A program made the position numbers and the translations under genes. Positions 1-64,000 of a stretch of DNA of 64,000 nt are shown here, piece after piece. Position 1 is the stretch's first letter, and each line of letters opens with the position of its first letter. The stretch comes from a virus, in IMG/VR virus record IMGVR_UViG_3300006339_000005, positions 32,001 through 96,000 of that record; one strand, 5' to 3'. The notes under the pieces were generated by a model. It worked only from the letters and a program-made list of their open reading frames with translations, made no database searches and was not told the DNA's origin.

Positions 1-3000
1 ATTTATCCACAAATGCCGTTCTCAGGAACGTTTCCGATTACTAGAAAAGTTAGTGATACAGAATTTAACTTCTTCTTACCAGATAGTAATATCGACCACA
101 CTTATGTTAGTGGTGGTACAGTTAAAACAGTTACAGTTACTAATGTAGGTAATTCAACAAACATTACAGCATTTGATTATAACAACACAACTGGATACAC
201 AACTGTTGACTCTACGGCTCACGGATTAGCTGTAAATGATTATGTAAGAATTCAAAGTGTAAAAGTTTCTTGTACACAAGGAGAAAAGGTTTATCCTGAT
301 GCTCATTCAAGTTCAGCAATCTTTGTAGTTTACGATGTTCTTGGTCCTAATAGATTTGTTTATGCTATGGATAAGAGTACATTTGTTCACACTTATGTTA
401 GTGGTGGTATTGTACAAAAAATTACATACACAGCAACAGATTCTAAACCTATAAGTGCTTTTAGGTATGAACCAAAAGGACTTGTAAATGAGTACGGAAC
501 AAAACGTCCAAATTCAGGAGCATTTTTATCCTTAGATCCAAGTTGGGGACCAAATGATAACGAAGCGTTCATTCACTTAAAATCTCCTTACATTCAAAAC
601 GTTACTACAATAGGTGAAAAATGTGTTGGTTGTAAGATTGATGGTGACTTACACGCAGGCGGACTTGACTCTTTTGTTTGTAATGACTTTACGCAAATTG
701 TTGACGAAGGTATTTCTATATGGTGTACTAATTTAGGTAGAGTAGAACTTGTTTCGGTCTTTACATACTATGGACACATTGGATACTTTGCAGAAAACGG
801 TGGAAAAATTCGTGCTACAAACGGAAACAACTCCTATGGAGACTTTGGTTCAGTAGCAGAAGGTATTGACTTAACAGAAGAGGCAATTATAGCATACGTT
901 GACAATAGATCATATCAAGCAGTTATTGGTAATGTTATCGTTAACAACAATAGTATTATTGCAATTGAATACACTAATTGTGGACGAGATTATGTTTCAG
1001 CAAATACAAGTTATACATTTACAGGAGATGGTTACGGTATAACAGGAGCAACTGCGGTAACTGTTACTGGCGGTGTTTCACAAGTTAGACTACTTGGTAC
1101 TTCAAGTACATTTGGTGGTGCAGATTATATTACAGCTACTAATACAATTCAAGCTGGAACTGATACACAAATTACATTATCAAATACAGATACTGCTATA
1201 AGTTCAGCATACTTAGGAATGGCGATTGTACTTACAAGTGGTAAAGGTGCAGGACAAATTGCATACATTGATACATATGACGCGGCTACAAAAGTTGCTA
1301 CAGTTCTAAAACCAAACGACGATACTGCTGGTTGGAATCATATGACTGGTGCAACGATTGAAACATTATTAGATAATACAACAACATATAGTATTGAACC
1401 AAGAGTAACAATTACTGCTCCTAGCGGTGACGGATCAACAGCTACAGGTACTGCAAAAGGTAGAGCAAAAGTTGTAGATGGAAAAATAATTGAAGTTAGA
1501 CTTTATGATCCAGGTGCAAGTTATATTACTAAACCTACAGTAACATTTACTGATCCTAACAATACAGCAGAAGCATTATACGAAGTTTATCTTGGTGATG
1601 GTGCATTAACACAACCTACATTTACTGATCCAGGGACAGGATGGACAAGTGTAAGTGCTACTGTACTTGACGTAGGAGTAACTAAAAATATTACAGGTGT
1701 AACATATACAGCTAACCCATTTGCAGTATCATTACTTGAAGGAAATAAAGAATATATTAAAGACGAAGTTACTGCTTGGATTGATAATCAAATTGCAGGC
1801 GGTACTAATCCAAGTCTATGGCTTAACTTTGTACATGATAAAGTTAAATGTGAAAGAGATATTGGATTCTTAATTGATGCATTCGTTCACGATTTAAAAT
1901 ACGGAAGTAACAGAGATACAGTTACAGCCGCTCGAAGATATTGGATTGGATCTACCTTTGTTGGTGGTGAAACAACTCAAATAATTGCGGCATATGAACA
2001 AATGAGAATTATTATTTTAGATTATATCTTAGATAATACTTTATATGCTTCGTTACAAACTGTAACAACACAAATTACATATGGTAACAACGGTGAAGCA
2101 GGAGCTCAAACTAGATGTGCTGAATTAATTTCTATTATTACACACGTTGTTGCACACGGACTAGCAGTAATACCAGAAAGTGGCGGCGAAGGTTATGTAG
2201 ATATTACTGTTACAGGACATAATATTTTAAGTCAAACAAAAGTTAAAGTTGATGGTATTGTAGGAACACATCAATTAAATAACAATACTTTCTATGTTAA
2301 TGTTGTTGACGTTGATACTTTAAGATTATATATTGACGAAAACTTATTACATCCAGCAGTCGGAGATAACTTCACTACATATATTTCAGATGGTACAATT
2401 GTTCACGGTGCTGGTTATAGAGATGAAAAACAAAACGGAAAATATTTACAAGTTGAATCAATGTTAGCAATTCCTCAATCAGGAGCAAACATTGAATTTG
2501 CTACTGTACCAAATACGTGGTTTAAACTAGTTTCGGTTACAAACTTAACAGGAAGTAACCCTTATTCTGCACTATTACAATTGAGTCCAGATTTAACTAT
2601 TCCACAAGCACCACTACATGGTGAAAAGGTAACAATTAGAATTAGATACAGTCAAGTTCGACTAACAGGACACGACTTCTTACACGTTGGTACTGGTAAC
2701 TTTGTTAGCACAAACTATCCAGGACAACCTGCTGTATTAACAGATCAACTTGACGAAGCTGTTGATAGTGGTGGCGGGCGTGTATTCCTAACATCAACGG
2801 ATCAATCTGGTAACTTTAGAGTTGGTGATTTATTTACGGTTGAACAAGCTACAGGTATAGCAACCCTAAATGCAGATGCATTTAGTATTTCAGGATTACA
2901 AGAATTACAATTAGGTAGTGTTGAACTTGGTACTGCTGGTGCTACTATTAATGAGTTTAGTACAGATGGCACATTTACAGCAAATAGTGATCAAATTGTT

Positions 3001-3216
3001 CCTACGCAACGTGCAATTAAGACATTTATTACGTCCCAAATTGGTGGCGGTGCATCGGAATTGAACGTAAATAGTGTAACAGCAGGTATTATTAATATTC
3101 AAGGCAACACAATCACTACAACGACGGGTGCTAGAATAAATACAACTGCAACAATGCATTTCTCAGCTGGAGTAAGTGGAGCCCCTGTAGCGATGCAACA
3201 GTTTTTACTGAGTTAA
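1..3216 (+). CDS. Large tail-fibre/virion structural protein, 5'-truncated by the window edge
   Basis: Frame +1 is open from base 1 (att tat cca caa atg), so the true start is upstream. Thr/Gly-rich. Has HTYVSGG/HGL..C..G.K.YP repeats shared with 13886..26413, a beta-helix-like stretch (KSPYIQNVTTIG...ATNGNNSYGDFGSVAEG) and one helical KCERD module. Confidence 0.75.
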   Translation: MYPQMPFSGTFPITRKVSDTEFNFFLPDSNIDHTYVSGGTVKTVTVTNVGNSTNITAFDYNNTTGYTTVDSTAHGLAVNDYVRIQSVKVSCTQGEKVYPDAHSSSAIFVVYDVLGPNRFVYAMDKSTFVHTYVSGGIVQKITYTATDSKPISAFRYEPKGLVNEYGTKRPNSGAFLSLDPSWGPNDNEAFIHLKSPYIQNVTTIGEKCVGCKIDGDLHAGGLDSFVCNDFTQIVDEGISIWCTNLGRVELVSVFTYYGHIGYFAENGGKIRATNGNNSYGDFGSVAEGIDLTEEAIIAYVDNRSYQAVIGNVIVNNNSIIAIEYTNCGRDYVSANTSYTFTGDGYGITGATAVTVTGGVSQVRLLGTSSTFGGADYITATNTIQAGTDTQITLSNTDTAISSAYLGMAIVLTSGKGAGQIAYIDTYDAATKVATVLKPNDDTAGWNHMTGATIETLLDNTTTYSIEPRVTITAPSGDGSTATGTAKGRAKVVDGKIIEVRLYDPGASYITKPTVTFTDPNNTAEALYEVYLGDGALTQPTFTDPGTGWTSVSATVLDVGVTKNITGVTYTANPFAVSLLEGNKEYIKDEVTAWIDNQIAGGTNPSLWLNFVHDKVKCERDIGFLIDAFVHDLKYGSNRDTVTAARRYWIGSTFVGGETTQIIAAYEQMRIIILDYILDNTLYASLQTVTTQITYGNNGEAGAQTRCAELISIITHVVAHGLAVIPESGGEGYVDITVTGHNILSQTKVKVDGIVGTHQLNNNTFYVNVVDVDTLRLYIDENLLHPAVGDNFTTYISDGTIVHGAGYRDEKQNGKYLQVESMLAIPQSGANIEFATVPNTWFKLVSVTNLTGSNPYSALLQLSPDLTIPQAPLHGEKVTIRIRYSQVRLTGHDFLHVGTGNFVSTNYPGQPAVLTDQLDEAVDSGGGRVFLTSTDQSGNFRVGDLFTVEQATGIATLNADAFSISGLQELQLGSVELGTAGATINEFSTDGTFTANSDQIVPTQRAIKTFITSQIGGGASELNVNSVTAGIINIQGNTITTTTGARINTTATMHFSAGVSGAPVAMQQFLLS

Positions 3217-3228
3217 AGGAGAGAATAA

Positions 3229-3549
3229 ATGGCCACAGGACGATTAGGAATAGCAGATTTGGCGGCAGGCGCAAATACGTCTCTTTATACCGTTCCGGCT
3301 AACACTTTTTCAATTGTTAGTTTAAATATGGTAAACAGAGGATATTCTGCTTTAGCCGTTAGAGTTGCAGTTTGTAGTACAGCTACACCAACTGATGCTG
3401 AATGGATAGAGTATGATGTTGAGCTTCTGTCAAAAGGAGTGCTAGAAAGAACAGGTATTGCATTGGCGGCAGGGCAAATACTTGTAGTATATGCGAGTGC
3501 CGTAAGTGTAAGTGCAGTTTGTTTCGGAATTGAAACTTCGACTGCATAA
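3229..3549 (+). CDS. Small virion structural protein (106 aa)
   Basis: SD AAGGAG upstream; beta-rich small protein in the tail-fibre operon. Confidence 0.6.
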   Translation: MATGRLGIADLAAGANTSLYTVPANTFSIVSLNMVNRGYSALAVRVAVCSTATPTDAEWIEYDVELLSKGVLERTGIALAAGQILVVYASAVSVSAVCFGIETSTA

Positions 3550-3580
3550 GATAAATATAAACAGTTAAAGGATAAACACA

Positions 3581-3913
3581 ATGGGAAGATACATATCAAC
3601 AACAGGAACGTCGAGTGCGGTACTTGTGGAGAAATCTACTACGTACACGGCCAAAGTTAATGAAAGAGTCTTAGCCAATACATCAGGCGGAGCGTGGACT
3701 TTAACGCTTCCAGTTAGTACTTCGTTGTTGATAAACGACGTTGTGCAAGTCATTGATCCTACAGGTAATTTTGCAACAAACAATTTAACCGTAGCGAGAA
3801 ATGGGGCGAAGATCCAAAACCTGAATGAAGATTTGACCATGAACATTAACAACGTAGCTATTACCTTTATATACACAGGTAGTACTTATGGTTGGGTAAT
3901 GTCTGGTACATAA
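3581..3913 (+). CDS. Small tail-fibre/baseplate-associated protein (110 aa)
   Basis: GATAAATA promoter and AAGGA SD upstream; ANTSGGAWTLTLP...D..G.F..NNLTV.RNG motif typical of T4-like fibre/baseplate domains. Confidence 0.6.
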   Translation: MGRYISTTGTSSAVLVEKSTTYTAKVNERVLANTSGGAWTLTLPVSTSLLINDVVQVIDPTGNFATNNLTVARNGAKIQNLNEDLTMNINNVAITFIYTGSTYGWVMSGT

Positions 3914-3935
3914 TATAAAGAAGAGGACGCTTTAG

Positions 3936-4682
3936 ATGTCAGACTTGAGATCGTTAATGTCAGATATTATAGGAGGTGGTGGAACACCCACTAAAATCTT
4001 CTATGTCTACAATAACAATAGAGGTATGAGCAACGGTGGTTGTTGTTGCTACTGGACTGTTCCGGTTGGTATTAAAAACGCTACGTTTGAAGTATGGGGC
4101 GGCGGCGGTGCTGGCAGTGGAGCGTGTTGTTGCCAATGGGGTCAAGATGGAGCTGGAACAGGTGCGTATGCAATTACACACGTTACATCTTCAACACTAG
4201 AAGGTAATACATATACAATTTGTGCGGCAGGTAACGGAAGTTGTTGTCAAGCTCATTGTTTAGGATATACAGGTTACAAAAGTTATGTTACAGGCTCAAG
4301 CATTCCGGCTACTTGTGCGAATGGTGGTTGCGGTGGAACAACTATGTGTCACGCTCACCATGCCTACAATTGCTGTTATGGATGGAATTGTATAGAAACA
4401 GGAACTGCAGGTACTTTTAAATTGGGTATAGGACGTGATCATACAATGAACACGCAATATTGTCACAATCAAATGTGGGACCAAGTTGGTGGTGGAGTTA
4501 AGTCAAGTATGAGTAGAAAAGGACGAGATCTTTGCCACGGTCCAATGGTTTGTTCAGGATGTGGTTGGGGTTGTTCAGATGACTATCCATCAGGCGGAAG
4601 TTTTAATGCAACTGTTTGTGGAAATCCATGTTGCTGGGGACAATGGTCCTCAGGAGGAATGGTCAAAATTAGCTATAGTTAA
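3936..4682 (+). CDS. Cys/Gly-rich virion protein, paralogue 1 (about 24 Cys)
   Basis: CCC.W.VP.G...ATFEVWGGGG.G.G.CCC motif shared with 5470..6240 and 6251..7051. Confidence 0.7.
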   Translation: MSDLRSLMSDIIGGGGTPTKIFYVYNNNRGMSNGGCCCYWTVPVGIKNATFEVWGGGGAGSGACCCQWGQDGAGTGAYAITHVTSSTLEGNTYTICAAGNGSCCQAHCLGYTGYKSYVTGSSIPATCANGGCGGTTMCHAHHAYNCCYGWNCIETGTAGTFKLGIGRDHTMNTQYCHNQMWDQVGGGVKSSMSRKGRDLCHGPMVCSGCGWGCSDDYPSGGSFNATVCGNPCCWGQWSSGGMVKISYS

Positions 4683-4729
4683 ATTATGGACCTAATAAAG
4701 AAGGATAAATATTAAAAAGGAAAAGACTT

Positions 4730-5455
4730 ATGAAGCAAATTACAAAAGATTTTACATACGATATAGCCGATGGTTATTTGGAGCAAACAAATACTAACGG
4801 TGATACCGCGACTGCTTCTTATACAGGTCCAGAAAAGTTGTGGGTCTTTGTAGCAGAAGCAACAGGCGAGAATAAAAGCGATGCTATGCCGATCGATGAA
4901 AACTGGGAAGATAATGGAATGCCAGCACCAGACGGTGAAACGAAAGTTGAACTAGATTGTGCCGGAGAAGACACTTTGATATGTGCAATATTCCTACCAC
5001 ACACAGTTACACTTACACAAGAAGGTATTGAACGAGCATTACCAGAAGGTTATGGAAAATACGTTCACCCGTGGCCTCCATATCCAGATCACGCTTACGA
5101 AAGAGAATTAATTAAATATAAAGCCGACACAGCAGATGTTTCAGATAGTACTGATGCTGTACATAAAAACGGTGACTGGGAATTAACATGGAAGCAACCG
5201 TGGATGACTTGGGCTACAATGACCGAACTTAGAGACGGTTTATTAGATATGAGTGATGCTAAAGTATCATTCGATCAACCAGCAAGTGTTAAAGATCCGT
5301 GGGTTGAATGGCGTCAAAAACTTAGAGAGATTCCAGTAACGTTTAAAAGAGGCGAAGCTGACGAATATCCAGCACACATGGTTAAATTTCCACCAGAACC
5401 AACAAAAGGTGGATATGCTGAACCACCACACCCTGATGGCGAAGGAATAGGTTAA
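4730..5455 (+). CDS. Tail fibre assembly chaperone-like protein 1
   Basis: W..WRQKLREIP matches the W..YR..LRD.P signature of phage tail assembly chaperones; follows a fibre-like gene. Confidence 0.6.
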   Translation: MKQITKDFTYDIADGYLEQTNTNGDTATASYTGPEKLWVFVAEATGENKSDAMPIDENWEDNGMPAPDGETKVELDCAGEDTLICAIFLPHTVTLTQEGIERALPEGYGKYVHPWPPYPDHAYERELIKYKADTADVSDSTDAVHKNGDWELTWKQPWMTWATMTELRDGLLDMSDAKVSFDQPASVKDPWVEWRQKLREIPVTFKRGEADEYPAHMVKFPPEPTKGGYAEPPHPDGEGIG

Positions 5456-5469
5456 GGAGAATATAATTA

Positions 5470-6240
5470 ATGTCCGCATTAAGAACTTTACTTGAATTAG
5501 GAACCGACATCGGAGCAAAAGCGTTCAAATCAATTTACGTTTTTCACTCTAGCTTCGATACTACTAGAGATAGTAATCCAGGATGTTGTTGTCTATGGAC
5601 AGTTCCAGCAGATACACCTTGGGCGGCATTTGAAGTTTGGGGAGCAGGCGGAGACGGCGGCGGAGTATGTTGCTGTATGCAAGGCTTTGCCGGAGGTGCA
5701 GGAAGTTACGGACGTAAAATGCTTGAAACCACAGCAGGTGCAACCTTTACATTATGTTCAGGCTCAGCAGGATGTTGCCGACCAACTAATACAGGATGTC
5801 CAGGTTGTGGAAGTTACGCTTGTTCGGCAACTGGTTGTTGTGATGGAACATACTTTTGTTTATGTGCATCAGGCGGTGCTTACGGTCGTTCAGACTGTCA
5901 CTTTGGAGCGGCTTCAGGAACATATTGTGGATGCCCAACTTACGTTTGCGGATGTGTAAACGGATCAGACTTTTCAGTTTGTGGACACAATGGCGGCGGA
6001 GCAGGTACATCAATGTGTGCAAGTTCGTCCTTTCAATTAATACAATCTGCACCGATGGCACAAACAGGTGCAAGAATGAGCAGAGACCAGTGTTATAAAA
6101 CATATGGTAGAGAACAAGGCGGTCCAGCTACTTTCCCAGGCGGCGGTGGCGCAACAGGAAATACACACGATGGTACTTGTTACTGTGGTGGACCAGGAGC
6201 AGGAGGATTGGTTGTTGTATACTATACATCCGATCTATAA
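5470..6240 (+). CDS. Cys/Gly-rich virion protein, paralogue 2 (about 26 Cys)
   Basis: Same motif set as paralogue 1; SD AAGGAG. Confidence 0.7.
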   Translation: MSALRTLLELGTDIGAKAFKSIYVFHSSFDTTRDSNPGCCCLWTVPADTPWAAFEVWGAGGDGGGVCCCMQGFAGGAGSYGRKMLETTAGATFTLCSGSAGCCRPTNTGCPGCGSYACSATGCCDGTYFCLCASGGAYGRSDCHFGAASGTYCGCPTYVCGCVNGSDFSVCGHNGGGAGTSMCASSSFQLIQSAPMAQTGARMSRDQCYKTYGREQGGPATFPGGGGATGNTHDGTCYCGGPGAGGLVVVYYTSDL

Positions 6241-6250
6241 GGGATAAACT

Positions 6251-7051
6251 ATGTCAGAATTAAAACAATTTTTACCAGGCTATGCTGTTTCGACAACACC
6301 GCCACAAGCATTTACAGTATCCTATGAATGGAACTGGGATCATAATGAATCGTGGCCACGCCAAGCACACGGAACACCTCCTACATCAAGATATTGTTGT
6401 CCAGGCAACGGCGGAAAATGTTGTTATTGGGCGGCGCCGGCAGGATCAAGTTACGTAGTTTTTGAAATGTGGGGCGGAGGTTCGTCAGGCTCTGGTGCGT
6501 GTTGCTGTATGGAAGGTTATTCGGCAGACTCAGGAAGTTATGGTGTTAAAAGTACTCCAATAGTAGCAGGTGATATGTTCACAATTTGTGCAGGAGCTTC
6601 AACTTGTTGTAGACCTAATGAAACAAATTATCCCGGATGTAACAGTTATGTTATGGGAACTCCGACAGGATTAAGTTGCTTTTGTGCAACTGCTTGTGGA
6701 GGACTATGTACAAACTGTTCTCAATGTCATGGATACTATGGATGTTATAGTTGTTGTATGAACTGTTATAACTGTTCGCAACAACCTAATAATGTTGACT
6801 TTGGAATTTCAGGAATTAAAGGATCAGCACAACGCTCACAGCATTGTGGTGATAGAGGATTACAATATATACCAGTTGCACCAATGGCTTCATCAGGACC
6901 AAGAATGGCCGGAAATGGTTGTTGCGTAAGAGGCGGCGATATGTTTGGCTCATGGCCAGGTGGGGCAGGAGCATCATCTCAAGCACAAGGTGGTGGATGT
7001 TGCTGTGGTTCACCAGGAGCAGGCGGGGCAGTTTATGTCTTGTACTACTAG
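6251..7051 (+). CDS. Cys/Gly-rich virion protein, paralogue 3 (about 28 Cys)
   Basis: Same motif set; C-terminal CCCGSPGAGGAVYVLYY. Confidence 0.7.
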   Translation: MSELKQFLPGYAVSTTPPQAFTVSYEWNWDHNESWPRQAHGTPPTSRYCCPGNGGKCCYWAAPAGSSYVVFEMWGGGSSGSGACCCMEGYSADSGSYGVKSTPIVAGDMFTICAGASTCCRPNETNYPGCNSYVMGTPTGLSCFCATACGGLCTNCSQCHGYYGCYSCCMNCYNCSQQPNNVDFGISGIKGSAQRSQHCGDRGLQYIPVAPMASSGPRMAGNGCCVRGGDMFGSWPGGAGASSQAQGGGCCCGSPGAGGAVYVLYY

Positions 7052-7059
7052 GATAAACA

Positions 7060-8547
7060 ATGGCTTATAAACAAATAGAACTTAAATTTTCATATGATAT
7101 GCCAGATGCATATCTTTCACAATCTTTTAGTGAAGGTAAAAAAGGAAGTCATACATATAAAGGTCCAGAAAAATTATGGATTTTTATGGACAAGATGACA
7201 AACGTAAGAGCTGGCTCTCCCGGAAAAAACGATATAGAACCTGATTATGTACCACCAGCACATACTTACAAAGTATTAATTGATTGTGTTACAGATCCTT
7301 TAATTTGTGAATTACTAGAAACTGATGTTGATGATTTATTTTTAGACAACAGACCTTATATTGAAGAAACATTACCAGTAAAAAGAAAAAATGGTGAATT
7401 CTTTACACACGCAGAACCAGAATTTCCAACACCAGATCATACTTATGAAATAGCAAAGATAGAATTTAATCCAACCGGGCATGATACTAAAACAGGAGTA
7501 GGCGGAACTTGGGTTTATCCTTTACCTTTAAAAAAGCCACACGTTAGTTGGTACTCATTAAAGAAAACTCGCTGGAGTAGATTAAGTGGAAGTGATGGGC
7601 ACGTACACGATGATATGCCAGCGGCTTTACAAGAGGCATGGATTGACTATAGAAAAATTCTTAGGGAAATTCCACAACTATATGGGGCTTCATTTGATAT
7701 AAGCATTGATGCAGGCGGAACAGATTATGCTAAAGGCGATAAATTTGTTGTACCAGCATCAGTATTTGGATTTAAAGAAGGCGATCTTGGAGAACCAGAT
7801 GACCTTTGCCAACCTAGGGGATGGCGACCAGGATTTGATCACTATGATGAATCATTAACACACCGTGGAGATATTCCAAAAAAGACAGATGCCAAAACAG
7901 CTATTTTGGAAGTACCAGGTATAAGAATGGTAGGTGATAATCCAGAAATTCCAGAAGGTATTATTGCAGAAGTTCCACTAACAGAAGCAACACCAGGTAT
8001 TAAACTAGGTGAAGCTATTAGTGGTGAAAAAATGACACTTGACCTTACAGTTATTGTTGAAGCAGTAGATGGTGATGGTGCTATTACTGAAGTAAGAACA
8101 CGTAATGCATTTATGGGCAGACATATTAAAGAAGCACAAACACACGATACACCAACATATACTACAGAAGCTACAGGAACCGGCTTTAAATTTACTTTAT
8201 CTAAAGTAAAACGCATTGAACCTTGGAAATGTAGATTTCCAGATGCTCCTAATGATAGAGAAGCACAATGGGAAGGTAAACGAATTCATCATTATATGAG
8301 TGATGAAGAACGTGATGATCCTAGTGATGGACGTTTTATGGAACACAGATATCACCCTTTGACACACCACTTTATTCCACCAGAACAGGATGGTAATTAT
8401 TTTGCTAAAGACCTAAAACGCTTAGGTTTAAGCACCAACGACACATCATTTGATGATGGCATCACTGATGCACTACCAGCCGCACCTTCAAGCCCTTCAG
8501 GCAAAATTAGGGTAGCTGGAACTATTACAGCCAGAAAACAATCCTAA
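7060..8547 (+). CDS. Tail fibre assembly chaperone-like protein 2 with an internal insertion
   Basis: N-terminus parallels 4730..5455 (F.YD..D.YL.Q...G......Y.GPEKLW.F); AWIDYRKILREIP motif. Confidence 0.6.
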   Translation: MAYKQIELKFSYDMPDAYLSQSFSEGKKGSHTYKGPEKLWIFMDKMTNVRAGSPGKNDIEPDYVPPAHTYKVLIDCVTDPLICELLETDVDDLFLDNRPYIEETLPVKRKNGEFFTHAEPEFPTPDHTYEIAKIEFNPTGHDTKTGVGGTWVYPLPLKKPHVSWYSLKKTRWSRLSGSDGHVHDDMPAALQEAWIDYRKILREIPQLYGASFDISIDAGGTDYAKGDKFVVPASVFGFKEGDLGEPDDLCQPRGWRPGFDHYDESLTHRGDIPKKTDAKTAILEVPGIRMVGDNPEIPEGIIAEVPLTEATPGIKLGEAISGEKMTLDLTVIVEAVDGDGAITEVRTRNAFMGRHIKEAQTHDTPTYTTEATGTGFKFTLSKVKRIEPWKCRFPDAPNDREAQWEGKRIHHYMSDEERDDPSDGRFMEHRYHPLTHHFIPPEQDGNYFAKDLKRLGLSTNDTSFDDGITDALPAAPSSPSGKIRVAGTITARKQS

Positions 8548-8576
8548 TAAACCTAAATCCTTTAAATATTTGAACG

Positions 8577-8593
8577 TACACTTACCAAGTGTA
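8577..8593. promoter_or_regulatory. Perfect palindrome TACACTT-acc-AAGTGTA, possible operator or hairpin
   Basis: 7-bp inverted arms with a 3-nt spacer in the intergenic region before the GT9 operon. Confidence 0.35.
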
Positions 8594-8619
8594 TTATACT
8601 CTATTATAAAGGATAACGG

Positions 8620-9597
8620 ATGTCAGAAAAACGAAATACAGCTATTTTTATTAACGGCGGTGCCGGTCGTGTAATAGCATCTATTCCAGCTTTAGAAAAA
8701 TTTGCAGAAGAAAATCCTGATGATGATTTTGTAATAGTTTGTGAAGGTGGTACAGACTTCTATAAAGGACATTCAACTCTTCACGCTAGAGCATACGATG
8801 TTTGGCACAAAAATTTATTCCAAGAAAAATTAATTAATATGACATTATGTACACCCGAACCATATCGTGTTTGGGAGTATTATAATCAACAATGCAGTAT
8901 TGCTGAAGCATATGATATCGGCATTAACAATAAAGGCTTACGAGAACTCCCACGTCCAAGAATTAAACTTAATAGACAAGAACAAATGTTTGGACAACAA
9001 CTTATTAATGAAGTTAAAGAAAAAACTAAAAAAGATAAAGTTATAGTCTTTCAACCATATGGTAGGGCAGTTCAAAACCAAGATGGCATGGTATCAGACT
9101 TTAGTGGACGAAGTTTTGAAGCTGATAATGCCGTAAGTCTTGTTAGAACTCTGTCAGAGAAAGTTGGAATAATTCATATGGCAGAATTTCATATGGATTT
9201 TAGTAAACATAATGTAAAAAATCCTATTGCTTGTCCACAAGGTGCAGACTTAAGAGCATGGGCTGGTATAATATGGGCGGCTGATTATTTCTTAGGTTGT
9301 GATAGTGCTGGACAACATATAGTTCATGCATTAGAGAAAAAATGTACAGTTGTTATAGGATCGACTTTTTCTAAAAATGTTTCTTATCCAGACGATAAAA
9401 ACTTTGACATTTTAGATATGGGATCAGGAAAAAGAGTTTATTCTCCTATTCGTATTACTACAGATGAATATTCAGATAGAGTCAACGATGGTATTATGGC
9501 AATGAATGATAAAATAGAAAATGTTATTATAGAATCTGTAATGAACGGTATTAAAGGAAAAAAGAAAGTCGGTTCTAAATACACAAAGGAAAAATAG
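8620..9597 (+). CDS. Glycosyltransferase family 9 (heptosyltransferase-like)
   Basis: GGAGRVIASIPAL N-terminus and DYFLGCDSAGQHIVHAL motif resemble GT9 (GD.....P.L; G.DSG..H.A.A). Confidence 0.65.
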   Translation: MSEKRNTAIFINGGAGRVIASIPALEKFAEENPDDDFVIVCEGGTDFYKGHSTLHARAYDVWHKNLFQEKLINMTLCTPEPYRVWEYYNQQCSIAEAYDIGINNKGLRELPRPRIKLNRQEQMFGQQLINEVKEKTKKDKVIVFQPYGRAVQNQDGMVSDFSGRSFEADNAVSLVRTLSEKVGIIHMAEFHMDFSKHNVKNPIACPQGADLRAWAGIIWAADYFLGCDSAGQHIVHALEKKCTVVIGSTFSKNVSYPDDKNFDILDMGSGKRVYSPIRITTDEYSDRVNDGIMAMNDKIENVIIESVMNGIKGKKKVGSKYTKEK

Positions 9598-10499
9598 TGA
9601 AAAGGTTATTCGCATTTGGCTGTTCGTTCACTAATTATGCGTGGCCTACTTATGCAGATTTTTTAGGTTATGAATTTGACAAATACGAAAATTGGGGATT
9701 CCCAGGATTTGGAAATCGTGCTATAGCAGAACGTGTAGCTGAATGTCACGCAAAAAATAATTTTAATAAAGACGATACTGTTTTAGTTCAATGGACTAGT
9801 CATACTCGTAATGACTTTCATACCTTTAAAGAAATAAAATATAGCAAAGAAAAATTTATTCATGGTTACTTTAGACCTACGAATAAAATAGGTTGGAAAA
9901 CACAAGGTAATATTTTCGGAGGTGGCAACTTAGAATTAAATTATGATTCTAAATGGATTAATAATTTCTGGGATGAATATAGTTATTTTATGTATTCTAT
10001 GAATGAAATATTACTTACCCAAGGATTATTAGATTCAACTAGTTGCAAATGGCGTATGATTACTATTAGTGATATAGCAAAACTAGGAAGTGATACGCCA
10101 GTAACTGCGGGTGAAACAGTTAATAATAACAAAAAAACTGCTTGGGAAGAAAAGCCTGAATTTAATTGTTATCGTGAAACAATATTTGAAGGAAAATATA
10201 AAAATAACTGGCTTGCACCTTTAGGATTATTTGCTTGGGAAAGAAAAGAAGATTTATATACTTTTAGAGGGCCAAATGATCCAGAACCTTACGAAGACTT
10301 TCATCCTAGTAATAAGCATCATTATGATTATATGAATGAAGTTGTACGTCCTAGTTTGGGCCATACAAAATATAATAATACTAAACAACAAAGTATGTAC
10401 GAAAAAATTACAAGACTTAAAGAACAAACTAATGATTTTATTAGTTTTGAAGAACAAATAATACATAATAAACCACACGAAGGATATATAGGATTTTAA
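9597..10499 (+). CDS. SGNH/GDSL-like protein (GTG start)
   Basis: FAFGCSFT, G.GN..I, V.VQWT...R, terminal DFHPS...H. Confidence 0.5.
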   Translation: MKRLFAFGCSFTNYAWPTYADFLGYEFDKYENWGFPGFGNRAIAERVAECHAKNNFNKDDTVLVQWTSHTRNDFHTFKEIKYSKEKFIHGYFRPTNKIGWKTQGNIFGGGNLELNYDSKWINNFWDEYSYFMYSMNEILLTQGLLDSTSCKWRMITISDIAKLGSDTPVTAGETVNNNKKTAWEEKPEFNCYRETIFEGKYKNNWLAPLGLFAWERKEDLYTFRGPNDPEPYEDFHPSNKHHYDYMNEVVRPSLGHTKYNNTKQQSMYEKITRLKEQTNDFISFEEQIIHNKPHEGYIGF

Positions 10500-10500
10500 G

Positions 10501-12342
10501 ATGGACAAAAAACCCGTATGGATTGCCGGAATAGCTAGAGGACATAACTCTGGTGTATGTTTGTTAAAAGACGGCGAAGTTGTTTTTGCAATTGAAGAAG
10601 AAAGATTAACTCGTAGAAAATACGACGGTGGTCCTCTTGCTTCTATGGTTAAAATTTTAGAGTATACTGATAAAATTGACTTTTTAGTTGTAGCACATAC
10701 ACAAAATTTAAAGCATACAGCTGGAAAAATAGACTTTAGTGGTGATGATGTTTATACAGGATTAGCAAGAAAGTTAGGCTTAATAAGTAGGAGTGACTAT
10801 GATATCTACGGTGATGGACATCCCCAAGTAATAGATTTAAGCCATCTTCATCATAAGTTACACGCCGCTTGTGCATTTTATAGAAGTGGGTTTGATAGTG
10901 CCGCGGCACTTATTATTGATGGAGCAGGAACATTTCTTGAGTTTAACTTCTATGGGGCTCATAAAACTTTTCGACTTAATGATGAAGGAACATTATGTTT
11001 TGAAACTGAAAGTATTTTTAAATGCGACTATCCTAGTAATTTTAGAACTGTTTATAAACACGTTGGCGTTAGAGGTCCAATGACTACTAGTATACATGAA
11101 AATTGTAGTAGTAAAATGTATGATGAACATGAAAATGATACTCATATATTACATATGACAGAAAATGCAGGCATTGTAAAAGCATACGAGGCAGTAACAG
11201 AATACTGTGGTTTTCAGTTTATTGAAGCTGGCAAAACTATGGGGCTATTTCCTTACGGAAAAGAAAATCCTGATTGTCCAAAAATATTTAGACACGATAC
11301 AAAATTCCCTATTGCAGATAGACAAGTTATTGTACCACAATACCCAAATGGTGCGAACGTTAATTATCGCTCCTTTGATTATCTTTCTCCAGGAGAAGAA
11401 GGATGGAATGTTGATGTAACTGAATATGATAATCGTCGAGATTTAGCGTATACTGTACAAACAGAAACACAAGAAGAAGTTGTAAAACTTATAAGAAAAA
11501 CTGTTGAATTAACTAAAAGAAATAAAGTAGTTATTAGTGGAGGTTATGGATTAAATTGTGTTGCAAACTATCATTACTTAGGCGCACTAAAAGATGAAGA
11601 CATCGAAGTTTATGTTGAACCAGTTTCAAATGATGCTGGAACGGCAATGGGTGCGGCACTTTATTTTTATAGACAATTAACTAAAGATAATACTGTACAT
11701 CCACAAGTAGATACATTATTTGAAGGTCCAGCATACTGTTATTCTGAAGATGAAATCCAAAAACTTGCAACAAAATATAAGGCTTCAGTTAAGGCTTGTG
11801 ATGATGAAAAAGTTGTAGACTTATTAACAACTAAAAATATTGTTACTATTTTTCAAGGTAAATCAGAAAACGGTCCTAGAGCATTAGGAAATAGAAGTAT
11901 TATTTTTGATCCTACTTATGAAGATGGTAAGGACTATGTTAATAAAGTAAAACGTAGAGAATATTTTAGACCTTTTGCTGGATCTATTTTAGAAGAATAT
12001 GGTCAAGAATGGTTTGATTTACGAGGCATGAAAAATTCACCAACAATGATGTATGCTGTAAATTGTCAACCAGGAATTGCTGAAAAAATTCCAAGTATTA
12101 TTCACGTAGATGGTACGTGTCGTATTCAAACTGTTAACGAAAAACAGAATAAAAACTATTATAATTTAATTAAAGCATTCCACAAAAGAACTGAAATTCC
12201 AATAGTGTTTAATACTAGTTTTAATTTAGCTGGAGAACCACTAGTTGAAACACTTGATGATGCCGTAAGAACCCTTGCTAATAGCGAAATTGAGTACCTA
12301 TACTTGCCTGAATATAACAAATTAATAACACTTAGGAACTAA
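10501..12342 (+). CDS. Carbamoyltransferase (NodU/CmcH/TobZ family)
   Basis: HNSGVCLLKDG...EEERLTR.K, HH.LHA..AFY.SGF, SGGYGLNCVAN, NDAG.AMGAA, GPRALGNRSI, KRRE.FRPFA, HVDGTCRIQTV, NTSFNLAGEPLV. Confidence 0.93.
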   Translation: MDKKPVWIAGIARGHNSGVCLLKDGEVVFAIEEERLTRRKYDGGPLASMVKILEYTDKIDFLVVAHTQNLKHTAGKIDFSGDDVYTGLARKLGLISRSDYDIYGDGHPQVIDLSHLHHKLHAACAFYRSGFDSAAALIIDGAGTFLEFNFYGAHKTFRLNDEGTLCFETESIFKCDYPSNFRTVYKHVGVRGPMTTSIHENCSSKMYDEHENDTHILHMTENAGIVKAYEAVTEYCGFQFIEAGKTMGLFPYGKENPDCPKIFRHDTKFPIADRQVIVPQYPNGANVNYRSFDYLSPGEEGWNVDVTEYDNRRDLAYTVQTETQEEVVKLIRKTVELTKRNKVVISGGYGLNCVANYHYLGALKDEDIEVYVEPVSNDAGTAMGAALYFYRQLTKDNTVHPQVDTLFEGPAYCYSEDEIQKLATKYKASVKACDDEKVVDLLTTKNIVTIFQGKSENGPRALGNRSIIFDPTYEDGKDYVNKVKRREYFRPFAGSILEEYGQEWFDLRGMKNSPTMMYAVNCQPGIAEKIPSIIHVDGTCRIQTVNEKQNKNYYNLIKAFHKRTEIPIVFNTSFNLAGEPLVETLDDAVRTLANSEIEYLYLPEYNKLITLRN

Positions 12343-12400
12343 ATCCCCGTCCTAGCTGATCCTATGTTTTTAGGTAAATATATAAAACAAGAGGATTATA

Positions 12401-12823
12401 ATGTTTGATATTAGTCGATACTTTCGTAAAGGTGGAAATAACTCCATTGAGTTTAAAAATGGAGCTAATCTCAGTTACGCAGGTCCCTCACATACCTTGG
12501 TTAATTCCGGTACAGAAATAGACCGTTGGTATGTAGGTCAGTTTATGGGTGCAGAATATACTGTTACGTGTGATGTAGATACGGCACGTAAAGAAGTTAT
12601 AAAGGCCCTAGTTACTGCTAGTCCAAATAAAGCTAATGTTGTGATCTATGGTAGAAGTAATTTAGGTGATGATTTACTTCAATTAGAAGCTACAGTTACT
12701 GACTCGTTTTTTAGTTTAATAGCATATCCTAGAGAACAAGCAGACTCTACTGTGATCCAAGGTGCAAAATTAATCTTCAGTGCAAATTATTACAAAACAC
12801 TAAATGAGGCCACAGCAACTTAA
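12401..12823 (+). CDS. Putative virion structural protein (140 aa)
   Basis: TAAATA promoter and GAGG SD; context in the structural operon. Confidence 0.5.
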   Translation: MFDISRYFRKGGNNSIEFKNGANLSYAGPSHTLVNSGTEIDRWYVGQFMGAEYTVTCDVDTARKEVIKALVTASPNKANVVIYGRSNLGDDLLQLEATVTDSFFSLIAYPREQADSTVIQGAKLIFSANYYKTLNEATAT

Positions 12824-12851
12824 TGTCGATAAATACGTATGGAGAAGATAA

Positions 12852-13880
12852 ATGCCTGTAATTAAATCGCCTTTTGAAGCACAACACGGATATAAGAGCC
12901 CAGGATTTACTGTTGATGAGCTCGGTAATGTTACTGTTCGTACACTATCATATACTTCACAAGAAGAAGCAACAATTAGCGGCGATTTTATTATGCGCCA
13001 GACAGGTTACGGAGCTTTCACGGCTTTTACTATTGATGGGTACTATATTGAAGGTTCAACTTCTACCTTAGATAGTAATCCAGGAATTGCTTTAGTTAGA
13101 GGTGAAGCATATACATTTACTTTACTGCTAACTGAAAGCGGCGGAGACATTACCTTTAACGTTTATCAGGATGATTCAGCTAATCCAGAGGGGCAAAAAT
13201 TAGCTTACAATGAAGGACTTAAATGGACAAACGACGGTGGTACAACTGAATCAGAAGAAGGCGATGCACAAGGACAAGGAGTTGGTAAACTAACATTTAC
13301 AGTTCCAGCTAACGCACCGTCAACTTTATACTATGCAGATGCTGATCAAGTTCCACTAGGTAATATAGTAGTTACAGATCCAACCATTTCAGGGATTGGA
13401 TCTTTTAGTACTATTCTTACTACAGGTAACTTAACTGCACAAGGTGAAGGTGCAAATATAACATTATCACCAACAGGATTAGGAACAGTTGTTATTAATC
13501 CAGTTGGCGGCGGATCATTGAGTAACATGGACGTTAATGCTGTAAAGTTAACTTCAACTGGTGATGTTACACTAGGTGGAGTAAATTCTACAATAAAAAT
13601 GATTCCAACAGGATCAGGAACAGTTGATATAAGGCCAGAAGGAACTGGCAGTATGAATAATATAATAATAGGTGAATCAACTGCTCAAAATGGTAATTTT
13701 TTAGGTATAACTTCTACGTCTGGAACGTTAAATAATACAGTGATAGGAAATGTAACACCAGCAACTGCATCATTTACAACTGCAACGGCGTCACAAAATC
13801 CTACAGGAGCAACAGAAGTTACTAATAAGAAATATGTAGATATGACGGCATCAGCATTAGCGATTGCGTTAGGGGTATAA
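12852..13880 (+). CDS. Virion structural/fibre protein with a degenerate cupredoxin-like domain
   Basis: L.RG..YTF...FTVPANAPSTLYY motif followed by Thr/Gly-rich fibre repeats. Confidence 0.55.
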   Translation: MPVIKSPFEAQHGYKSPGFTVDELGNVTVRTLSYTSQEEATISGDFIMRQTGYGAFTAFTIDGYYIEGSTSTLDSNPGIALVRGEAYTFTLLLTESGGDITFNVYQDDSANPEGQKLAYNEGLKWTNDGGTTESEEGDAQGQGVGKLTFTVPANAPSTLYYADADQVPLGNIVVTDPTISGIGSFSTILTTGNLTAQGEGANITLSPTGLGTVVINPVGGGSLSNMDVNAVKLTSTGDVTLGGVNSTIKMIPTGSGTVDIRPEGTGSMNNIIIGESTAQNGNFLGITSTSGTLNNTVIGNVTPATASFTTATASQNPTGATEVTNKKYVDMTASALAIALGV

Positions 13881-13885
13881 TTTAA

Positions 13886-16800
13886 ATGGCAAAAACAAAA
13901 GTAGAACAGTATATATTTCAACCAGGTATTCCGGTTAATGAAAATCGCTATGGTATGGCGCATGATTTAATTAAGAATAACGTTGAATTTATCTGCGACG
14001 AAGTAACGGCTTGGATTGCTGAACAAGTTAAGATGGAGCCTGTCTATCCAGATGCTGTCACATCCATTACAGCAAATAAAGAATTTTTAAAAGATGAAGT
14101 AATGGCTTGGTTTGATATAGCCTATCCAGGAGCTCACGATCTAACTTATAGTGTAACAAATGCAATATACACACCAGCAACAGGAGTAATGGTATTAACT
14201 ATCGGCTCACACGGTTTCTTAGTTGGTAATACTATTAGAATTGCCACAGATAGCTTAACATTTACTTGTGCTTTAGATAGTCATGCAACAAATCATACAT
14301 ATCCAAGAGCAACCGGATCAGCCGCACCTGGTGGTTACGATTTTGTTTATAATAAACCAATTGCAGTTACAGAATTTTCTTCAACAACAATTACTGTAAA
14401 TATCGGTATATCAAGTGATGTATCAGCACACTCATACGTAACTTCTACTGCTGATTGTATAGCAAGTAACGAACGTCATGAAAAATGTGCTCGAGACACA
14501 GGATTTAATATTGATGCCATTACAACAGATTTATATAGTGGTGGTAACTTTGAAACTAGAAGAATAGCACAAAAATATTGGGAAGGTACTAATACAAACC
14601 TTGGTAGTGGCTCTGAACAAACGTATGCTACTTTAGTTAATGATAAATTAAAAGAAATAATTAACGGTTATATTTTATCAAATACAGCTTGGACAACTGC
14701 ACAAGACCCGGTAGTTACTACACAAAACGTTAGTAATCCAGTTGGTGAATCTAATTCGACTAATAGAGTAACAGAGTTACATAAGATTCTTAATGATGTT
14801 ACTGTAAACGGAATAGGGGCACTTCCAGAGGTAACACCTTCTTGGTCACATTATACTTACGATGGAGAATTATGCGAAAGAGATACACGTCTTAATTTAC
14901 AAGGTGATGATGGAACTGGCGGAATACTTTATGATTTAAGATATGGCGGTAACGAAAAAACACGTTATACTGCTAGTAAATATTGGATTAATGCAACACC
15001 ACAAGTTGATGGTGACAGAACCACTGAAAGATTTGCTAAAAATTATGTCCGTGATTTAATTAATAATTTTATTTTACCACAACCGACAACGGCACAAGTA
15101 TATCCTTATGCTATAGCATTACTTGAAGCAAATAAACAATATATAGCAGACGAGGCTACAGAATGGTTTGATGCAAACTATCCAGGAGTTCATACCGGTA
15201 CACGTCATGCAAAATGTATAAGAGATACAATATTTAATATTGAAGCACTTACATCAGATATCTATACTGGTAGTAATTTTCAAACTATTGAAATGGTTCA
15301 CAGATACTGGAGTGGAACTGCATCACAACTTCCAGGTGGTGAAACAGTTCTTACAACGGCAACCGCTCACGGTAGATCTGTAGATGATGTAGTTGAAATA
15401 CGAGGTCTAGTATTAGGTTGTCCTATGGGTTCTAAAACGTATCCAGTATCTGACTTTACGCAAGGACATTCAGCTAATCAATCATTTGCAGTCAGATCAC
15501 AAAACTTAACTGCTTCAACATTTGAAATTTTCCTTGGAACAAGTGCAATTGCTCAAACTTATGTTAAGGGCGGTACAGTTATTCCTCAAGCAGGATTACA
15601 ACAAGATAATAGACTAGATATTCGAAACTTCGATTATGATACAGGATCAGGGGTTGCTACAATTACAACTATGGGTGGTGCTACTATTACAGCGGAAGCA
15701 CATGGTAAAAGTAAAGGTGACTTAATTGCAGTAGATGGTGCTGTATTAAGTTGTGATATGGGTTCTAAAACATATCCAGTAAATAGTTTTTCAACAGCAC
15801 ATTCAACTGCTCAACAATTTACAGTTAGAGCAACTAATTTAACTGCAAACACGTTTGAAGTTTTCTTTGGAACAAGTGCAATTGCAACAACTTATGTTAG
15901 TGGTGGTACAATTGTTAAAGATAATAATGTTAGACAAGCAATTACAGATTTTGCTTATGACATAGGACCAAGTCATAGTGTAACGGCGGCAACATATACA
16001 CCTGCAACAGGAGAAATGCAGTTAACTATTGGAGCACACAATTTCGAAATTGGTCATTATGTTAAGATTGCTACAAATAGTTTAACTTTTACTTGTGCTT
16101 TAGATGGTCATGCAACAAATCATAGCTATCCAAGAGCAACTGGATCAGCGGCTCCAGGTGGCTACGATTATTTCTACAATAAACCAGTAGAAATTATAGG
16201 GGCAGGTGCAACAACAATTACAATGAACGTAGGTGTATCAAGTGATGTATCGGAACATACATTTGTAAGTGCTACTGCTGATTGTATATCACCAGTACCG
16301 GCGGCTAATAGTGTAACAAATGCAGTATACACACCAGCAACGGGAGTAATGGTATTAACTATTGGGGCACACGATTTACAACTTGGTAATCAAATTAGAA
16401 TTGCTACAGGGAGTCTAAAATTCACTTGTGAAATGGACAGTCATGCTACAACTACAGCATACCCAAGAGCATCAGGAAGTGCCGCACCAGGTGGATATGA
16501 TTATGCTTATAATACGGCAGTTACAATTACGGCAATAGATTCAACAACAATTACTTGTAATGTTGGTACATCAACTAATACATCAATACATACATTTGTA
16601 AGTGCTACTCCTAACTGTATAGCAAATGATATAGGATCAGCAGGTAAGTGTACTATTACTACTTCAGGCAGTCATAATTTATCAATAAATGATACTATAG
16701 ACATACGTGGTGTTATTATGGATTGTGAATTTGGAACTAAAGTATATCCAGCAATTCCTCATGCAGGAATTTTTCCGGTAACAAAAGTTACTGACACTAA

Positions 16801-19800
16801 TACATTAGATTTTTACTTACCACCTAGTGAAATTGATCATACTTATGTTAGTGGTGGAACAATAAAATCAGCAACGCTAACTAACGTTGGTAGTTCAACA
16901 ATCATTACAGCTTTTGCTTATAATAATGATCAAGCACTTATTACTATTACTTCAGGAAACCACGGACTTGTTGTAGGTGACCTTGTTAAATTAACTGGCA
17001 TTGTACTTTCTTGTTCAACTGGTACTAAAACATATCCAGATACAAGTGTATCTTCAGGTGTATATTATGTTTATGATGTACCTGATATTGATACGTTTAT
17101 TTTTGGTATGGATAGAAGTAATGTTGTACATACTTACGTTAGTGGTGGTACTTGTCAGAAAGTTACAACTGCTACAAATAGTACTGTTAATATAAGTAAT
17201 TTTGTATTTGACACACACGCAGGACATGGATTATCAGCAACTGATAATGTAATATTACGTGGTATTGTAACAGATTGTATTTACGGAACTAAAATATATC
17301 CAGCATTAGTACACGCAGGACTTTATCCTATAACCAAAACAGATACTGCTGATACATTTGAATTTTTCTTAAATCCTAGTAATATCGCTCACACTTACAC
17401 TAGTGGTGGTACAGTAAAAGACATAGATGTTACAAACGTTGGTGATGCAGTAGATATTACAAATTTTATTTACGACAATGACCTAGCAACATTTACTGTT
17501 ACTACTTCAGGAATTGATAATCCTTATAATGTGGCAGGAGCAACATACATACCTACAACAGGAGTAATGGAATTAACTATTGGAACACATGATTTAGAAG
17601 TTGGTAACAAAGTTAATATTGAAGCAACAAGTCTAACTTTTACTTGTGCCTTTGATAATAATGTTAGCCAACATAGCTATCCAAGAGCAACCGGATCAGC
17701 CGCACCTGGTGGTTACGATTATTTCTACAATAAACCAGTAGAAATTACGGCAATCAGTGCAGATACAATAACAATGAACATTGGTACCGGTAATATTAAA
17801 ACTTATACTCCAACAGCGGTAACATACATACCTACAACAGGAGTAATGGAATTAACTATTGGAACACATACTTTAGTAACTGGTAATTATGTTGACATTG
17901 ACGCAGGATGTTTAAATTTCACTTGTACTTTTGATAATAATGCTACTCAATCTAGCTATCCAAGAGCAACTGGGTCAGCGGCTCCAGGTGGTGCAGATTA
18001 TTTTTATGATACACCATGTAGAATTGACTCCACTTCAGCAACAACAATTACATTGAATGTTGGTGCTGGTAATGTTAAAACTTATAATGTATCAGCGGCA
18101 ACATATACACCAACAACAGGAGTGATGCAATTAACTATTGGATCACATAGTTTAGTAGCTGGTAATTATATTGATATTGCGGCAAATAGTATAGTGTTTA
18201 CTTGTGCCTTAGATGGTCACGCAACAACTACAGGATATCCAAGAGCAACAGGAAGTGCCGCACCAGGTGGTGCTGACTATGCCTACAATACACCAGTAGT
18301 AATTGCATCAGTAGGTGCAACAACTATTACAATAAATGTTGGTGTATCAAGTAATACATCAACACATACATACGTAAGTTCTACTGCTAACTGTATATCA
18401 AATTCAAATTCACATACATTTACAAGTGCTACTGCTAATTGTATAAAAAATGCAGAAGCACATACATTTGTAAGTGCTACTGCTGATTGTGTATCAAAAG
18501 CAGGACACGGACTAACTGTAGGTGATAAAGTTAAATTAGCTGGTATTGGTATGTCTTGTGAATTTGGTAGTAAAATATATCCTGAAAATAATGCAGGATA
18601 TTTTGTAGTTTATGATGTGCCTGATGTTAGTACATTTATTCTTGGTACAGATAAGAGTGCCGTTGTCCATACTTGGACAGGTGGTGGTACTTGGCAAAAA
18701 ATTACATATACTGTTCTTAATCAAACCGACGTAGCTGATTTTGCCTTTGGTCCAAGTGAAAGAACTTATGCAGTTGCAGTTAACCAGAAAACAGAATCAA
18801 TAATTAAAGATTACATTTTTACTAATACTACATATCCGTCAGTACAATCAGGTAGTACACAAACTATTACTGCCAACGCCGCAGAATCAGGAGCATCTGG
18901 TAGAATAACAACATTGATGGATGCTATTAATAATGTTACTGTAAATGGATTAGACTATCTACCAACGGCGGGATATGCCTCGGTAGGATATACACCTTTA
19001 CAAACAGCAACTTCACAATATTTTAATTCATCTAGTGTTTCAGAAAGTGCCGCTAGTGCAGTTATTACAGATAGATTTGGTATTATTACTGATGTAATCG
19101 AAAACGGACTTGATAATGTTCCTGCACTTGATAGAGCACAAGTTAGTTCTATTAGATTACAAACTCGTGTACCAACAAATGACTTATTACTCATTACAGA
19201 TACAACTGTTAATGAAGTATTGTTTAACTTTACTGACTCTGAAAAAGGTGCTAGTTGTCAATTTATAACAGACGATCAGGAAAAATTAACAAAAGGTGTT
19301 GATGATGATTTTCCAAAATTCTTAGAAAGAACTGGAACAATCACAACTATTTACTTAGATGTAAATACAGATTCACCTACATACAGTCCTAATGCTCGTG
19401 TTCAATTAGAAGCAAATAAAGAATTTTTACAAAAAGAAACTGTAGCTTGGATTGGTAATAAAATCTCAACTGCTATTACATATCCTTATGCTAAAACATT
19501 AATTGATGCAAATAAAGAATGGTTAGCAGATGAAGTAATGGCTTGGTTTGACTTAACATATCCAAATGCTCACAGTACTATACAACATGAAAAATGTGAA
19601 AGAGATACAAAATTTAATATTGATGCACTTGCTTATGATATCTATCATGGTAGTAATACTCAAACTAGAGAAACTGCAAAAAAATATTGGGAAGGTACTA
19701 ATTCATTATTAGCTAATTCCGGCGGAGCATTTACTGAAACTACTAATGCTGAAATTGGTTATGCACTTGCTGTTAATAATAAATTAAGAGATTTAATTAT

Positions 19801-22800
19801 TAATAATGTATTAACAAATACTGTATATGTAACACACCAATCACCTATTATAACAGTACAAATAACAAATAACAATGATGGTGAAACAAAAACTGTATCT
19901 AGAGTAACAGACTTAATGGGAATCATTACAAGCGTTATACAAAGTGGAATTTCAGCATTACCAAATTCTATTCCAGCATGGACTGATTATACATATAATG
20001 GTCCAAAATGTGAAAGAGATGTCGGTTTCCAACTTGATGCTCTTATTCATGATATTAAGTATGGCGGTAATGCTGAAACTTATAGGAATGCTAAAAAGTA
20101 TTGGATCCAATCAACACCACAAATTGATGGTGATCGTTCACATGAAACATTTGCTAAAGATCATGTAAGATTTTTAATTAATGATTATGTATTTAAAAAT
20201 GTAACTTATCCTACATTACAAGTAGGGGCACAAGCAGTTAGTCAAGTTACAGTTTATACAGCGGCTGAAGCCGGTGTTGATGATAGAGTTAGTGACCTCT
20301 TTGCAATTATTAATAATGTTATTACAAATGGCACTAGTTCGTTGCCTGTTAAAGACGAACCTAAGATATTTTCTGACACTGACGATATTCAAATCTTTAT
20401 TGACCAAGGTGATTTAAAAGTTAGACCATATGACTTTGGTACTGATGCTATTGAACGTATGCGTGTCGCAACTGCTCAGTCAATGCTTGACGCTGACTTT
20501 GAGTATGGCCTACAGCCTACGAAGTGGCAAGCGATTGCTACACAAAGAGGTTATCCATCAATTTACGAAGTACCAGGTACTGATAAACAGGTTTCAACTG
20601 TTCAAACAGACGCTTCAACAGGAACCGGTGGAATTGGTCAATCATTAATTACTGTTACTACAATTGGTGCTCATAGTATTGAACCAGGGTCACCTATTAC
20701 ACTTAAAGCATTAGAAAATTCTGTAGCAGGGGCGGCAAGAGCTGAAGGTTCGTTTATTGTTTCAACAGTACCTACTATTAATACATTTACATATTTTGCA
20801 AAATCAAAAGTTGGTACAGCTAACGGACAAATACTTTCAACATTTTATACGCAATTACGACAAGCAGGATTTTATACAGGTTCATCAATTGGTAATCCAA
20901 CGTTTTCTATCATATCACAAGGTTCCGCAGGAGTATTATATAATCCATTAGGTTCATTAAGTGGAGCTGATAAAATAACTTGGTTAGGCGAACAACCAGA
21001 AGTTGGTGCTCCGATGTTAATTGAAGATGGTATGGCGACAGCACTTTATACATATTCAGGGGCAGACGTTTTAAGAACAGCAGGAGTTTATACTAATATT
21101 CTTGGTACAACAAGTAGCGTAGTAGGAGACGTAATTGCTCCAACAGTTAATATTACAGTTGACGGCAGTGGCGCCGCACTTGCAACTATTGTAACTGGTG
21201 GACGACGTAATGCAGTTGACGATACTATTACAGTTTTAGATTCACTATTAGGTGGTGGCGGAGCCGCAGACTTAACATTTAACATTCAAGCAGTTGTAGA
21301 TGGTGCAACTCAAATACCATCAGGTGCCCAAGTTACATCCATACTAGGTAGTGGTGGAGCCATTCAAACTATTCAAACAACGGCAGATGTTCCTATCGGT
21401 TCTAATTCAATTCCAGTTGTTAACACAGCTGGTGTTTTAGCAGGACACGGAATAGATAGAGGTGATGGTACAGCAGTATTTGTAAGTAGCGTTATTGGAA
21501 ATAATATTAACATAGATGGAAACACTACAAACACACTTGTTGGTAACGTTGTAACATATACTGGCGTAGGAGGAGTAAATTACTCATCCTTAGGATATGG
21601 TTCAACATTTGATATTAGTAGAACCGGTGGCGTTTATACTGTCGTAATAAACGAAGACGGTGATCAATATGAAACTGGCGATGTTATTATAGCTTTAGGT
21701 AATTCCTTAGGTGGTACTACTCCTGAACATGATTGTAGAATTGAAATTACTGAAGCAGATACTAGTGGAGATATAGTTACAATTCTTTCATCAGGTGCGG
21801 CATTTGACGGTAGTGCTAATTACAATGCTATAGTAGGAACAAATTCCAATGGTGTTGGTACCGGATCATTATTTGATATTTCATATACTAATAATACTTA
21901 CAGCGTTAGTTTAGCACAACCATCATATATTAATTTAACAGGAACAAACTTAGGTGGTATTGGTCTTGGTGCTAGTGTTGATATTACAATGACAAACAAT
22001 GCTTATTCAGTTGCAATTAATAATGCAGAAGATAATAGTTTAGACTATGTTGTTAGCGATAGAATTAGAATTAACGGAACACAATTAGGTGGTACAACAC
22101 CAGTTAATGATGCTGAAGTTGTAGTTACATCAGTTGACGTAAGTACAGGCGAAATAACAGGAGTAAGCGTTACTGGTACAGCCGTAGATGCAGATGTAAC
22201 TTATATAAATGTAACATATACTACAGGATCAATTGGTGGTGTTACTGCAAACATTAATATTAGAAGAGTAGGTACTACTTATGAAGTTAATATTATTGGC
22301 GGTGGTTCAGGTTATACAGCTTCTGAAACATTAAACATTGTAGGTACAGAGTTGGGTGGAGCGGCACCGACTAACAATGCATCAGTAACAATTCAAACAG
22401 TTGACGGAAGTGGTTCAATTTTAACAGCCACTATTGGAGGAGTAGCCGTTAATGTACAAGAACATACAAATATTCAAAGCGGCCTTAACCAATTAGGAAC
22501 TGCCGCTCTATTAACTGTTACTGTAAATTATAATAATAGCTACAATGTTGTTATAGGAAATACTGGTGGTTTTAATTACGGTGTTGGTCAAAAAATACAA
22601 CTATTAGGAACAGTATTTGGTAATGGTGCAACTCCAGTTAATGATATTACTGTTACAATTAGTGCGGTAACCGTTACTGGAGAAATAACAAACCTTAGTC
22701 ATACTGGTACATCCGCAGATGCAACAAAAAATTATGTACTTGGTGATAGATTAGAAGTTATTGGATCATTTCTAGGCGGTCTTGATGAAACTAATGATGC

Positions 22801-25800
22801 CGGAATTAATATTACTGGTATAGGTGTAGGCGGAACAATTACTACACTTACTATTGATGGTGCGGCACCTGATGCTTCACAAACGTATGTTGATCCAGCG
22901 TATACTACAAATTCAAGTGCTGGAGCAGATGCTTCATTCACTATAACAAGACTAGACGTAGCTTATTCGGCTTTAATTGTTGTTCCAGGATCAGGTTATT
23001 TGGCCGCAGAATTCTTTGATATTGATGGTGCTTTATTAGGTGGTTCAACAGGAACAAACGATTGTCGAGTTACAGTTGCAACAGTTGGTGGATCAGGTGA
23101 AATTTTAACTGTTACAGTAAGTGGTACAGCATTAGACCAACAAACTTATTATGGAATCAGCCAAGTATTAGGCCAGGCTGTTATGAAAATTGGTGCAGGT
23201 GCTACTTGGAATGTAATATTAAGTGGTGGTGCTTTTACAGTAACTAATGCGAATCCAGGAACAGATTATAATGCATCACAAGAACTTAAAGTTCTTGGTA
23301 CACAAATGGGCGGAGTAAGTCCAACTAATGATTTAACAATTACAATTACTGGTGTTTCAGGTACAGGCGGAATTACTACTTTTAGTCATAGTGGTACAGC
23401 ACCTGGTGGAACTGCTAGTTATACTGATATTGGCGGAACAAACTTACCTAATTCAGGTACTTTAGCAACATTTGATGTTGTACGAAGCTCAGGAACATAT
23501 AATTCTATTCTTATAAATGACGACGGTGTTAACTATGTCGACGGTAATAAAATTAAAATTTTAGGAACATCTTTAGGCGGAGTTGATGTAACTAATGACC
23601 TTATTATTACTATTACTGGTGCAACAACAGATGGTAGTATAACTAGTATTACAGGAATAGGAACAGCTCTTACAGGAACAGTTGTTCAAACGTATTCATC
23701 ACTTACTATGTCTGAAGCAACAACTGTAGCTGTCGCGCCGAATAGTACAATTGCATTTGCGGCGTTGGCTACTGCTGAAATTACATTTGGTACTGCTCAC
23801 GGATTAGTTCCAGGTGATTCATTTATTATAACCATAGCTAGTGATAGTGGATCAAATAATCATACACTTTGTGAAGGACCTTTCTTTGCACAGCAAGTTC
23901 CAACAATTTATAAACTTAGATACCAATGTAGAGCACCAGGAACAATTGGTGATGTTGACGATATTGTTGGAAACATTTATCCAAGACCAGATTCGTTCTT
24001 TGTACATAGACCATATGATGGTGGTGTTATGTTAGGAACAGGTGGACCACAACACGGTGCACAGGCAATTAGACAAAGTAAAAAATATATTAGATACCAA
24101 TCAGGTAAAGGTATTATGTATACAACAGGTGCCTTATTTGCACCAAGTTACGATTTGCTTAATGTAGTAGCAAATGGACTTGAAATTGGATCATTTATTA
24201 CTGTTACTACAGATGATGTTGACCATGGACTACAAATTGGTGGACGTATTAGATTACTCGGAATTGAAACTCCAGGATTCAATGGTGACTATACCGTTGC
24301 ATCTATTACATCAGAACGTGTATTTAAAGTTGTTGCTGATTTTAAATTAGGTGCTTTAATACCAACATTAAGTGCAAGAGCTCAAGTTTCATTACTTACA
24401 TGGCACGGTGCAACTGTACGTTCAGGTGCATTTGATGATCAAAACGGTATCTTTATAGAATATGATGGTGCAAACTTTACTTGTGTACAACGTACTGGAA
24501 CACTACAATTAGCAGGTGTAGTAAGTATGGCTGTTGACAGTAACTTATGTACTGGAGTAGGAACAAGATTTAGAGATCAAATTAAAGCAGGTGATAGAAT
24601 TATTATTAAAGGAATGACTCACGTTATTTCTCAAATTACAGATGATACAAATATGTTTGTTACACCTGACTTTCGCGGTGTAACTCCAGCATCAGCTTGT
24701 AAGATATGTTTGGTTTATGATAAGAAAACTAAACAAGATGAATTTAATAGAGATAAACTTGACGGCAAAGGTAGTAGTGGATATATTGTTGATGTATCTA
24801 AGATGCAGATGATGGGAATCCAATACAGTTGGTACGGTGCAGGATTTATTGACTGGATGTTACGTGGTGATAATGGTGAGTTTGCATTCTTCCATAGAAT
24901 GAGAAACAGTAATATAAACACAGAAGCATTTATGCGTACTGGTAATATGCCAGTTAGGTATGAAATTACTAACGAAGGACCAAATGGTAAACTTGCAAAA
25001 GATATTGATGATAACCAAACATCTATTCCACTAACAGATGCAAAATATTTTCCAAGTAGTGGAACAGTATATATTGATGGTGAAATGATTGGATTTACAG
25101 GTGTTGTAGGTGATACACTTACAGGATGTACTAGAGCGGCACCAATGTCAAATTATGCATCAGGAGCCAACAGAACATATACAGCAGGTATTGCCGAGTC
25201 ACATACAGCAAAAACCGGTGTGCCACTAATTAGTAATACTATATCACCAATTATATCACACTGGGGATCAGCGTTCTTAACAGATGGCGGGTTTGATACT
25301 GATCGTGGTTACATCTTCTCATACGCATCAACTGGTAACGAAATTAGTACAACAAGAAATACAGTTTTCATGCTTAGACTAGCACCTAGTGTTTCTAACG
25401 CTATTGTTGGTGACTTAGGAGAACGTGAACTACTTAACAGAGCCCAGTTGCTACTTGAAGGTGTTGAAGTTACATCAGATACAAGTACAGGTGGTATTGT
25501 TGTTGAAGGTGTGTTGAATCCACAAAACTATCCACTTGATCCAGGTAACATTGGTTGGGGTGGATTATCAGGACTAGCGGCAGGTGGACAACCTAGCTTT
25601 GCACAGGTGGCACCAGGTGGATCTGTTACATGGAGTACAGGTGCTACACAGGTAGTTAGAAATGCAACTACAACATCACAATTATCAGCGTCAGCTGATT
25701 CATTGTATAATAGAACTTATCCTACAACATATCACTATTTCTCAACTACAGAATGGGATGGTTTAGATGATAATGTTGTTTCTGGTACAGAAATTATTGC

Positions 25801-26413
25801 AACAGGTAGTCCAAGTTCAGGCGCTTCAGACTTTCCAGCAGGAACAACAATTTACGACATTTATGAAGAAACTTGGTATAACAGGGTACGTATTAGAACT
25901 ACTAATAATAACCATAGTCCAATTACTGCTGGTGAAGCCATTACATTTGGTATTGGTGGTGATTTAACTTATACTAACTATTTGTACTTTACAAAAACAA
26001 GTTGGGAAACAACTCAAGCAGTTTCTGGTACAGAAGTAAGTGATGCAAAATTTCCGGCAGGTACTGCGGTATCAAATGTTCAAGGACCATTAGAATTTAG
26101 TGGAACAGAATACTATAAAGTAACGTTTTCACAAACGTCAATTGCAACTGTAACTGCTGGTGCCAATGTAGGGTTCTTATTTGGACAACCACCGTATGCA
26201 CAGCCAGGTGAAACTGTATTTTCGTTTATTGCAAACCCAGGTGAACTTGCAAACTTAGACTTAACAGGATTGAAAGAATTAACGAATACTACATTAGGTG
26301 GACGAGGAACTTATCCTAACGGTCCTGATGTATTAGCAATTAATGTTTATAAGACGTCGGGTGCGGCAGTTAACGCAAACCTTATTCTAAGGTGGGGCGA
26401 AGCTCAAGCCTAA
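13886..26413 (+). CDS. Giant modular virion protein (4175 aa; tail fibre/appendage)
   Basis: Uninterrupted 12.5-kb ORF; four repeat-module types; Thr/Gly/Val-rich; lies in the structural operon. Confidence 0.85.
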   Translation: MAKTKVEQYIFQPGIPVNENRYGMAHDLIKNNVEFICDEVTAWIAEQVKMEPVYPDAVTSITANKEFLKDEVMAWFDIAYPGAHDLTYSVTNAIYTPATGVMVLTIGSHGFLVGNTIRIATDSLTFTCALDSHATNHTYPRATGSAAPGGYDFVYNKPIAVTEFSSTTITVNIGISSDVSAHSYVTSTADCIASNERHEKCARDTGFNIDAITTDLYSGGNFETRRIAQKYWEGTNTNLGSGSEQTYATLVNDKLKEIINGYILSNTAWTTAQDPVVTTQNVSNPVGESNSTNRVTELHKILNDVTVNGIGALPEVTPSWSHYTYDGELCERDTRLNLQGDDGTGGILYDLRYGGNEKTRYTASKYWINATPQVDGDRTTERFAKNYVRDLINNFILPQPTTAQVYPYAIALLEANKQYIADEATEWFDANYPGVHTGTRHAKCIRDTIFNIEALTSDIYTGSNFQTIEMVHRYWSGTASQLPGGETVLTTATAHGRSVDDVVEIRGLVLGCPMGSKTYPVSDFTQGHSANQSFAVRSQNLTASTFEIFLGTSAIAQTYVKGGTVIPQAGLQQDNRLDIRNFDYDTGSGVATITTMGGATITAEAHGKSKGDLIAVDGAVLSCDMGSKTYPVNSFSTAHSTAQQFTVRATNLTANTFEVFFGTSAIATTYVSGGTIVKDNNVRQAITDFAYDIGPSHSVTAATYTPATGEMQLTIGAHNFEIGHYVKIATNSLTFTCALDGHATNHSYPRATGSAAPGGYDYFYNKPVEIIGAGATTITMNVGVSSDVSEHTFVSATADCISPVPAANSVTNAVYTPATGVMVLTIGAHDLQLGNQIRIATGSLKFTCEMDSHATTTAYPRASGSAAPGGYDYAYNTAVTITAIDSTTITCNVGTSTNTSIHTFVSATPNCIANDIGSAGKCTITTSGSHNLSINDTIDIRGVIMDCEFGTKVYPAIPHAGIFPVTKVTDTNTLDFYLPPSEIDHTYVSGGTIKSATLTNVGSSTIITAFAYNNDQALITITSGNHGLVVGDLVKLTGIVLSCSTGTKTYPDTSVSSGVYYVYDVPDIDTFIFGMDRSNVVHTYVSGGTCQKVTTATNSTVNISNFVFDTHAGHGLSATDNVILRGIVTDCIYGTKIYPALVHAGLYPITKTDTADTFEFFLNPSNIAHTYTSGGTVKDIDVTNVGDAVDITNFIYDNDLATFTVTTSGIDNPYNVAGATYIPTTGVMELTIGTHDLEVGNKVNIEATSLTFTCAFDNNVSQHSYPRATGSAAPGGYDYFYNKPVEITAISADTITMNIGTGNIKTYTPTAVTYIPTTGVMELTIGTHTLVTGNYVDIDAGCLNFTCTFDNNATQSSYPRATGSAAPGGADYFYDTPCRIDSTSATTITLNVGAGNVKTYNVSAATYTPTTGVMQLTIGSHSLVAGNYIDIAANSIVFTCALDGHATTTGYPRATGSAAPGGADYAYNTPVVIASVGATTITINVGVSSNTSTHTYVSSTANCISNSNSHTFTSATANCIKNAEAHTFVSATADCVSKAGHGLTVGDKVKLAGIGMSCEFGSKIYPENNAGYFVVYDVPDVSTFILGTDKSAVVHTWTGGGTWQKITYTVLNQTDVADFAFGPSERTYAVAVNQKTESIIKDYIFTNTTYPSVQSGSTQTITANAAESGASGRITTLMDAINNVTVNGLDYLPTAGYASVGYTPLQTATSQYFNSSSVSESAASAVITDRFGIITDVIENGLDNVPALDRAQVSSIRLQTRVPTNDLLLITDTTVNEVLFNFTDSEKGASCQFITDDQEKLTKGVDDDFPKFLERTGTITTIYLDVNTDSPTYSPNARVQLEANKEFLQKETVAWIGNKISTAITYPYAKTLIDANKEWLADEVMAWFDLTYPNAHSTIQHEKCERDTKFNIDALAYDIYHGSNTQTRETAKKYWEGTNSLLANSGGAFTETTNAEIGYALAVNNKLRDLIINNVLTNTVYVTHQSPIITVQITNNNDGETKTVSRVTDLMGIITSVIQSGISALPNSIPAWTDYTYNGPKCERDVGFQLDALIHDIKYGGNAETYRNAKKYWIQSTPQIDGDRSHETFAKDHVRFLINDYVFKNVTYPTLQVGAQAVSQVTVYTAAEAGVDDRVSDLFAIINNVITNGTSSLPVKDEPKIFSDTDDIQIFIDQGDLKVRPYDFGTDAIERMRVATAQSMLDADFEYGLQPTKWQAIATQRGYPSIYEVPGTDKQVSTVQTDASTGTGGIGQSLITVTTIGAHSIEPGSPITLKALENSVAGAARAEGSFIVSTVPTINTFTYFAKSKVGTANGQILSTFYTQLRQAGFYTGSSIGNPTFSIISQGSAGVLYNPLGSLSGADKITWLGEQPEVGAPMLIEDGMATALYTYSGADVLRTAGVYTNILGTTSSVVGDVIAPTVNITVDGSGAALATIVTGGRRNAVDDTITVLDSLLGGGGAADLTFNIQAVVDGATQIPSGAQVTSILGSGGAIQTIQTTADVPIGSNSIPVVNTAGVLAGHGIDRGDGTAVFVSSVIGNNINIDGNTTNTLVGNVVTYTGVGGVNYSSLGYGSTFDISRTGGVYTVVINEDGDQYETGDVIIALGNSLGGTTPEHDCRIEITEADTSGDIVTILSSGAAFDGSANYNAIVGTNSNGVGTGSLFDISYTNNTYSVSLAQPSYINLTGTNLGGIGLGASVDITMTNNAYSVAINNAEDNSLDYVVSDRIRINGTQLGGTTPVNDAEVVVTSVDVSTGEITGVSVTGTAVDADVTYINVTYTTGSIGGVTANINIRRVGTTYEVNIIGGGSGYTASETLNIVGTELGGAAPTNNASVTIQTVDGSGSILTATIGGVAVNVQEHTNIQSGLNQLGTAALLTVTVNYNNSYNVVIGNTGGFNYGVGQKIQLLGTVFGNGATPVNDITVTISAVTVTGEITNLSHTGTSADATKNYVLGDRLEVIGSFLGGLDETNDAGINITGIGVGGTITTLTIDGAAPDASQTYVDPAYTTNSSAGADASFTITRLDVAYSALIVVPGSGYLAAEFFDIDGALLGGSTGTNDCRVTVATVGGSGEILTVTVSGTALDQQTYYGISQVLGQAVMKIGAGATWNVILSGGAFTVTNANPGTDYNASQELKVLGTQMGGVSPTNDLTITITGVSGTGGITTFSHSGTAPGGTASYTDIGGTNLPNSGTLATFDVVRSSGTYNSILINDDGVNYVDGNKIKILGTSLGGVDVTNDLIITITGATTDGSITSITGIGTALTGTVVQTYSSLTMSEATTVAVAPNSTIAFAALATAEITFGTAHGLVPGDSFIITIASDSGSNNHTLCEGPFFAQQVPTIYKLRYQCRAPGTIGDVDDIVGNIYPRPDSFFVHRPYDGGVMLGTGGPQHGAQAIRQSKKYIRYQSGKGIMYTTGALFAPSYDLLNVVANGLEIGSFITVTTDDVDHGLQIGGRIRLLGIETPGFNGDYTVASITSERVFKVVADFKLGALIPTLSARAQVSLLTWHGATVRSGAFDDQNGIFIEYDGANFTCVQRTGTLQLAGVVSMAVDSNLCTGVGTRFRDQIKAGDRIIIKGMTHVISQITDDTNMFVTPDFRGVTPASACKICLVYDKKTKQDEFNRDKLDGKGSSGYIVDVSKMQMMGIQYSWYGAGFIDWMLRGDNGEFAFFHRMRNSNINTEAFMRTGNMPVRYEITNEGPNGKLAKDIDDNQTSIPLTDAKYFPSSGTVYIDGEMIGFTGVVGDTLTGCTRAAPMSNYASGANRTYTAGIAESHTAKTGVPLISNTISPIISHWGSAFLTDGGFDTDRGYIFSYASTGNEISTTRNTVFMLRLAPSVSNAIVGDLGERELLNRAQLLLEGVEVTSDTSTGGIVVEGVLNPQNYPLDPGNIGWGGLSGLAAGGQPSFAQVAPGGSVTWSTGATQVVRNATTTSQLSASADSLYNRTYPTTYHYFSTTEWDGLDDNVVSGTEIIATGSPSSGASDFPAGTTIYDIYEETWYNRVRIRTTNNNHSPITAGEAITFGIGGDLTYTNYLYFTKTSWETTQAVSGTEVSDAKFPAGTAVSNVQGPLEFSGTEYYKVTFSQTSIATVTAGANVGFLFGQPPYAQPGETVFSFIANPGELANLDLTGLKELTNTTLGGRGTYPNGPDVLAINVYKTSGAAVNANLILRWGEAQA
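14141..18496 (+). repeat. Six copies of repeat module A (Y.P.TG.M.LTIG.H...FTC..D......YPRATGSAAPGG.D..Y...HTF.SAT..C)
   Basis: Copies start near 14141, 15970, 16305, 17525, 17810 and 18080. Exact 43-nt match 14300-14342 = 17678-17720; exact 49-nt match 17542-17590 = 17821-17869. Confidence 0.9.
21050..23680 (+). repeat. About 8-9 copies of Gly/Thr repeat module D (G.GY...D.I.I.G..LGG.TP.ND..I.V....G.I)
   Basis: LGGTTPEHD, LGGTTPVND, LGGAAPTNN, FGNGATPVND, LGGLDETND, LGGSTGTND, MGGVSPTND, LGGVDVTND. Confidence 0.85.
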
Positions 26414-27000
26414 AAGTTAAAAGCAATTGTTGAACGTATTACACCTTCTTGGCTAGGTAATACTGTATGCTTTAAGTATGAAGGAAACATTAACATTCTT
26501 CCTTTAATAGGTTGGTATACACTTCCTTGCCAAGACCATATAGCATTAATATCATAATCTTGTGAATATTCAGTAAATGGATTAGGAGTTTTAAACATTA
26601 AACCTCCGGCGTGTTCGTTTGCTCTAACCCAGTATATTCCAGAAATACGTCCTATACCATGTTCATGTTCATTGTGATGATCGTTTTCAATATAATCTTG
26701 CACCCAATATTCGAATTCATTTAAATTATTTTTTATTTGTCTATTAATTGCTTTGTAATTACAACCTTCTTGATATAGGTCTTTACAGTCACGTATCTCA
26801 CGCCATAACTCAGGAAGCTCTTTTGGTAAGTCTGCTATTATTTTTTCAGGTTCAAAATAATCTGTAGAGTGCGGAGCAGGGCCTTCACGAGAAGGCATCT
26901 TATCTAAATTTTTAACTACAACTTCTTCTACTTTATCAGCTACATCAGGTTGTACATCATGAATTAATAATCCTACAGGAAACAACGGTTCTATATGCAT
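26410..27000 (-). CDS. 2OG-Fe(II) oxygenase family protein
   Basis: HHNEHEH...ISGIYWV...G.L.F..P...P..G.MLMFPSYLKHTV...RSTIAFNF. Confidence 0.8.
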   Translation of the reverse strand: MHIEPLFPVGLLIHDVQPDVADKVEEVVVKNLDKMPSREGPAPHSTDYFEPEKIIADLPKELPELWREIRDCKDLYQEGCNYKAINRQIKNNLNEFEYWVQDYIENDHHNEHEHGIGRISGIYWVRANEHAGGLMFKTPNPFTEYSQDYDINAIWSWQGSVYQPIKGRMLMFPSYLKHTVLPSQEGVIRSTIAFNF

Positions 27001-27431
27001 TAAATAACCTTTGCAGTAGTTTGTGAAGTTGCATCACTAATTGTCGGGTTAACACCAGTATCTTTATCCATGACTTGACTATCTCCAGGTATAACACGAT
27101 AATTATCTTCAACTGAATCAGCTGTACTAACTTCAGTTATACTACCTGGTTCTATGCATACTAATTGATGAGGTTGTAAAGGTGGATTATGCCAAGTGCT
27201 TCCTGCTACTAAATCTTTTTGCAAAAGCTGGGCAGTTGTAGTATCAATCCAAAGTAATTTAAATTGACCATCATTAACAAACCATGTTTCATCTTTTTCT
27301 TTATGAAAATGCATAGAAAATTTTGCTTCACGCTTTTCAAAAACTAAAATTTTGCCACAATACTTTTCAGTAGAAGCCCAGATTAATTCATAACCCCAAC
27401 CCTTTTCTACTTTACCTTTCAATTGCGTCAT
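27000..27431 (-). CDS. Cupin protein (sugar isomerase-like)
   Basis: VEKGWGYE, FSMHFHKEKDETW, PHQL, EVST.D...DNYR. Confidence 0.8.
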   Translation of the reverse strand: MTQLKGKVEKGWGYELIWASTEKYCGKILVFEKREAKFSMHFHKEKDETWFVNDGQFKLLWIDTTTAQLLQKDLVAGSTWHNPPLQPHQLVCIEPGSITEVSTADSVEDNYRVIPGDSQVMDKDTGVNPTISDATSQTTAKVI

Positions 27432-28240
27432 AATATAAAATGCTCCACTGGTCTAAATTTATGTTCACCTATAGTATTACTTAACTTTTCTATGTTTGCT
27501 TTAGTATAATATTGGTATTGAAGTCTTAACTCATCTGGTACTGGAATCTCTATAACTTCAGCACTATATTTTTTAGCCATTAAATCTGCTATATGTCTAA
27601 ATGATGTTGCTTTTCCTGTACCAATATTCCAAATATCTGTTGAATCAACTGTTAAAAACTTTACCAAAATATCACATACATCGCCAACATGAATAAAATC
27701 TCTATAAATGTCTTGACTACCTTCAAATACTTTTATCTTTCCAGTCTCAATTGCTTGTTTTTTAAACTTATGAAAGACACTCATTTGGTCACCTTTATGA
27801 TCTTCTCCTGGTCCATATACATTAAAAAATCTAAAACCTTGAACATTAATTTGGTATTCAGTTACTGACTTAACAAATCTATCAAATAAGTACTTGCTCC
27901 AAGCATATGGCGACTGTGGTGCTACAGGTGAGTTTTCTTTAAACTCTTTACCGTTTCCGTACACGCTGGCACTTGAAGCATACATAAATGTTACACCAGA
28001 CATATCACATAATTCTAACATTTTAATACTAAACTCATAATTTTGTTTTAAAACTTTATCAATATCTGTTTCTGTTGTGTCACTAATTGCTCCTAAATGA
28101 ATTACTCTATCATATTCTTTTGGATCTGGAAAACGATTTTCACGATAATCATATCCTTCTATTGTATGCCCTTTATAGTCAAGATAAGAAGCTAAATTTT
28201 TACCTATAAACCCATTTGGACCTGTAATTAAAATTCTCAT
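27428..28240 (-). CDS. hldD: ADP-L-glycero-D-manno-heptose 6-epimerase (start revised to MRILITG)
   Basis: ILITGPNGFIGKNL, HLGAISDTTE, YASSASVYG, YAWSK, RFFNVYGP.EDHKG.Q.S, RDFIHVGD, YQYYTKAN; the ATG at 28240 overlaps the upstream TGA. Confidence 0.85.
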   Translation of the reverse strand: MRILITGPNGFIGKNLASYLDYKGHTIEGYDYRENRFPDPKEYDRVIHLGAISDTTETDIDKVLKQNYEFSIKMLELCDMSGVTFMYASSASVYGNGKEFKENSPVAPQSPYAWSKYLFDRFVKSVTEYQINVQGFRFFNVYGPGEDHKGDQMSVFHKFKKQAIETGKIKVFEGSQDIYRDFIHVGDVCDILVKFLTVDSTDIWNIGTGKATSFRHIADLMAKKYSAEVIEIPVPDELRLQYQYYTKANIEKLSNTIGEHKFRPVEHFIL

Positions 28241-28881
28241 ATATTGTTCGGTTCTATTTTTATCCAAGACATACTGCCTTGTCCTGTATTATTTTTATCT
28301 TGTCTTCTTATAGTTGTCAAAGAAAAATTATGCCCTTCAATAAACTTTTTATGCATTAATAAAAAGTTAGGTATATTATTTTCATTTAACTTATTAACTA
28401 AAAGTTTTGTGTAATAAAACCCTTCAAGATAATTACCTAATCCATCTATAAAAATAGACGAATAATCATTTATACTGGACAAAGCCCATGTTATTAATTT
28501 TTCAATAGTAACAACCTCTCTATCAAAATCAGAAAATACACAATCGACATTACTAATTGTTCTAAACCCTATTTCTTGGTTCAACAAAGTAAAATGATTT
28601 TGTATTTCTATTTTTTCAGCCATAGAATTAATAAACTCTGAATAAGTTTCACCAACTTGAGATACATATTCCATACCATTATCAATGGTTATACATTTAC
28701 CTACTCCATTTTCTTTCATTGCAGATGCAACGGCAAACGCAGTACAACCTAGTCCAGTGCCAAACTCTACAAAAGTGTTATAATGTTTCATTTTAGTTAA
28801 TGCATAAAAAAATAGTGAACTATCTTTAGTATTATATGCATCTCCAAAACGTTCTAAGTGAGTTAGTAATTCTAAGTTCAT
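28237..28881 (-). CDS. Class I SAM methyltransferase-like protein
   Basis: FVEFGTGLGCTAF...ITIDNG; DCVFSD. Confidence 0.6.
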   Translation of the reverse strand: MNLELLTHLERFGDAYNTKDSSLFFYALTKMKHYNTFVEFGTGLGCTAFAVASAMKENGVGKCITIDNGMEYVSQVGETYSEFINSMAEKIEIQNHFTLLNQEIGFRTISNVDCVFSDFDREVVTIEKLITWALSSINDYSSIFIDGLGNYLEGFYYTKLLVNKLNENNIPNFLLMHKKFIEGHNFSLTTIRRQDKNNTGQGSMSWIKIEPNNI

Positions 28882-30140
28882 TGTTTAATTTTCTTTATTA
28901 ATTCTGTTGTTGAATGTCCTTCTACTTTTGGAAATATAATAACATTAGCTAGTTCATGTCCTACAGTTGTTTCAACAGTATAGTCACCACCTTTTACAAT
29001 AACATCAGGATTAACTTTCTTGATAGCATTTAATGGTGTATCGTCATCAAAGATTACAACGGCATCTACCCATGGTAATATTTGTAATTGTTCAAGTCGT
29101 TTATCTTGATCATTAATTGGTCTATCATCACCTTTTAATTTTTTAACACTAGTATCACTATTAATTCCAACAATTAATTTTTTACCTTGCTTTTTTGCAA
29201 ACTTTAAAAGTTCCATATGACCCGTATGCAATATATCAAATACTCCATTAGTCCATACTATACCACGATTTAAATCTGCAGGTGTAACTGGAACTACACC
29301 ACGCTTTTCTACGCTACGAGTGGCGGCATAACAAGCAAGTTCACAAGCATGAGGTATATCTATACCCTTATTAAATGCATGAACAATAACTGCTAAAACA
29401 ATATCTCCAGCACCTGTAACATCTGCTACTTCTTTTGTATCTTCTTTAAAATAATTATATTCACCATCTGTATTTAAAACATGAATTCCATTAGCACCAT
29501 CAGTTACGACTAACCAAGTCCAATAATGATCTCGCATATATTCTAATGCATTAGTTTTATTATATTTGCCATTCCATTTTTCATATTCTTTCATATTAGG
29601 TTTAACTAAAAATGCAGAATCATAAAATCGTGCGTCTTGTTTTGGATCAACAAATATTTTGGTATTAAAAACATCTGCTTTAACTATTAACTCATAAACA
29701 GTATCTTCAGTAACGCTTCCTTTATTGTAATCACTAATTATAACAATATCATTATCTTTGTAATTCGTTTTTAGTCGTTGCCACGCTTCATCTCCATGAT
29801 GTGTTGTTTCTTTATCCCAACGTAAAAGATGTTGTCCTGTATTTCCTACTAATCTTGTTTTGGTTGTTGTAGTTTCAGAATCATTAGTTAAATTAACATC
29901 TATATTTGTATATGCTAATAGCTTAAGAATACGAAGACCTTCTTTATCCTTACCTATTGATCCATATAATTCTACATCATCATCAAGATGCTTTAAGTTA
30001 ACTGCTAAATTGGCGGCTCCGCCTAAATTAAATTTTTGATGCTTTTCATTTAAAACTAAAACATCTGCTTCCGGCGATACTCTTTCAGCAGTCCCAATAA
30101 TCCATCGATCAAGCATAATATCGCCATATACTTTAATCAT
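28878..30140 (-). CDS. hldE: Bifunctional heptose kinase/nucleotidyltransferase
   Basis: GDIMLDRW..G...R.SPEA, GGAANLA.N, ISDYNKG, VDPK, DVTGAGD (PfkB) plus TNGVFDILHTGH, VGINSD.SV..LKG..RP, VKGGDY. Confidence 0.92.
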   Translation of the reverse strand: MIKVYGDIMLDRWIIGTAERVSPEADVLVLNEKHQKFNLGGAANLAVNLKHLDDDVELYGSIGKDKEGLRILKLLAYTNIDVNLTNDSETTTTKTRLVGNTGQHLLRWDKETTHHGDEAWQRLKTNYKDNDIVIISDYNKGSVTEDTVYELIVKADVFNTKIFVDPKQDARFYDSAFLVKPNMKEYEKWNGKYNKTNALEYMRDHYWTWLVVTDGANGIHVLNTDGEYNYFKEDTKEVADVTGAGDIVLAVIVHAFNKGIDIPHACELACYAATRSVEKRGVVPVTPADLNRGIVWTNGVFDILHTGHMELLKFAKKQGKKLIVGINSDTSVKKLKGDDRPINDQDKRLEQLQILPWVDAVVIFDDDTPLNAIKKVNPDVIVKGGDYTVETTVGHELANVIIFPKVEGHSTTELIKKIKQ

Positions 30141-30576
30141 TTTTTTCCATCAACGATACTAATTTAAATACTGTTTCTAATTTTGTTAAATTTGCTTTAT
30201 TTTGTAATGTATTACGTAGCCCTTGATGTAATGGTTTGGGCCAATTATTAAAACTTACCCAAGCATATCCATTATGCTCTTCATTTAATTTTGGAATAAA
30301 TTCATTTTTTACAACACAAAGATAGGTATGGAAATTAAATTTATCATCTCTACTAACAAATGTTTCTAAAGGAATAGACTTTACGAGTTCAGGAAGAGAC
30401 CCGAGTTCTTCTTTTATTTCTCTTTGTAATGCTTGAAATGGAATTTCTTCACTTTCATTAGTACCACCAACAAGACCCCAAACGTTATTTTGTTTACTTT
30501 GGACTCTATGTAAAAATAAAAATCTTTGTGTATCTAATGTGTAAAAGAGAGCACCACTACATATTATATTAGCCAT
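30133..30576 (-). CDS. NUDIX hydrolase
   Basis: WGLVGGTNESEEIPFQALQREIKEELG Nudix box; LNEEHNGYAW. Confidence 0.88.
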   Translation of the reverse strand: MANIICSGALFYTLDTQRFLFLHRVQSKQNNVWGLVGGTNESEEIPFQALQREIKEELGSLPELVKSIPLETFVSRDDKFNFHTYLCVVKNEFIPKLNEEHNGYAWVSFNNWPKPLHQGLRNTLQNKANLTKLETVFKLVSLMEKND

Positions 30577-30589
30577 ACTAATAATTATG

Positions 30590-32044
30590 CTAAAGTGCTA
30601 GTCGCCAAGTGCCTTCCCGGTATTCACCTTCGAAGCTTAATGTCCATGCTGTACCGTCCCATTTATATTGGATACCGGTATTAAGGTTGGTTGTATATTT
30701 GATATCTACAGTTGAATCAGATCCATCATTATCACTAGCATTGAATACAATAGTCCACACATTACCATCCCATTCGATTATATCATTTTCTGATGCAATG
30801 AAATCATCACCAGCTGTACTTTTCCAAGCATCTGCACCATCTTGGTTTACCTCAGCACCAATATCACCTAATAATAAGATTCTAATACCACTTACTTTAA
30901 CATCTGTAGGATTGGTTCTTGTTGGATCAATTATATAATCAATAGTTCCTTTAGTAATTGCTGGTCCGTCAAATACTGAATTAGTTGGAATAGTATCTGT
31001 ATCCCAGTTTACAATAAGTTGTGTTTCGTCTAATTCATTAAGTGCAAATGTTCCTATAACACTTCCTAAATCTAACCTGCTTAAATAAATTTTACTTAAT
31101 CCTGCTATGTACTCTCCAGGTAATACATCTAAAACTATACGCCAATTTAATTCACCAGCAATACCTTTGTCACCTAATACAACAATATTATTAGTTACTA
31201 TTATATCATAATCTTTAAATGTAGTAATTGCTAATGAAGTTGTATCAGTTCTACTAGCTGTTCCATGTTTCTCAGTATCAACTGTTGTGTCATCATCACC
31301 TTTAACATCTTGTCCTGGTGAGTCATCGTGTTTTACAAGTTCAGGTGTTGCTGAACCTAAATTAATTGTACCTTGGCTTTCATCAAAAATACTCATTACA
31401 ATAGCTGTTATAACACCTAACTTTTTAACCTTAGCAGGAGGTGATAACCAAATAGGAGTACTAAACCCTAGTTGTCCAACATCAATCATACTTTCTGTAC
31501 CTATAGGAATACTTCTAGTTGAGAACTGAATGTTTTCTAAATCTACTACACTTAAACTAGTCCAGTCAATATAATTATCAGTTGTTTGAATTTCTAAACT
31601 TGGGTTAAACAAAGTTAATATTTGTTCTATTATTTGTAATTTTTGTTCTGTATTAGTTGACCAAATATCACAATTTATACCTAACTTAAATGGTGTTGGT
31701 GCTAATCGTTCTACGGTGTAATTTTGTCCTTGCGTATTTAAATATTCATTATTTTCACTATCATATGTACGTTCACGTAAATGAATTTTACCTATATACG
31801 ATGCATCTATAGTTCTTTGTCTATCCATTTCTAAAGTAGTTACATAAACACTTATTCTAGGAGCACTAGGTATTTTATTTTCACTATTATCACGTATGAT
31901 ATGACCAACCTGACGGGTGATGTCGCCATACATTACAGGTATTTGTGTTAAGTTACCCTTGCCATCTTTATAAGAAAAGTTACTAAACAACCTTATAAGC
32001 TGAGTAATGTAACGTCTTATTTGACCATCGTAAAAATGTTGCAT
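30590..32044 (-). CDS. Tail terminator/sheath stabiliser (T4 gp15-like) with C-terminal extension
   Basis: HFYDGQIRRY...IPVMYG...PRISVY...P.P..L.....IW...EQ.LQI.EQIL.LFNP pattern; neck/tail context. Confidence 0.7.
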   Translation of the reverse strand: MQHFYDGQIRRYITQLIRLFSNFSYKDGKGNLTQIPVMYGDITRQVGHIIRDNSENKIPSAPRISVYVTTLEMDRQRTIDASYIGKIHLRERTYDSENNEYLNTQGQNYTVERLAPTPFKLGINCDIWSTNTEQKLQIIEQILTLFNPSLEIQTTDNYIDWTSLSVVDLENIQFSTRSIPIGTESMIDVGQLGFSTPIWLSPPAKVKKLGVITAIVMSIFDESQGTINLGSATPELVKHDDSPGQDVKGDDDTTVDTEKHGTASRTDTTSLAITTFKDYDIIVTNNIVVLGDKGIAGELNWRIVLDVLPGEYIAGLSKIYLSRLDLGSVIGTFALNELDETQLIVNWDTDTIPTNSVFDGPAITKGTIDYIIDPTRTNPTDVKVSGIRILLLGDIGAEVNQDGADAWKSTAGDDFIASENDIIEWDGNVWTIVFNASDNDGSDSTVDIKYTTNLNTGIQYKWDGTAWTLSFEGEYREGTWRLAL

Positions 32045-33201
32045 TAATTATCTGCCTTCGGTTTAATTGCTTTAGACAATGGTTGACGTTCTTGAACAAC
32101 CTGACCGCCTATCTCTGCTTCTCCAGTATTATTAATAAATCCAGTTTTTAGTGTAGCTCTTGTGTCTGTATTAGTTAATGTCATACGTACTGAGTCTTCC
32201 ATCTTAATCCATCTGCCTCCATCATATCTAAATAATCTATTAGGTAAGAAATCTGTTCTTAAGAAATAATCACCTTTAATTTGTTGTGTTGGAAATCCTA
32301 TACCATGACCAAACGCTTCTCCGTTTGGTGCTATTCCATCACCTAATAAGTAACCATCATAACCATTTCGTTCAGGTGTTTGGTTAACTCTGTCTGCTAA
32401 CAATCCAGCCTGTGAAGCATCTAATGTATCAATGTCTGTTGTAACAAGTTCTGGTTTACCATCTTTATCAACTTGTAATGTATATAAATGTTGTGTTTCA
32501 TATCCTGACTTAGGTGCATCAGCTTCTGCTTGGGAAACTACCGCCTCATTAATTTGCATTTCTTGTTCATAAGTAGACAATACATCACGTAATGTATTAG
32601 CTGATCCTTCTTCTGCTGGTAGGTCAAGTATTTCTTTAAACTCTTGACTATCTACAATTTGTTTCATTTTTACACGATACAAATGTGGATACCAAGTTTG
32701 GCTAAATCCTTCTGCCGCTCTATTAACATCTTCAACAACATAAAAACGTTTTAGTGCAAGACTAAAGTCGTTAAGTGCATGGGGATCTTTTAAGTGAGGT
32801 AATTCTATTACATCACCTGACATAATTTTTCTACCTAATGTTTTAACACTATCATTAATATGCACAGTCATAAACAATGTATCATTTTGTAAAAATAAAC
32901 CAAATTGACTCATATCAAAGTCAATGTCTTGTACATTGTAAATACCTCTAGTATGATAAATGTCAGGATCATACTTTCTATCCCTATTTTCAAGGAATAG
33001 CATATCTTGTATATTTGTTTCTTTTACCGCATCATAGCGAGGTTGGTCAGCTGTAGCATCTGCTTCTTCAGGATTTTGTGGTCCTAAATACTTGTGAATA
33101 AAAACGTCAGTTCCACCGACTTGAAACATCTCCCCAATGTGCTTATCTAGGAAGACATAATCGTCACCGCGTTCGGGCTTATATAGTGTTAGTCTAGGCA
33201 T
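32044..33201 (-). CDS. Neck/head-closure protein (T4 gp14-like)
   Basis: FQVGGTDVFIHKYLG...QFGLFLQND.LF..GDVIELP; context. Confidence 0.65.
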   Translation of the reverse strand: MPRLTLYKPERGDDYVFLDKHIGEMFQVGGTDVFIHKYLGPQNPEEADATADQPRYDAVKETNIQDMLFLENRDRKYDPDIYHTRGIYNVQDIDFDMSQFGLFLQNDTLFMTVHINDSVKTLGRKIMSGDVIELPHLKDPHALNDFSLALKRFYVVEDVNRAAEGFSQTWYPHLYRVKMKQIVDSQEFKEILDLPAEEGSANTLRDVLSTYEQEMQINEAVVSQAEADAPKSGYETQHLYTLQVDKDGKPELVTTDIDTLDASQAGLLADRVNQTPERNGYDGYLLGDGIAPNGEAFGHGIGFPTQQIKGDYFLRTDFLPNRLFRYDGGRWIKMEDSVRMTLTNTDTRATLKTGFINNTGEAEIGGQVVQERQPLSKAIKPKADN

Positions 33202-33209
33202 CGTAACAG

Positions 33210-33239
33210 TATTTATTCGATGTCGGTATACGATAAATA
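33210..33239. promoter_or_regulatory. Back-to-back T4-like late promoters (minus AATAAATA 33210-33217; plus GATAAATA 33232-33239)
   Basis: Resemble T4 late consensus TATAAATA; lie between the divergent neck genes. Confidence 0.75.
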
Positions 33240-33258
33240 CATATGGAGAGCATACAAT

Positions 33259-34017
33259 ATGAGCGATTTAGCTACACAAAAACAAGAAGTATTTGACTAT
33301 GTAAACCTATCATTAGGTGGGGGTATGGTTGATGTTGAGCTAGACCCAGCTCATTATGAAGAAGCCCTTAAAAAGGCCTTTGCTAAATTTAGACAACGAT
33401 CTGATAATTCTGTTGAAGAATCGTATTTGTTTTTACCAACAGTAGTTGATCAAAATACTTATATTTTACCAGAAGAAGTGGTTGAAGTTAGACGTATACA
33501 TAGACGGTCAATTGGATCACGTACTGGTGGTGGTGATGGCGGCACATTATTTGAACCTTTTAATTTAGCATATACAAATACCTATCTATTAGCAAGTACA
33601 AATATGGGTGGATTAGCTACATATGAATTATTTGCAGGGTATCAAGAACTTGTTGGAAGAATGTTTGGTAGTTTTATTGAATTTAAATGGAACACTACTA
33701 CTAAAGAATTAACAATATTACAACGTCCTCGTGCTGAAGAAGAATTACTATTATATGCTTATAATTTCCGTCCAGATAGCCAATTATTAAAAGACTATCT
33801 AGCTGTACAATGGTTAAAAGATTATACACTTGCTACTTGTAAATATATGCTTGGTGAAGCACGAAGCAAATTTGCCACAGTAGCTGGTCCACAAGGTGGT
33901 ACATCACTTAATGGTGATGCTCTAAAAGCCGAAGCTATTGCTGAAATACAGCAACTTGATGAAGAACTTAAATTACAAGTTGCAGGTGGGCAAGGTTACG
34001 GCTTCTCAATTGGTTAA
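33259..34017 (+). CDS. Neck protein (T4 gp13-like); start revised to MSDLATQK
   Basis: GGAG SD at 33245-33248; LGGGMVDVELDP.HY, ...GPQGG..LNG..LK.EA pattern. Confidence 0.8.
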   Translation: MSDLATQKQEVFDYVNLSLGGGMVDVELDPAHYEEALKKAFAKFRQRSDNSVEESYLFLPTVVDQNTYILPEEVVEVRRIHRRSIGSRTGGGDGGTLFEPFNLAYTNTYLLASTNMGGLATYELFAGYQELVGRMFGSFIEFKWNTTTKELTILQRPRAEEELLLYAYNFRPDSQLLKDYLAVQWLKDYTLATCKYMLGEARSKFATVAGPQGGTSLNGDALKAEAIAEIQQLDEELKLQVAGGQGYGFSIG

Positions 34018-34025
34018 AATTACAC

Positions 34026-34054
34026 TTGACATTTAACTAAATTCCTCGTATAAT
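34026..34054 (+). promoter_or_regulatory. Consensus sigma70-type promoter
   Basis: TTGACA-N17-TATAAT. Confidence 0.9.
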
Positions 34055-34080
34055 ATAAACATAATATGAGGAATAATCAA

Positions 34081-34674
34081 ATGGTAATTGGAATCTGTGG
34101 GCTTATTAGCTCGGGTAAAGATACAATAGCGGATTATTTAATTAAAGAGCATAACTTCCAAAAAATTTCATTTGCAGATAAGCTAAAAGATAGTGTAGCG
34201 GCTATGTTTAATTGGGACCGTGAATTACTTGACGGCAAAACTGTTGAAAGCAGAGAATGGCGTGAAACAGTCGATACTTACTGGACTAATGAAATAGGAC
34301 GTGAAATCACACCTAGACTAGTATTACAATTATTTGGTACAGAATGTATGCGTAACGGATTTTATGATGGTATATGGGTTAGTTTAACTAAGAAGAAAAT
34401 ACTAGATAATCCAGATACTAACTATGTTATTCCAGATACACGCTTCCCAAATGAAGCTAAAATGTTGTATGAAATCAACGGAGAAGTTTGGCGTGTTAAA
34501 CGTGGAGAAGATCCAGCTTGGTTTAGTGAATATCAAGAATTAGGTGTTGAACCTACCAACCAACACCCTAGTGAATGGGCTTGGGCACAAACTAAATTTA
34601 AACATATTATTGATAATAACGGTACTATTCCTGAACTTAAAAGTCAGGTACTAAATCTCCTTGTTTCCAAGTAA
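34081..34674 (+). CDS. Deoxynucleoside monophosphate kinase (T4 gp1-like); start revised to MVIGICG
   Basis: IGICGLISSGKDT P-loop, SFADKLKD, PRLVLQLFGTE..R, VIPD.RF.NE, H.SE. Confidence 0.9.
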   Translation: MVIGICGLISSGKDTIADYLIKEHNFQKISFADKLKDSVAAMFNWDRELLDGKTVESREWRETVDTYWTNEIGREITPRLVLQLFGTECMRNGFYDGIWVSLTKKKILDNPDTNYVIPDTRFPNEAKMLYEINGEVWRVKRGEDPAWFSEYQELGVEPTNQHPSEWAWAQTKFKHIIDNNGTIPELKSQVLNLLVSK

Positions 34675-34975
34675 TACCTTCTTTATATAAAATCTTACTA
34701 CAATTTGCACAAACAGTTTTTAAGTTTGATGTGCGAACATTATTAAGATTTCCATCTACATAATAAACATGAAATTGTTCTTTATGTTTACTACGAAACG
34801 CACACTTATCACAAACAGTTTTTTTAATGTAACCAGCTAACGCCCACTTCGATGGTCCACGTTCTTTGCCTCCATGTTTAGCACAGTTCTCACAAAGGCT
34901 CCGATAATAAGGAACTCCTTTCTTATAATAATTAAGTGCTACCGGCTTTTTACCGCATTTGCATAAAGGTCTCAT
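34637..34975 (-). CDS. Zn-finger HNH-endonuclease-like protein; start revised to MRPLCKCG
   Basis: CxC...CxxC, CxxC, VDGNLNN..TSNLKTVCANC; TATAAATA 5 nt upstream. Confidence 0.7.
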   Translation of the reverse strand: MRPLCKCGKKPVALNYYKKGVPYYRSLCENCAKHGGKERGPSKWALAGYIKKTVCDKCAFRSKHKEQFHVYYVDGNLNNVRTSNLKTVCANCSKILYKEGITWKQGDLVPDF

Positions 34976-34980
34976 GATAG

Positions 34981-35065
34981 TATTTATACCTCCCCTTTTC
35001 ACTTCCCTTTTCAAGACTATTTTTGCGGTGTATTGAGACCCGTTTTTGGAGAATTGATATAAATA
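34981..35065. promoter_or_regulatory. Divergent perfect T4 late promoters (minus TATAAATA 34981-34988; plus TATAAATA 35058-35065)
   Basis: Exact T4 late consensus on both strands. Confidence 0.85.
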
Positions 35066-35104
35066 CTAGCAACGAGATGACTATGTCCAACGGGAGAACA
35101 TACA

Positions 35105-38100
35105 ATGGCTAATTTAGTATCACCAGGCGTACAAGTTCAAGTTATAGACGAAAGTTTCTATACACCAGCTGAACCGGGTACAGTACCTATGATATTCTTT
35201 GTATCTGCACAAGATAAGGCAAATGGTGCAGGAACAGGAACAGCGACAGGTACCACACAAAAACAAGCAGGAACACCTTTCTTGCTAACATCACAAAGAG
35301 AATTAACAGAAACATTTGGAGATCCAAGTTTCTATACAGATACAAATAACAATCCAATTAATGGCAGTGAGCTTAACGAATACGGATTACAAGCGGCTTA
35401 TTCATACCTAGGTGTGAGTAACAGAGCATGGGTAACAAGAGCTGACGTTAACACTACAGAATTACTTGCAACGGCAACTGAGCCGGCGGCAGATCCTGCA
35501 GATGGAACATTTTGGTTTGATACAGGAAATACTTTATGGGGCATTTTTGAATGGAACGCTAACGCGGCTACTGTCACTGGTGGACAGACATTTACTAATA
35601 AAATACCTTATGTAATAACAGACGAAACTAAAGTAACATCAGGCGTACCTAAGACATCCGTTGGTCAAGTAGGAGATTACGCCGTTGTTGCAACAACTAC
35701 ATTAAACAAAATATTTTACAAAAACACAGGAGGTGTTTGGGTACAATTAGGAACAACTAATTGGGTTTCAGCACATCCGACAGTAACAGGAACAGAAAGC
35801 AATCCAACTATTACAAACACAGCTAGTATGAGTGTTAATGCTACAGTTGTAACTTCAGGTGGAACAGCTTTAGCTGATGTTGTAAGTGCTCTTAACGGAG
35901 CAAGTATTGCCGGTGTAACTTCAGCGGTTGTTGATGGTAAATTTGAAATTTACTCAACAGGCGTAGATGTTGTATTAGCAACAAACAGTTCAACATTACT
36001 TTCAGAAATTGGTTTAACAGCTGGAACATTTAAAGCACCAGCATTACAAATTACACCGCATACTGACGTACCAGAATTTAAATTGTCTGATACTGCACCA
36101 AGACCAACAGGGTCTATTTGGATTAAAACTACACAACCTAACTTAGGTGCTCGTTTTAGAGTTAAGAAATTTAACGGAACGACTAATCTTTGGGAAGATG
36201 TTGTAGCACCAATGTACAGTACTAATCATTCAGCATTGTTTAACTTAGACAAAGCTGGTGGCGGAGTTAATCTAGCAGTAGGTACTTTATTTGTTAATTA
36301 CAATAACGCTGAAGTTAGTCCAATTTTAGCAGATTTTAAAATTCATAGACGTATTTCTACAGGAAACACAACTATTACAAGTGATATAATTGCCGCTCAA
36401 CTTACAGCGAACACTTATGCATTTAATATCCAAGAGTCTATTGTTGGACAAGAAGCTCTAGGAGCAGATGTAACAGTTAGTGTTACAACTACAGCGGCAT
36501 CAAGTGATGCTGACGAAATTGCAGGTGCAATTAACTCAGCAGGATTTACTAACGTTGAAGCTTCAGTAGATGCTTCAAATAGAATTGTTATTTCACATAA
36601 TGATGGTGGTGAATTCCGTATTGAAGATACCGGTGGCGTACTTACCTTAGCTGGATATATAGCTTATGTAGATACTACAACAGGTACACCTAACTTGTAT
36701 GCGGCGCCAACAGGCGACAGTACACACAGTTTAGTTGCAAGTAACTGGCAAGTATTAACTTATACAGCAGGATCAGATGCACCAACTGCCTTAACAACAG
36801 ATAACAGATTATGGTACAGTTCAATTGTTGACGAAGTTGACATGATGGTCCACAATGGTACTACTTGGGTAGGATATCAAGATTCGACTAGCCCGTTTTA
36901 TGCGGTTGCGTCAGCTGATAAAACTGACCCAGCTGGTCCGATTGTAGCGGCAACAGAGCCAACTGTACAATCAGATGGTACTGCACTTAAAAATGGTGAC
37001 CTTTGGATTTCAACAGCAGATGTTGAAAACTATCCACAAATTTACAAATATAACGGATCTACTTTAAAGTTTGTTTTAATTGATTCAAGTGATCAAACAA
37101 CTGAAGATGGCGTTTTATTTGCAGATGCACGTTACAATACAGCAGGTGCTAATTCAGATAAAGACGGAACTATTGCGGCACTATTAGTAAGTAACTTTAT
37201 TGATACTGACGCTCCAGATCCAGCACTATATCCAAAAGGTATGTTGCTTTATAATCTACGTAGAAGTGGTTTTAATGTTAAAAAGTTTGTTCGTAACTAT
37301 GTTAACACATCTACAGACAATATTAGATTTGGCGACGAATCACAAGATGCCTACTATGCACACCGTTGGGTTACTGAATCAGCTAACCAACCAAATGGTG
37401 CAGGTAGCTTTGGACGTAAAGCACAACGTAAAGTTGTTGTACAAGGACTTCAAGCACTAGTAAATAGCAACCAGAAAATTAGAGATGATGAATCAAGGTT
37501 GTTTAACTTAATGGCTTGTCCTGGATATCCAGAACTAATTGGTGAAATGGTTACATTAAACTATGATAGAAGCCTAAGTGCATTTATTATAGGTGACTCA
37601 CCGTTTAGGTTAACACCGGATGCAACTTCACTTAACAACTGGGGCAAAAATACAGCTCTAGCAGTTGAAGATAATGACGATGGGCTTGTTACTTTTGATG
37701 AATACTTAGGTGTATTTTATCCAAGTTTATTCACAAGTGACAACGCAGGTAACAACGTAGTTGTTCCACCAAGTCATGCAACATTAAGAACATTTGCATT
37801 AAGCGATCAAGTTTCGTTTCCATGGTTTGCACCAGCAGGAACAAGACGTGGTGGCATTACAAACGCAAGTGCGGCAGGTTACATTGACAACGAAGGTGAA
37901 TTTGTAAGTACTGCACTTAATGAAGGGCAACGTGACACGTTATATAGCAACGCTATTAACCCAATTACGTTCCTAACAGGAGCAGGGTTAGTAATCTTTG
38001 GACAAAAGACAAGAGCCAAGAATGCATCGGCACTTGATAGAATTAACGTAGCACGTCTAGTAATTTACTTACGTGGGCAACTTAAAAAACTTGCTAAACC

Positions 38101-38353
38101 TTATATCTTTGAACCAAATGATAAGATTACGCGAGACGAAATTAAGGCGCAAACTGATACTTTGCTACTTGAACTAGTTGGTCAAAGAGCACTTTATGAC
38201 TTCTTAGTTGTGTGTGATGAATCAAACAACACTCCAGCTAGAATCGATCGTAATGAGCTTTATTTAGATATTGCCATAGAGCCAGTGAAAGCAGTTGAAT
38301 TTATTTACATTCCACTAAGGCTTAAAAATACTGGTGAAATAGCGGGACTGTAA
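35105..38353 (+). CDS. Tail sheath protein (T4 gp18-like, enlarged to 1082 aa)
   Basis: LVSPGVQVQVIDES, FGDP.F, WFAPAG.RRG, LY.N.INPI, FGQKT, ALDRINV.RL, FEPND..TR, IEPVKAVEFIYI. Confidence 0.95.
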   Translation: MANLVSPGVQVQVIDESFYTPAEPGTVPMIFFVSAQDKANGAGTGTATGTTQKQAGTPFLLTSQRELTETFGDPSFYTDTNNNPINGSELNEYGLQAAYSYLGVSNRAWVTRADVNTTELLATATEPAADPADGTFWFDTGNTLWGIFEWNANAATVTGGQTFTNKIPYVITDETKVTSGVPKTSVGQVGDYAVVATTTLNKIFYKNTGGVWVQLGTTNWVSAHPTVTGTESNPTITNTASMSVNATVVTSGGTALADVVSALNGASIAGVTSAVVDGKFEIYSTGVDVVLATNSSTLLSEIGLTAGTFKAPALQITPHTDVPEFKLSDTAPRPTGSIWIKTTQPNLGARFRVKKFNGTTNLWEDVVAPMYSTNHSALFNLDKAGGGVNLAVGTLFVNYNNAEVSPILADFKIHRRISTGNTTITSDIIAAQLTANTYAFNIQESIVGQEALGADVTVSVTTTAASSDADEIAGAINSAGFTNVEASVDASNRIVISHNDGGEFRIEDTGGVLTLAGYIAYVDTTTGTPNLYAAPTGDSTHSLVASNWQVLTYTAGSDAPTALTTDNRLWYSSIVDEVDMMVHNGTTWVGYQDSTSPFYAVASADKTDPAGPIVAATEPTVQSDGTALKNGDLWISTADVENYPQIYKYNGSTLKFVLIDSSDQTTEDGVLFADARYNTAGANSDKDGTIAALLVSNFIDTDAPDPALYPKGMLLYNLRRSGFNVKKFVRNYVNTSTDNIRFGDESQDAYYAHRWVTESANQPNGAGSFGRKAQRKVVVQGLQALVNSNQKIRDDESRLFNLMACPGYPELIGEMVTLNYDRSLSAFIIGDSPFRLTPDATSLNNWGKNTALAVEDNDDGLVTFDEYLGVFYPSLFTSDNAGNNVVVPPSHATLRTFALSDQVSFPWFAPAGTRRGGITNASAAGYIDNEGEFVSTALNEGQRDTLYSNAINPITFLTGAGLVIFGQKTRAKNASALDRINVARLVIYLRGQLKKLAKPYIFEPNDKITRDEIKAQTDTLLLELVGQRALYDFLVVCDESNNTPARIDRNELYLDIAIEPVKAVEFIYIPLRLKNTGEIAGL

Positions 38354-38386
38354 AATGATAAATACTATTAACGAGGAGATATTATA

Positions 38387-39016
38387 ATGAGCATTTCGAC
38401 ATTATCAAAACTTACAGTACCTTTAGATTCAAGTGCATCAGCGTCGAATCAAGGGCTGTTAATGCCGAAACTCCAATATCGCTTTAGGGTGACATTGGAA
38501 AATTTCGGAGTATCAACGCCAACAACAGAGTTGACTAAACAGGTAGTTGATATAACAAGACCTAACGTGTCTTTTGAACAGATCACCGTAGACGTGTATA
38601 ACTCTAAAGTATTCCTAGCAGGAAAACATACTTGGGAGCCAATTACACTTAATTTACGTGAAGATGTTTCAAATAACGTACAAAAATTAGTTGGTGAACA
38701 ACTACAGAAACAATTTGATTTCTTTGAACAATCAAGTGCGGCTTCAGGAAGCGATTACAAATTCGTAACTAGAATTGAAATTTTAGACGGTGGTAATGGT
38801 GCAAATGCGGCAGGTGTACTTGAAACATTCGAACTTTATGGTTGTTATTGTGAAAGTGCTAACTACAATACATTAGCATACGCAACAAACGATCCAGTAA
38901 CAGTTGCATTATCAATTAGATATGATAACGCAATACAAACACCACAAGGTACAGGTATTGGTACAGCAGTTGGTAGAGCAGTTAATACTGCTATTACTGG
39001 TGGTGGATCTTCATAA
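38387..39016 (+). CDS. Tail tube protein (T4 gp19-like)
   Basis: Follows the sheath; PKLQYRFRV, AGKHTWEPI, FELYGC, IRYDNA. Confidence 0.88.
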   Translation: MSISTLSKLTVPLDSSASASNQGLLMPKLQYRFRVTLENFGVSTPTTELTKQVVDITRPNVSFEQITVDVYNSKVFLAGKHTWEPITLNLREDVSNNVQKLVGEQLQKQFDFFEQSSAASGSDYKFVTRIEILDGGNGANAAGVLETFELYGCYCESANYNTLAYATNDPVTVALSIRYDNAIQTPQGTGIGTAVGRAVNTAITGGGSS

Positions 39017-39045
39017 TATAATACCACAATATAATATTTCCGAGT

Positions 39046-39080
39046 AAAGGGGGGTCTTTTTAGGCCCCTTTTTTCTTTTT
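39046..39080 (+). terminator. Rho-independent terminator after the tube gene
   Basis: AAAGGGGGGTC-TTTTTA-GGCCCCTTT followed by a T tract. Confidence 0.85.
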
Positions 39081-39114
39081 AAATACCCACTTATTTTCCT
39101 AGATAAATAATAGT

Positions 39115-40500
39115 ATGGCATTCAAATTTAAAGGATTTTTAGATAACTTATTAGGAGGGGCTACAAACCCTAAGGGTAACCTTGCTGACTGGGCCCACGC
39201 ACGAGCATTATATACTAATGACGATCATCGTCTTGCTCCTAAACAGAAGTTTCTATACCATGTAACTTTTAATTTAAGTCCTGTAGCAGTTAAAGTAATT
39301 CCAGAAATACAAACAAGAGAAATTAATATGCTTGTTAAATCTGTAGACTTGCCCAAGTATAATATAACAACTAACTTAAAACACCAATACAATCAAAAAC
39401 GTAATTTACAAACAAGATTAGATTATGATCCTATTAATATAACTTTCCATGATGACAACTTTGGTCAAACAACTGGGATGTGGGAAGCATATTATAAGTA
39501 TTATTTCAAAGACGGAAATTATGGAAGAACTGCTGGTGGGCATCCAGAAGGTCGTGCCGCCGCTTATAATAGAGGGAATACATATCTAGGTGAAACATTA
39601 AACGGTTTTCGTTATGGTATGGACAATGACAGTTACTATAACTTTTTTGAAAGTATTCAAATTTGGCAAATGTCTAGACGAAGATATACTTGTTTTACAT
39701 TAGTTAATCCATTGATTCAAAGTTGGCAACATGATACAATGGAAAACTCTGCAAGTGATCCTGTACAAAGTACAATGCAAGTTTTATACGAAACTGTATG
39801 GTACGGTCGCGGAGCAGTTACAGATAATATAGCACCTAAGGGATTCGGATCAGAATCGGGACACTATGATACAACTCCAAGTCCACTAACAATAGAAGGT
39901 GGAGGTACATCTAGTTTCTTTGGTCAAGGCGGTGTAGCAGAAGGTGGATTAGGTGTACTTGGAGACATTACAAGTGGAAATGCATTTAAAAGTCCAACTT
40001 CTTTTCTTGGTACTGTACTTAAAGGTGCAAACGTTTTTAAAAATGCAAAAAGTTTATCACGTGGTGGCTTACGTGAAGAAGGATTTAATATTTTAAAAGG
40101 AGCAATTGGTGGTGTTGGAAATGTTAATATTGTTGGTGGTGTTGCAAATACTCTTTTCCCGAAAAGTTCAGGAAGTTTTGGTGTTGCAAGTACTCTTACA
40201 AAAGCAATACCCGGAATAGCAATTGCTAGTAAATTATTAGGTTCGGGTCAAACTTCATCAATTGCTGAAATAGGGCTTAACTTGGTTAAAAATCCAGTCA
40301 ATCTAAATGCGTTCACTTTAATTGCAAACCAGGCACAAGGTATGAAGAAACTATTGAACGACGGGGCATCGCCAATAATACAAAATCTTACTGATGTTTT
40401 TAACGCTCAACCAGAAGCAGTTAAAAATACCGCAAATAACGAAACGCTTAACCAACTTGAAACGTTAAGCAGACAACATCCAAACCTAACGTTTACATAA
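39115..40500 (+). CDS. Tube-fold baseplate/tail-tube initiator protein (gp48/gp54-like)
   Basis: VKSVDLPKY, YDPINITFHDDN, CFTLVNP.I, V.YE tube-family motifs plus a Gly-rich tail. Confidence 0.6.
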   Translation: MAFKFKGFLDNLLGGATNPKGNLADWAHARALYTNDDHRLAPKQKFLYHVTFNLSPVAVKVIPEIQTREINMLVKSVDLPKYNITTNLKHQYNQKRNLQTRLDYDPINITFHDDNFGQTTGMWEAYYKYYFKDGNYGRTAGGHPEGRAAAYNRGNTYLGETLNGFRYGMDNDSYYNFFESIQIWQMSRRRYTCFTLVNPLIQSWQHDTMENSASDPVQSTMQVLYETVWYGRGAVTDNIAPKGFGSESGHYDTTPSPLTIEGGGTSSFFGQGGVAEGGLGVLGDITSGNAFKSPTSFLGTVLKGANVFKNAKSLSRGGLREEGFNILKGAIGGVGNVNIVGGVANTLFPKSSGSFGVASTLTKAIPGIAIASKLLGSGQTSSIAEIGLNLVKNPVNLNAFTLIANQAQGMKKLLNDGASPIIQNLTDVFNAQPEAVKNTANNETLNQLETLSRQHPNLTFT

Positions 40501-40510
40501 GGAAAAAGAT

Positions 40511-40903
40511 ATGCCAATAGTAACACCAAATCCACAACCAACTAACTTACCAAGAATTGATAAGAATGATTCTGCACAAGAAGTAAAAAACTTTTTAGAT
40601 CAATATTTTACTGCTTCTATTAGTTTTCCAACGAACCAAGTTGATGCAGTTATTGGCTTTTTTGAAAATAAAGGATTTGATAAAGTTAGTTCACAAACAA
40701 TCGGTACTATTCTTATGCAACAAGCTAGAATAGACGATATTAATGTATTTGAATTAATAGATACACTTAAAGGTTATGATAATCTTGAATTAAGTGGAAT
40801 TGTGACTGAAGTATTAAATTATAATCGATCAAAAATTAGTACTCTAGGGTATAAAGTAGATACATCTGTTAATAAACTAGAGACAAGAAACGTATTGGTA
40901 TGA
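40511..40903 (+). CDS. Conserved hypothetical protein (130 aa)
   Basis: SD AAGGA; clean ORF in the tail operon. Confidence 0.55.
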   Translation: MPIVTPNPQPTNLPRIDKNDSAQEVKNFLDQYFTASISFPTNQVDAVIGFFENKGFDKVSSQTIGTILMQQARIDDINVFELIDTLKGYDNLELSGIVTEVLNYNRSKISTLGYKVDTSVNKLETRNVLV

Positions 40904-40904
40904 T

Positions 40905-41348
40905 ATGCCTAAGTTCGCCCAAGGACGTTATACGTTAAAAAATGATAACAAGTACCTAGGTAGAAAAACTCCTTTATATAGATCAAGTTGGGAATTTGCT
41001 TTCATGCGTTTTTGTGATGAAAGTCCTTCAGTAGCAAAGTGGGCCAGTGAGTCAATTAGAATTCCTTACAAAGATCCCTTAACAGGAAAACTTACAATTT
41101 ATGTTCCTGATTTTATGATTCAATATACTGATGCTAAAGGCAAAGGTCATGTTGAGGTAGTAGAAGTTAAACCCCAAAATCAAATGACTAAAGAAGGTGC
41201 TGGGCGAGACAAATATAAACAAGCCCAATATGTAAGAAATATGGCCAAATGGGAAGCCGCAAGAGCTTGGTGTAATCAACGTAAAATTTTTTTTCGTGTA
41301 ATTAACGAAAATGACATATTCCATAAGCCAAAAGCGAAGCGTAAATAA
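40905..41348 (+). CDS. Head completion nuclease (T4 gp4-like, TnsA fold)
   Basis: YRSSWE..FM.FCD, WASE..IPY, Y.PDF, EVKP..Q, N.AKW.AA..WC, F.VI.E. Confidence 0.9.
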   Translation: MPKFAQGRYTLKNDNKYLGRKTPLYRSSWEFAFMRFCDESPSVAKWASESIRIPYKDPLTGKLTIYVPDFMIQYTDAKGKGHVEVVEVKPQNQMTKEGAGRDKYKQAQYVRNMAKWEAARAWCNQRKIFFRVINENDIFHKPKAKRK

Positions 41349-41362
41349 CGATAAATATCAAC

Positions 41363-41851
41363 ATGACACAGAAATTAGAAGAATTATTAAACTTACCTGA
41401 GTCTAAAGAGATTATAGACGAAGCGAAAAAGAAAGCAAAAGCTGAAGCAAAACAGGAACAAAAAGAAACGTTCCGTGAAATAGCTGAATTTGATAAAATT
41501 ACATCCGCTTTACCTCAAGTAAAAGGACTAGGTCAATTAGCAGATACAGAACTTAATGAAGTTGCTGATAAAGCCATGTCAGCTTATGAAGATTTAATGG
41601 ATCTAGGGATGAACGTCGAATCACGCTACTCAGGTCGTGTATTTGAAGTAGCTGGCCAGATGCTTAAAACTAGCCTTGATGCTAAAAATGTTAAGCTAGA
41701 TAAGAAGCTAAAAATGGTTGAATTACAGCTCAGAAAAGAAAAAATGGATCGTGAAAGCACTATAGATGAGGGCAATCTAGTAAATGGTGAGGGATACGTT
41801 GTTACAGATCGCAATAGTCTACTAGAAAAACTAAAGAAGATAGATAAATAA
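41363..41851 (+). CDS. Putative terminase small subunit (gp16-like)
   Basis: Helical; SGRVFEVAGQML resembles gp16 SPRHMEVFATLM; upstream of the large subunit. Confidence 0.45.
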   Translation: MTQKLEELLNLPESKEIIDEAKKKAKAEAKQEQKETFREIAEFDKITSALPQVKGLGQLADTELNEVADKAMSAYEDLMDLGMNVESRYSGRVFEVAGQMLKTSLDAKNVKLDKKLKMVELQLRKEKMDRESTIDEGNLVNGEGYVVTDRNSLLEKLKKIDK

Positions 41852-41873
41852 CATTATAACGGGAAACAAAGTC

Positions 41874-42446
41874 ATGAGTAAAACATTTGTTGAACATCTA
41901 AATGAAGCAAAAAAGACGTATTCTTTTAAGGTAGGAATTGCGGGTGATTTACCTGCTAATTATCCGGATCAGCTAGAAGAAGCACTACAAAAATTTAAAG
42001 TAGAAAATATGAGCCCAGGTAAGAAAACACCTATCCAAGAACGTCCATTAGATTTTCCACAATTACAAAACACCCATGTTCACTACTATGACGTTGAACT
42101 AGCTTACCCAACAACACCACAAGTACTCCAACAGTACATAGCAATGAACTGTGGAATTCATGAGTCTTATGTTATTGTTAGAGGTGAAGGTGCACCTCAA
42201 GAAGAGTATCAAGATAAAACAAACTATGATAAAGTTTATACTCCTAGCCTAGGTACAGATTTAACAGATGCGGAAGCAGATGCACAAAAGAAAGTAGCAG
42301 GTAATAGGACTATGGACTTATTAAAAGAACTTGAAGGCGTTCGTGCAGAACGTGAAAATAAACAAGTTCCTGATGGTATAAGTGATACAGAACAAAAACA
42401 TGATATGGGCGAGCCAGGGAAAACAAGTCCTGTAGGGAGCAAATAA
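41874..42446 (+). CDS. Hypothetical protein, possible internal head protein
   Basis: Late promoter; N-terminal F..HLNE pattern typical of gp21-processed proteins. Confidence 0.45.
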   Translation: MSKTFVEHLNEAKKTYSFKVGIAGDLPANYPDQLEEALQKFKVENMSPGKKTPIQERPLDFPQLQNTHVHYYDVELAYPTTPQVLQQYIAMNCGIHESYVIVRGEGAPQEEYQDKTNYDKVYTPSLGTDLTDAEADAQKKVAGNRTMDLLKELEGVRAERENKQVPDGISDTEQKHDMGEPGKTSPVGSK

Positions 42447-43447
42447 TGAAACTAGACGATGTTTATAAAAAAATAGATTCACTTAATGATACTCAAACGA
42501 AGGAATTAAATGAGATTGCTTCTATGAATATTTCAATGAGTGGAGATACTGCTGATGACGTAGGCAAACTTATGCAGATGATGAAACTTGCCGGCTTGAA
42601 CGACGCAGGACCAATTGGTCCAGAAATTTCAAGTCCAACAGATTGCGGGAAACCAGTTGGTGGTGATATGCCAGTAAACCCAGTACCCGGTGATGTAGAA
42701 AAATTTAGAGCACATCAAACAGACGATCCAAATATTCCTGGACAAGATGATGTTGCAGGTGATCAAGACTTAAACGCAGGACCAATCGGAGCATTGATTG
42801 GTGCAGGTTTAGGAGCTGGAGCGGCTAAATTAGGTGGGCTTGGAACAGGTGCAACTATCGGATCAGGATTAGCTGGTGCCTATGTTGGCGATAAAGCAAC
42901 TGATGATGAAAGTCTTAATGCATCAACACAAGACGATCCAAGATCGGAACTAGAAAAATTCCGTGATATTATCGACGCAGGTAATAGCGAAGAAACAGAA
43001 GACCACGGATCGAACAGTGATAGTTTCTTAACTAAAATTGCTACTAGCAATGATAGTCATGAATTAATAGATCAAGGCATGAGAGGAAACCATGGTCCTG
43101 AGATTGAACAAGCATTACAAGATATGTACAATAACGTTTCAGCTGAGCATGGTTTACATCCAGATGATGACCATGAAGCAATTTACGATCGAATGGCCGA
43201 CGATATCGAAAGTGGGTATGGTCCTAAAGAAACAGACTATGCTAATCAACCAGACGAAAAGTATGGCGACACAAAACTTATGACTAAAGATTTAGCAGGC
43301 GGACTAAACGGTCCTAAGCAATCTTATCCAAAAGTAGCAGGCGGTGATAACCCAATGTCAATTCGAGCAGAATTAACTCGTTTAGAAAATGACATTAAAG
43401 GTAAACTGTCGGCTGAGTTAAAAGAAAAATTAAGCGGAGATAAGTAA
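42446..43447 (+). CDS. Acidic hypothetical protein with a glycine-zipper segment
   Basis: Very acidic; AGPIGALIGAGLGAGAAKLGGLGTGATIGSGLAGAYVG. Confidence 0.5.
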   Translation: MKLDDVYKKIDSLNDTQTKELNEIASMNISMSGDTADDVGKLMQMMKLAGLNDAGPIGPEISSPTDCGKPVGGDMPVNPVPGDVEKFRAHQTDDPNIPGQDDVAGDQDLNAGPIGALIGAGLGAGAAKLGGLGTGATIGSGLAGAYVGDKATDDESLNASTQDDPRSELEKFRDIIDAGNSEETEDHGSNSDSFLTKIATSNDSHELIDQGMRGNHGPEIEQALQDMYNNVSAEHGLHPDDDHEAIYDRMADDIESGYGPKETDYANQPDEKYGDTKLMTKDLAGGLNGPKQSYPKVAGGDNPMSIRAELTRLENDIKGKLSAELKEKLSGDK

Positions 43448-43800
43448 TGGCAGGCGTAACACGAGTTAACGGACTAGGCGTAACAGTTGGTACTTTATAT
43501 CAACACAACGTTAAAGGTTTTTTAGTAACTGTAAAAAATGTTGGCGGTACAGCAATTGATTTAAGAGCAGAAGATGATGCTGTTGATGAAGCTGGCGAAG
43601 TAGTTATTAAAGAAGTTAATCCTTTAATGTATCAATTAGTTGATGCTAACACTGGAATTATTTACATAGTTACAGATGCGGCACTTACAGCGGCAGATAT
43701 TCAAGCAAGACTACGTGCTTATGAAACAGTTGTAGGACCTAATAACGTTGATATTTCAGGTACTACTGTAGCAGACGTAACCGGCATAACATTAACATAA
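43447..43800 (+). CDS. Hypothetical protein (117 aa), possible capsid decoration
   Basis: Overlapping stop/start; followed by a terminator. Confidence 0.45.
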   Translation: MAGVTRVNGLGVTVGTLYQHNVKGFLVTVKNVGGTAIDLRAEDDAVDEAGEVVIKEVNPLMYQLVDANTGIIYIVTDAALTAADIQARLRAYETVVGPNNVDISGTTVADVTGITLT

Positions 43801-43836
43801 TAATATAAACAATATTTCCTCCCATATTGTAAAATC

Positions 43837-43862
43837 AAATAGGGCCTTTAGGCCCTATTTTT
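43837..43862 (+). terminator. Rho-independent terminator
   Basis: AAATAGGGCC-TTTA-GGCCCTATTT then TT. Confidence 0.88.
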
Positions 43863-43880
43863 GCCAATAAATACGTTATC

Positions 43881-45476
43881 ATGAGTATAAAAAGTCTAGA
43901 CGGTGTTCTTACTAAGAAGGCTCACACACGTGAGTCGTTTAATGAACAACAAATAAAAGATATTAAAAACTGTATGGATGAAGAAACTGGGTTTCTTTAT
44001 TTTTCAGAATACTTCTATAACATTCAACATCCTGTTGAAGGTAAATTATTATTTAAACCATACGACTATCAAATAAAACTCATGCAGGCATATCATGAGC
44101 ATAGGTTTAATGTTAATATGCTACCACGTCAAAGTGGTAAAACAACTTGTGCTTCTGCATACCTTTTATGGTTTGCTATGTTTCATCCTGATCAAACAAT
44201 ATTAATTGCCGCACATAAATTTGCTGGCGCTCAAGAAATTATGCAACGTGTTCGATATGGATATGAATTATGTCCTGATCATATACGTGCAGGTGTAACA
44301 AACTATAATAAAGGTTCAATGGAATTTGAAAACGGTAGTAGATTAGTAAGTGCTACGACGACAGGAAATACAGGACGTGGTATGTCTATATCTTTATTAT
44401 ACTGTGATGAGTTTGCATTTGTTAATCCTAGTATTGCAGACGAGTTTTGGACTTCAATGTCACCTACATTAGCAACAGGTGGTCGTGCAATTATTACTTC
44501 AACACCTAATTCAGATGAAGATACATTTGCAATTATATGGAAAGAATCACAAAACAAATTTGATGAAAATGGACTTGAACAAGCAGTAGGTATTAATGGC
44601 TTTCATGGCTTTACAGCTAATTGGGACGAACATCCTGATAGAGATGAACAATGGGCTAAAGACGAAGTTGGTCGTATTGGTGAAGAAAGATTTAGACGTG
44701 AGTACGGTTGCGAATTTTTAGTTTATGATGAAACATTAATTAATGCAATTAAATTATCTACATTAGAAGGAATGAATCCTGTACTTAATATGGGTCAAAC
44801 CCGTTGGTACGGTAAACCAACTGGAGATAAAACGTATGTAGTTTCTTTAGATCCTGCTATGGGTACTGGTGGCGATTTCGCGGCTATTCAAGTAATTGAA
44901 TTACCTACATATAATCAAATTGCAGAATGGCGACATAATACAACACCTATACCTACACAAATTAGAATTATGAAAGATATTTGTAATTATATTAAAGAAA
45001 CGTGTAATACTGATGGGCAAAATATTTACTGGAGTGTAGAAAACAACGCTATTGGTGAAGCCGCACTTATTGTTATTAATGACTTTGGTGAAGAGAATAT
45101 ACCAGGAATGTTTGTTAATGAACCTATTAAAAAAGGACATATACGTAAATTCCGCAAAGGATTTAATACTACTCATATTAGTAAAGTAAGTGCTTGTGCT
45201 AAACTAAAAACTATGATAGAAAACGATCGTATGAAGGTAAACAGCAAATTACTAATTACTGAGCTTAAAGGCTTTGTTGCGGCTGGTTCTAGTTATAAGG
45301 CAAAACCTGGTGAAACTGACGATTTAGTTATGTCCGCTTTATTAAGTATGCGTATGATTAGCGTGATGAAAATGTGGGATCCAAGAGTATACGATACATT
45401 TAATCAAGCTGATGAGGATCCTGATGAAGATTTTGTACCGCCTATGCCAATCATGGTTAGTACTCAATACAGATAA
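43881..45476 (+). CDS. Terminase large subunit (T4 gp17-like)
   Basis: PRQSGKTT Walker A, LLYCDEFAF Walker B, ITSTPNS, F.REY.CEF, DPA.G.GGDF, E.N, TDDLVM. Confidence 0.96.
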   Translation: MSIKSLDGVLTKKAHTRESFNEQQIKDIKNCMDEETGFLYFSEYFYNIQHPVEGKLLFKPYDYQIKLMQAYHEHRFNVNMLPRQSGKTTCASAYLLWFAMFHPDQTILIAAHKFAGAQEIMQRVRYGYELCPDHIRAGVTNYNKGSMEFENGSRLVSATTTGNTGRGMSISLLYCDEFAFVNPSIADEFWTSMSPTLATGGRAIITSTPNSDEDTFAIIWKESQNKFDENGLEQAVGINGFHGFTANWDEHPDRDEQWAKDEVGRIGEERFRREYGCEFLVYDETLINAIKLSTLEGMNPVLNMGQTRWYGKPTGDKTYVVSLDPAMGTGGDFAAIQVIELPTYNQIAEWRHNTTPIPTQIRIMKDICNYIKETCNTDGQNIYWSVENNAIGEAALIVINDFGEENIPGMFVNEPIKKGHIRKFRKGFNTTHISKVSACAKLKTMIENDRMKVNSKLLITELKGFVAAGSSYKAKPGETDDLVMSALLSMRMISVMKMWDPRVYDTFNQADEDPDEDFVPPMPIMVSTQYR

Positions 45477-45484
45477 ATAATAAC

Positions 45485-47932
45485 ATGAGCACAATGGATA
45501 AAATATCAGAGAATTTGTTTGCTAAAATTAGGGGTCGATTCCCCTCAATTACATTGGGTGATGCTACTGGCGTAGTAACAGATGACCCCAAATTAGCTAG
45601 ATATTTTGATTTTGATTTCAAAGATGGTGAAGAAATATTAGGAAAAGTAAGTATAACACTTAATGAAGAAGCTGGCGTAGTAATAACGTATAATAACGAT
45701 TTTATAACTAACGAAGCAGATGATGTTAAAGATAACTGGTACAATTTTTTAAGAGAAATAAGAGTGTTTGCTAAGAAAAATATGCTAAATTTTGATACAC
45801 GTGATATTACAAAATCAAATCTCGATAAACGAGACTATGCCCACTTAACTAAAACTAGCTCCGGAGACAACACAATGAGTGAATCTACAATGTACGGGAC
45901 GAGTCGAACAAGCTATGAAGATGTCGATAAAGCTCGTTTAGTACTGAAACACAATCAACCAGTTAATTTAGAAATACCTGGGTCAAGAACACAACACGTT
46001 CATAGCATTTATATTGAAAGCGACAACGGTGAAAGATATCGATACCCATATAGACACTTAAATGGTGCAAGAGCATTAGCACGTCACGTCTCCGAAGGTG
46101 GTAATCTCTATGACGATTTTGGTAAACATATTGTTGGGTTAAGTGAAGAATTAGCAAAATTACGTCAGTTTAAAATTTATATGAATCGTTCAGCAGTAAT
46201 GGCAGAAGGACTTAAAGGTTACCTTGATGTTGTTAACGAACGCTTAGAAACAGTCAAAAAAGAATGTTTAAAATTGCAACGTGAAAATTATTATAAAGAC
46301 GCAATTGCAAACTATAAACAAGAAATACTAGAAGATGTTCCAGAAGACGTTAGTAACAGTTGGATTGATGAATTAACTATTAGATCATTTAATGAAGAAT
46401 TAAAAAGTGTATTCCCATACATTTATAAACTTATTAATGATTCTAAAAAAGTTGAGGAGATTGGTCCAGAAAATATAAACAATATTCAAGTAAATGAGTG
46501 GGTACCAGCAGTAATGTGGGGAATTACTACTCTAAGAAACTTGTCTTTGGCAAAGAAAGCATGGCAAGGAATAAAACTAATAGCTAAAGTTTCTGCTAAA
46601 AATCCAGTCAAAGCTACAGTGGCAGGTACAGCGGCGATGAACCCAGGAGCAACAATGGATATTGCAAAGGGAACAGTTGACGTTGCAAAAGGGGCAGGCG
46701 ATCTAGTAGCAAAAGGCGGAGACCTTGCAAATAAGGCAGATGATACTTTAGACATGATTCAAAAAAATGTTGCTCAAGCAGGCAATACAATAGTTACAAA
46801 TGCTAACGACTTAAAAGATATGGCATCAGGTGCCCTTGATAATTTACCAACACTTGATAATATTGCCGACATTGCCAAACAATATGCGGTACCAGCCGCG
46901 GCTGTTATGGCTGTAATTTTTGGTGGATATAAGGTAATACAATGGATATTTGGTGAATCTAATGAATCAATAAAAACTTTTGAAGGATTTGATCCAGAAG
47001 AGTTTGACGATGAAGTAGATGTTGAATGGACTGGAGATGATGGTGAAGTAACAGGTGGAATGTTATATTACCATGCTACAGTTGATAGCGAAAATAATAC
47101 AGTAACAGTTGATCCTAAGTCACTAAGAGGTTCAGTTGATCAAGAACAAAATGCGGCTAAAGTAGATCAAGACTTAATTGATATGCAATTAAAAGATGAT
47201 TGGAAACACTTTCTTGAAATAGCTCAAGACCATGCAGATGACACGTGGAGCCAAAGAGATAACAAATATGCACAAGGTGAAGAAATGAATTTCGATCCAG
47301 TTGCAAGTTATGAAAAAGCTCTTTCTTATATTGTTGGTGAACAAGAAAATGCATTAACAGATGGTTCAGATGAAGATAAAGCACAAGCAGTTGAAAGACT
47401 TAATGGTTTAATGCGAGAGCATTTTCCAGCAGGTGTTAATGGTACAAACGCAATTGAAAGTTTAGCAGGAATAATTGACGATCCAAAATTACAAGAAATG
47501 TTCCGTAAAGTTGGACAAAAAAATTCCGATATTTGTGTAAGACCACTTGTAATGAAATGGATTAAAGCACACGCACCAGATGTACATTCACAAGTTGACG
47601 TAGGTGATATGGAGGCAAAAGAAGCACGACCTTTAGGGCATCCAAAAGACGGCTATTATGATCCAAAAATAATTAAAACAATGCTTAAGAAAAAAGGCGA
47701 CGACGAAGGTAAAAAAGATAATAAAAAACCATCGGAAAAATTAGAAGAGCTAATCAAAAGTTATTATGATTACACAACTAATAGATTTCCAAAAGGCGAA
47801 ACAGCGGTAATGACGGCTGTTGAAAAAGAATTTGGTGAGAGAAGTTTACCATATGCTGAAAGCATGATACAAAAACTATTTCATGGTCAAGATCGTGAAA
47901 TGGAACGTGTAAAACAATTAGCTGGCGTTTAA
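45485..47932 (+). CDS. Large hypothetical protein (815 aa) with an internal hydrophobic/Ala-Gly segment
   Basis: Late promoter; acidic flanks; sits between terL and gp32. Confidence 0.55.
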   Translation: MSTMDKISENLFAKIRGRFPSITLGDATGVVTDDPKLARYFDFDFKDGEEILGKVSITLNEEAGVVITYNNDFITNEADDVKDNWYNFLREIRVFAKKNMLNFDTRDITKSNLDKRDYAHLTKTSSGDNTMSESTMYGTSRTSYEDVDKARLVLKHNQPVNLEIPGSRTQHVHSIYIESDNGERYRYPYRHLNGARALARHVSEGGNLYDDFGKHIVGLSEELAKLRQFKIYMNRSAVMAEGLKGYLDVVNERLETVKKECLKLQRENYYKDAIANYKQEILEDVPEDVSNSWIDELTIRSFNEELKSVFPYIYKLINDSKKVEEIGPENINNIQVNEWVPAVMWGITTLRNLSLAKKAWQGIKLIAKVSAKNPVKATVAGTAAMNPGATMDIAKGTVDVAKGAGDLVAKGGDLANKADDTLDMIQKNVAQAGNTIVTNANDLKDMASGALDNLPTLDNIADIAKQYAVPAAAVMAVIFGGYKVIQWIFGESNESIKTFEGFDPEEFDDEVDVEWTGDDGEVTGGMLYYHATVDSENNTVTVDPKSLRGSVDQEQNAAKVDQDLIDMQLKDDWKHFLEIAQDHADDTWSQRDNKYAQGEEMNFDPVASYEKALSYIVGEQENALTDGSDEDKAQAVERLNGLMREHFPAGVNGTNAIESLAGIIDDPKLQEMFRKVGQKNSDICVRPLVMKWIKAHAPDVHSQVDVGDMEAKEARPLGHPKDGYYDPKIIKTMLKKKGDDEGKKDNKKPSEKLEELIKSYYDYTTNRFPKGETAVMTAVEKEFGERSLPYAESMIQKLFHGQDREMERVKQLAGV

Positions 47933-47957
47933 AACCACTATTTCGGCAACATAGAAC

Positions 47958-47986
47958 TTGACTTACTAAATAAAAGATAGTAGTAT
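47958..47986 (+). promoter_or_regulatory. sigma70-like promoter with an embedded TAAATA, upstream of gp32
   Basis: TTGACT-N17-TAGTAT; TAAATA at 47967-47972. Confidence 0.7.
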
Positions 47987-48053
47987 ATGTAATATGTGCT
48001 ACTGCTTAAAGGCACAAAGCGAAAAAGGCTTAAAATATAAGGAGGCTTAAATT

Positions 48054-49010
48054 ATGGCTACATTAGCAGAAATTCGTGCAAAACTCAAAGAACAAGAGAA
48101 TCGCTCTTCTGGCGGTTCAGGCGGTGACAACGCCATTTACCCATTTTGGAACTTAAAAGAAGGAGAATCGGCAACGATTCGTTTCTTACCAGACGGAGAT
48201 GAAAACAACACTTTCTTCTGGCAGGAACGTTTGATGATCAAACTTCCTTTTGCAGGCGTTAAGAATGAATCCGATTCACGACCTATACAAGTACAAGTTC
48301 CATGTATGGAAATGTATGGCGAAACTTGTCCTGTATTGAGTGAAGTACGTGGTTGGTTCAAGGATAAAAATTTGGAAGACATGGGACGTAAGTATTGGAA
48401 AAAACGTTCTTATGTATTTCAAGGTTTTGTAACTGACAATCCTCTTAAGGAGGACACAACACCAGAAAACCCAGTTCGTAGGTTTATTATTGGTCCGCAA
48501 ATTTTTCAAATCATAAAGGGTGCATTAATGGATCCTGACATGAATGAATTGCCAACAGACTATACCGCAGGTGTAGACTTTAGAATTTCCAAAACTTCTA
48601 AAGGTGGCTATGCAGACTATTCAACTTCAACATGGTCACGTAAAGATCGACCATTAAATGAAGATGAGTATAAAGCAATCGAAGATAATGGATTGTTTAC
48701 TCTAAGCGACTACTTACCTAAGAAACCTGGCGACGTAGAAGTTGAAGCTATCAAAGAGATGTTTGGAAAATCTGTTGATGGTGAGGCTTACGACATGGAC
48801 AAATTCGGAAGTTATTATCGTCCAGCCGGGATGTCAGCTCGTACAGGAGATCCTGTAAAAGCTGTAACTCCTACACCAAGTGTAACACCAACTCCAGAAG
48901 TTGCAAAAACAACTACTGAAGCTGTTACTACTGAAACAGCAGAAGCACCAAAACCTGGCGGCAAAGCGGAAGACATTCTTGCAATGATTCGCAATCGCCA
49001 GAACGGCTAA
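48054..49010 (+). CDS. Single-stranded DNA-binding protein (T4 gp32-like)
   Basis: IRFLP, CPV, V..NP, G..IF..I, DF.I.K..KGGYADY..S; strong AAGGAGG SD. Confidence 0.9.
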   Translation: MATLAEIRAKLKEQENRSSGGSGGDNAIYPFWNLKEGESATIRFLPDGDENNTFFWQERLMIKLPFAGVKNESDSRPIQVQVPCMEMYGETCPVLSEVRGWFKDKNLEDMGRKYWKKRSYVFQGFVTDNPLKEDTTPENPVRRFIIGPQIFQIIKGALMDPDMNELPTDYTAGVDFRISKTSKGGYADYSTSTWSRKDRPLNEDEYKAIEDNGLFTLSDYLPKKPGDVEVEAIKEMFGKSVDGEAYDMDKFGSYYRPAGMSARTGDPVKAVTPTPSVTPTPEVAKTTTEAVTTETAEAPKPGGKAEDILAMIRNRQNG

Positions 49011-49020
49011 ACAGTAACAC

Positions 49021-49047
49021 ATAAGGGGGGCTTCGGTCCCCCTTATT
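49021..49047 (+). terminator. cUUCGg hairpin (terminator or stabiliser) after gp32
   Basis: ATAAGGGGGGC-TTCG-GTCCCCCTTAT; weak U tract. Confidence 0.75.
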
Positions 49048-49068
49048 AACTTGGATTAAGGAGATCTA

Positions 49069-50121
49069 ATGACAAATAAAGTATTCGACGTTTCTAAGTT
49101 TCGTAAAAACTTAACAAAATCAATTACAGGTATGAGCTCTGGGTTTCATGATCCAACCGATTGGATCAGCACAGGAAACTTTGCACTCAATTATCTTATT
49201 AGTGGTGACTTCCATAAAGGTGTACCTCTAGGTAAAGTAACAGTCTTTGCTGGCGAACCAGCTTCAGGTAAATCATATTTTTGTTCAGCTAACATTGTAA
49301 AAGCGGCACAAGAACAAAATATCTTTGTTATTCTAATAGATTCAGAAAATGCATTAGATGAAAATTGGCTACAAGCATTAGGTGTAGATACTGACGAAAA
49401 GAAATTACTCAAATTAAGTATGAGTATGGTTGATGATGTTGCAAAAACAGTATCAACATTTATGGCAGACTACAGAGAAACACCAGAAGAAGAACGCCCA
49501 AAAGTATTATTTGTAATGGATAGTTTGGGTATGTTGCTAACACCTACTGACGTTGATCAATTTACAAAGGGTGATATGAAAGGTGATATGGGTCGTAAAC
49601 CTAAAGCCTTAACAGCTCTTGTAAGAAATTGTGTTAATATGTTTGGTAGTCATAATGTTGGACTAGTAGCAACCAATCACACTTATGCATCACAAGATAT
49701 GTTTAACCCAGATGATAAAATTAGTGGTGGACAAGGGTTTATCTACGCAAGTTCAATTGTTGTAGCAATGAAAAAATTAAAATTAAAAGAAGATGAAGAC
49801 GGTAAAAAGGTTACCGATGTACGTGGTATTAGAGCCGCTTGTAAGGTAATGAAAACACGTTACGCAAAACCTTTTGAATCTGTACAAGTTAAAATTCCAT
49901 ATGAAACTGGCATGGATCCATACTCAGGATTAGTTGACTTATTTGAAAAGAAAGGCCTACTAAAACAACAAGGCAATCGACTTAAATACGTTGATTCTTC
50001 AAAAAGAGAACATCTAGAATATCGAAAAGACTGGAGTGGTGAGAAGTTAGAGATAATTATGCATGACTTCGATAACCTCGAACAGAAAGATGTTGTTGGA
50101 GATGACGATACTGAGGAGTAA
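49069..50121 (+). CDS. uvsX: RecA-like recombinase
   Basis: ISTGNFALNYLISG, GEPASGKS, IDSENALD, VMDSLG, NHTY, SGG.GFIYASS, K.R...PF. Confidence 0.95.
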   Translation: MTNKVFDVSKFRKNLTKSITGMSSGFHDPTDWISTGNFALNYLISGDFHKGVPLGKVTVFAGEPASGKSYFCSANIVKAAQEQNIFVILIDSENALDENWLQALGVDTDEKKLLKLSMSMVDDVAKTVSTFMADYRETPEEERPKVLFVMDSLGMLLTPTDVDQFTKGDMKGDMGRKPKALTALVRNCVNMFGSHNVGLVATNHTYASQDMFNPDDKISGGQGFIYASSIVVAMKKLKLKEDEDGKKVTDVRGIRAACKVMKTRYAKPFESVQVKIPYETGMDPYSGLVDLFEKKGLLKQQGNRLKYVDSSKREHLEYRKDWSGEKLEIIMHDFDNLEQKDVVGDDDTEE

Positions 50122-50128
50122 ACAACAT

Positions 50129-50362
50129 ATGGAAAGTGGATCACAGATTAGCGAAATCTGGACTTGCTTCAAAGAATACATAGACAAAAAACATATTGAA
50201 ACAGTTGCAGAACGTTTTGTTGATTTATGTGCAGACTATGGCACACCAGATGAAGCATTTAGAGATGCATTAGGCATGGATAATGAACTAGATAAGGCAA
50301 TAACTTATTACTTAGATGAAGAAATGGAAGAAGATGATTGGGTTGAAGAAGAGGATTATTAA
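50129..50362 (+). CDS. Small acidic hypothetical protein; start revised to MESGSQ
   Basis: GAGGAG SD at 50113-50118. Confidence 0.6.
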   Translation: MESGSQISEIWTCFKEYIDKKHIETVAERFVDLCADYGTPDEAFRDALGMDNELDKAITYYLDEEMEEDDWVEEEDY

Positions 50363-50817
50363 TGGGATGGTATTCTGATATTGCTAAAGACGTTAGCAAA
50401 ATACCCGCGGCAATTGGTTATTTTGAACATGAATTAGACGAAGCAAAAGCCGAGGTTAGGATTAGAGGAAATGTAGAAAGGTCTGCGGCAGAGATGCCGG
50501 GGATAGTTGAACATCGATTTAATCAGCTTCAAGAACTAGAGGCAATACTAGAATACTTAAATATCGAATTACGAAGACTACGAAGTACATTTTTTAGAAA
50601 ATATTTGGAAAATTATCAACGAGCATTAAGCAGTCGTGATGTAGAAAAATATGTTGATGGCGAAGCAGATGTTGTTGATTATGAAAAAATTATAAATGAA
50701 TTTGCATTAATGCGGAACAAATGGTTAGGAGTCACAAAGGCACTCGATCAAAAGCAATGGCAACTAACTAATATTGTAAAGCTTCGTGTAGCCGGAATGG
50801 AAGATGCTAGACTTTAG
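50362..50817 (+). CDS. uvsY: Recombination mediator
   Basis: KYLENYQRALSSRDVEKYVDGE; terminal LRVAGMED; next to uvsX. Confidence 0.85.
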   Translation: MGWYSDIAKDVSKIPAAIGYFEHELDEAKAEVRIRGNVERSAAEMPGIVEHRFNQLQELEAILEYLNIELRRLRSTFFRKYLENYQRALSSRDVEKYVDGEADVVDYEKIINEFALMRNKWLGVTKALDQKQWQLTNIVKLRVAGMEDARL

Positions 50818-50824
50818 GAACTAA

Positions 50825-51514
50825 ATGAAACTAACAGATACAGACATTGGTAAACAATATGGTGGAACTCATCGTGGAACTGACCATGTTGAGAAAACAG
50901 CAGAACGACCGCCAACACCGGACGAATATGCAAAAGCATATAAAGAAAAATATGAACGGACAGGACATCCTGCTCTTCCTGGATCAATACAAAAAATAGA
51001 AAGATTCGATCGTATTCCGTCAGCTCGATTTGTTAATAGAAACGGAATTCGCGGTGACTTTGATCTTATTGATTCACAATCTTTATTCAAAGATCAAAGA
51101 ATTGTATTGTTTAGTTTACCAGGAGCATTTACTCCTACTTGTTCAGAAAAACAATTACCTGCGTATGACGAAGCATACGATAGATTTAAAGGTTTAGGTA
51201 TTAACGAAGTATATTGTGTTTCAGTTAACGACGGCTTTGTAATGAATGCCTGGGCTGAAGATATACAAATTAAAAATGTAAAATTACTTGCTGATGGTAA
51301 TGGTGATTTTACACAAGCGATGGGTATGCTTGTAAGAAAACGTCATGTTGGGTTTGCCAACCGTTCTTGGCGCTATGCAATATATGTAATTAACGGCATA
51401 GTTGATCAAGCATTTATTGAACCTGGATTTAATCATGACGGTGCTGACACCGACCCTTATACTGTTTCGGACCCTGAAACGGTACTCAGTTACATACAAA
51501 CTACATTACGTTAA
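50825..51514 (+). CDS. Peroxiredoxin (Prx5/redoxin type) with an N-terminal extension
   Basis: FSLPGAFTPTCS, YCVSVND.FVM.AW, DGNG.FT, RSWRYA. Confidence 0.93.
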   Translation: MKLTDTDIGKQYGGTHRGTDHVEKTAERPPTPDEYAKAYKEKYERTGHPALPGSIQKIERFDRIPSARFVNRNGIRGDFDLIDSQSLFKDQRIVLFSLPGAFTPTCSEKQLPAYDEAYDRFKGLGINEVYCVSVNDGFVMNAWAEDIQIKNVKLLADGNGDFTQAMGMLVRKRHVGFANRSWRYAIYVINGIVDQAFIEPGFNHDGADTDPYTVSDPETVLSYIQTTLR

Positions 51515-51532
51515 TTATTAAATACAGTTGTA

Positions 51533-52318
51533 ATGACAATTGTATTAGTAACAGGTGGATTCGATCCACTTCACTCTGGCCATATAGCCTATTTCAAGGC
51601 GGCTAAAATAAAAGGTGCCCAACTATGGGTTGGTGTTAATTCTGACGCATGGCTAATACGTAAAAAAGGTAGAGCGTTTATGCCTATGAAAGAACGCTGT
51701 GAAATAATTAAAAATCTTAAAATGGTAGATAAAGTTATTGATGTTGTTAACGATCATAAAGTTGACGACTCAGGAGGCGCAATTTTTAAAGCATTTGCCA
51801 TAGGTGCAGACAAAATTATTTTTGCAAACGGGGGTGATAGAACTAAAGAAAATATTCCAGAAATGGAACAATGGGGCAACAATCCTAATGTAGAATTCAT
51901 ATTTGGTGTTGGAGGTAATACTAAACAAAATTCTAGTAGTTGGATATTAGATGAATGGAAAAATCCAAAAACAATACGAAACTGGGGTTGGTATAGAGTA
52001 CTAGATGAGAAGCCTGGCTATAAAGTTAAAGAATTAGTAATAAAACCTGGTAAACATTTAAGTATGCAACGCCATGAACATAGAGCTGAACATTGGTATA
52101 TTCTTAAAGGAAAATGTACACTTAATACAATAAATGTTTCATCTGATTTTGAACAACTAGGACAATATAACGAACATCAAACAATTACGATTCATAAAGG
52201 ACAATGGCATCAAGGGGGCAATAATACAAAAGAACCTTGTCATATATTAGAAGTACAGTACGGTGACCAGTGTATAGAAGAAGACATTGAACGACTAAAA
52301 CTTAAGGTACTAGAATGA
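51533..52318 (+). CDS. Nucleotidyltransferase (cytidylyltransferase family) fused to a mannose-6-P isomerase-type cupin
   Basis: TGGFDPLHSGHI, VGVNSD.WL..KKG, FANGGDR; R.WG.Y.VL, LSMQRH.HRAEHW, EVQYG..C.E.DI.R. Confidence 0.88.
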   Translation: MTIVLVTGGFDPLHSGHIAYFKAAKIKGAQLWVGVNSDAWLIRKKGRAFMPMKERCEIIKNLKMVDKVIDVVNDHKVDDSGGAIFKAFAIGADKIIFANGGDRTKENIPEMEQWGNNPNVEFIFGVGGNTKQNSSSWILDEWKNPKTIRNWGWYRVLDEKPGYKVKELVIKPGKHLSMQRHEHRAEHWYILKGKCTLNTINVSSDFEQLGQYNEHQTITIHKGQWHQGGNNTKEPCHILEVQYGDQCIEEDIERLKLKVLE

Positions 52319-53034
52319 AAACAAAAAAAGAACTAGCCTGGGAACGAAAGTTAGAAAAAGATATTGATCATTCACACTTAACTGATGACGAATGGTATAT
52401 GGTTGGTGTTTGTAAACCATATACCATGACAAGTGGAAAAAGACTTTTACATACATTTAATACTGTTAAAGAACTAGATAAAAATAATATTAAAGGTGAC
52501 ATAGTAGAATGTGGAGTATGGCGTGGTGGACAAATAATTAGTGCCTGGTTAGCAAATAAAACAACAGATAGAGACTTTTGGTTATTTGATACGTTCCAAG
52601 GAATGACACCGCCAACAATAGATGATTACAAACTTAATCCAGATGGTTCAAAAGGATATGCTCATGAAAGTGGAAAAGCAAAAGCAGGTTATGATAACTG
52701 GTGTAGAGCAGAATTACAAGAAGTTGTAAACAATATAAACCCGTTTATTCCACAAAGACAAACACATTACGTTGTAGGTGACATACGCGAAACACTTAAA
52801 AATCCAAAAAATATTCCTCAACAAATTGCATTACTTCGACTAGATACTGACTGGTATGAAAGTACATTATCCGAGTTAACTCATTTATGGCCAATGGTAA
52901 CGCCAGGAGGAATATGTGTATTAGACGACTATAATAGTTGGCAAGGAAGTAAAAAAGCCTTTCATGATGCTCTAGGAAACTCAATAAAGATACATACTAT
53001 TGACCAGGTTGCCGTCTGGTTCCGGAAAGAATAA
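52315..53034 (+). CDS. TylF/MycF-family sugar O-methyltransferase
   Basis: GDIVECGVWRGG, WLFDTFQGM, IALLRLDTDWYEST, GG...LDDY. Confidence 0.92.
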   Translation: MKTKKELAWERKLEKDIDHSHLTDDEWYMVGVCKPYTMTSGKRLLHTFNTVKELDKNNIKGDIVECGVWRGGQIISAWLANKTTDRDFWLFDTFQGMTPPTIDDYKLNPDGSKGYAHESGKAKAGYDNWCRAELQEVVNNINPFIPQRQTHYVVGDIRETLKNPKNIPQQIALLRLDTDWYESTLSELTHLWPMVTPGGICVLDDYNSWQGSKKAFHDALGNSIKIHTIDQVAVWFRKE

Positions 53035-53036
53035 GA

Positions 53037-53744
53037 ATGAGATTGAAAGTATTTGTAGGATATGACACACGAGAGGATATTTCTTTTCAAGTATGTGAAC
53101 ATAGCATACTAAGGCATAATATTGGCATAGATACTGTGGAAATTAAACCATTAATTCAAGATGACTTACGTAAAAGAAATCTTTACTGGCGTGATGTTGA
53201 TAAACTAGGTTCAACTGAATTTACATTTACAAGATTTTTAATACCAGCATTAATGAATTATAAAGGTTGGGCATTATTTTGTGATAGTGATATTGTATTT
53301 CTAGAAAATGTTTCTAATTTATTTCAACTTGTTAATGACAAGTATGCTGTAATGTGTGTTAAACACGTTCATAATCCACAAGTAGGATTAAAAATGGATG
53401 GGCGTCAACAATTACAATACCCAAGAAAAAACTGGAGTTCAGTAGTATTATGGAACTGCGGACATCCAAGTAATCAAAACTTAACAGTTGATGTAATTAA
53501 TGCTGAAGATACAACAGGAAAATATTTACATAGATTTGCTTGGTTAGAAGATGAAGAAATAGGATCACTTCCACATGAGTGGAACTGGTTAGTGGGCTGG
53601 TATAGAGAACCAAAAGATGGTAAACCTAAAGCATTACATTATACAGAAGGTGGACCTTGGTTTAAAAATTATCGTGAGTGTGAATATAATAAAGAATGGA
53701 AAACTGCATTACTAGAAATGATGAAGGGAGGAGGGTTCGACTAA
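53037..53744 (+). CDS. Glycosyltransferase (GT-A, GT8-like)
   Basis: VFVGYD.RE, STEFTFTRFL.P, FCDSD, YPRKNWSS, LP.EWNWLVG, HYTEGGPW. Confidence 0.85.
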   Translation: MRLKVFVGYDTREDISFQVCEHSILRHNIGIDTVEIKPLIQDDLRKRNLYWRDVDKLGSTEFTFTRFLIPALMNYKGWALFCDSDIVFLENVSNLFQLVNDKYAVMCVKHVHNPQVGLKMDGRQQLQYPRKNWSSVVLWNCGHPSNQNLTVDVINAEDTTGKYLHRFAWLEDEEIGSLPHEWNWLVGWYREPKDGKPKALHYTEGGPWFKNYRECEYNKEWKTALLEMMKGGGFD

Positions 53745-53745
53745 A

Positions 53746-54798
53746 ATGGAATGGGACCCCAGAAACTTGAAACCAGATTTAAAAGATTTAGTTAATCATA
53801 TACTTGCCGCAGTAGCAACAGGTAAAGCTAAAGATGCCGTTAATGCTGTGACTGAAGCATTTGAAAATGTTAAATCTCCCCAACTAATTTGTGTTGATAG
53901 TGGAATTAAAAAAGTAGAGAAAAAAGAAAAAGCACCATTTGGGTTAGTTGATTCTTTTGTTATGGCTATGGCATTAGGATCAAATGGAAAATATATTAGG
54001 GCTGATGATTTAGACTGGAATGACAAAACACCAATACTAGTAAGAGGGTTAGGCAAAACTAAAATTATTAAAAGATGTATTGAAGAAAAAAGAGATTTTT
54101 ATTTTATGGATACAGGATATTTAGGAAATAATCCTAGTCCTATGAATCCAAATGGTAAAAAAACATATCATAGAATTGTAAAAAATGCTTTACAAAATCT
54201 TCATATGCCTGCAAGGGATAGAATTGAAGATAAAGGAAAAGATCCAAGAGACGATGATGACCTTGCACAACGAAAACTTGATGCTAACTTATTAATAAAA
54301 GCACCACAGCATTATAGTGGTGAAAGATGGAAAAGGCTTGGTATACAATTTAAAGATGTGACGCCAGGTAAGAAAGTTCTTTTAGTACCACCTAGTGAAA
54401 AAGTTATGAAATACTTTGAACTAAACTTAGACGAATGGATTGAAGCAACTATTTTAAAACTAAGACAACATACACAACGGCCAATCGAACTTAGAAGAAA
54501 ACCTAGTAGAGAAGCTAGGGTTTCTACACAAACTATGGAACAAGCATTAGCTGACGACATACATTGTTTAGTAACATTTAATAGTATTGCGGCTTTAGAA
54601 GCAATGGTTTATGGTAAGCCTTCTATAGTGTTAGGACCAAATTGTGCCCAAGACATCTGTGGAACAAGAATAGATAGACTTGAATTTACAACACATCCTG
54701 GACGTAAACAACTTACATGGCTTTGTCGTTACCTAGCTAATAATCAATTTACATATGACGAAATGTTAAATGGTCATGCTTGGAGTATAGTAAAATGA
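53746..54798 (+). CDS. Capsule-polysaccharide (KpsS/KpsC-like) GT-B protein, paralogue 1
   Basis: YFMDTGY, LLVPPS, R.KP, LVTFNS.AA.EA...G.P. Confidence 0.6.
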   Translation: MEWDPRNLKPDLKDLVNHILAAVATGKAKDAVNAVTEAFENVKSPQLICVDSGIKKVEKKEKAPFGLVDSFVMAMALGSNGKYIRADDLDWNDKTPILVRGLGKTKIIKRCIEEKRDFYFMDTGYLGNNPSPMNPNGKKTYHRIVKNALQNLHMPARDRIEDKGKDPRDDDDLAQRKLDANLLIKAPQHYSGERWKRLGIQFKDVTPGKKVLLVPPSEKVMKYFELNLDEWIEATILKLRQHTQRPIELRRKPSREARVSTQTMEQALADDIHCLVTFNSIAALEAMVYGKPSIVLGPNCAQDICGTRIDRLEFTTHPGRKQLTWLCRYLANNQFTYDEMLNGHAWSIVK

Positions 54799-55721
54799 GA
54801 GTAGTCGGATATACTAAAGTCATTCCACCTGGAACTAGAACTAGACCTTTAAAGCATAATCATAAAGAACAAATTATACGTAACTATGTTGAAGGTGTTA
54901 GAAAAGCTGGTGACACAGGACTTGTTTATGATGGCTTTAATTTATTAGATTGTGATGTTGCAGTTATGCAAGGCTTTATACATGAAGGTAGTGCTCATGT
55001 ACCACACATTCAACTTAGACGAGGTATTGCAGAGAACAAAAAAAATAAAGCATTTATAACAGCAGACAGTAATTTATTTTTGTATAAAGCAGTAACTAAC
55101 GAACCACATCATTATTTACGATATAGTATTAATGGTGTGTTTAATGATACTGGCAATTACTGTAATAAAAATTCAGACGACACACAATGGAAAAAGATAC
55201 AAAGAGATTTACACGTTCGTTTACAACCATGGACATTATACGAACGAGAAAATATTTTATTATGTTTGCAACGCAATGGTGGTTGGTCAATGAAAGGTAA
55301 AGATGTTGTTCAATGGGCTAATCAAAAAATAGCAGAAATTAGAACATTCTCTGATAGACCTATTGTAGTTAGACCACACCCAGGTGATAAAAAAGCACCA
55401 CAGTATACAAAAAATATTCATGGTCCTAATGTGCGTATAAGTTTTCAACCACACATAGAACATGATTTAGCAAAAACTATGTGTACAATAGTTTACAATA
55501 GTAGTCCAGCAGTAGCTAGTGTAATAGAAGGAGTACCAGTAATAGTTGAAGATCCTAGCTCAAGTCAGGTAGCTGAGGTATGCCATACTAATTTATCAGA
55601 CATAAATGATTTAAAGAAAAAAGAACGTGAACAATGGATTAGAAATATAGCACAATGTCATTGGAGTTTTGTAGACTTACAATCAGGAGAAGCATGGTCC
55701 CATATGCGAAAGTATTTGTAA
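54795..55721 (+). CDS. KpsS-like GT-B protein, paralogue 2; start revised to MRVVGY
   Basis: VVRPHP, VYNSSPAVASVIEGVP; ATGA overlap; GGAG SD. Confidence 0.6.
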   Translation: MRVVGYTKVIPPGTRTRPLKHNHKEQIIRNYVEGVRKAGDTGLVYDGFNLLDCDVAVMQGFIHEGSAHVPHIQLRRGIAENKKNKAFITADSNLFLYKAVTNEPHHYLRYSINGVFNDTGNYCNKNSDDTQWKKIQRDLHVRLQPWTLYERENILLCLQRNGGWSMKGKDVVQWANQKIAEIRTFSDRPIVVRPHPGDKKAPQYTKNIHGPNVRISFQPHIEHDLAKTMCTIVYNSSPAVASVIEGVPVIVEDPSSSQVAEVCHTNLSDINDLKKKEREQWIRNIAQCHWSFVDLQSGEAWSHMRKYL

Positions 55722-55868
55722 ATGCCAGCGATATGCGATCGCGACCTTGCAAACAGAATATGGTGGATGGTCAAGGGCAAAGCAATACCTGACCACTACA
55801 CTGATGAAGATTGTGAAGAAATTATAAAACGTTACTGGCACAGAGCAATGGAACAAGGAGGCGGATAA
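55722..55868 (+). CDS. Small 48-aa protein missed by the ORF track
   Basis: MPAICDRDLANRIWWMVKGKAIPDHYTDEDCEEIIKRYWHRAMEQGGG exactly fills the gap between flanking genes. Confidence 0.7.
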   Translation: MPAICDRDLANRIWWMVKGKAIPDHYTDEDCEEIIKRYWHRAMEQGGG

Positions 55869-56126
55869 ATGAAAATATTAAAAATTATAATGTGGCCATT
55901 TATAATGTTAAAGAATATATTAGATGGTAATTACTGGGCAGAAAAAATTGGTAATAAAACTGGTGCATATGATAAAGCACATAACAGTAAACTTGCACAA
56001 TGGTCGCGTAGCCTTACAGGATGGAAATGGTGGGCATATCAAATAGGTGTTGGTTTAGTATTTGTTGTTGTAGCAGAATTTGTATTAAACTTAATAGGCC
56101 TTAGTATGTTGCCTTGGAAATGGTAA
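55869..56126 (+). CDS. Small membrane protein (85 aa)
   Basis: Hydrophobic WWAYQIGVGLVFVVVAEFVLNLIGLSMLPW; GGAGG SD. Confidence 0.7.
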   Translation: MKILKIIMWPFIMLKNILDGNYWAEKIGNKTGAYDKAHNSKLAQWSRSLTGWKWWAYQIGVGLVFVVVAEFVLNLIGLSMLPWKW

Positions 56127-56969
56127 ATGTCAGACATTAAATTTGTAACTACATTTCATCAACCAGGTATGGTTGAATACGGGCAACGCTTTATTAATAG
56201 CTTTGCTGAACACGTTGATAAAGATATACATCTAATTGTATATGCTGAAGATTGTCAACCAACTAATCCAGATCCTTTACAAATTATTATTAAAGATCAA
56301 AAAGAAATAACAAAACTTATAGCATTTAAAGAGAAATGGAAGGACGTTCCAAAAGCAAATGGTAAATGTCCTTGGCCTGAAAGACGCCCTCGTGATCATC
56401 ATAAAGAGTTTAAATGGCACGCCATAAGATTTGCTAATAAAGTTTATGCTGTATTTAAAGAAACCCTAGACCCAGTTATTAATTGGTTAGTATGGATTGA
56501 CGCAGATACCTTTGTGCATAGTGATTGGAGTTATGAGCAAATTAAAAATTTACTGCCAAGAGATAAATGGATAACGTTTGTAGGTAGGGGCGTTGGAACT
56601 CAAACATGGCCTGAGTGTGGATTTTATGGATTAAATATTAAAGATAAAATGTGCAAACAATTTTTAGCAGAGTTTGAACGATATTATGAAGAAGCAGAAA
56701 AAGGAATTTTTACATTAGAAGAATGGCACGACTCATTTGTATTTGGTCACATACTAAATCAAATGAAAGTAAAATATCCTAATGTATTAGATTATAGTGA
56801 AAACATTTATAATCGAACAGCAAAAACTGGGGGTGGTGGACATCCTCTAATCAATTCTGTTTTAGGAACATGGCTTGATCATATGAAGGGTGTTCGTAAA
56901 TCAGAAGGTAGTAGTAGAAAGAAAGATCTTCTAGTACCTAGAAATGAGAAGTACTGGAATGAAGTTTAG
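56127..56969 (+). CDS. Glycosyltransferase-like protein (GT-A)
   Basis: FVTTF, RFANKVYA, WIDAD, ECGF, WHDSFVF, DH.KG.RK. Confidence 0.7.
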   Translation: MSDIKFVTTFHQPGMVEYGQRFINSFAEHVDKDIHLIVYAEDCQPTNPDPLQIIIKDQKEITKLIAFKEKWKDVPKANGKCPWPERRPRDHHKEFKWHAIRFANKVYAVFKETLDPVINWLVWIDADTFVHSDWSYEQIKNLLPRDKWITFVGRGVGTQTWPECGFYGLNIKDKMCKQFLAEFERYYEEAEKGIFTLEEWHDSFVFGHILNQMKVKYPNVLDYSENIYNRTAKTGGGGHPLINSVLGTWLDHMKGVRKSEGSSRKKDLLVPRNEKYWNEV

Positions 56970-57813
56970 TTTATGGACTGATTATGGAGCACAAAATAGT
57001 AAACCTGTTTTTGATAGCTTTGCTCACGGTGTTAGTATTACCGGCGGCTCTGTTGTTTATAATGACCTTGACAGTGACGTTGGTGTTATATGGAGCGTTC
57101 TGTGGAATGGTCGAATGGCTAACAACAGGAAAATATGGGAACACTACCGTTCGCAGAATAAACCGTTGGTAGTACTCGAAGTTGGCGGAATTAAACGGGG
57201 CACTACTTGGAAAGTTGGAATTAATGGAATTAATAGGGAAGCCGACTTTGGTCCTAAAGGAAATGGGCCCGAACGTGCAAACTTATTAAATTTAAAACTA
57301 GAGCCTTGGCGTCCTAATGGTAGAGATATAATTATATGTGGACAACATGATAAGAGTCATCAATGGCGTCATATGCCAGGTATGGCTGATTGGATTGTTT
57401 CTAACATTAAAGCTATAAGAAAACATACAGCAAGACCTATAATCTTTCGTCCTCATCCTAGATGTAGATTACCATTACTTGAACTTGAATTTAATCATTT
57501 TAAAAACGTAACACGAGAACACCCGCGACAACTTCCACATACATATGATGACTTTGATTTTAATTTCCATAATGCTTGGGCAGTAGTAAATTGGTCTAGT
57601 AATCCTGCTACACAGGCAGTTATTGGAGGCGTACCTGTTTTTGTAGGTCCAGAAAGTTTAGCGTGGGATGTTGGAAATGATACATTAGAAACTATTAATA
57701 AGCCAGCTATGCCTGACAGACAACAATGGCTAAATGATTTAGCATATACTGAGTGGACAACGGAAGAAATTTCTCAAGGATTACCCCTTAAACGATTGAC
57801 ATTTGCTCTATAA
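56959..57813 (+). CDS. KpsS-like GT-B protein, paralogue 3; start revised to MKFSLW
   Basis: IFRPHP, VNWSSNPATQAVIGGVP, LAY.EW...EI..G. Confidence 0.6.
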   Translation: MKFSLWTDYGAQNSKPVFDSFAHGVSITGGSVVYNDLDSDVGVIWSVLWNGRMANNRKIWEHYRSQNKPLVVLEVGGIKRGTTWKVGINGINREADFGPKGNGPERANLLNLKLEPWRPNGRDIIICGQHDKSHQWRHMPGMADWIVSNIKAIRKHTARPIIFRPHPRCRLPLLELEFNHFKNVTREHPRQLPHTYDDFDFNFHNAWAVVNWSSNPATQAVIGGVPVFVGPESLAWDVGNDTLETINKPAMPDRQQWLNDLAYTEWTTEEISQGLPLKRLTFAL

Positions 57814-57824
57814 TCTAGTATAAT
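57796..57824 (+). promoter_or_regulatory. Consensus sigma70-type promoter
   Basis: TTGACA-N17-TATAAT; ATG 6 nt after the -10 box. Confidence 0.9.
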
Positions 57825-57830
57825 AGTTGT

Positions 57831-59111
57831 ATGATTCAGAGATCGTTAACTATTGAAGACTGTTTAGAATTGGTTGCCGGCATAAGCAACTACAAATTTC
57901 ATAACGACCCTTCCTACTCAAAACTTCAAAATTTTAAACTACACGCAGATAATCATAAAATCATGTTTAGTATTGCTAAACAGGTTATGAAGGGTACTGC
58001 TTTAACCAAAAAACAATACGACCTTGTATCAAAACTATTGCTAGAATACTACAAGCCTCAATTTGATGAACACGATATTAACCTTAAAAAGTGTATAGGA
58101 AACTTACGAATTCCTTTACGTAAAATTAATTCCGACCATTGGATTAAACTTTTGGAATGGAAAGGTGGTATTGGTGCAGAAAAAAGACCAATGCTTTGTA
58201 TTCGATTTCCTTTTAATAAAAAGGTTATAAAATATATTGAGGAATTAAAAAATAGTGTTGATAAAGAATACTTCTACGATAGTCATAAACACTTTTTTCC
58301 GTACGAAGAAAAATACGTATGGCGGCTTGTTACTATAGCTAAAAAATTTAAAACAAAGTTTGATATTGAAGATAAAATCCAAGTTATCTATGACAAATTA
58401 GTAGACTTTGAAAAGAATAAAGATGACTATATTCCTGGCGTATATAATTATGAACTACGTAATATACCAAAGTCTGCTATAGAACATTGTCATAATAACA
58501 TAGGAAAACCTAATAGAAATAATCTTTACAAGTACTATGATAGACGTTTTTTATATGGATTCAATCATATAAAACTAGATGCTAGTTTACAAAATATTTC
58601 TGTACTTTCTTGTAAAATTATTAATAGAAAAAGCACATCTTTAATAATTGATAAGAAAAAATGGACATTAGATCAAGTTCTAACTAGCATTGAAGAACTG
58701 TCTCGCTATCCATTACTCATTGTACTAGATAAAAAAGAAGCTCATGACGAACTAGTAGAATTGCATAATCGTTTTAAAAATTATATTCCAGTAGAGCAAA
58801 TGTCTGTTCTTTTTAGGTTAGATTCTAATCCAAAAGGAAACTTATTTAACCATTTCGTCAGAGAGCAGAGATTAAATAATAAAGTTGACAAAGGCACAAA
58901 GATAGTGTATATTAGTACTACTAAGGTACCTAAGCCTTTAATTAGAACTAATTGGCACCCTCTTAGTACTTTTACATTAGGCAGTAAAAAGAACTACTCT
59001 AAAGTAGATAACTTTATAACAAGTACCGACCTGTACATACAGTACGATGAAGATGTATCACCGTTCATGAAGCATAGTAGGTATGTTACTGACAAGATAG
59101 AAAAAATATAA
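57831..59111 (+). CDS. Hypothetical protein (426 aa)
   Basis: Long ORF directly upstream of uvsW. Confidence 0.6.
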   Translation: MIQRSLTIEDCLELVAGISNYKFHNDPSYSKLQNFKLHADNHKIMFSIAKQVMKGTALTKKQYDLVSKLLLEYYKPQFDEHDINLKKCIGNLRIPLRKINSDHWIKLLEWKGGIGAEKRPMLCIRFPFNKKVIKYIEELKNSVDKEYFYDSHKHFFPYEEKYVWRLVTIAKKFKTKFDIEDKIQVIYDKLVDFEKNKDDYIPGVYNYELRNIPKSAIEHCHNNIGKPNRNNLYKYYDRRFLYGFNHIKLDASLQNISVLSCKIINRKSTSLIIDKKKWTLDQVLTSIEELSRYPLLIVLDKKEAHDELVELHNRFKNYIPVEQMSVLFRLDSNPKGNLFNHFVREQRLNNKVDKGTKIVYISTTKVPKPLIRTNWHPLSTFTLGSKKNYSKVDNFITSTDLYIQYDEDVSPFMKHSRYVTDKIEKI

Positions 59112-60569
59112 ATGGTAAGTTGCAGAATAGTAATACAAGACGAAGTCAACGTAAAGGTTGAAAATTTGCCTGTTGAGTATCGACGCAAAATTGCAAATAA
59201 ATTAAAATTTGCAGTTCCGTATGCTCGTTACTTACCTAAATATAAACTTGGCCGTTGGGACGGTAAAATTAACTTTTTTGGTATTGGAGGCACAGGATAT
59301 GTTAACCATCTTGATGTTATTGTTAATACTTTAGTAGATGCAGGAGTTGAAATTGCAGAAATAGATGATAAAAGAGTTAAGCACGATCTTACATTTAAAC
59401 AAATTAATAAAAACTATTGGGATCATATAACATGGCCAAAAGGACATATTGCCACCGGGCAAAAAATTATATTACGTGATTACCAAGTTGAAGTTGTTAA
59501 TAACTTTTTAAAGAATCCACAATCATTACAAGAAGTTGCCACAGGTGCAGGTAAAACAATTATTACCGCAACATTATCACATCTTTGTGAAAAGTATGGG
59601 CGTACACTTGTTATTGTTCCTAATAAAAATTTAGTTACACAAACAGAAGAAGACTATATTAATTGTGGATTAGACGTTGGTGTATACTTTGGTGACAGAA
59701 AAGAACTTGGTAAAACGCATACTATTTGTACTTGGCAAAGTTTGAATATACTTGATAAGAAAAGTAAGTATGGTGATGACGTTTTAACATTAGCAGAATT
59801 TTTAGATGGTGTTGAAACATTAATTGTTGACGAAGTACATCAGGCTAAAGCTGAAGTATTAAAAAAATTATTAACACAAAATTTAAAACACGCACCTATT
59901 AGATGGGGACTAACTGGAACAATACCAAAAGAAGATTTTGAGTTTCAGGCTATACTCGCTAGTCTAGGACAAGTAATAGGAAAAATAAGTGCTAAAGAAT
60001 TACAAGATAAAGGTGTGTTATCTAACTGTCATGTTAATGTTGTACAATTAATTGATACACAAGTACATAAAAATTATCAAGAAGAATTAAAATATCTTGT
60101 TACAAATAAAGATAGAGTAAAATATATAGGCACAATGATTAAATCAATTAAAGAGGCAGGCAATACGCTTGTCCTTATTGATAGAATTGCTTCAGGCGAA
60201 AAATTACAAGAGGAAATACCAGGTTCAGTTTTTATTAAAGGTGATGTAAAATTAGCTGATAGAAAGGAACAGTATGACGAAATTAAAGAAGCTACTAATA
60301 AGTGTCTTATTGCTACTTACGGTGTTGCTAGTGTCGGTATTAATATTCCCAGAATATTTAATCTTGTACTTATTGAGCCGGGCAAGTCTTTCGTAAGGGT
60401 AATACAATCAATAGGCAGAGGTGTACGTAAGGCAGACGATAAAGACTTTGTACAAATATGGGATATAACTTCGACGTGTAAATTTGCAAAGCGACATTTA
60501 ACACAACGTAAAAAGTTTTACAAGGAGGCACAATATCCCTTTAGTATTGAAAAAATAGACTGGACTTAA
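59112..60569 (+). CDS. uvsW: SF2 DNA helicase
   Basis: LRDYQ, VATGAGKT, VDEVH, GLTGT, ASVGINIP, QSIGRG.R. Confidence 0.93.
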   Translation: MVSCRIVIQDEVNVKVENLPVEYRRKIANKLKFAVPYARYLPKYKLGRWDGKINFFGIGGTGYVNHLDVIVNTLVDAGVEIAEIDDKRVKHDLTFKQINKNYWDHITWPKGHIATGQKIILRDYQVEVVNNFLKNPQSLQEVATGAGKTIITATLSHLCEKYGRTLVIVPNKNLVTQTEEDYINCGLDVGVYFGDRKELGKTHTICTWQSLNILDKKSKYGDDVLTLAEFLDGVETLIVDEVHQAKAEVLKKLLTQNLKHAPIRWGLTGTIPKEDFEFQAILASLGQVIGKISAKELQDKGVLSNCHVNVVQLIDTQVHKNYQEELKYLVTNKDRVKYIGTMIKSIKEAGNTLVLIDRIASGEKLQEEIPGSVFIKGDVKLADRKEQYDEIKEATNKCLIATYGVASVGINIPRIFNLVLIEPGKSFVRVIQSIGRGVRKADDKDFVQIWDITSTCKFAKRHLTQRKKFYKEAQYPFSIEKIDWT

Positions 60570-60571
60570 TT

Positions 60572-60802
60572 ATGAAAAAATTTATAGTAGAGATAAAAGT
60601 CGGTGATGAAATTGAAGTAGGACGGTTCCGAAACGTTTCAACAAAAATTAAAGATATTGAATTTGACGAATACGGACAACCTGTTGTTGTAACTAGTAAA
60701 GGTCCTAAAAAACTTTTTAGTTGCAGACTGTCAAAACTTAATCCAGGTAATAAAACACCAATAGAAATCCTAGCGAATGCTAGAAGGAAAAAGACTAAAT
60801 GA
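60572..60802 (+). CDS. Small SH3/KOW-like hypothetical protein
   Basis: IKVGDEIEVGRFRN...K.I..DE.GQP. Confidence 0.5.
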   Translation: MKKFIVEIKVGDEIEVGRFRNVSTKIKDIEFDEYGQPVVVTSKGPKKLFSCRLSKLNPGNKTPIEILANARRKKTK

Positions 60803-61305
60803 AGATATTAACCTTGGAAAACGAGTGTTTTCTACTGAACAACCTACCAGAAGAATTAACAGATGATGTTCGATTTGCAGTATTAGACAACTCTAATCCT
60901 AAAGAACCTGATTTCTTTTTTATACCACTAATCTTTTTAGAAAGTTTTAGTGCGCCTGCAATGGTATTAGAAATAGGTGGCAAAGAAATAACAATGCCTG
61001 TAGACTGGAGTTTAGCAGTAGGGGATAGTAATGGTGCAGGAGATATTGAAATACTACCATTAACAAGTTTAAATGATAGAGGATTTGATGCGTTTTTGTT
61101 TAACCCACTAACCAGCTACACGTTAAATTGGGGACCAGTGAAGATAACTAATTTTTATAACGATGTTAAATGGTATTTTCCTAAAATGAAAAATGGACAA
61201 CTTTTAGCAACACCAATAACAGAAGGTAAAGACCCGTTATGTGCATACTTTGTTAAAGATATTAGTAGACAAAGTGAAATGATAGATTACGGATTATTAA
61301 TATAA
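60799..61305 (+). CDS. Hypothetical protein (168 aa)
   Basis: ATGA-coupled ORF. Confidence 0.55.
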   Translation: MKILTLENECFLLNNLPEELTDDVRFAVLDNSNPKEPDFFFIPLIFLESFSAPAMVLEIGGKEITMPVDWSLAVGDSNGAGDIEILPLTSLNDRGFDAFLFNPLTSYTLNWGPVKITNFYNDVKWYFPKMKNGQLLATPITEGKDPLCAYFVKDISRQSEMIDYGLLI

Positions 61306-61306
61306 A

Positions 61307-62038
61307 ATGTTTTGGAAAAAGAATAATACAATTTGTTTAGACGTCTATACTGATAGAAAAGAGATGTTTGAGGGTTATCAGCCTATGTTGGCTAGAAAGT
61401 TTATTCCAGACTGGTGGAAAAATTTACCACAGCATAGAGAACAAGATATGCCAGGATATCCTAAAATGCCAGTTGCAACTCTAAAAGGATGTCCAGCAAT
61501 TAATGATATTCTTAAAACAGGAATTATATTTCCATCTTGGTGTGAACTTCATGCAAAAGTAGATGTAGGCGGTAATAAAGATGTTCATCTTGTTCCAAAC
61601 TATGTCCAAATAGCTGAACACGACGAGCGTGATTTTACACAACATAAACCTGAGATGGCACACATAAAAGTTACATCTCCTTGGGCAATTGTAGAAAAAA
61701 CAGGTGTTAAATTTATTTGGATGAAACCAGATTGGCATCAAGATAAACCTTTATCATATTGGACAGTTCCAGGAATTGTTGATTTCAAATATCAACACGC
61801 TAGTTTACTTAATATGTTTGTCCCATATAATACTAAACTACAAATTAATACTGGAACTCCGTGGTTACAATTAATACCTTTATCTGAAAAGCCTGTAGAA
61901 GTAAAATGTCATTTAGTTTCTACACAAGACCTAGATCAAATAATGAGTGCAAATACATTTATATCAATAACAGGCGGTTACTTAAAAAAGATAAGACATA
62001 TTAGAAAACAGCAGGAGCGACTAGATGAAAACGATTAG
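61307..62038 (+). CDS. Hypothetical protein (243 aa; PDWWKNLP/KGCPAI motif)
   Basis: Clean ORF with a beta-rich C-terminus. Confidence 0.55.
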   Translation: MFWKKNNTICLDVYTDRKEMFEGYQPMLARKFIPDWWKNLPQHREQDMPGYPKMPVATLKGCPAINDILKTGIIFPSWCELHAKVDVGGNKDVHLVPNYVQIAEHDERDFTQHKPEMAHIKVTSPWAIVEKTGVKFIWMKPDWHQDKPLSYWTVPGIVDFKYQHASLLNMFVPYNTKLQINTGTPWLQLIPLSEKPVEVKCHLVSTQDLDQIMSANTFISITGGYLKKIRHIRKQQERLDEND

Positions 62039-62588
62039 TGAAGAATACATATTACAACTATCAAGATTACACGATCAAAAAGCTTCATTTGGTGATGCTA
62101 AAGGATTAAAGAAAACAGAAAAATATATTAGAAAATATAATCCTAAAAGCATTCTTGACTATGGCTGTGGTAAGGGCGGAGTAACTTTAGCACTACAAGA
62201 AACATATCCAGATTTAAGAGTTCAAGGATATGATCCTGGTAATCCTAACTTTAATACTAGGCCTGAAGGGACGTTTGATATGCTTGTGTCAACAGATGTG
62301 TTAGAACATATTGAACCTGTATTTTTAGAAAATGTTTTACGACATATGAATGAGTTGTGTACCAAAGTTGCATTTTTTATTATTGCAACTAGTCCTGCTA
62401 AAAAGTTTTTACCTGATGGACGTAATGCTCATCTTATTGTTGAAAACCCAGGATGGTGGAAACCTTTACTAGAAAAACATATTGAAGGTAACATTGTGCA
62501 TCATGAATTTGTAGAAAAAACTAGAACAGATAAACGAGGTACTGTTCATCCTAATAACAAATATCTCGTAGTAATGGAAAAAACATGA
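62025..62588 (+). CDS. Class I SAM methyltransferase
   Basis: SILDYGCGKG, GYDP, DVLEHIEP. Confidence 0.88.
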   Translation: MKTISEEYILQLSRLHDQKASFGDAKGLKKTEKYIRKYNPKSILDYGCGKGGVTLALQETYPDLRVQGYDPGNPNFNTRPEGTFDMLVSTDVLEHIEPVFLENVLRHMNELCTKVAFFIIATSPAKKFLPDGRNAHLIVENPGWWKPLLEKHIEGNIVHHEFVEKTRTDKRGTVHPNNKYLVVMEKT

Positions 62589-63061
62589 AATATCAAATTA
62601 AAGAGAATTTTTTAGATGAAGGCGCATTTAAGTTTATGGCAATGCAATTTATGGGTCATCAGTTACCTTGGTATTACCAAGCAGGTGTTAGTAAATATAA
62701 TGATAATGATATGTATTTTACACATCTCTTCTATTCTGAACACGAGTGGGAAGGTGCCAAGCAACTAGTTCAACCTTTATTAGATGCATTAGAGCCAAAA
62801 GGTTTAATAAGAGTAAAAGCAAATTTGTATCCGCGATCACAAAAACTCATAACACATAAATTCCATGCTGACAAAGAGTATACACATACCTCAGCATTGT
62901 TGTATATTAACACTAATAATGGATTTACTATCTTAGAAGATGGAACAAAAATTGAAAGTGTAGCAAATCGTTTAGTATTAATTGACGGAAGTCAAAAACA
63001 TTGTAGTACTAATTGTACTGATGAGACTGTTAGAGTAAACGTAGGAGTTAATTTCTTTTAA
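62585..63061 (+). CDS. 2OG-Fe(II) oxygenase family protein
   Basis: HKFHAD (HxD), LLYINTNNG.T, NRLVL.DG...H, R...VNF. Confidence 0.82.
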   Translation: MKYQIKENFLDEGAFKFMAMQFMGHQLPWYYQAGVSKYNDNDMYFTHLFYSEHEWEGAKQLVQPLLDALEPKGLIRVKANLYPRSQKLITHKFHADKEYTHTSALLYINTNNGFTILEDGTKIESVANRLVLIDGSQKHCSTNCTDETVRVNVGVNFF

Positions 63062-63792
63062 TGTCTTTTACAAACTTAATGACTATAGCTCTTGATTCCA
63101 TTTTAGATGAAGTTACTTGTAATGGAAAATGTACTCCAACTGTAGTTGAATTGGGCAACCAAAGGTTGAAAAATAATAAGTCCCGTGCTAAAATGTATAA
63201 TAAATTACAAACTACTGGCACGCCAGGACTTTCTACAACTAAAGAGTTTTTTTTAGATATTGGATTTAGAAAATATCTAGCTATTGATGTAAACACAGAA
63301 ATGGATGCAGTTGCTTTAGATCTTAATATGGATTTAGAAAAACACTATGGATTTAAAGATAAGTTTGATTTAGTAACTAACAACGGTACTGGTGAACACG
63401 TTTTTAATCAGTATATGGTATTTAGAAATGTTCATAACTTATGCCAAGTTAAAGGTTTTATGATTCATATATTACCTTTTTATAGATGGGTAGATCACGG
63501 CTTTTATAATTTTCAACCTAATTTATTTCCGTGTTTAGCATTACAAAACAATTATAAATTACATGGATTATGGATAGGAACAAGTGACGGACAAAAAATA
63601 GAAAAGCTATCTGGAAAATTATCTCGTGATAAAGGATACAGAAATAATTATAATTTAGATAGTTGGGAACGTGATCCAATGGTAGTTGCTATTATGCAAA
63701 AACAAGACGATAAAGAATTTAGTTCACCACAACAGCATTTATATAACAATGAAAATATTGCTAGTGCTGAAATATCTGATAGGTATAAATGA
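63061..63792 (+). CDS. Methyltransferase-like protein
   Basis: VVELGNQ, YLAID.N, DL..DL, FDLVTNNGTGEHVFNQ, HGFYNFQP. Confidence 0.7.
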   Translation: MSFTNLMTIALDSILDEVTCNGKCTPTVVELGNQRLKNNKSRAKMYNKLQTTGTPGLSTTKEFFLDIGFRKYLAIDVNTEMDAVALDLNMDLEKHYGFKDKFDLVTNNGTGEHVFNQYMVFRNVHNLCQVKGFMIHILPFYRWVDHGFYNFQPNLFPCLALQNNYKLHGLWIGTSDGQKIEKLSGKLSRDKGYRNNYNLDSWERDPMVVAIMQKQDDKEFSSPQQHLYNNENIASAEISDRYK

Positions 63793-64000
63793 ATTTAAGC
63801 GTACTACAAAACTTTAAACCAGAACATTTTAAAATGGATCCGTTCCCCCATATCCATATACCACAGGTATTACCTTGGAGTTTATACAAGGAATTAGAAG
63901 AACAGTATCCTGAAGAACTTATGCTTAATGGAAGAACTGAAGGTTTTGGCGATATGCGTTACCAACAAAAAGACTTTGATTATTCTCGTATTACACCTTT
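63789..64000 (+). CDS. Probable 2OG-Fe(II) oxygenase, 3'-truncated
   Basis: MNLSVLQNFKPEHFKMDPFPHIHIPQVLPWSLYKELEEQYP; ATGA overlap; open to the window end. Confidence 0.5.
   Translation, partial: MNLSVLQNFKPEHFKMDPFPHIHIPQVLPWSLYKELEEQYPEELMLNGRTEGFGDMRYQQKDFDYSRITP

Follow-up and report, generated by a model that had tools for sequence, protein, structure and literature searches.

Results

The locus and its viral context

The stretch of DNA analysed here (the window, 64,000 nucleotides of an uncultured viral record in IMG/VR) carries a 12.5-kb open reading frame, which is one intact frame of 4175 codons with no internal stop. Its product, P0001, finds no Pfam family at E <= 1, and it matches PHROG 5838 (E 2e-222). 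A tblastn search with residues 3000-4175 gave 48% identity over 86% of the query, and 162 of the 168 matched records were cyanophages; over its C-terminal ~1150 aa P0001 shares 48% identity with the syntenic 'virion structural protein' of Kyanoviridae. The gene order (carbamoyltransferase ... tail fibre protein, virion structural protein, gp13) is shared with S-CAM1, and sheath and tube genes lie within the window. These similarities suggest that P0001 is a structural component of the virion in an uncultured marine virus of the T4-like (cyanophage-type) kind, and from them we also infer its location on the virion.

The N-terminal 2156 residues are built of three module types (Table 1). Module A is a beta-barrel of six strands and ~110 aa, B is likewise a six-stranded beta-barrel, of ~95 aa, and C is a helical domain of ~155 aa. 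Profile comparison of A and B by hhalign (E 2e-5 over 82 columns) indicates that the two barrels are homologous. Since the second Cys of A is not conserved across the family, an obligatory long-range disulfide in A modules is unlikely.

Table 1. Parts of the P0001 gene, with positions in the window and residues of P0001 in brackets
Feature	Position	Strand	Evidence
P0001, giant virion structural protein	13886..26413	+	PHROG 5838/5342/701, virion structural or tail-fibre
Cout1 part a, first helix of outer C (23-51)	13952..14038	+	C HMM 3-30; de-nested alignment
Cin1 part a (52-84), ends YPGAH	14039..14137	+	C HMM 2-34
A1, complete beta-barrel (85-196)	14138..14473	+	A HMM 2-110; absent in P0013, P0018; structural alignment 85..195
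Cin1 part b (197-320), starts HEKCARD	14474..14845	+	C HMM 34-154; phycobiliprotein alignment 51..307, Z <=14.7
Cout1 part b (321-403), starts YTYDGELCERD	14846..15094	+	C HMM 31-108; alignment
C3 part a (404-486), ends PGGE	15095..15343	+	C HMM 1-~82; whole C3 absent in P0018
1138-aa insert (487-1624) in GGE/ER loop of C3, six B + five A barrels	15344..18757	+	
A2, A3 (696-806, 807-917), tandem pair	15971..16636	+	A HMM full length; absent in P0005
B6 part a (1186-1209), beta1 + beta2, ends TVTTSG	17441..17512	+	model strands 4-12, 15-22
A4 opening part (1210-1302), without last strand	17513..17791	+	A HMM 3-91; structural alignment 24-27..354-358
A5 opening part (1303-1397), without last strand	17792..18076	+	A HMM 2-90; structural alignment 118/119..337
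A6 complete, with closing strand 1 (1398-1506)	18077..18403	+	A HMM 1-110; structural alignment 211..322, Z 7.9
Closing strand 2 (1507-1522), assigned to A5	18404..18451	+	A HMM 92-110; structural alignments ending 337
Closing strand 3 (1523-1538), assigned to A4	18452..18499	+	A HMM 93-109; structural alignments ending 354-358
B6 part b (1539-1608), resumes at HGL	18500..18709	+	B HMM 15-109; alignment; model pLDDT 52-67
Spare beta1-like strand DVADFAFGPS, end of B array	18710..18757	+	alignment
C3 part b (1625-1697), starts ERTYA	18758..18976	+	C HMM 81-155; joins part a in P0008
Cout1 part c (1698-1750), last helix of outer C	18977..19135	+	C HMM 106-155; joins part b in P0018
Cout2 part a, first helix (1836-1862)	19391..19471	+	C HMM 4-32
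Cin2, complete uninterrupted C (1863-2032)	19472..19981	+	C HMM 2-154; family alignment
Cout2 part b (2033-2156), starts YTYNGPKCERD	19982..20353	+	C HMM 32-154; alignment

Modules within modules

An earlier note on this DNA proposed that the modules are inserted into each other's loops rather than placed in tandem, and suggested bracket-parsing with module HMMs and comparison of homologues as checks. Every landmark cited in that note was located at the position it gives. With HMMs for A, B and C every split module resolves into fragments with complementary coordinates; de-nested modules of all three types align end to end, and the five C modules, their split parts rejoined, give full-length mutual alignments. 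Together with the de-nested relatives and the AF2 alignment ranges described below, the parse bears out insertion in loops. Module A1 indeed splits its host between YPGAH and HEKCARD, in the loop that leads into the C.RD helix of Cin1, and the long insert said to lie between GGE and ERTYA of one C module is found there with its six B and five A modules. That host, C3, is itself placed inside the outer C, in the G-H linker of Cout1, whose part c follows ~1300 residues downstream of part b. The A2 and A3 pair occupies the beta1-beta2 hairpin of B3, and the B strand ITxFxYD equals beta1 of A by hhalign. Both proposed insertions of a C into a C, the one with a whole inner C before YTYDGELCERD and the one at residues 1836-2156 (19391-20353), are probable from the complementary C HMM coordinates of their parts. 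Inserted domains are themselves hosts along the chain Cout1 > C3 > B6 > A4 > A5 > A6, in agreement with the depth C>C>B>A>A>A claimed earlier, and also along Cout1 > Cin1 > A1.

At the bottom of the deeper chain the closing strands, three in number, begin at residues 1493, 1509 and 1525 (18362, 18410 and 18458), at the exact 48-nt spacing already noted. They are nearly identical to each other, and sequence alone cannot assign their partners. In a survey of 163 non-redundant proteins of the family we compared stacked extra closing strands with the truncated A modules preceding them. The two balance in 235 of 281 cases, a level reached by none of 10,000 permutations, so that the tracking of strands and truncated modules is far beyond chance. 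With two open A modules the balance holds in 7/7 cases and with three in 4/5, with one in only 10/19, a count made with a crude detector. Among the 31 family proteins in which a helix-1-only C fragment was detected, 28 have as many helix-1-less fragments as helix-1-only ones, in the proper order.

Relatives with and without the inserts

Relatives that are 73-89% identical over the remaining protein differ by exact indels of whole modules only. P0013 and P0018 are without A1, and YPGxH directly joins (E/D)RHxKC. P0018 also does without C3 (~1300 aa), its outer C being continuous, and the block at 15344..18757 (1139 aa in this comparison) is exactly missing from P0008, P0010 and P0013, where C3 is uninterrupted. 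P0005 lacks 224 aa (A2+A3) and 331 aa (A4-A6) with its B modules continuous, B6 part a running directly into HGL; all A4-A6 opening parts and closing strands are gone together. Natural de-nested versions are thus available for A1, C3, the 1139-aa block, A2+A3 and A4-A6. A protein from an independent sample, P0003 (locus L078, 79% identical), keeps the identical order of all modules. In P0004 (locus L079, a single contig) three closing strands come after a single A opening part, which leaves two of them as orphans; either strict pairing is not obligatory or this variant is a recent deletion.

Predicted structures and strand pairing

The AF2 model of residues 1186-1640 has a mean pLDDT of 79.9, with 88-97 in the A modules, a low 52-67 in B6 part b and 71-97 in the closing strands, all three of which are modelled as beta-strands (strand 2 as model strand 325-330, pLDDT 85-88; strand 3 as 341-346, pLDDT 71-79). 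We read the strand pairing from where structural alignments to this model begin and end. Single-domain beta-barrels of the PDB align to model residues 211..322 (A6 with strand 1), to 118/119..337 (A5 with strand 2, A6 being skipped) and to 24-27..354-358 (A4 with strand 3), each alignment covering ~70-87 residues at Z < 8, and the matches listed for this model include no crossing or adjacent ranges (~25..337 or 118..353). The pairing is therefore predicted to be nested, last opened and first closed, rather than with adjacent halves, the outcome by which the earlier note would have been refuted. Its claim that A4 contains A5 and A5 contains A6 is supported at once by HMM fragments, by these ranges and by the joint loss in P0005.

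In the model of residues 1-403 (pLDDT 84.4) phycobiliproteins align to 51..307 with A1 skipped (Z 14.7, rmsd 2.5, 123 aligned residues); A1 is matched separately, at 85..195. The matches listed all fall on Cin1 and A1, none on the outer C alone; Cout1 part a is modelled as helices 21-31 and 33-50 (pLDDT 77-87). The split hosts A4, A5 and Cin1 are thus predicted by the AF2 models to be compact domains, each around its insert.

Module C and phycobiliproteins

Module C is predicted to be a globin-type helical domain related to light-harvesting phycobiliproteins. The best eight structural matches of the C model are all phycobiliproteins or ApcE, at Z 12.6-14.7, to be read with the caveat that helical models often reach ~14 by arrangement alone; photocobilins and sensor globins follow at Z 9-11.5 and globins at ~7-9. 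A sequence search of the PDB with the C profile returned 27 matches, every one of them C-phycocyanin alpha at the Cys84 helix, and the C.RD of the modules aligns with KC(A/V/S)RD of that protein (residues 69-103). Cys-x-Arg-Asp is present in all five C copies (residues 201, 330, 444, 1904 and 2042), with 90-100% conservation of its C, R and D in two family alignments. The Pfam phycobiliprotein family PF00502 has no match at E <= 1 in P0001, nor in Cin2 searched alone, and is matched by 2 of 21 single C modules (best E 0.081); two relatives, P0108 and P0038, pass its cut-off of 22.2 bits with 27.3 and 26.9 bits on C-module stretches. In the ApcE core-membrane linker the PB-loop also sits in the loop before the corresponding helix.

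Discussion

From our analysis it is very probable that the N-terminal 2156 residues of P0001 form a single-chain tree of small domains which arose by recursive in-frame insertion. Each cassette would have its N and C termini close together, which lets the whole of it fit into a loop on another's surface. The same insertion sites are used repeatedly. Module C takes inserts in the loop ahead of its C.RD helix, in the GGE/ER hairpin and in the linker that leads to its last helix; A and B take them in the beta1-beta2 hairpin and in the loops that precede HGL and the last strand. The innermost domain would be completed first, and the three stacked strands would then close the hosts in the opposite order to their opening. 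We propose that the product is a compact, branched cluster of domains, rigid through double tethering, on a baseplate or neck appendage of the T4-like cyanophage-type virion, and that its barrels may serve surface adhesion, as a branched adhesion or decoration appendage; the branched or telescoped shape that the earlier note envisaged would be a consequence of the topology. Recombination between repeats may lead to gain and loss of cassettes and to their in-frame swapping, and in this way diversify the appendage.

The same strands could be read as a tandem or strand-swapped (permuted) array, in which A4 and A5 have no last strand or borrow one from a neighbour, and the stacked strands form a small sheet or linker of their own or pair in a crossed manner (A4 with strand 2, A5 with strand 3). 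P0004 shows that closing strands may exist without partners, and their near identity would suit such an array. We consider it nevertheless very improbable, given that the alignment ranges in the model are nested, with no crossing one among the matches listed, that the strands are modelled as beta-strands with pLDDT 71-97, that extra strands equal open modules in nearly all family cases with two or three of them, and that P0005 loses openings and closings together. An artefact of assembly or gene calling, with repeats collapsed or misjoined in a metagenomic contig, is a more general concern with an uncultured IMG/VR fragment whose region is highly repetitive at protein level, and P0004 could indeed be a collapsed assembly. 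This explanation is hardly credible for P0001, as the same architecture recurs in the independent sample of P0003; besides, the long frame has no stop, its identical-protein cluster holds 15 member sequences, module copies are only ~60% identical to one another and thus too divergent to collapse, and the split-and-resume grammar is present in dozens of contigs.

The insertion of C into C invites one more objection, that the extra helix (residues 23-51 and 1836-1862) is an accessory N-terminal helix of the inner domain, similar to the X/Y helices of phycobiliproteins, and that the supposed outer remainder is a truncated, helix-1-less C in tandem. Phycoerythrin beta (5aqd_M) does align to 33..307 with the outer helix included (157 residues), and the inner C of a C-in-C pair is present in every relative compared. 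This alternative appears improbable to us, since the outer helix carries the N-K-E-F...E-V..A-W motif that helix 1 has in all complete C modules and supplies just those HMM positions that the outer rest is missing; the balance of helix-1-only and helix-1-less fragments in the family argues the same way, and the presence of C3 within Cout1 proves large inserts to be tolerated by the outer C.

Two bolder suggestions can be added, which even taken together we regard as unlikely. The five C modules may bind bilin, which would make the nested tree a pigmented, possibly light-responsive appendage and would give the bilin-synthesis and cpeT genes of cyanophages, long without an explanation, a structural client; a search of the 126.6-kb record, with an estimated completeness of 33%, found no gene for bilin synthesis or for a lyase (pebS/pcyA, ho1, cpeT). 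The other concerns the B array: B1 has no beta1 of its own in the alignment, and residues 1609-1624, as a first strand in circularly displaced position, may complete B1 and so close the array into a loop. Tandem arrays would then have a new route to becoming insertable.

Comparison with known systems

The closest cultured counterpart is the Kyanoviridae 'virion structural protein' beside gp13 (S-CAM1 SXBG_00214, 1673 aa, and its S-PM2 homologue), which has PHROG 5838 and the gene neighbourhood in common with P0001. The cultured homologues matched here are much shorter and align over the C-terminal part only; compared with them, this and related uncultured lineages have elaborated a nested N-terminal region of 2156 aa. 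Module C resembles allophycocyanin, phycoerythrin and ApcE most (Z 13.3-14.7, rmsd 2.4-3.9, 118-157 aligned residues); unlike the phycobiliproteins of PF00502, which include ApcE with its loop insertion, the C modules are part of a virion protein.

For the A barrel the structural neighbours are the FCCH domain of UBA1 (PF16190; 4p22_B and 2v31, Z 7.9 and 6.6, rmsd 2.4-2.5, 77 aligned residues), the inserted barrel of the phage phi92/K1F endosialidase (4hiz_A residues 256-338, Z 7.4, rmsd 2.0, 74 aligned) and the I-domain of the P22 coat (2m5s, Z 5.1), all of which, like A, are themselves inserted in a host domain. At Z < 8 this likeness to FCCH-type barrels may reflect a common barrel arrangement only, and none of the three offers catalytic or binding residues transferable to A or B. 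One relative, P0027, reaches PF16190 (31.8 bits, cut-off 29.5), only via short HG..GD stretches.

The principle itself has a precedent in Si3 of the cyanobacterial RNA polymerase beta' subunit (RpoC2), where nested sandwich-barrel hybrid/HABAS domains follow an A1-B1-C-B2-A2 pattern of insertion like that of P0001, and whose six nesting levels are reported to be the extreme in a set of 2.7 million classified domains (PMC13114784). Recursive insertion to a depth of six is therefore already known, and P0001, with six modules in its deepest chain, matches the deepest nesting on record. No homology of its modules to Si3 domains was detected. Si3 belongs to an enzyme and uses other folds, whereas P0001 would belong to a phage virion appendage. 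Unlike Si3, P0001 mixes three cassette types (a globin-type helical host and two barrel types), holds six tandemly arrayed barrels within a single insert, and is polymorphic in its nesting among relatives 73-89% identical. What is new here is a C module with a phycobiliprotein-like globin fold and Cys-x-Arg-Asp in all five copies, combined in one chain with A and B barrels that are homologous to each other.

Results

The earlier note on this sequence had described modules inserted into each other's loops rather than placed in tandem; all the strings and positions it quoted are correct, the observation is confirmed and its interpretation as nested insertion is supported. We defined three modules from the sequence of P0001, the 4175-aa product of the single ORF that holds the whole feature, and built an HMM from each: A (about 110 aa, beta-rich, motifs YTPxTG...HxL.xG...FTC...YPRAxGS...TIT.NVG...HTFVSAT..C), B (about 95 aa, ITxFxYD...HGL..GD...C..G.K.YP...TF...HTYVSGGT) and the helical C (about 155 aa, ANKEF...EV.AW...YP...KC.RD...D...GGN...YW). 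Matched to these models, the protein gives fragments that are exactly complementary in model coordinates (see table), and the rejoined pieces yield five C modules, which align with each other over their full length, as well as six A and six B modules. The C>C>B>A>A>A depth also holds, through an insertion absent from the earlier list: C3, which carries the 1138-aa block of B and A modules, itself sits in an outer C whose last helix lies some 1300 residues past the preceding part, and the longest host chain is therefore Cout1 > C3 > B6 > A4 > A5 > A6, next to a shorter branch, Cout1 > Cin1 > A1 (Cin and Cout being the inner and outer members of a C-in-C pair).

Coordinates of the nested modules of P0001 and of neighbouring features (residues of P0001; nucleotides of the window)
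Feature	Residues	Window	Basis
ORF of P0001 (+)		13886-26413	
C model 3-30	22-49		HMM
C model 2-34	53-85		HMM
A model 2-110	87-195		HMM
C model 34-154	194-316		HMM
C model 31-108	320-401		HMM
C model 1-~82, then B/A block	from 404		HMM
B/A block: A 3-91, A 2-90, A 1-110, A 92-110, A 93-109, then B 15-109, in this order	487-1624	15344-18757	HMM
C model 81-155	1622-1696		HMM
C model 106-155	1699-1749		HMM
C model 4-32	1835-1863		HMM
C model 2-154	1865-2028		HMM
C model 32-154	2033-2156		HMM
C3, two parts	404-486, 1625-1697		
Last helix of outer C	1698-1750		
Start of B array (B1 beta2)		15344-15370	
Closing strand 1	1493 onward	18362 onward	
Closing strand 2	1509 onward	18410 onward	
Closing strand 3	1525 onward	18458 onward	
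Spare first strand	1609-1624	18710-18757	
C.RD	201	14486-14497	
C.RD	330	14873-14884	
C.RD	444	15215-15226	
C.RD	1904	19595-19606	
C.RD	2042	20009-20020	
Upstream ORF (+), open at window start		1-3216	
Other repeat, ~88-90 aa	~2560-3260	~21500-23700	
Opposite-strand block (-)		26410-33201	

A simple tandem or permuted array would have the three stacked closing strands paired with adjacent opening halves. The AF2 model of residues 1186-1640, built on 114 alignment rows from natural nests, tandems and single modules, with shallow coverage of A4 and B6, has a mean pLDDT of 79.9 (88-97 in the three A modules, only 52-67 in B6), and closing strands 1, 2 and 3, with about 97, 85-88 and 71-79, are each a beta-strand. 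Pairing was read from the model ranges given by an all-against-PDB structural aligner, not from coordinates. Single-domain PDB barrels, with about 70-87 aligned residues, fall on three ranges of this model: 211..322, which is A6 with strand 1; 118/119..337, the A5 opening part (the module without its last strand) with strand 2, A6 being necessarily skipped (1krh_B, 7wuo_A, 1i8d_A, 8rbt_S, 9occ_E); and 24-27..354-358, the A4 opening part with strand 3 (6l2u_B, 8qq5_A, 6tek_B, 1qfj_A, 2m5s). Ranges of crossing or adjacent pairing (~25..337 or 118..353) were found in none of the structural alignments listed for this model, and the aligned ranges answer the question for nesting, with the closing strands predicted to pair with distant opening halves. 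With the same 455-residue model as query, Foldseek found no PDB entry at E <= 0.001.

The AF2 model of residues 1-403 (pLDDT 84.4) gives the same nested picture for A inside C, as phycobiliproteins align to 51..307 over about 120-130 residues with A1 skipped, and A1 aligns alone at 85..195; among the matches listed, which Cin1 filled, the outer C does not stand on its own. Complex prediction for the Cout2 parts (residues 2033-2156 with helix 1830-1862) returned 'no answer' with a score of 0.02, which counts neither way.

Close natural relatives point in the same direction. Among 110 giant relatives of P0001, retrieved by a search of 5.8 billion proteins, those 73-89% identical elsewhere differ by the clean in-frame absence of whole inserts. 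A1 is missing from P0013 and P0018, where YPGxH runs directly into (E/D)RHxKC; P0008, P0010 and P0013 are without exactly 1139 aa, which leaves C3 continuous (...TQL-GNGE-SVYALAV...); P0018 is without about 1300 aa, its outer C being continuous (...ILPQ-TTYPTTQ...QYKNAAS...); and P0005 has neither A2+A3 (224 aa) nor the nest of A4-A6, whose three closing strands are gone too (331 aa), B3 and B6 being continuous in it (...TYTVTS-ES-HALIVG...). An assembly artefact is excluded, because P0003, a protein from a different sample that is 79% identical, keeps the complete architecture. Both C-in-C pairs are present in every close relative, and for them there is therefore no natural de-nested control. 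P0004, encoded on a single 13-kb contig, keeps the three closing strands behind just one A opening part, a chimera that begins as A4 and ends as A6 (region L079:4553-5359), so that two of the strands are orphans. An in-frame recombination joining the opening part of A4 to that of A6 is the probable origin of this form. The form shows that a closing strand can persist without a partner and that pairing is not absolutely obligatory, and it offers a natural test case for nested pairing. NCBI lists P0008, a 3034-aa orthologue, under a 'Euryarchaeota archaeon' MAG; because of its 69% identity to the phage protein P0001, its contig is most likely a mis-binned phage.

The bracket order extends over the family. 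A modules are carried by 77 viral loci retrieved, many with splits in bracket-like order, and the split positions recur at about 26, 60 and 91 in A and 32, 82 and 107 in C. A stack parser inflated 'crossings' over the family, since short closing strands were missed; over 163 non-redundant proteins we counted instead the opens (a truncated A directly before a complete A) against the extra closing-strand motifs stacked behind. With zero opens there was no extra closing strand in 214 of 250 cases; one, two and three opens were followed by exactly one, two and three extra strands in 10/19, 7/7 and 4/5, respectively. The overall balance, 235/281, was reached by 0 of 10,000 permutations, and the closing-strand motif itself occurred 1198 times in real sequences versus 79 in shuffled ones. 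Of 31 proteins in which a helix-1-only C fragment was detected, 28 have an equal number of helix-1-less ones, and the two kinds stand in nested order. As a DNA pattern, three closing strands at 48-nt spacing gave 12 stretches in IMG/VR, one of them on the contig of the viral locus L011 and several on GVMAG-named (giant-virus) contigs, and it was not useful.

In the predicted structure A is a six-stranded barrel. It is best matched by the UBA1 FCCH domain (Z 7.9), the inserted barrel of phi92 endosialidase (Z 7.4), ferredoxin-reductase-type FAD barrels and the P22 I-domain; since all are at Z < 8, these matches define the class of fold but assign no family. Modules A and B are homologous to each other (hhalign E 2e-5), and in their alignment the B strand ITxFxYD is the first barrel strand. 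This places A2+A3 in the hairpin that beta1 and beta2 of B3 form and the A4-A6 nest in the loop before HGL of B6, and it leaves B1 without its own first strand, a spare one standing at the array end. The six-barrel B array begins right after GGE, and the spare first-strand-like segment, DVADFAFGPS, lies directly before ERTYA. We infer that this strand may return to B1, which would unite both ends of the 1138-aa insert at the C3 loop; it may be a circularly displaced strand closing the B array.

The source record is a 126.6-kb linear IMG/VR virus, estimated as 33% complete, and the window encodes T4-type tail sheath and tube proteins as well as a Nol-like carbamoyltransferase. Pfam gave no family for the whole 4175-aa protein, megablast of its gene no match among cultured phages, and phmmer with the C-terminal 1176 aa no match among PDB sequences. 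P0001 matches PHROG virion-structural and tail-fibre families; its C-terminal ~1150 aa are 48% identical to a 'virion structural protein' of Synechococcus phage S-CAM1, encoded with a small tail-fibre gene on one side and gp13 on the other, in a gene order that matches the window; and 162 of the 168 phage records matching this part are cyanophages. Taken together, these matches, homology and synteny identify P0001, at the level of sequence comparison, as an appendage protein on the virion of a Kyanoviridae-like myophage.

The upstream ORF, of at least 1071 aa, has two B modules, one complete C and PHROG tail-fibre matches, so the phage has the module set in two or more of its virion genes. P0001 carries another repeat after its nested region and ahead of its conserved C-terminal part (motif ...G..LGG..P.ND..(I/V).(I/V)T..., with six regex hits, of which three follow each other at 88-90 aa); this repeat looks tandem, not nested. 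Right after the giant gene an opposite-strand block splits the virion module; the orthologous block of L078, the locus of P0003, encodes a 2OG-Fe(II) oxygenase, a sugar epimerase/dehydratase, a methyltransferase and a PfkB/cytidylyltransferase-type (heptose-activating) gene, and the block looks like a sugar-modification cassette.

Discussion

The topology is the demonstrated part of the picture, and from it we infer how such a protein could be built. Each cassette would have its two termini side by side and so could enter a surface loop in frame; as the chain is made, the innermost domain would be finished first, the hosts closing in reverse order. The product would be compact and branched, with about 11 barrels and 5 helical domains clustered at the N-terminal half of a virion appendage, rigid because doubly tethered, and with a likely role in surface adhesion or decoration. 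Recombination between diverged repeats could then add or remove cassettes, and P0018, P0013, P0008, P0005, P0004 and P0001 differ in just such presence or absence.

The C module is, according to its model, a globin-type fold closest to phycobiliproteins (structural Z of 14.7 to allophycocyanin, 14.1 to phycoerythrin and 13.3 to ApcE). A profile built from 21 C modules has 27 PDB hits (E 0.13-2), every one a C-phycocyanin alpha chain that aligns at the Cys84 helix, and the Pfam PF00502 cut-off is passed by C modules of the relatives P0108 and P0038, not by the window's own copies. Cys-x-Arg-Asp (C.RD) is kept in 5/5 C modules of P0001, and the helix that carries it aligns with the one on which C-phycocyanin alpha attaches its bilin at Cys84. 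Pigment binding by C is possible. Genes for psbA/psbD, ferredoxin-dependent bilin reductase, CpeT and heme oxygenase were not found in the partial 126.6-kb record. The kinship of C with phycobiliproteins makes the question whether some cyanophage virions carry pigment directly testable, and it is the more surprising open lead of this analysis.

For specialists in protein architecture and phage structure, the stepwise de-nested relatives offer a natural deletion series, from which one could learn how a split host folds with an insert in its loop and how trees of this kind evolve. They also point to cheap diversification of appendages by in-frame gain and loss of self-contained cassettes, and finders of tandem repeats and domains will mis-parse such giant ocean-phage genes unless brackets are allowed.

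In the literature we found no description of nesting in phage virion proteins or cyanophage fibres, nor of PF00502 in phages or of phycobiliprotein-like domains in their virion proteins. Domain insertion is common, most insertions being one level deep and deep recursion rare. In a survey of 2.7 million domains the extreme case was the six-level Si3 arm of cyanobacterial RpoC2 (PMC13114784). P0001 equals this RNA polymerase arm, the only other reported case (PMC13114784), in its six levels of depth, and, compared with Si3, it combines three unrelated or distantly related folds and holds a whole six-barrel array inside one loop.
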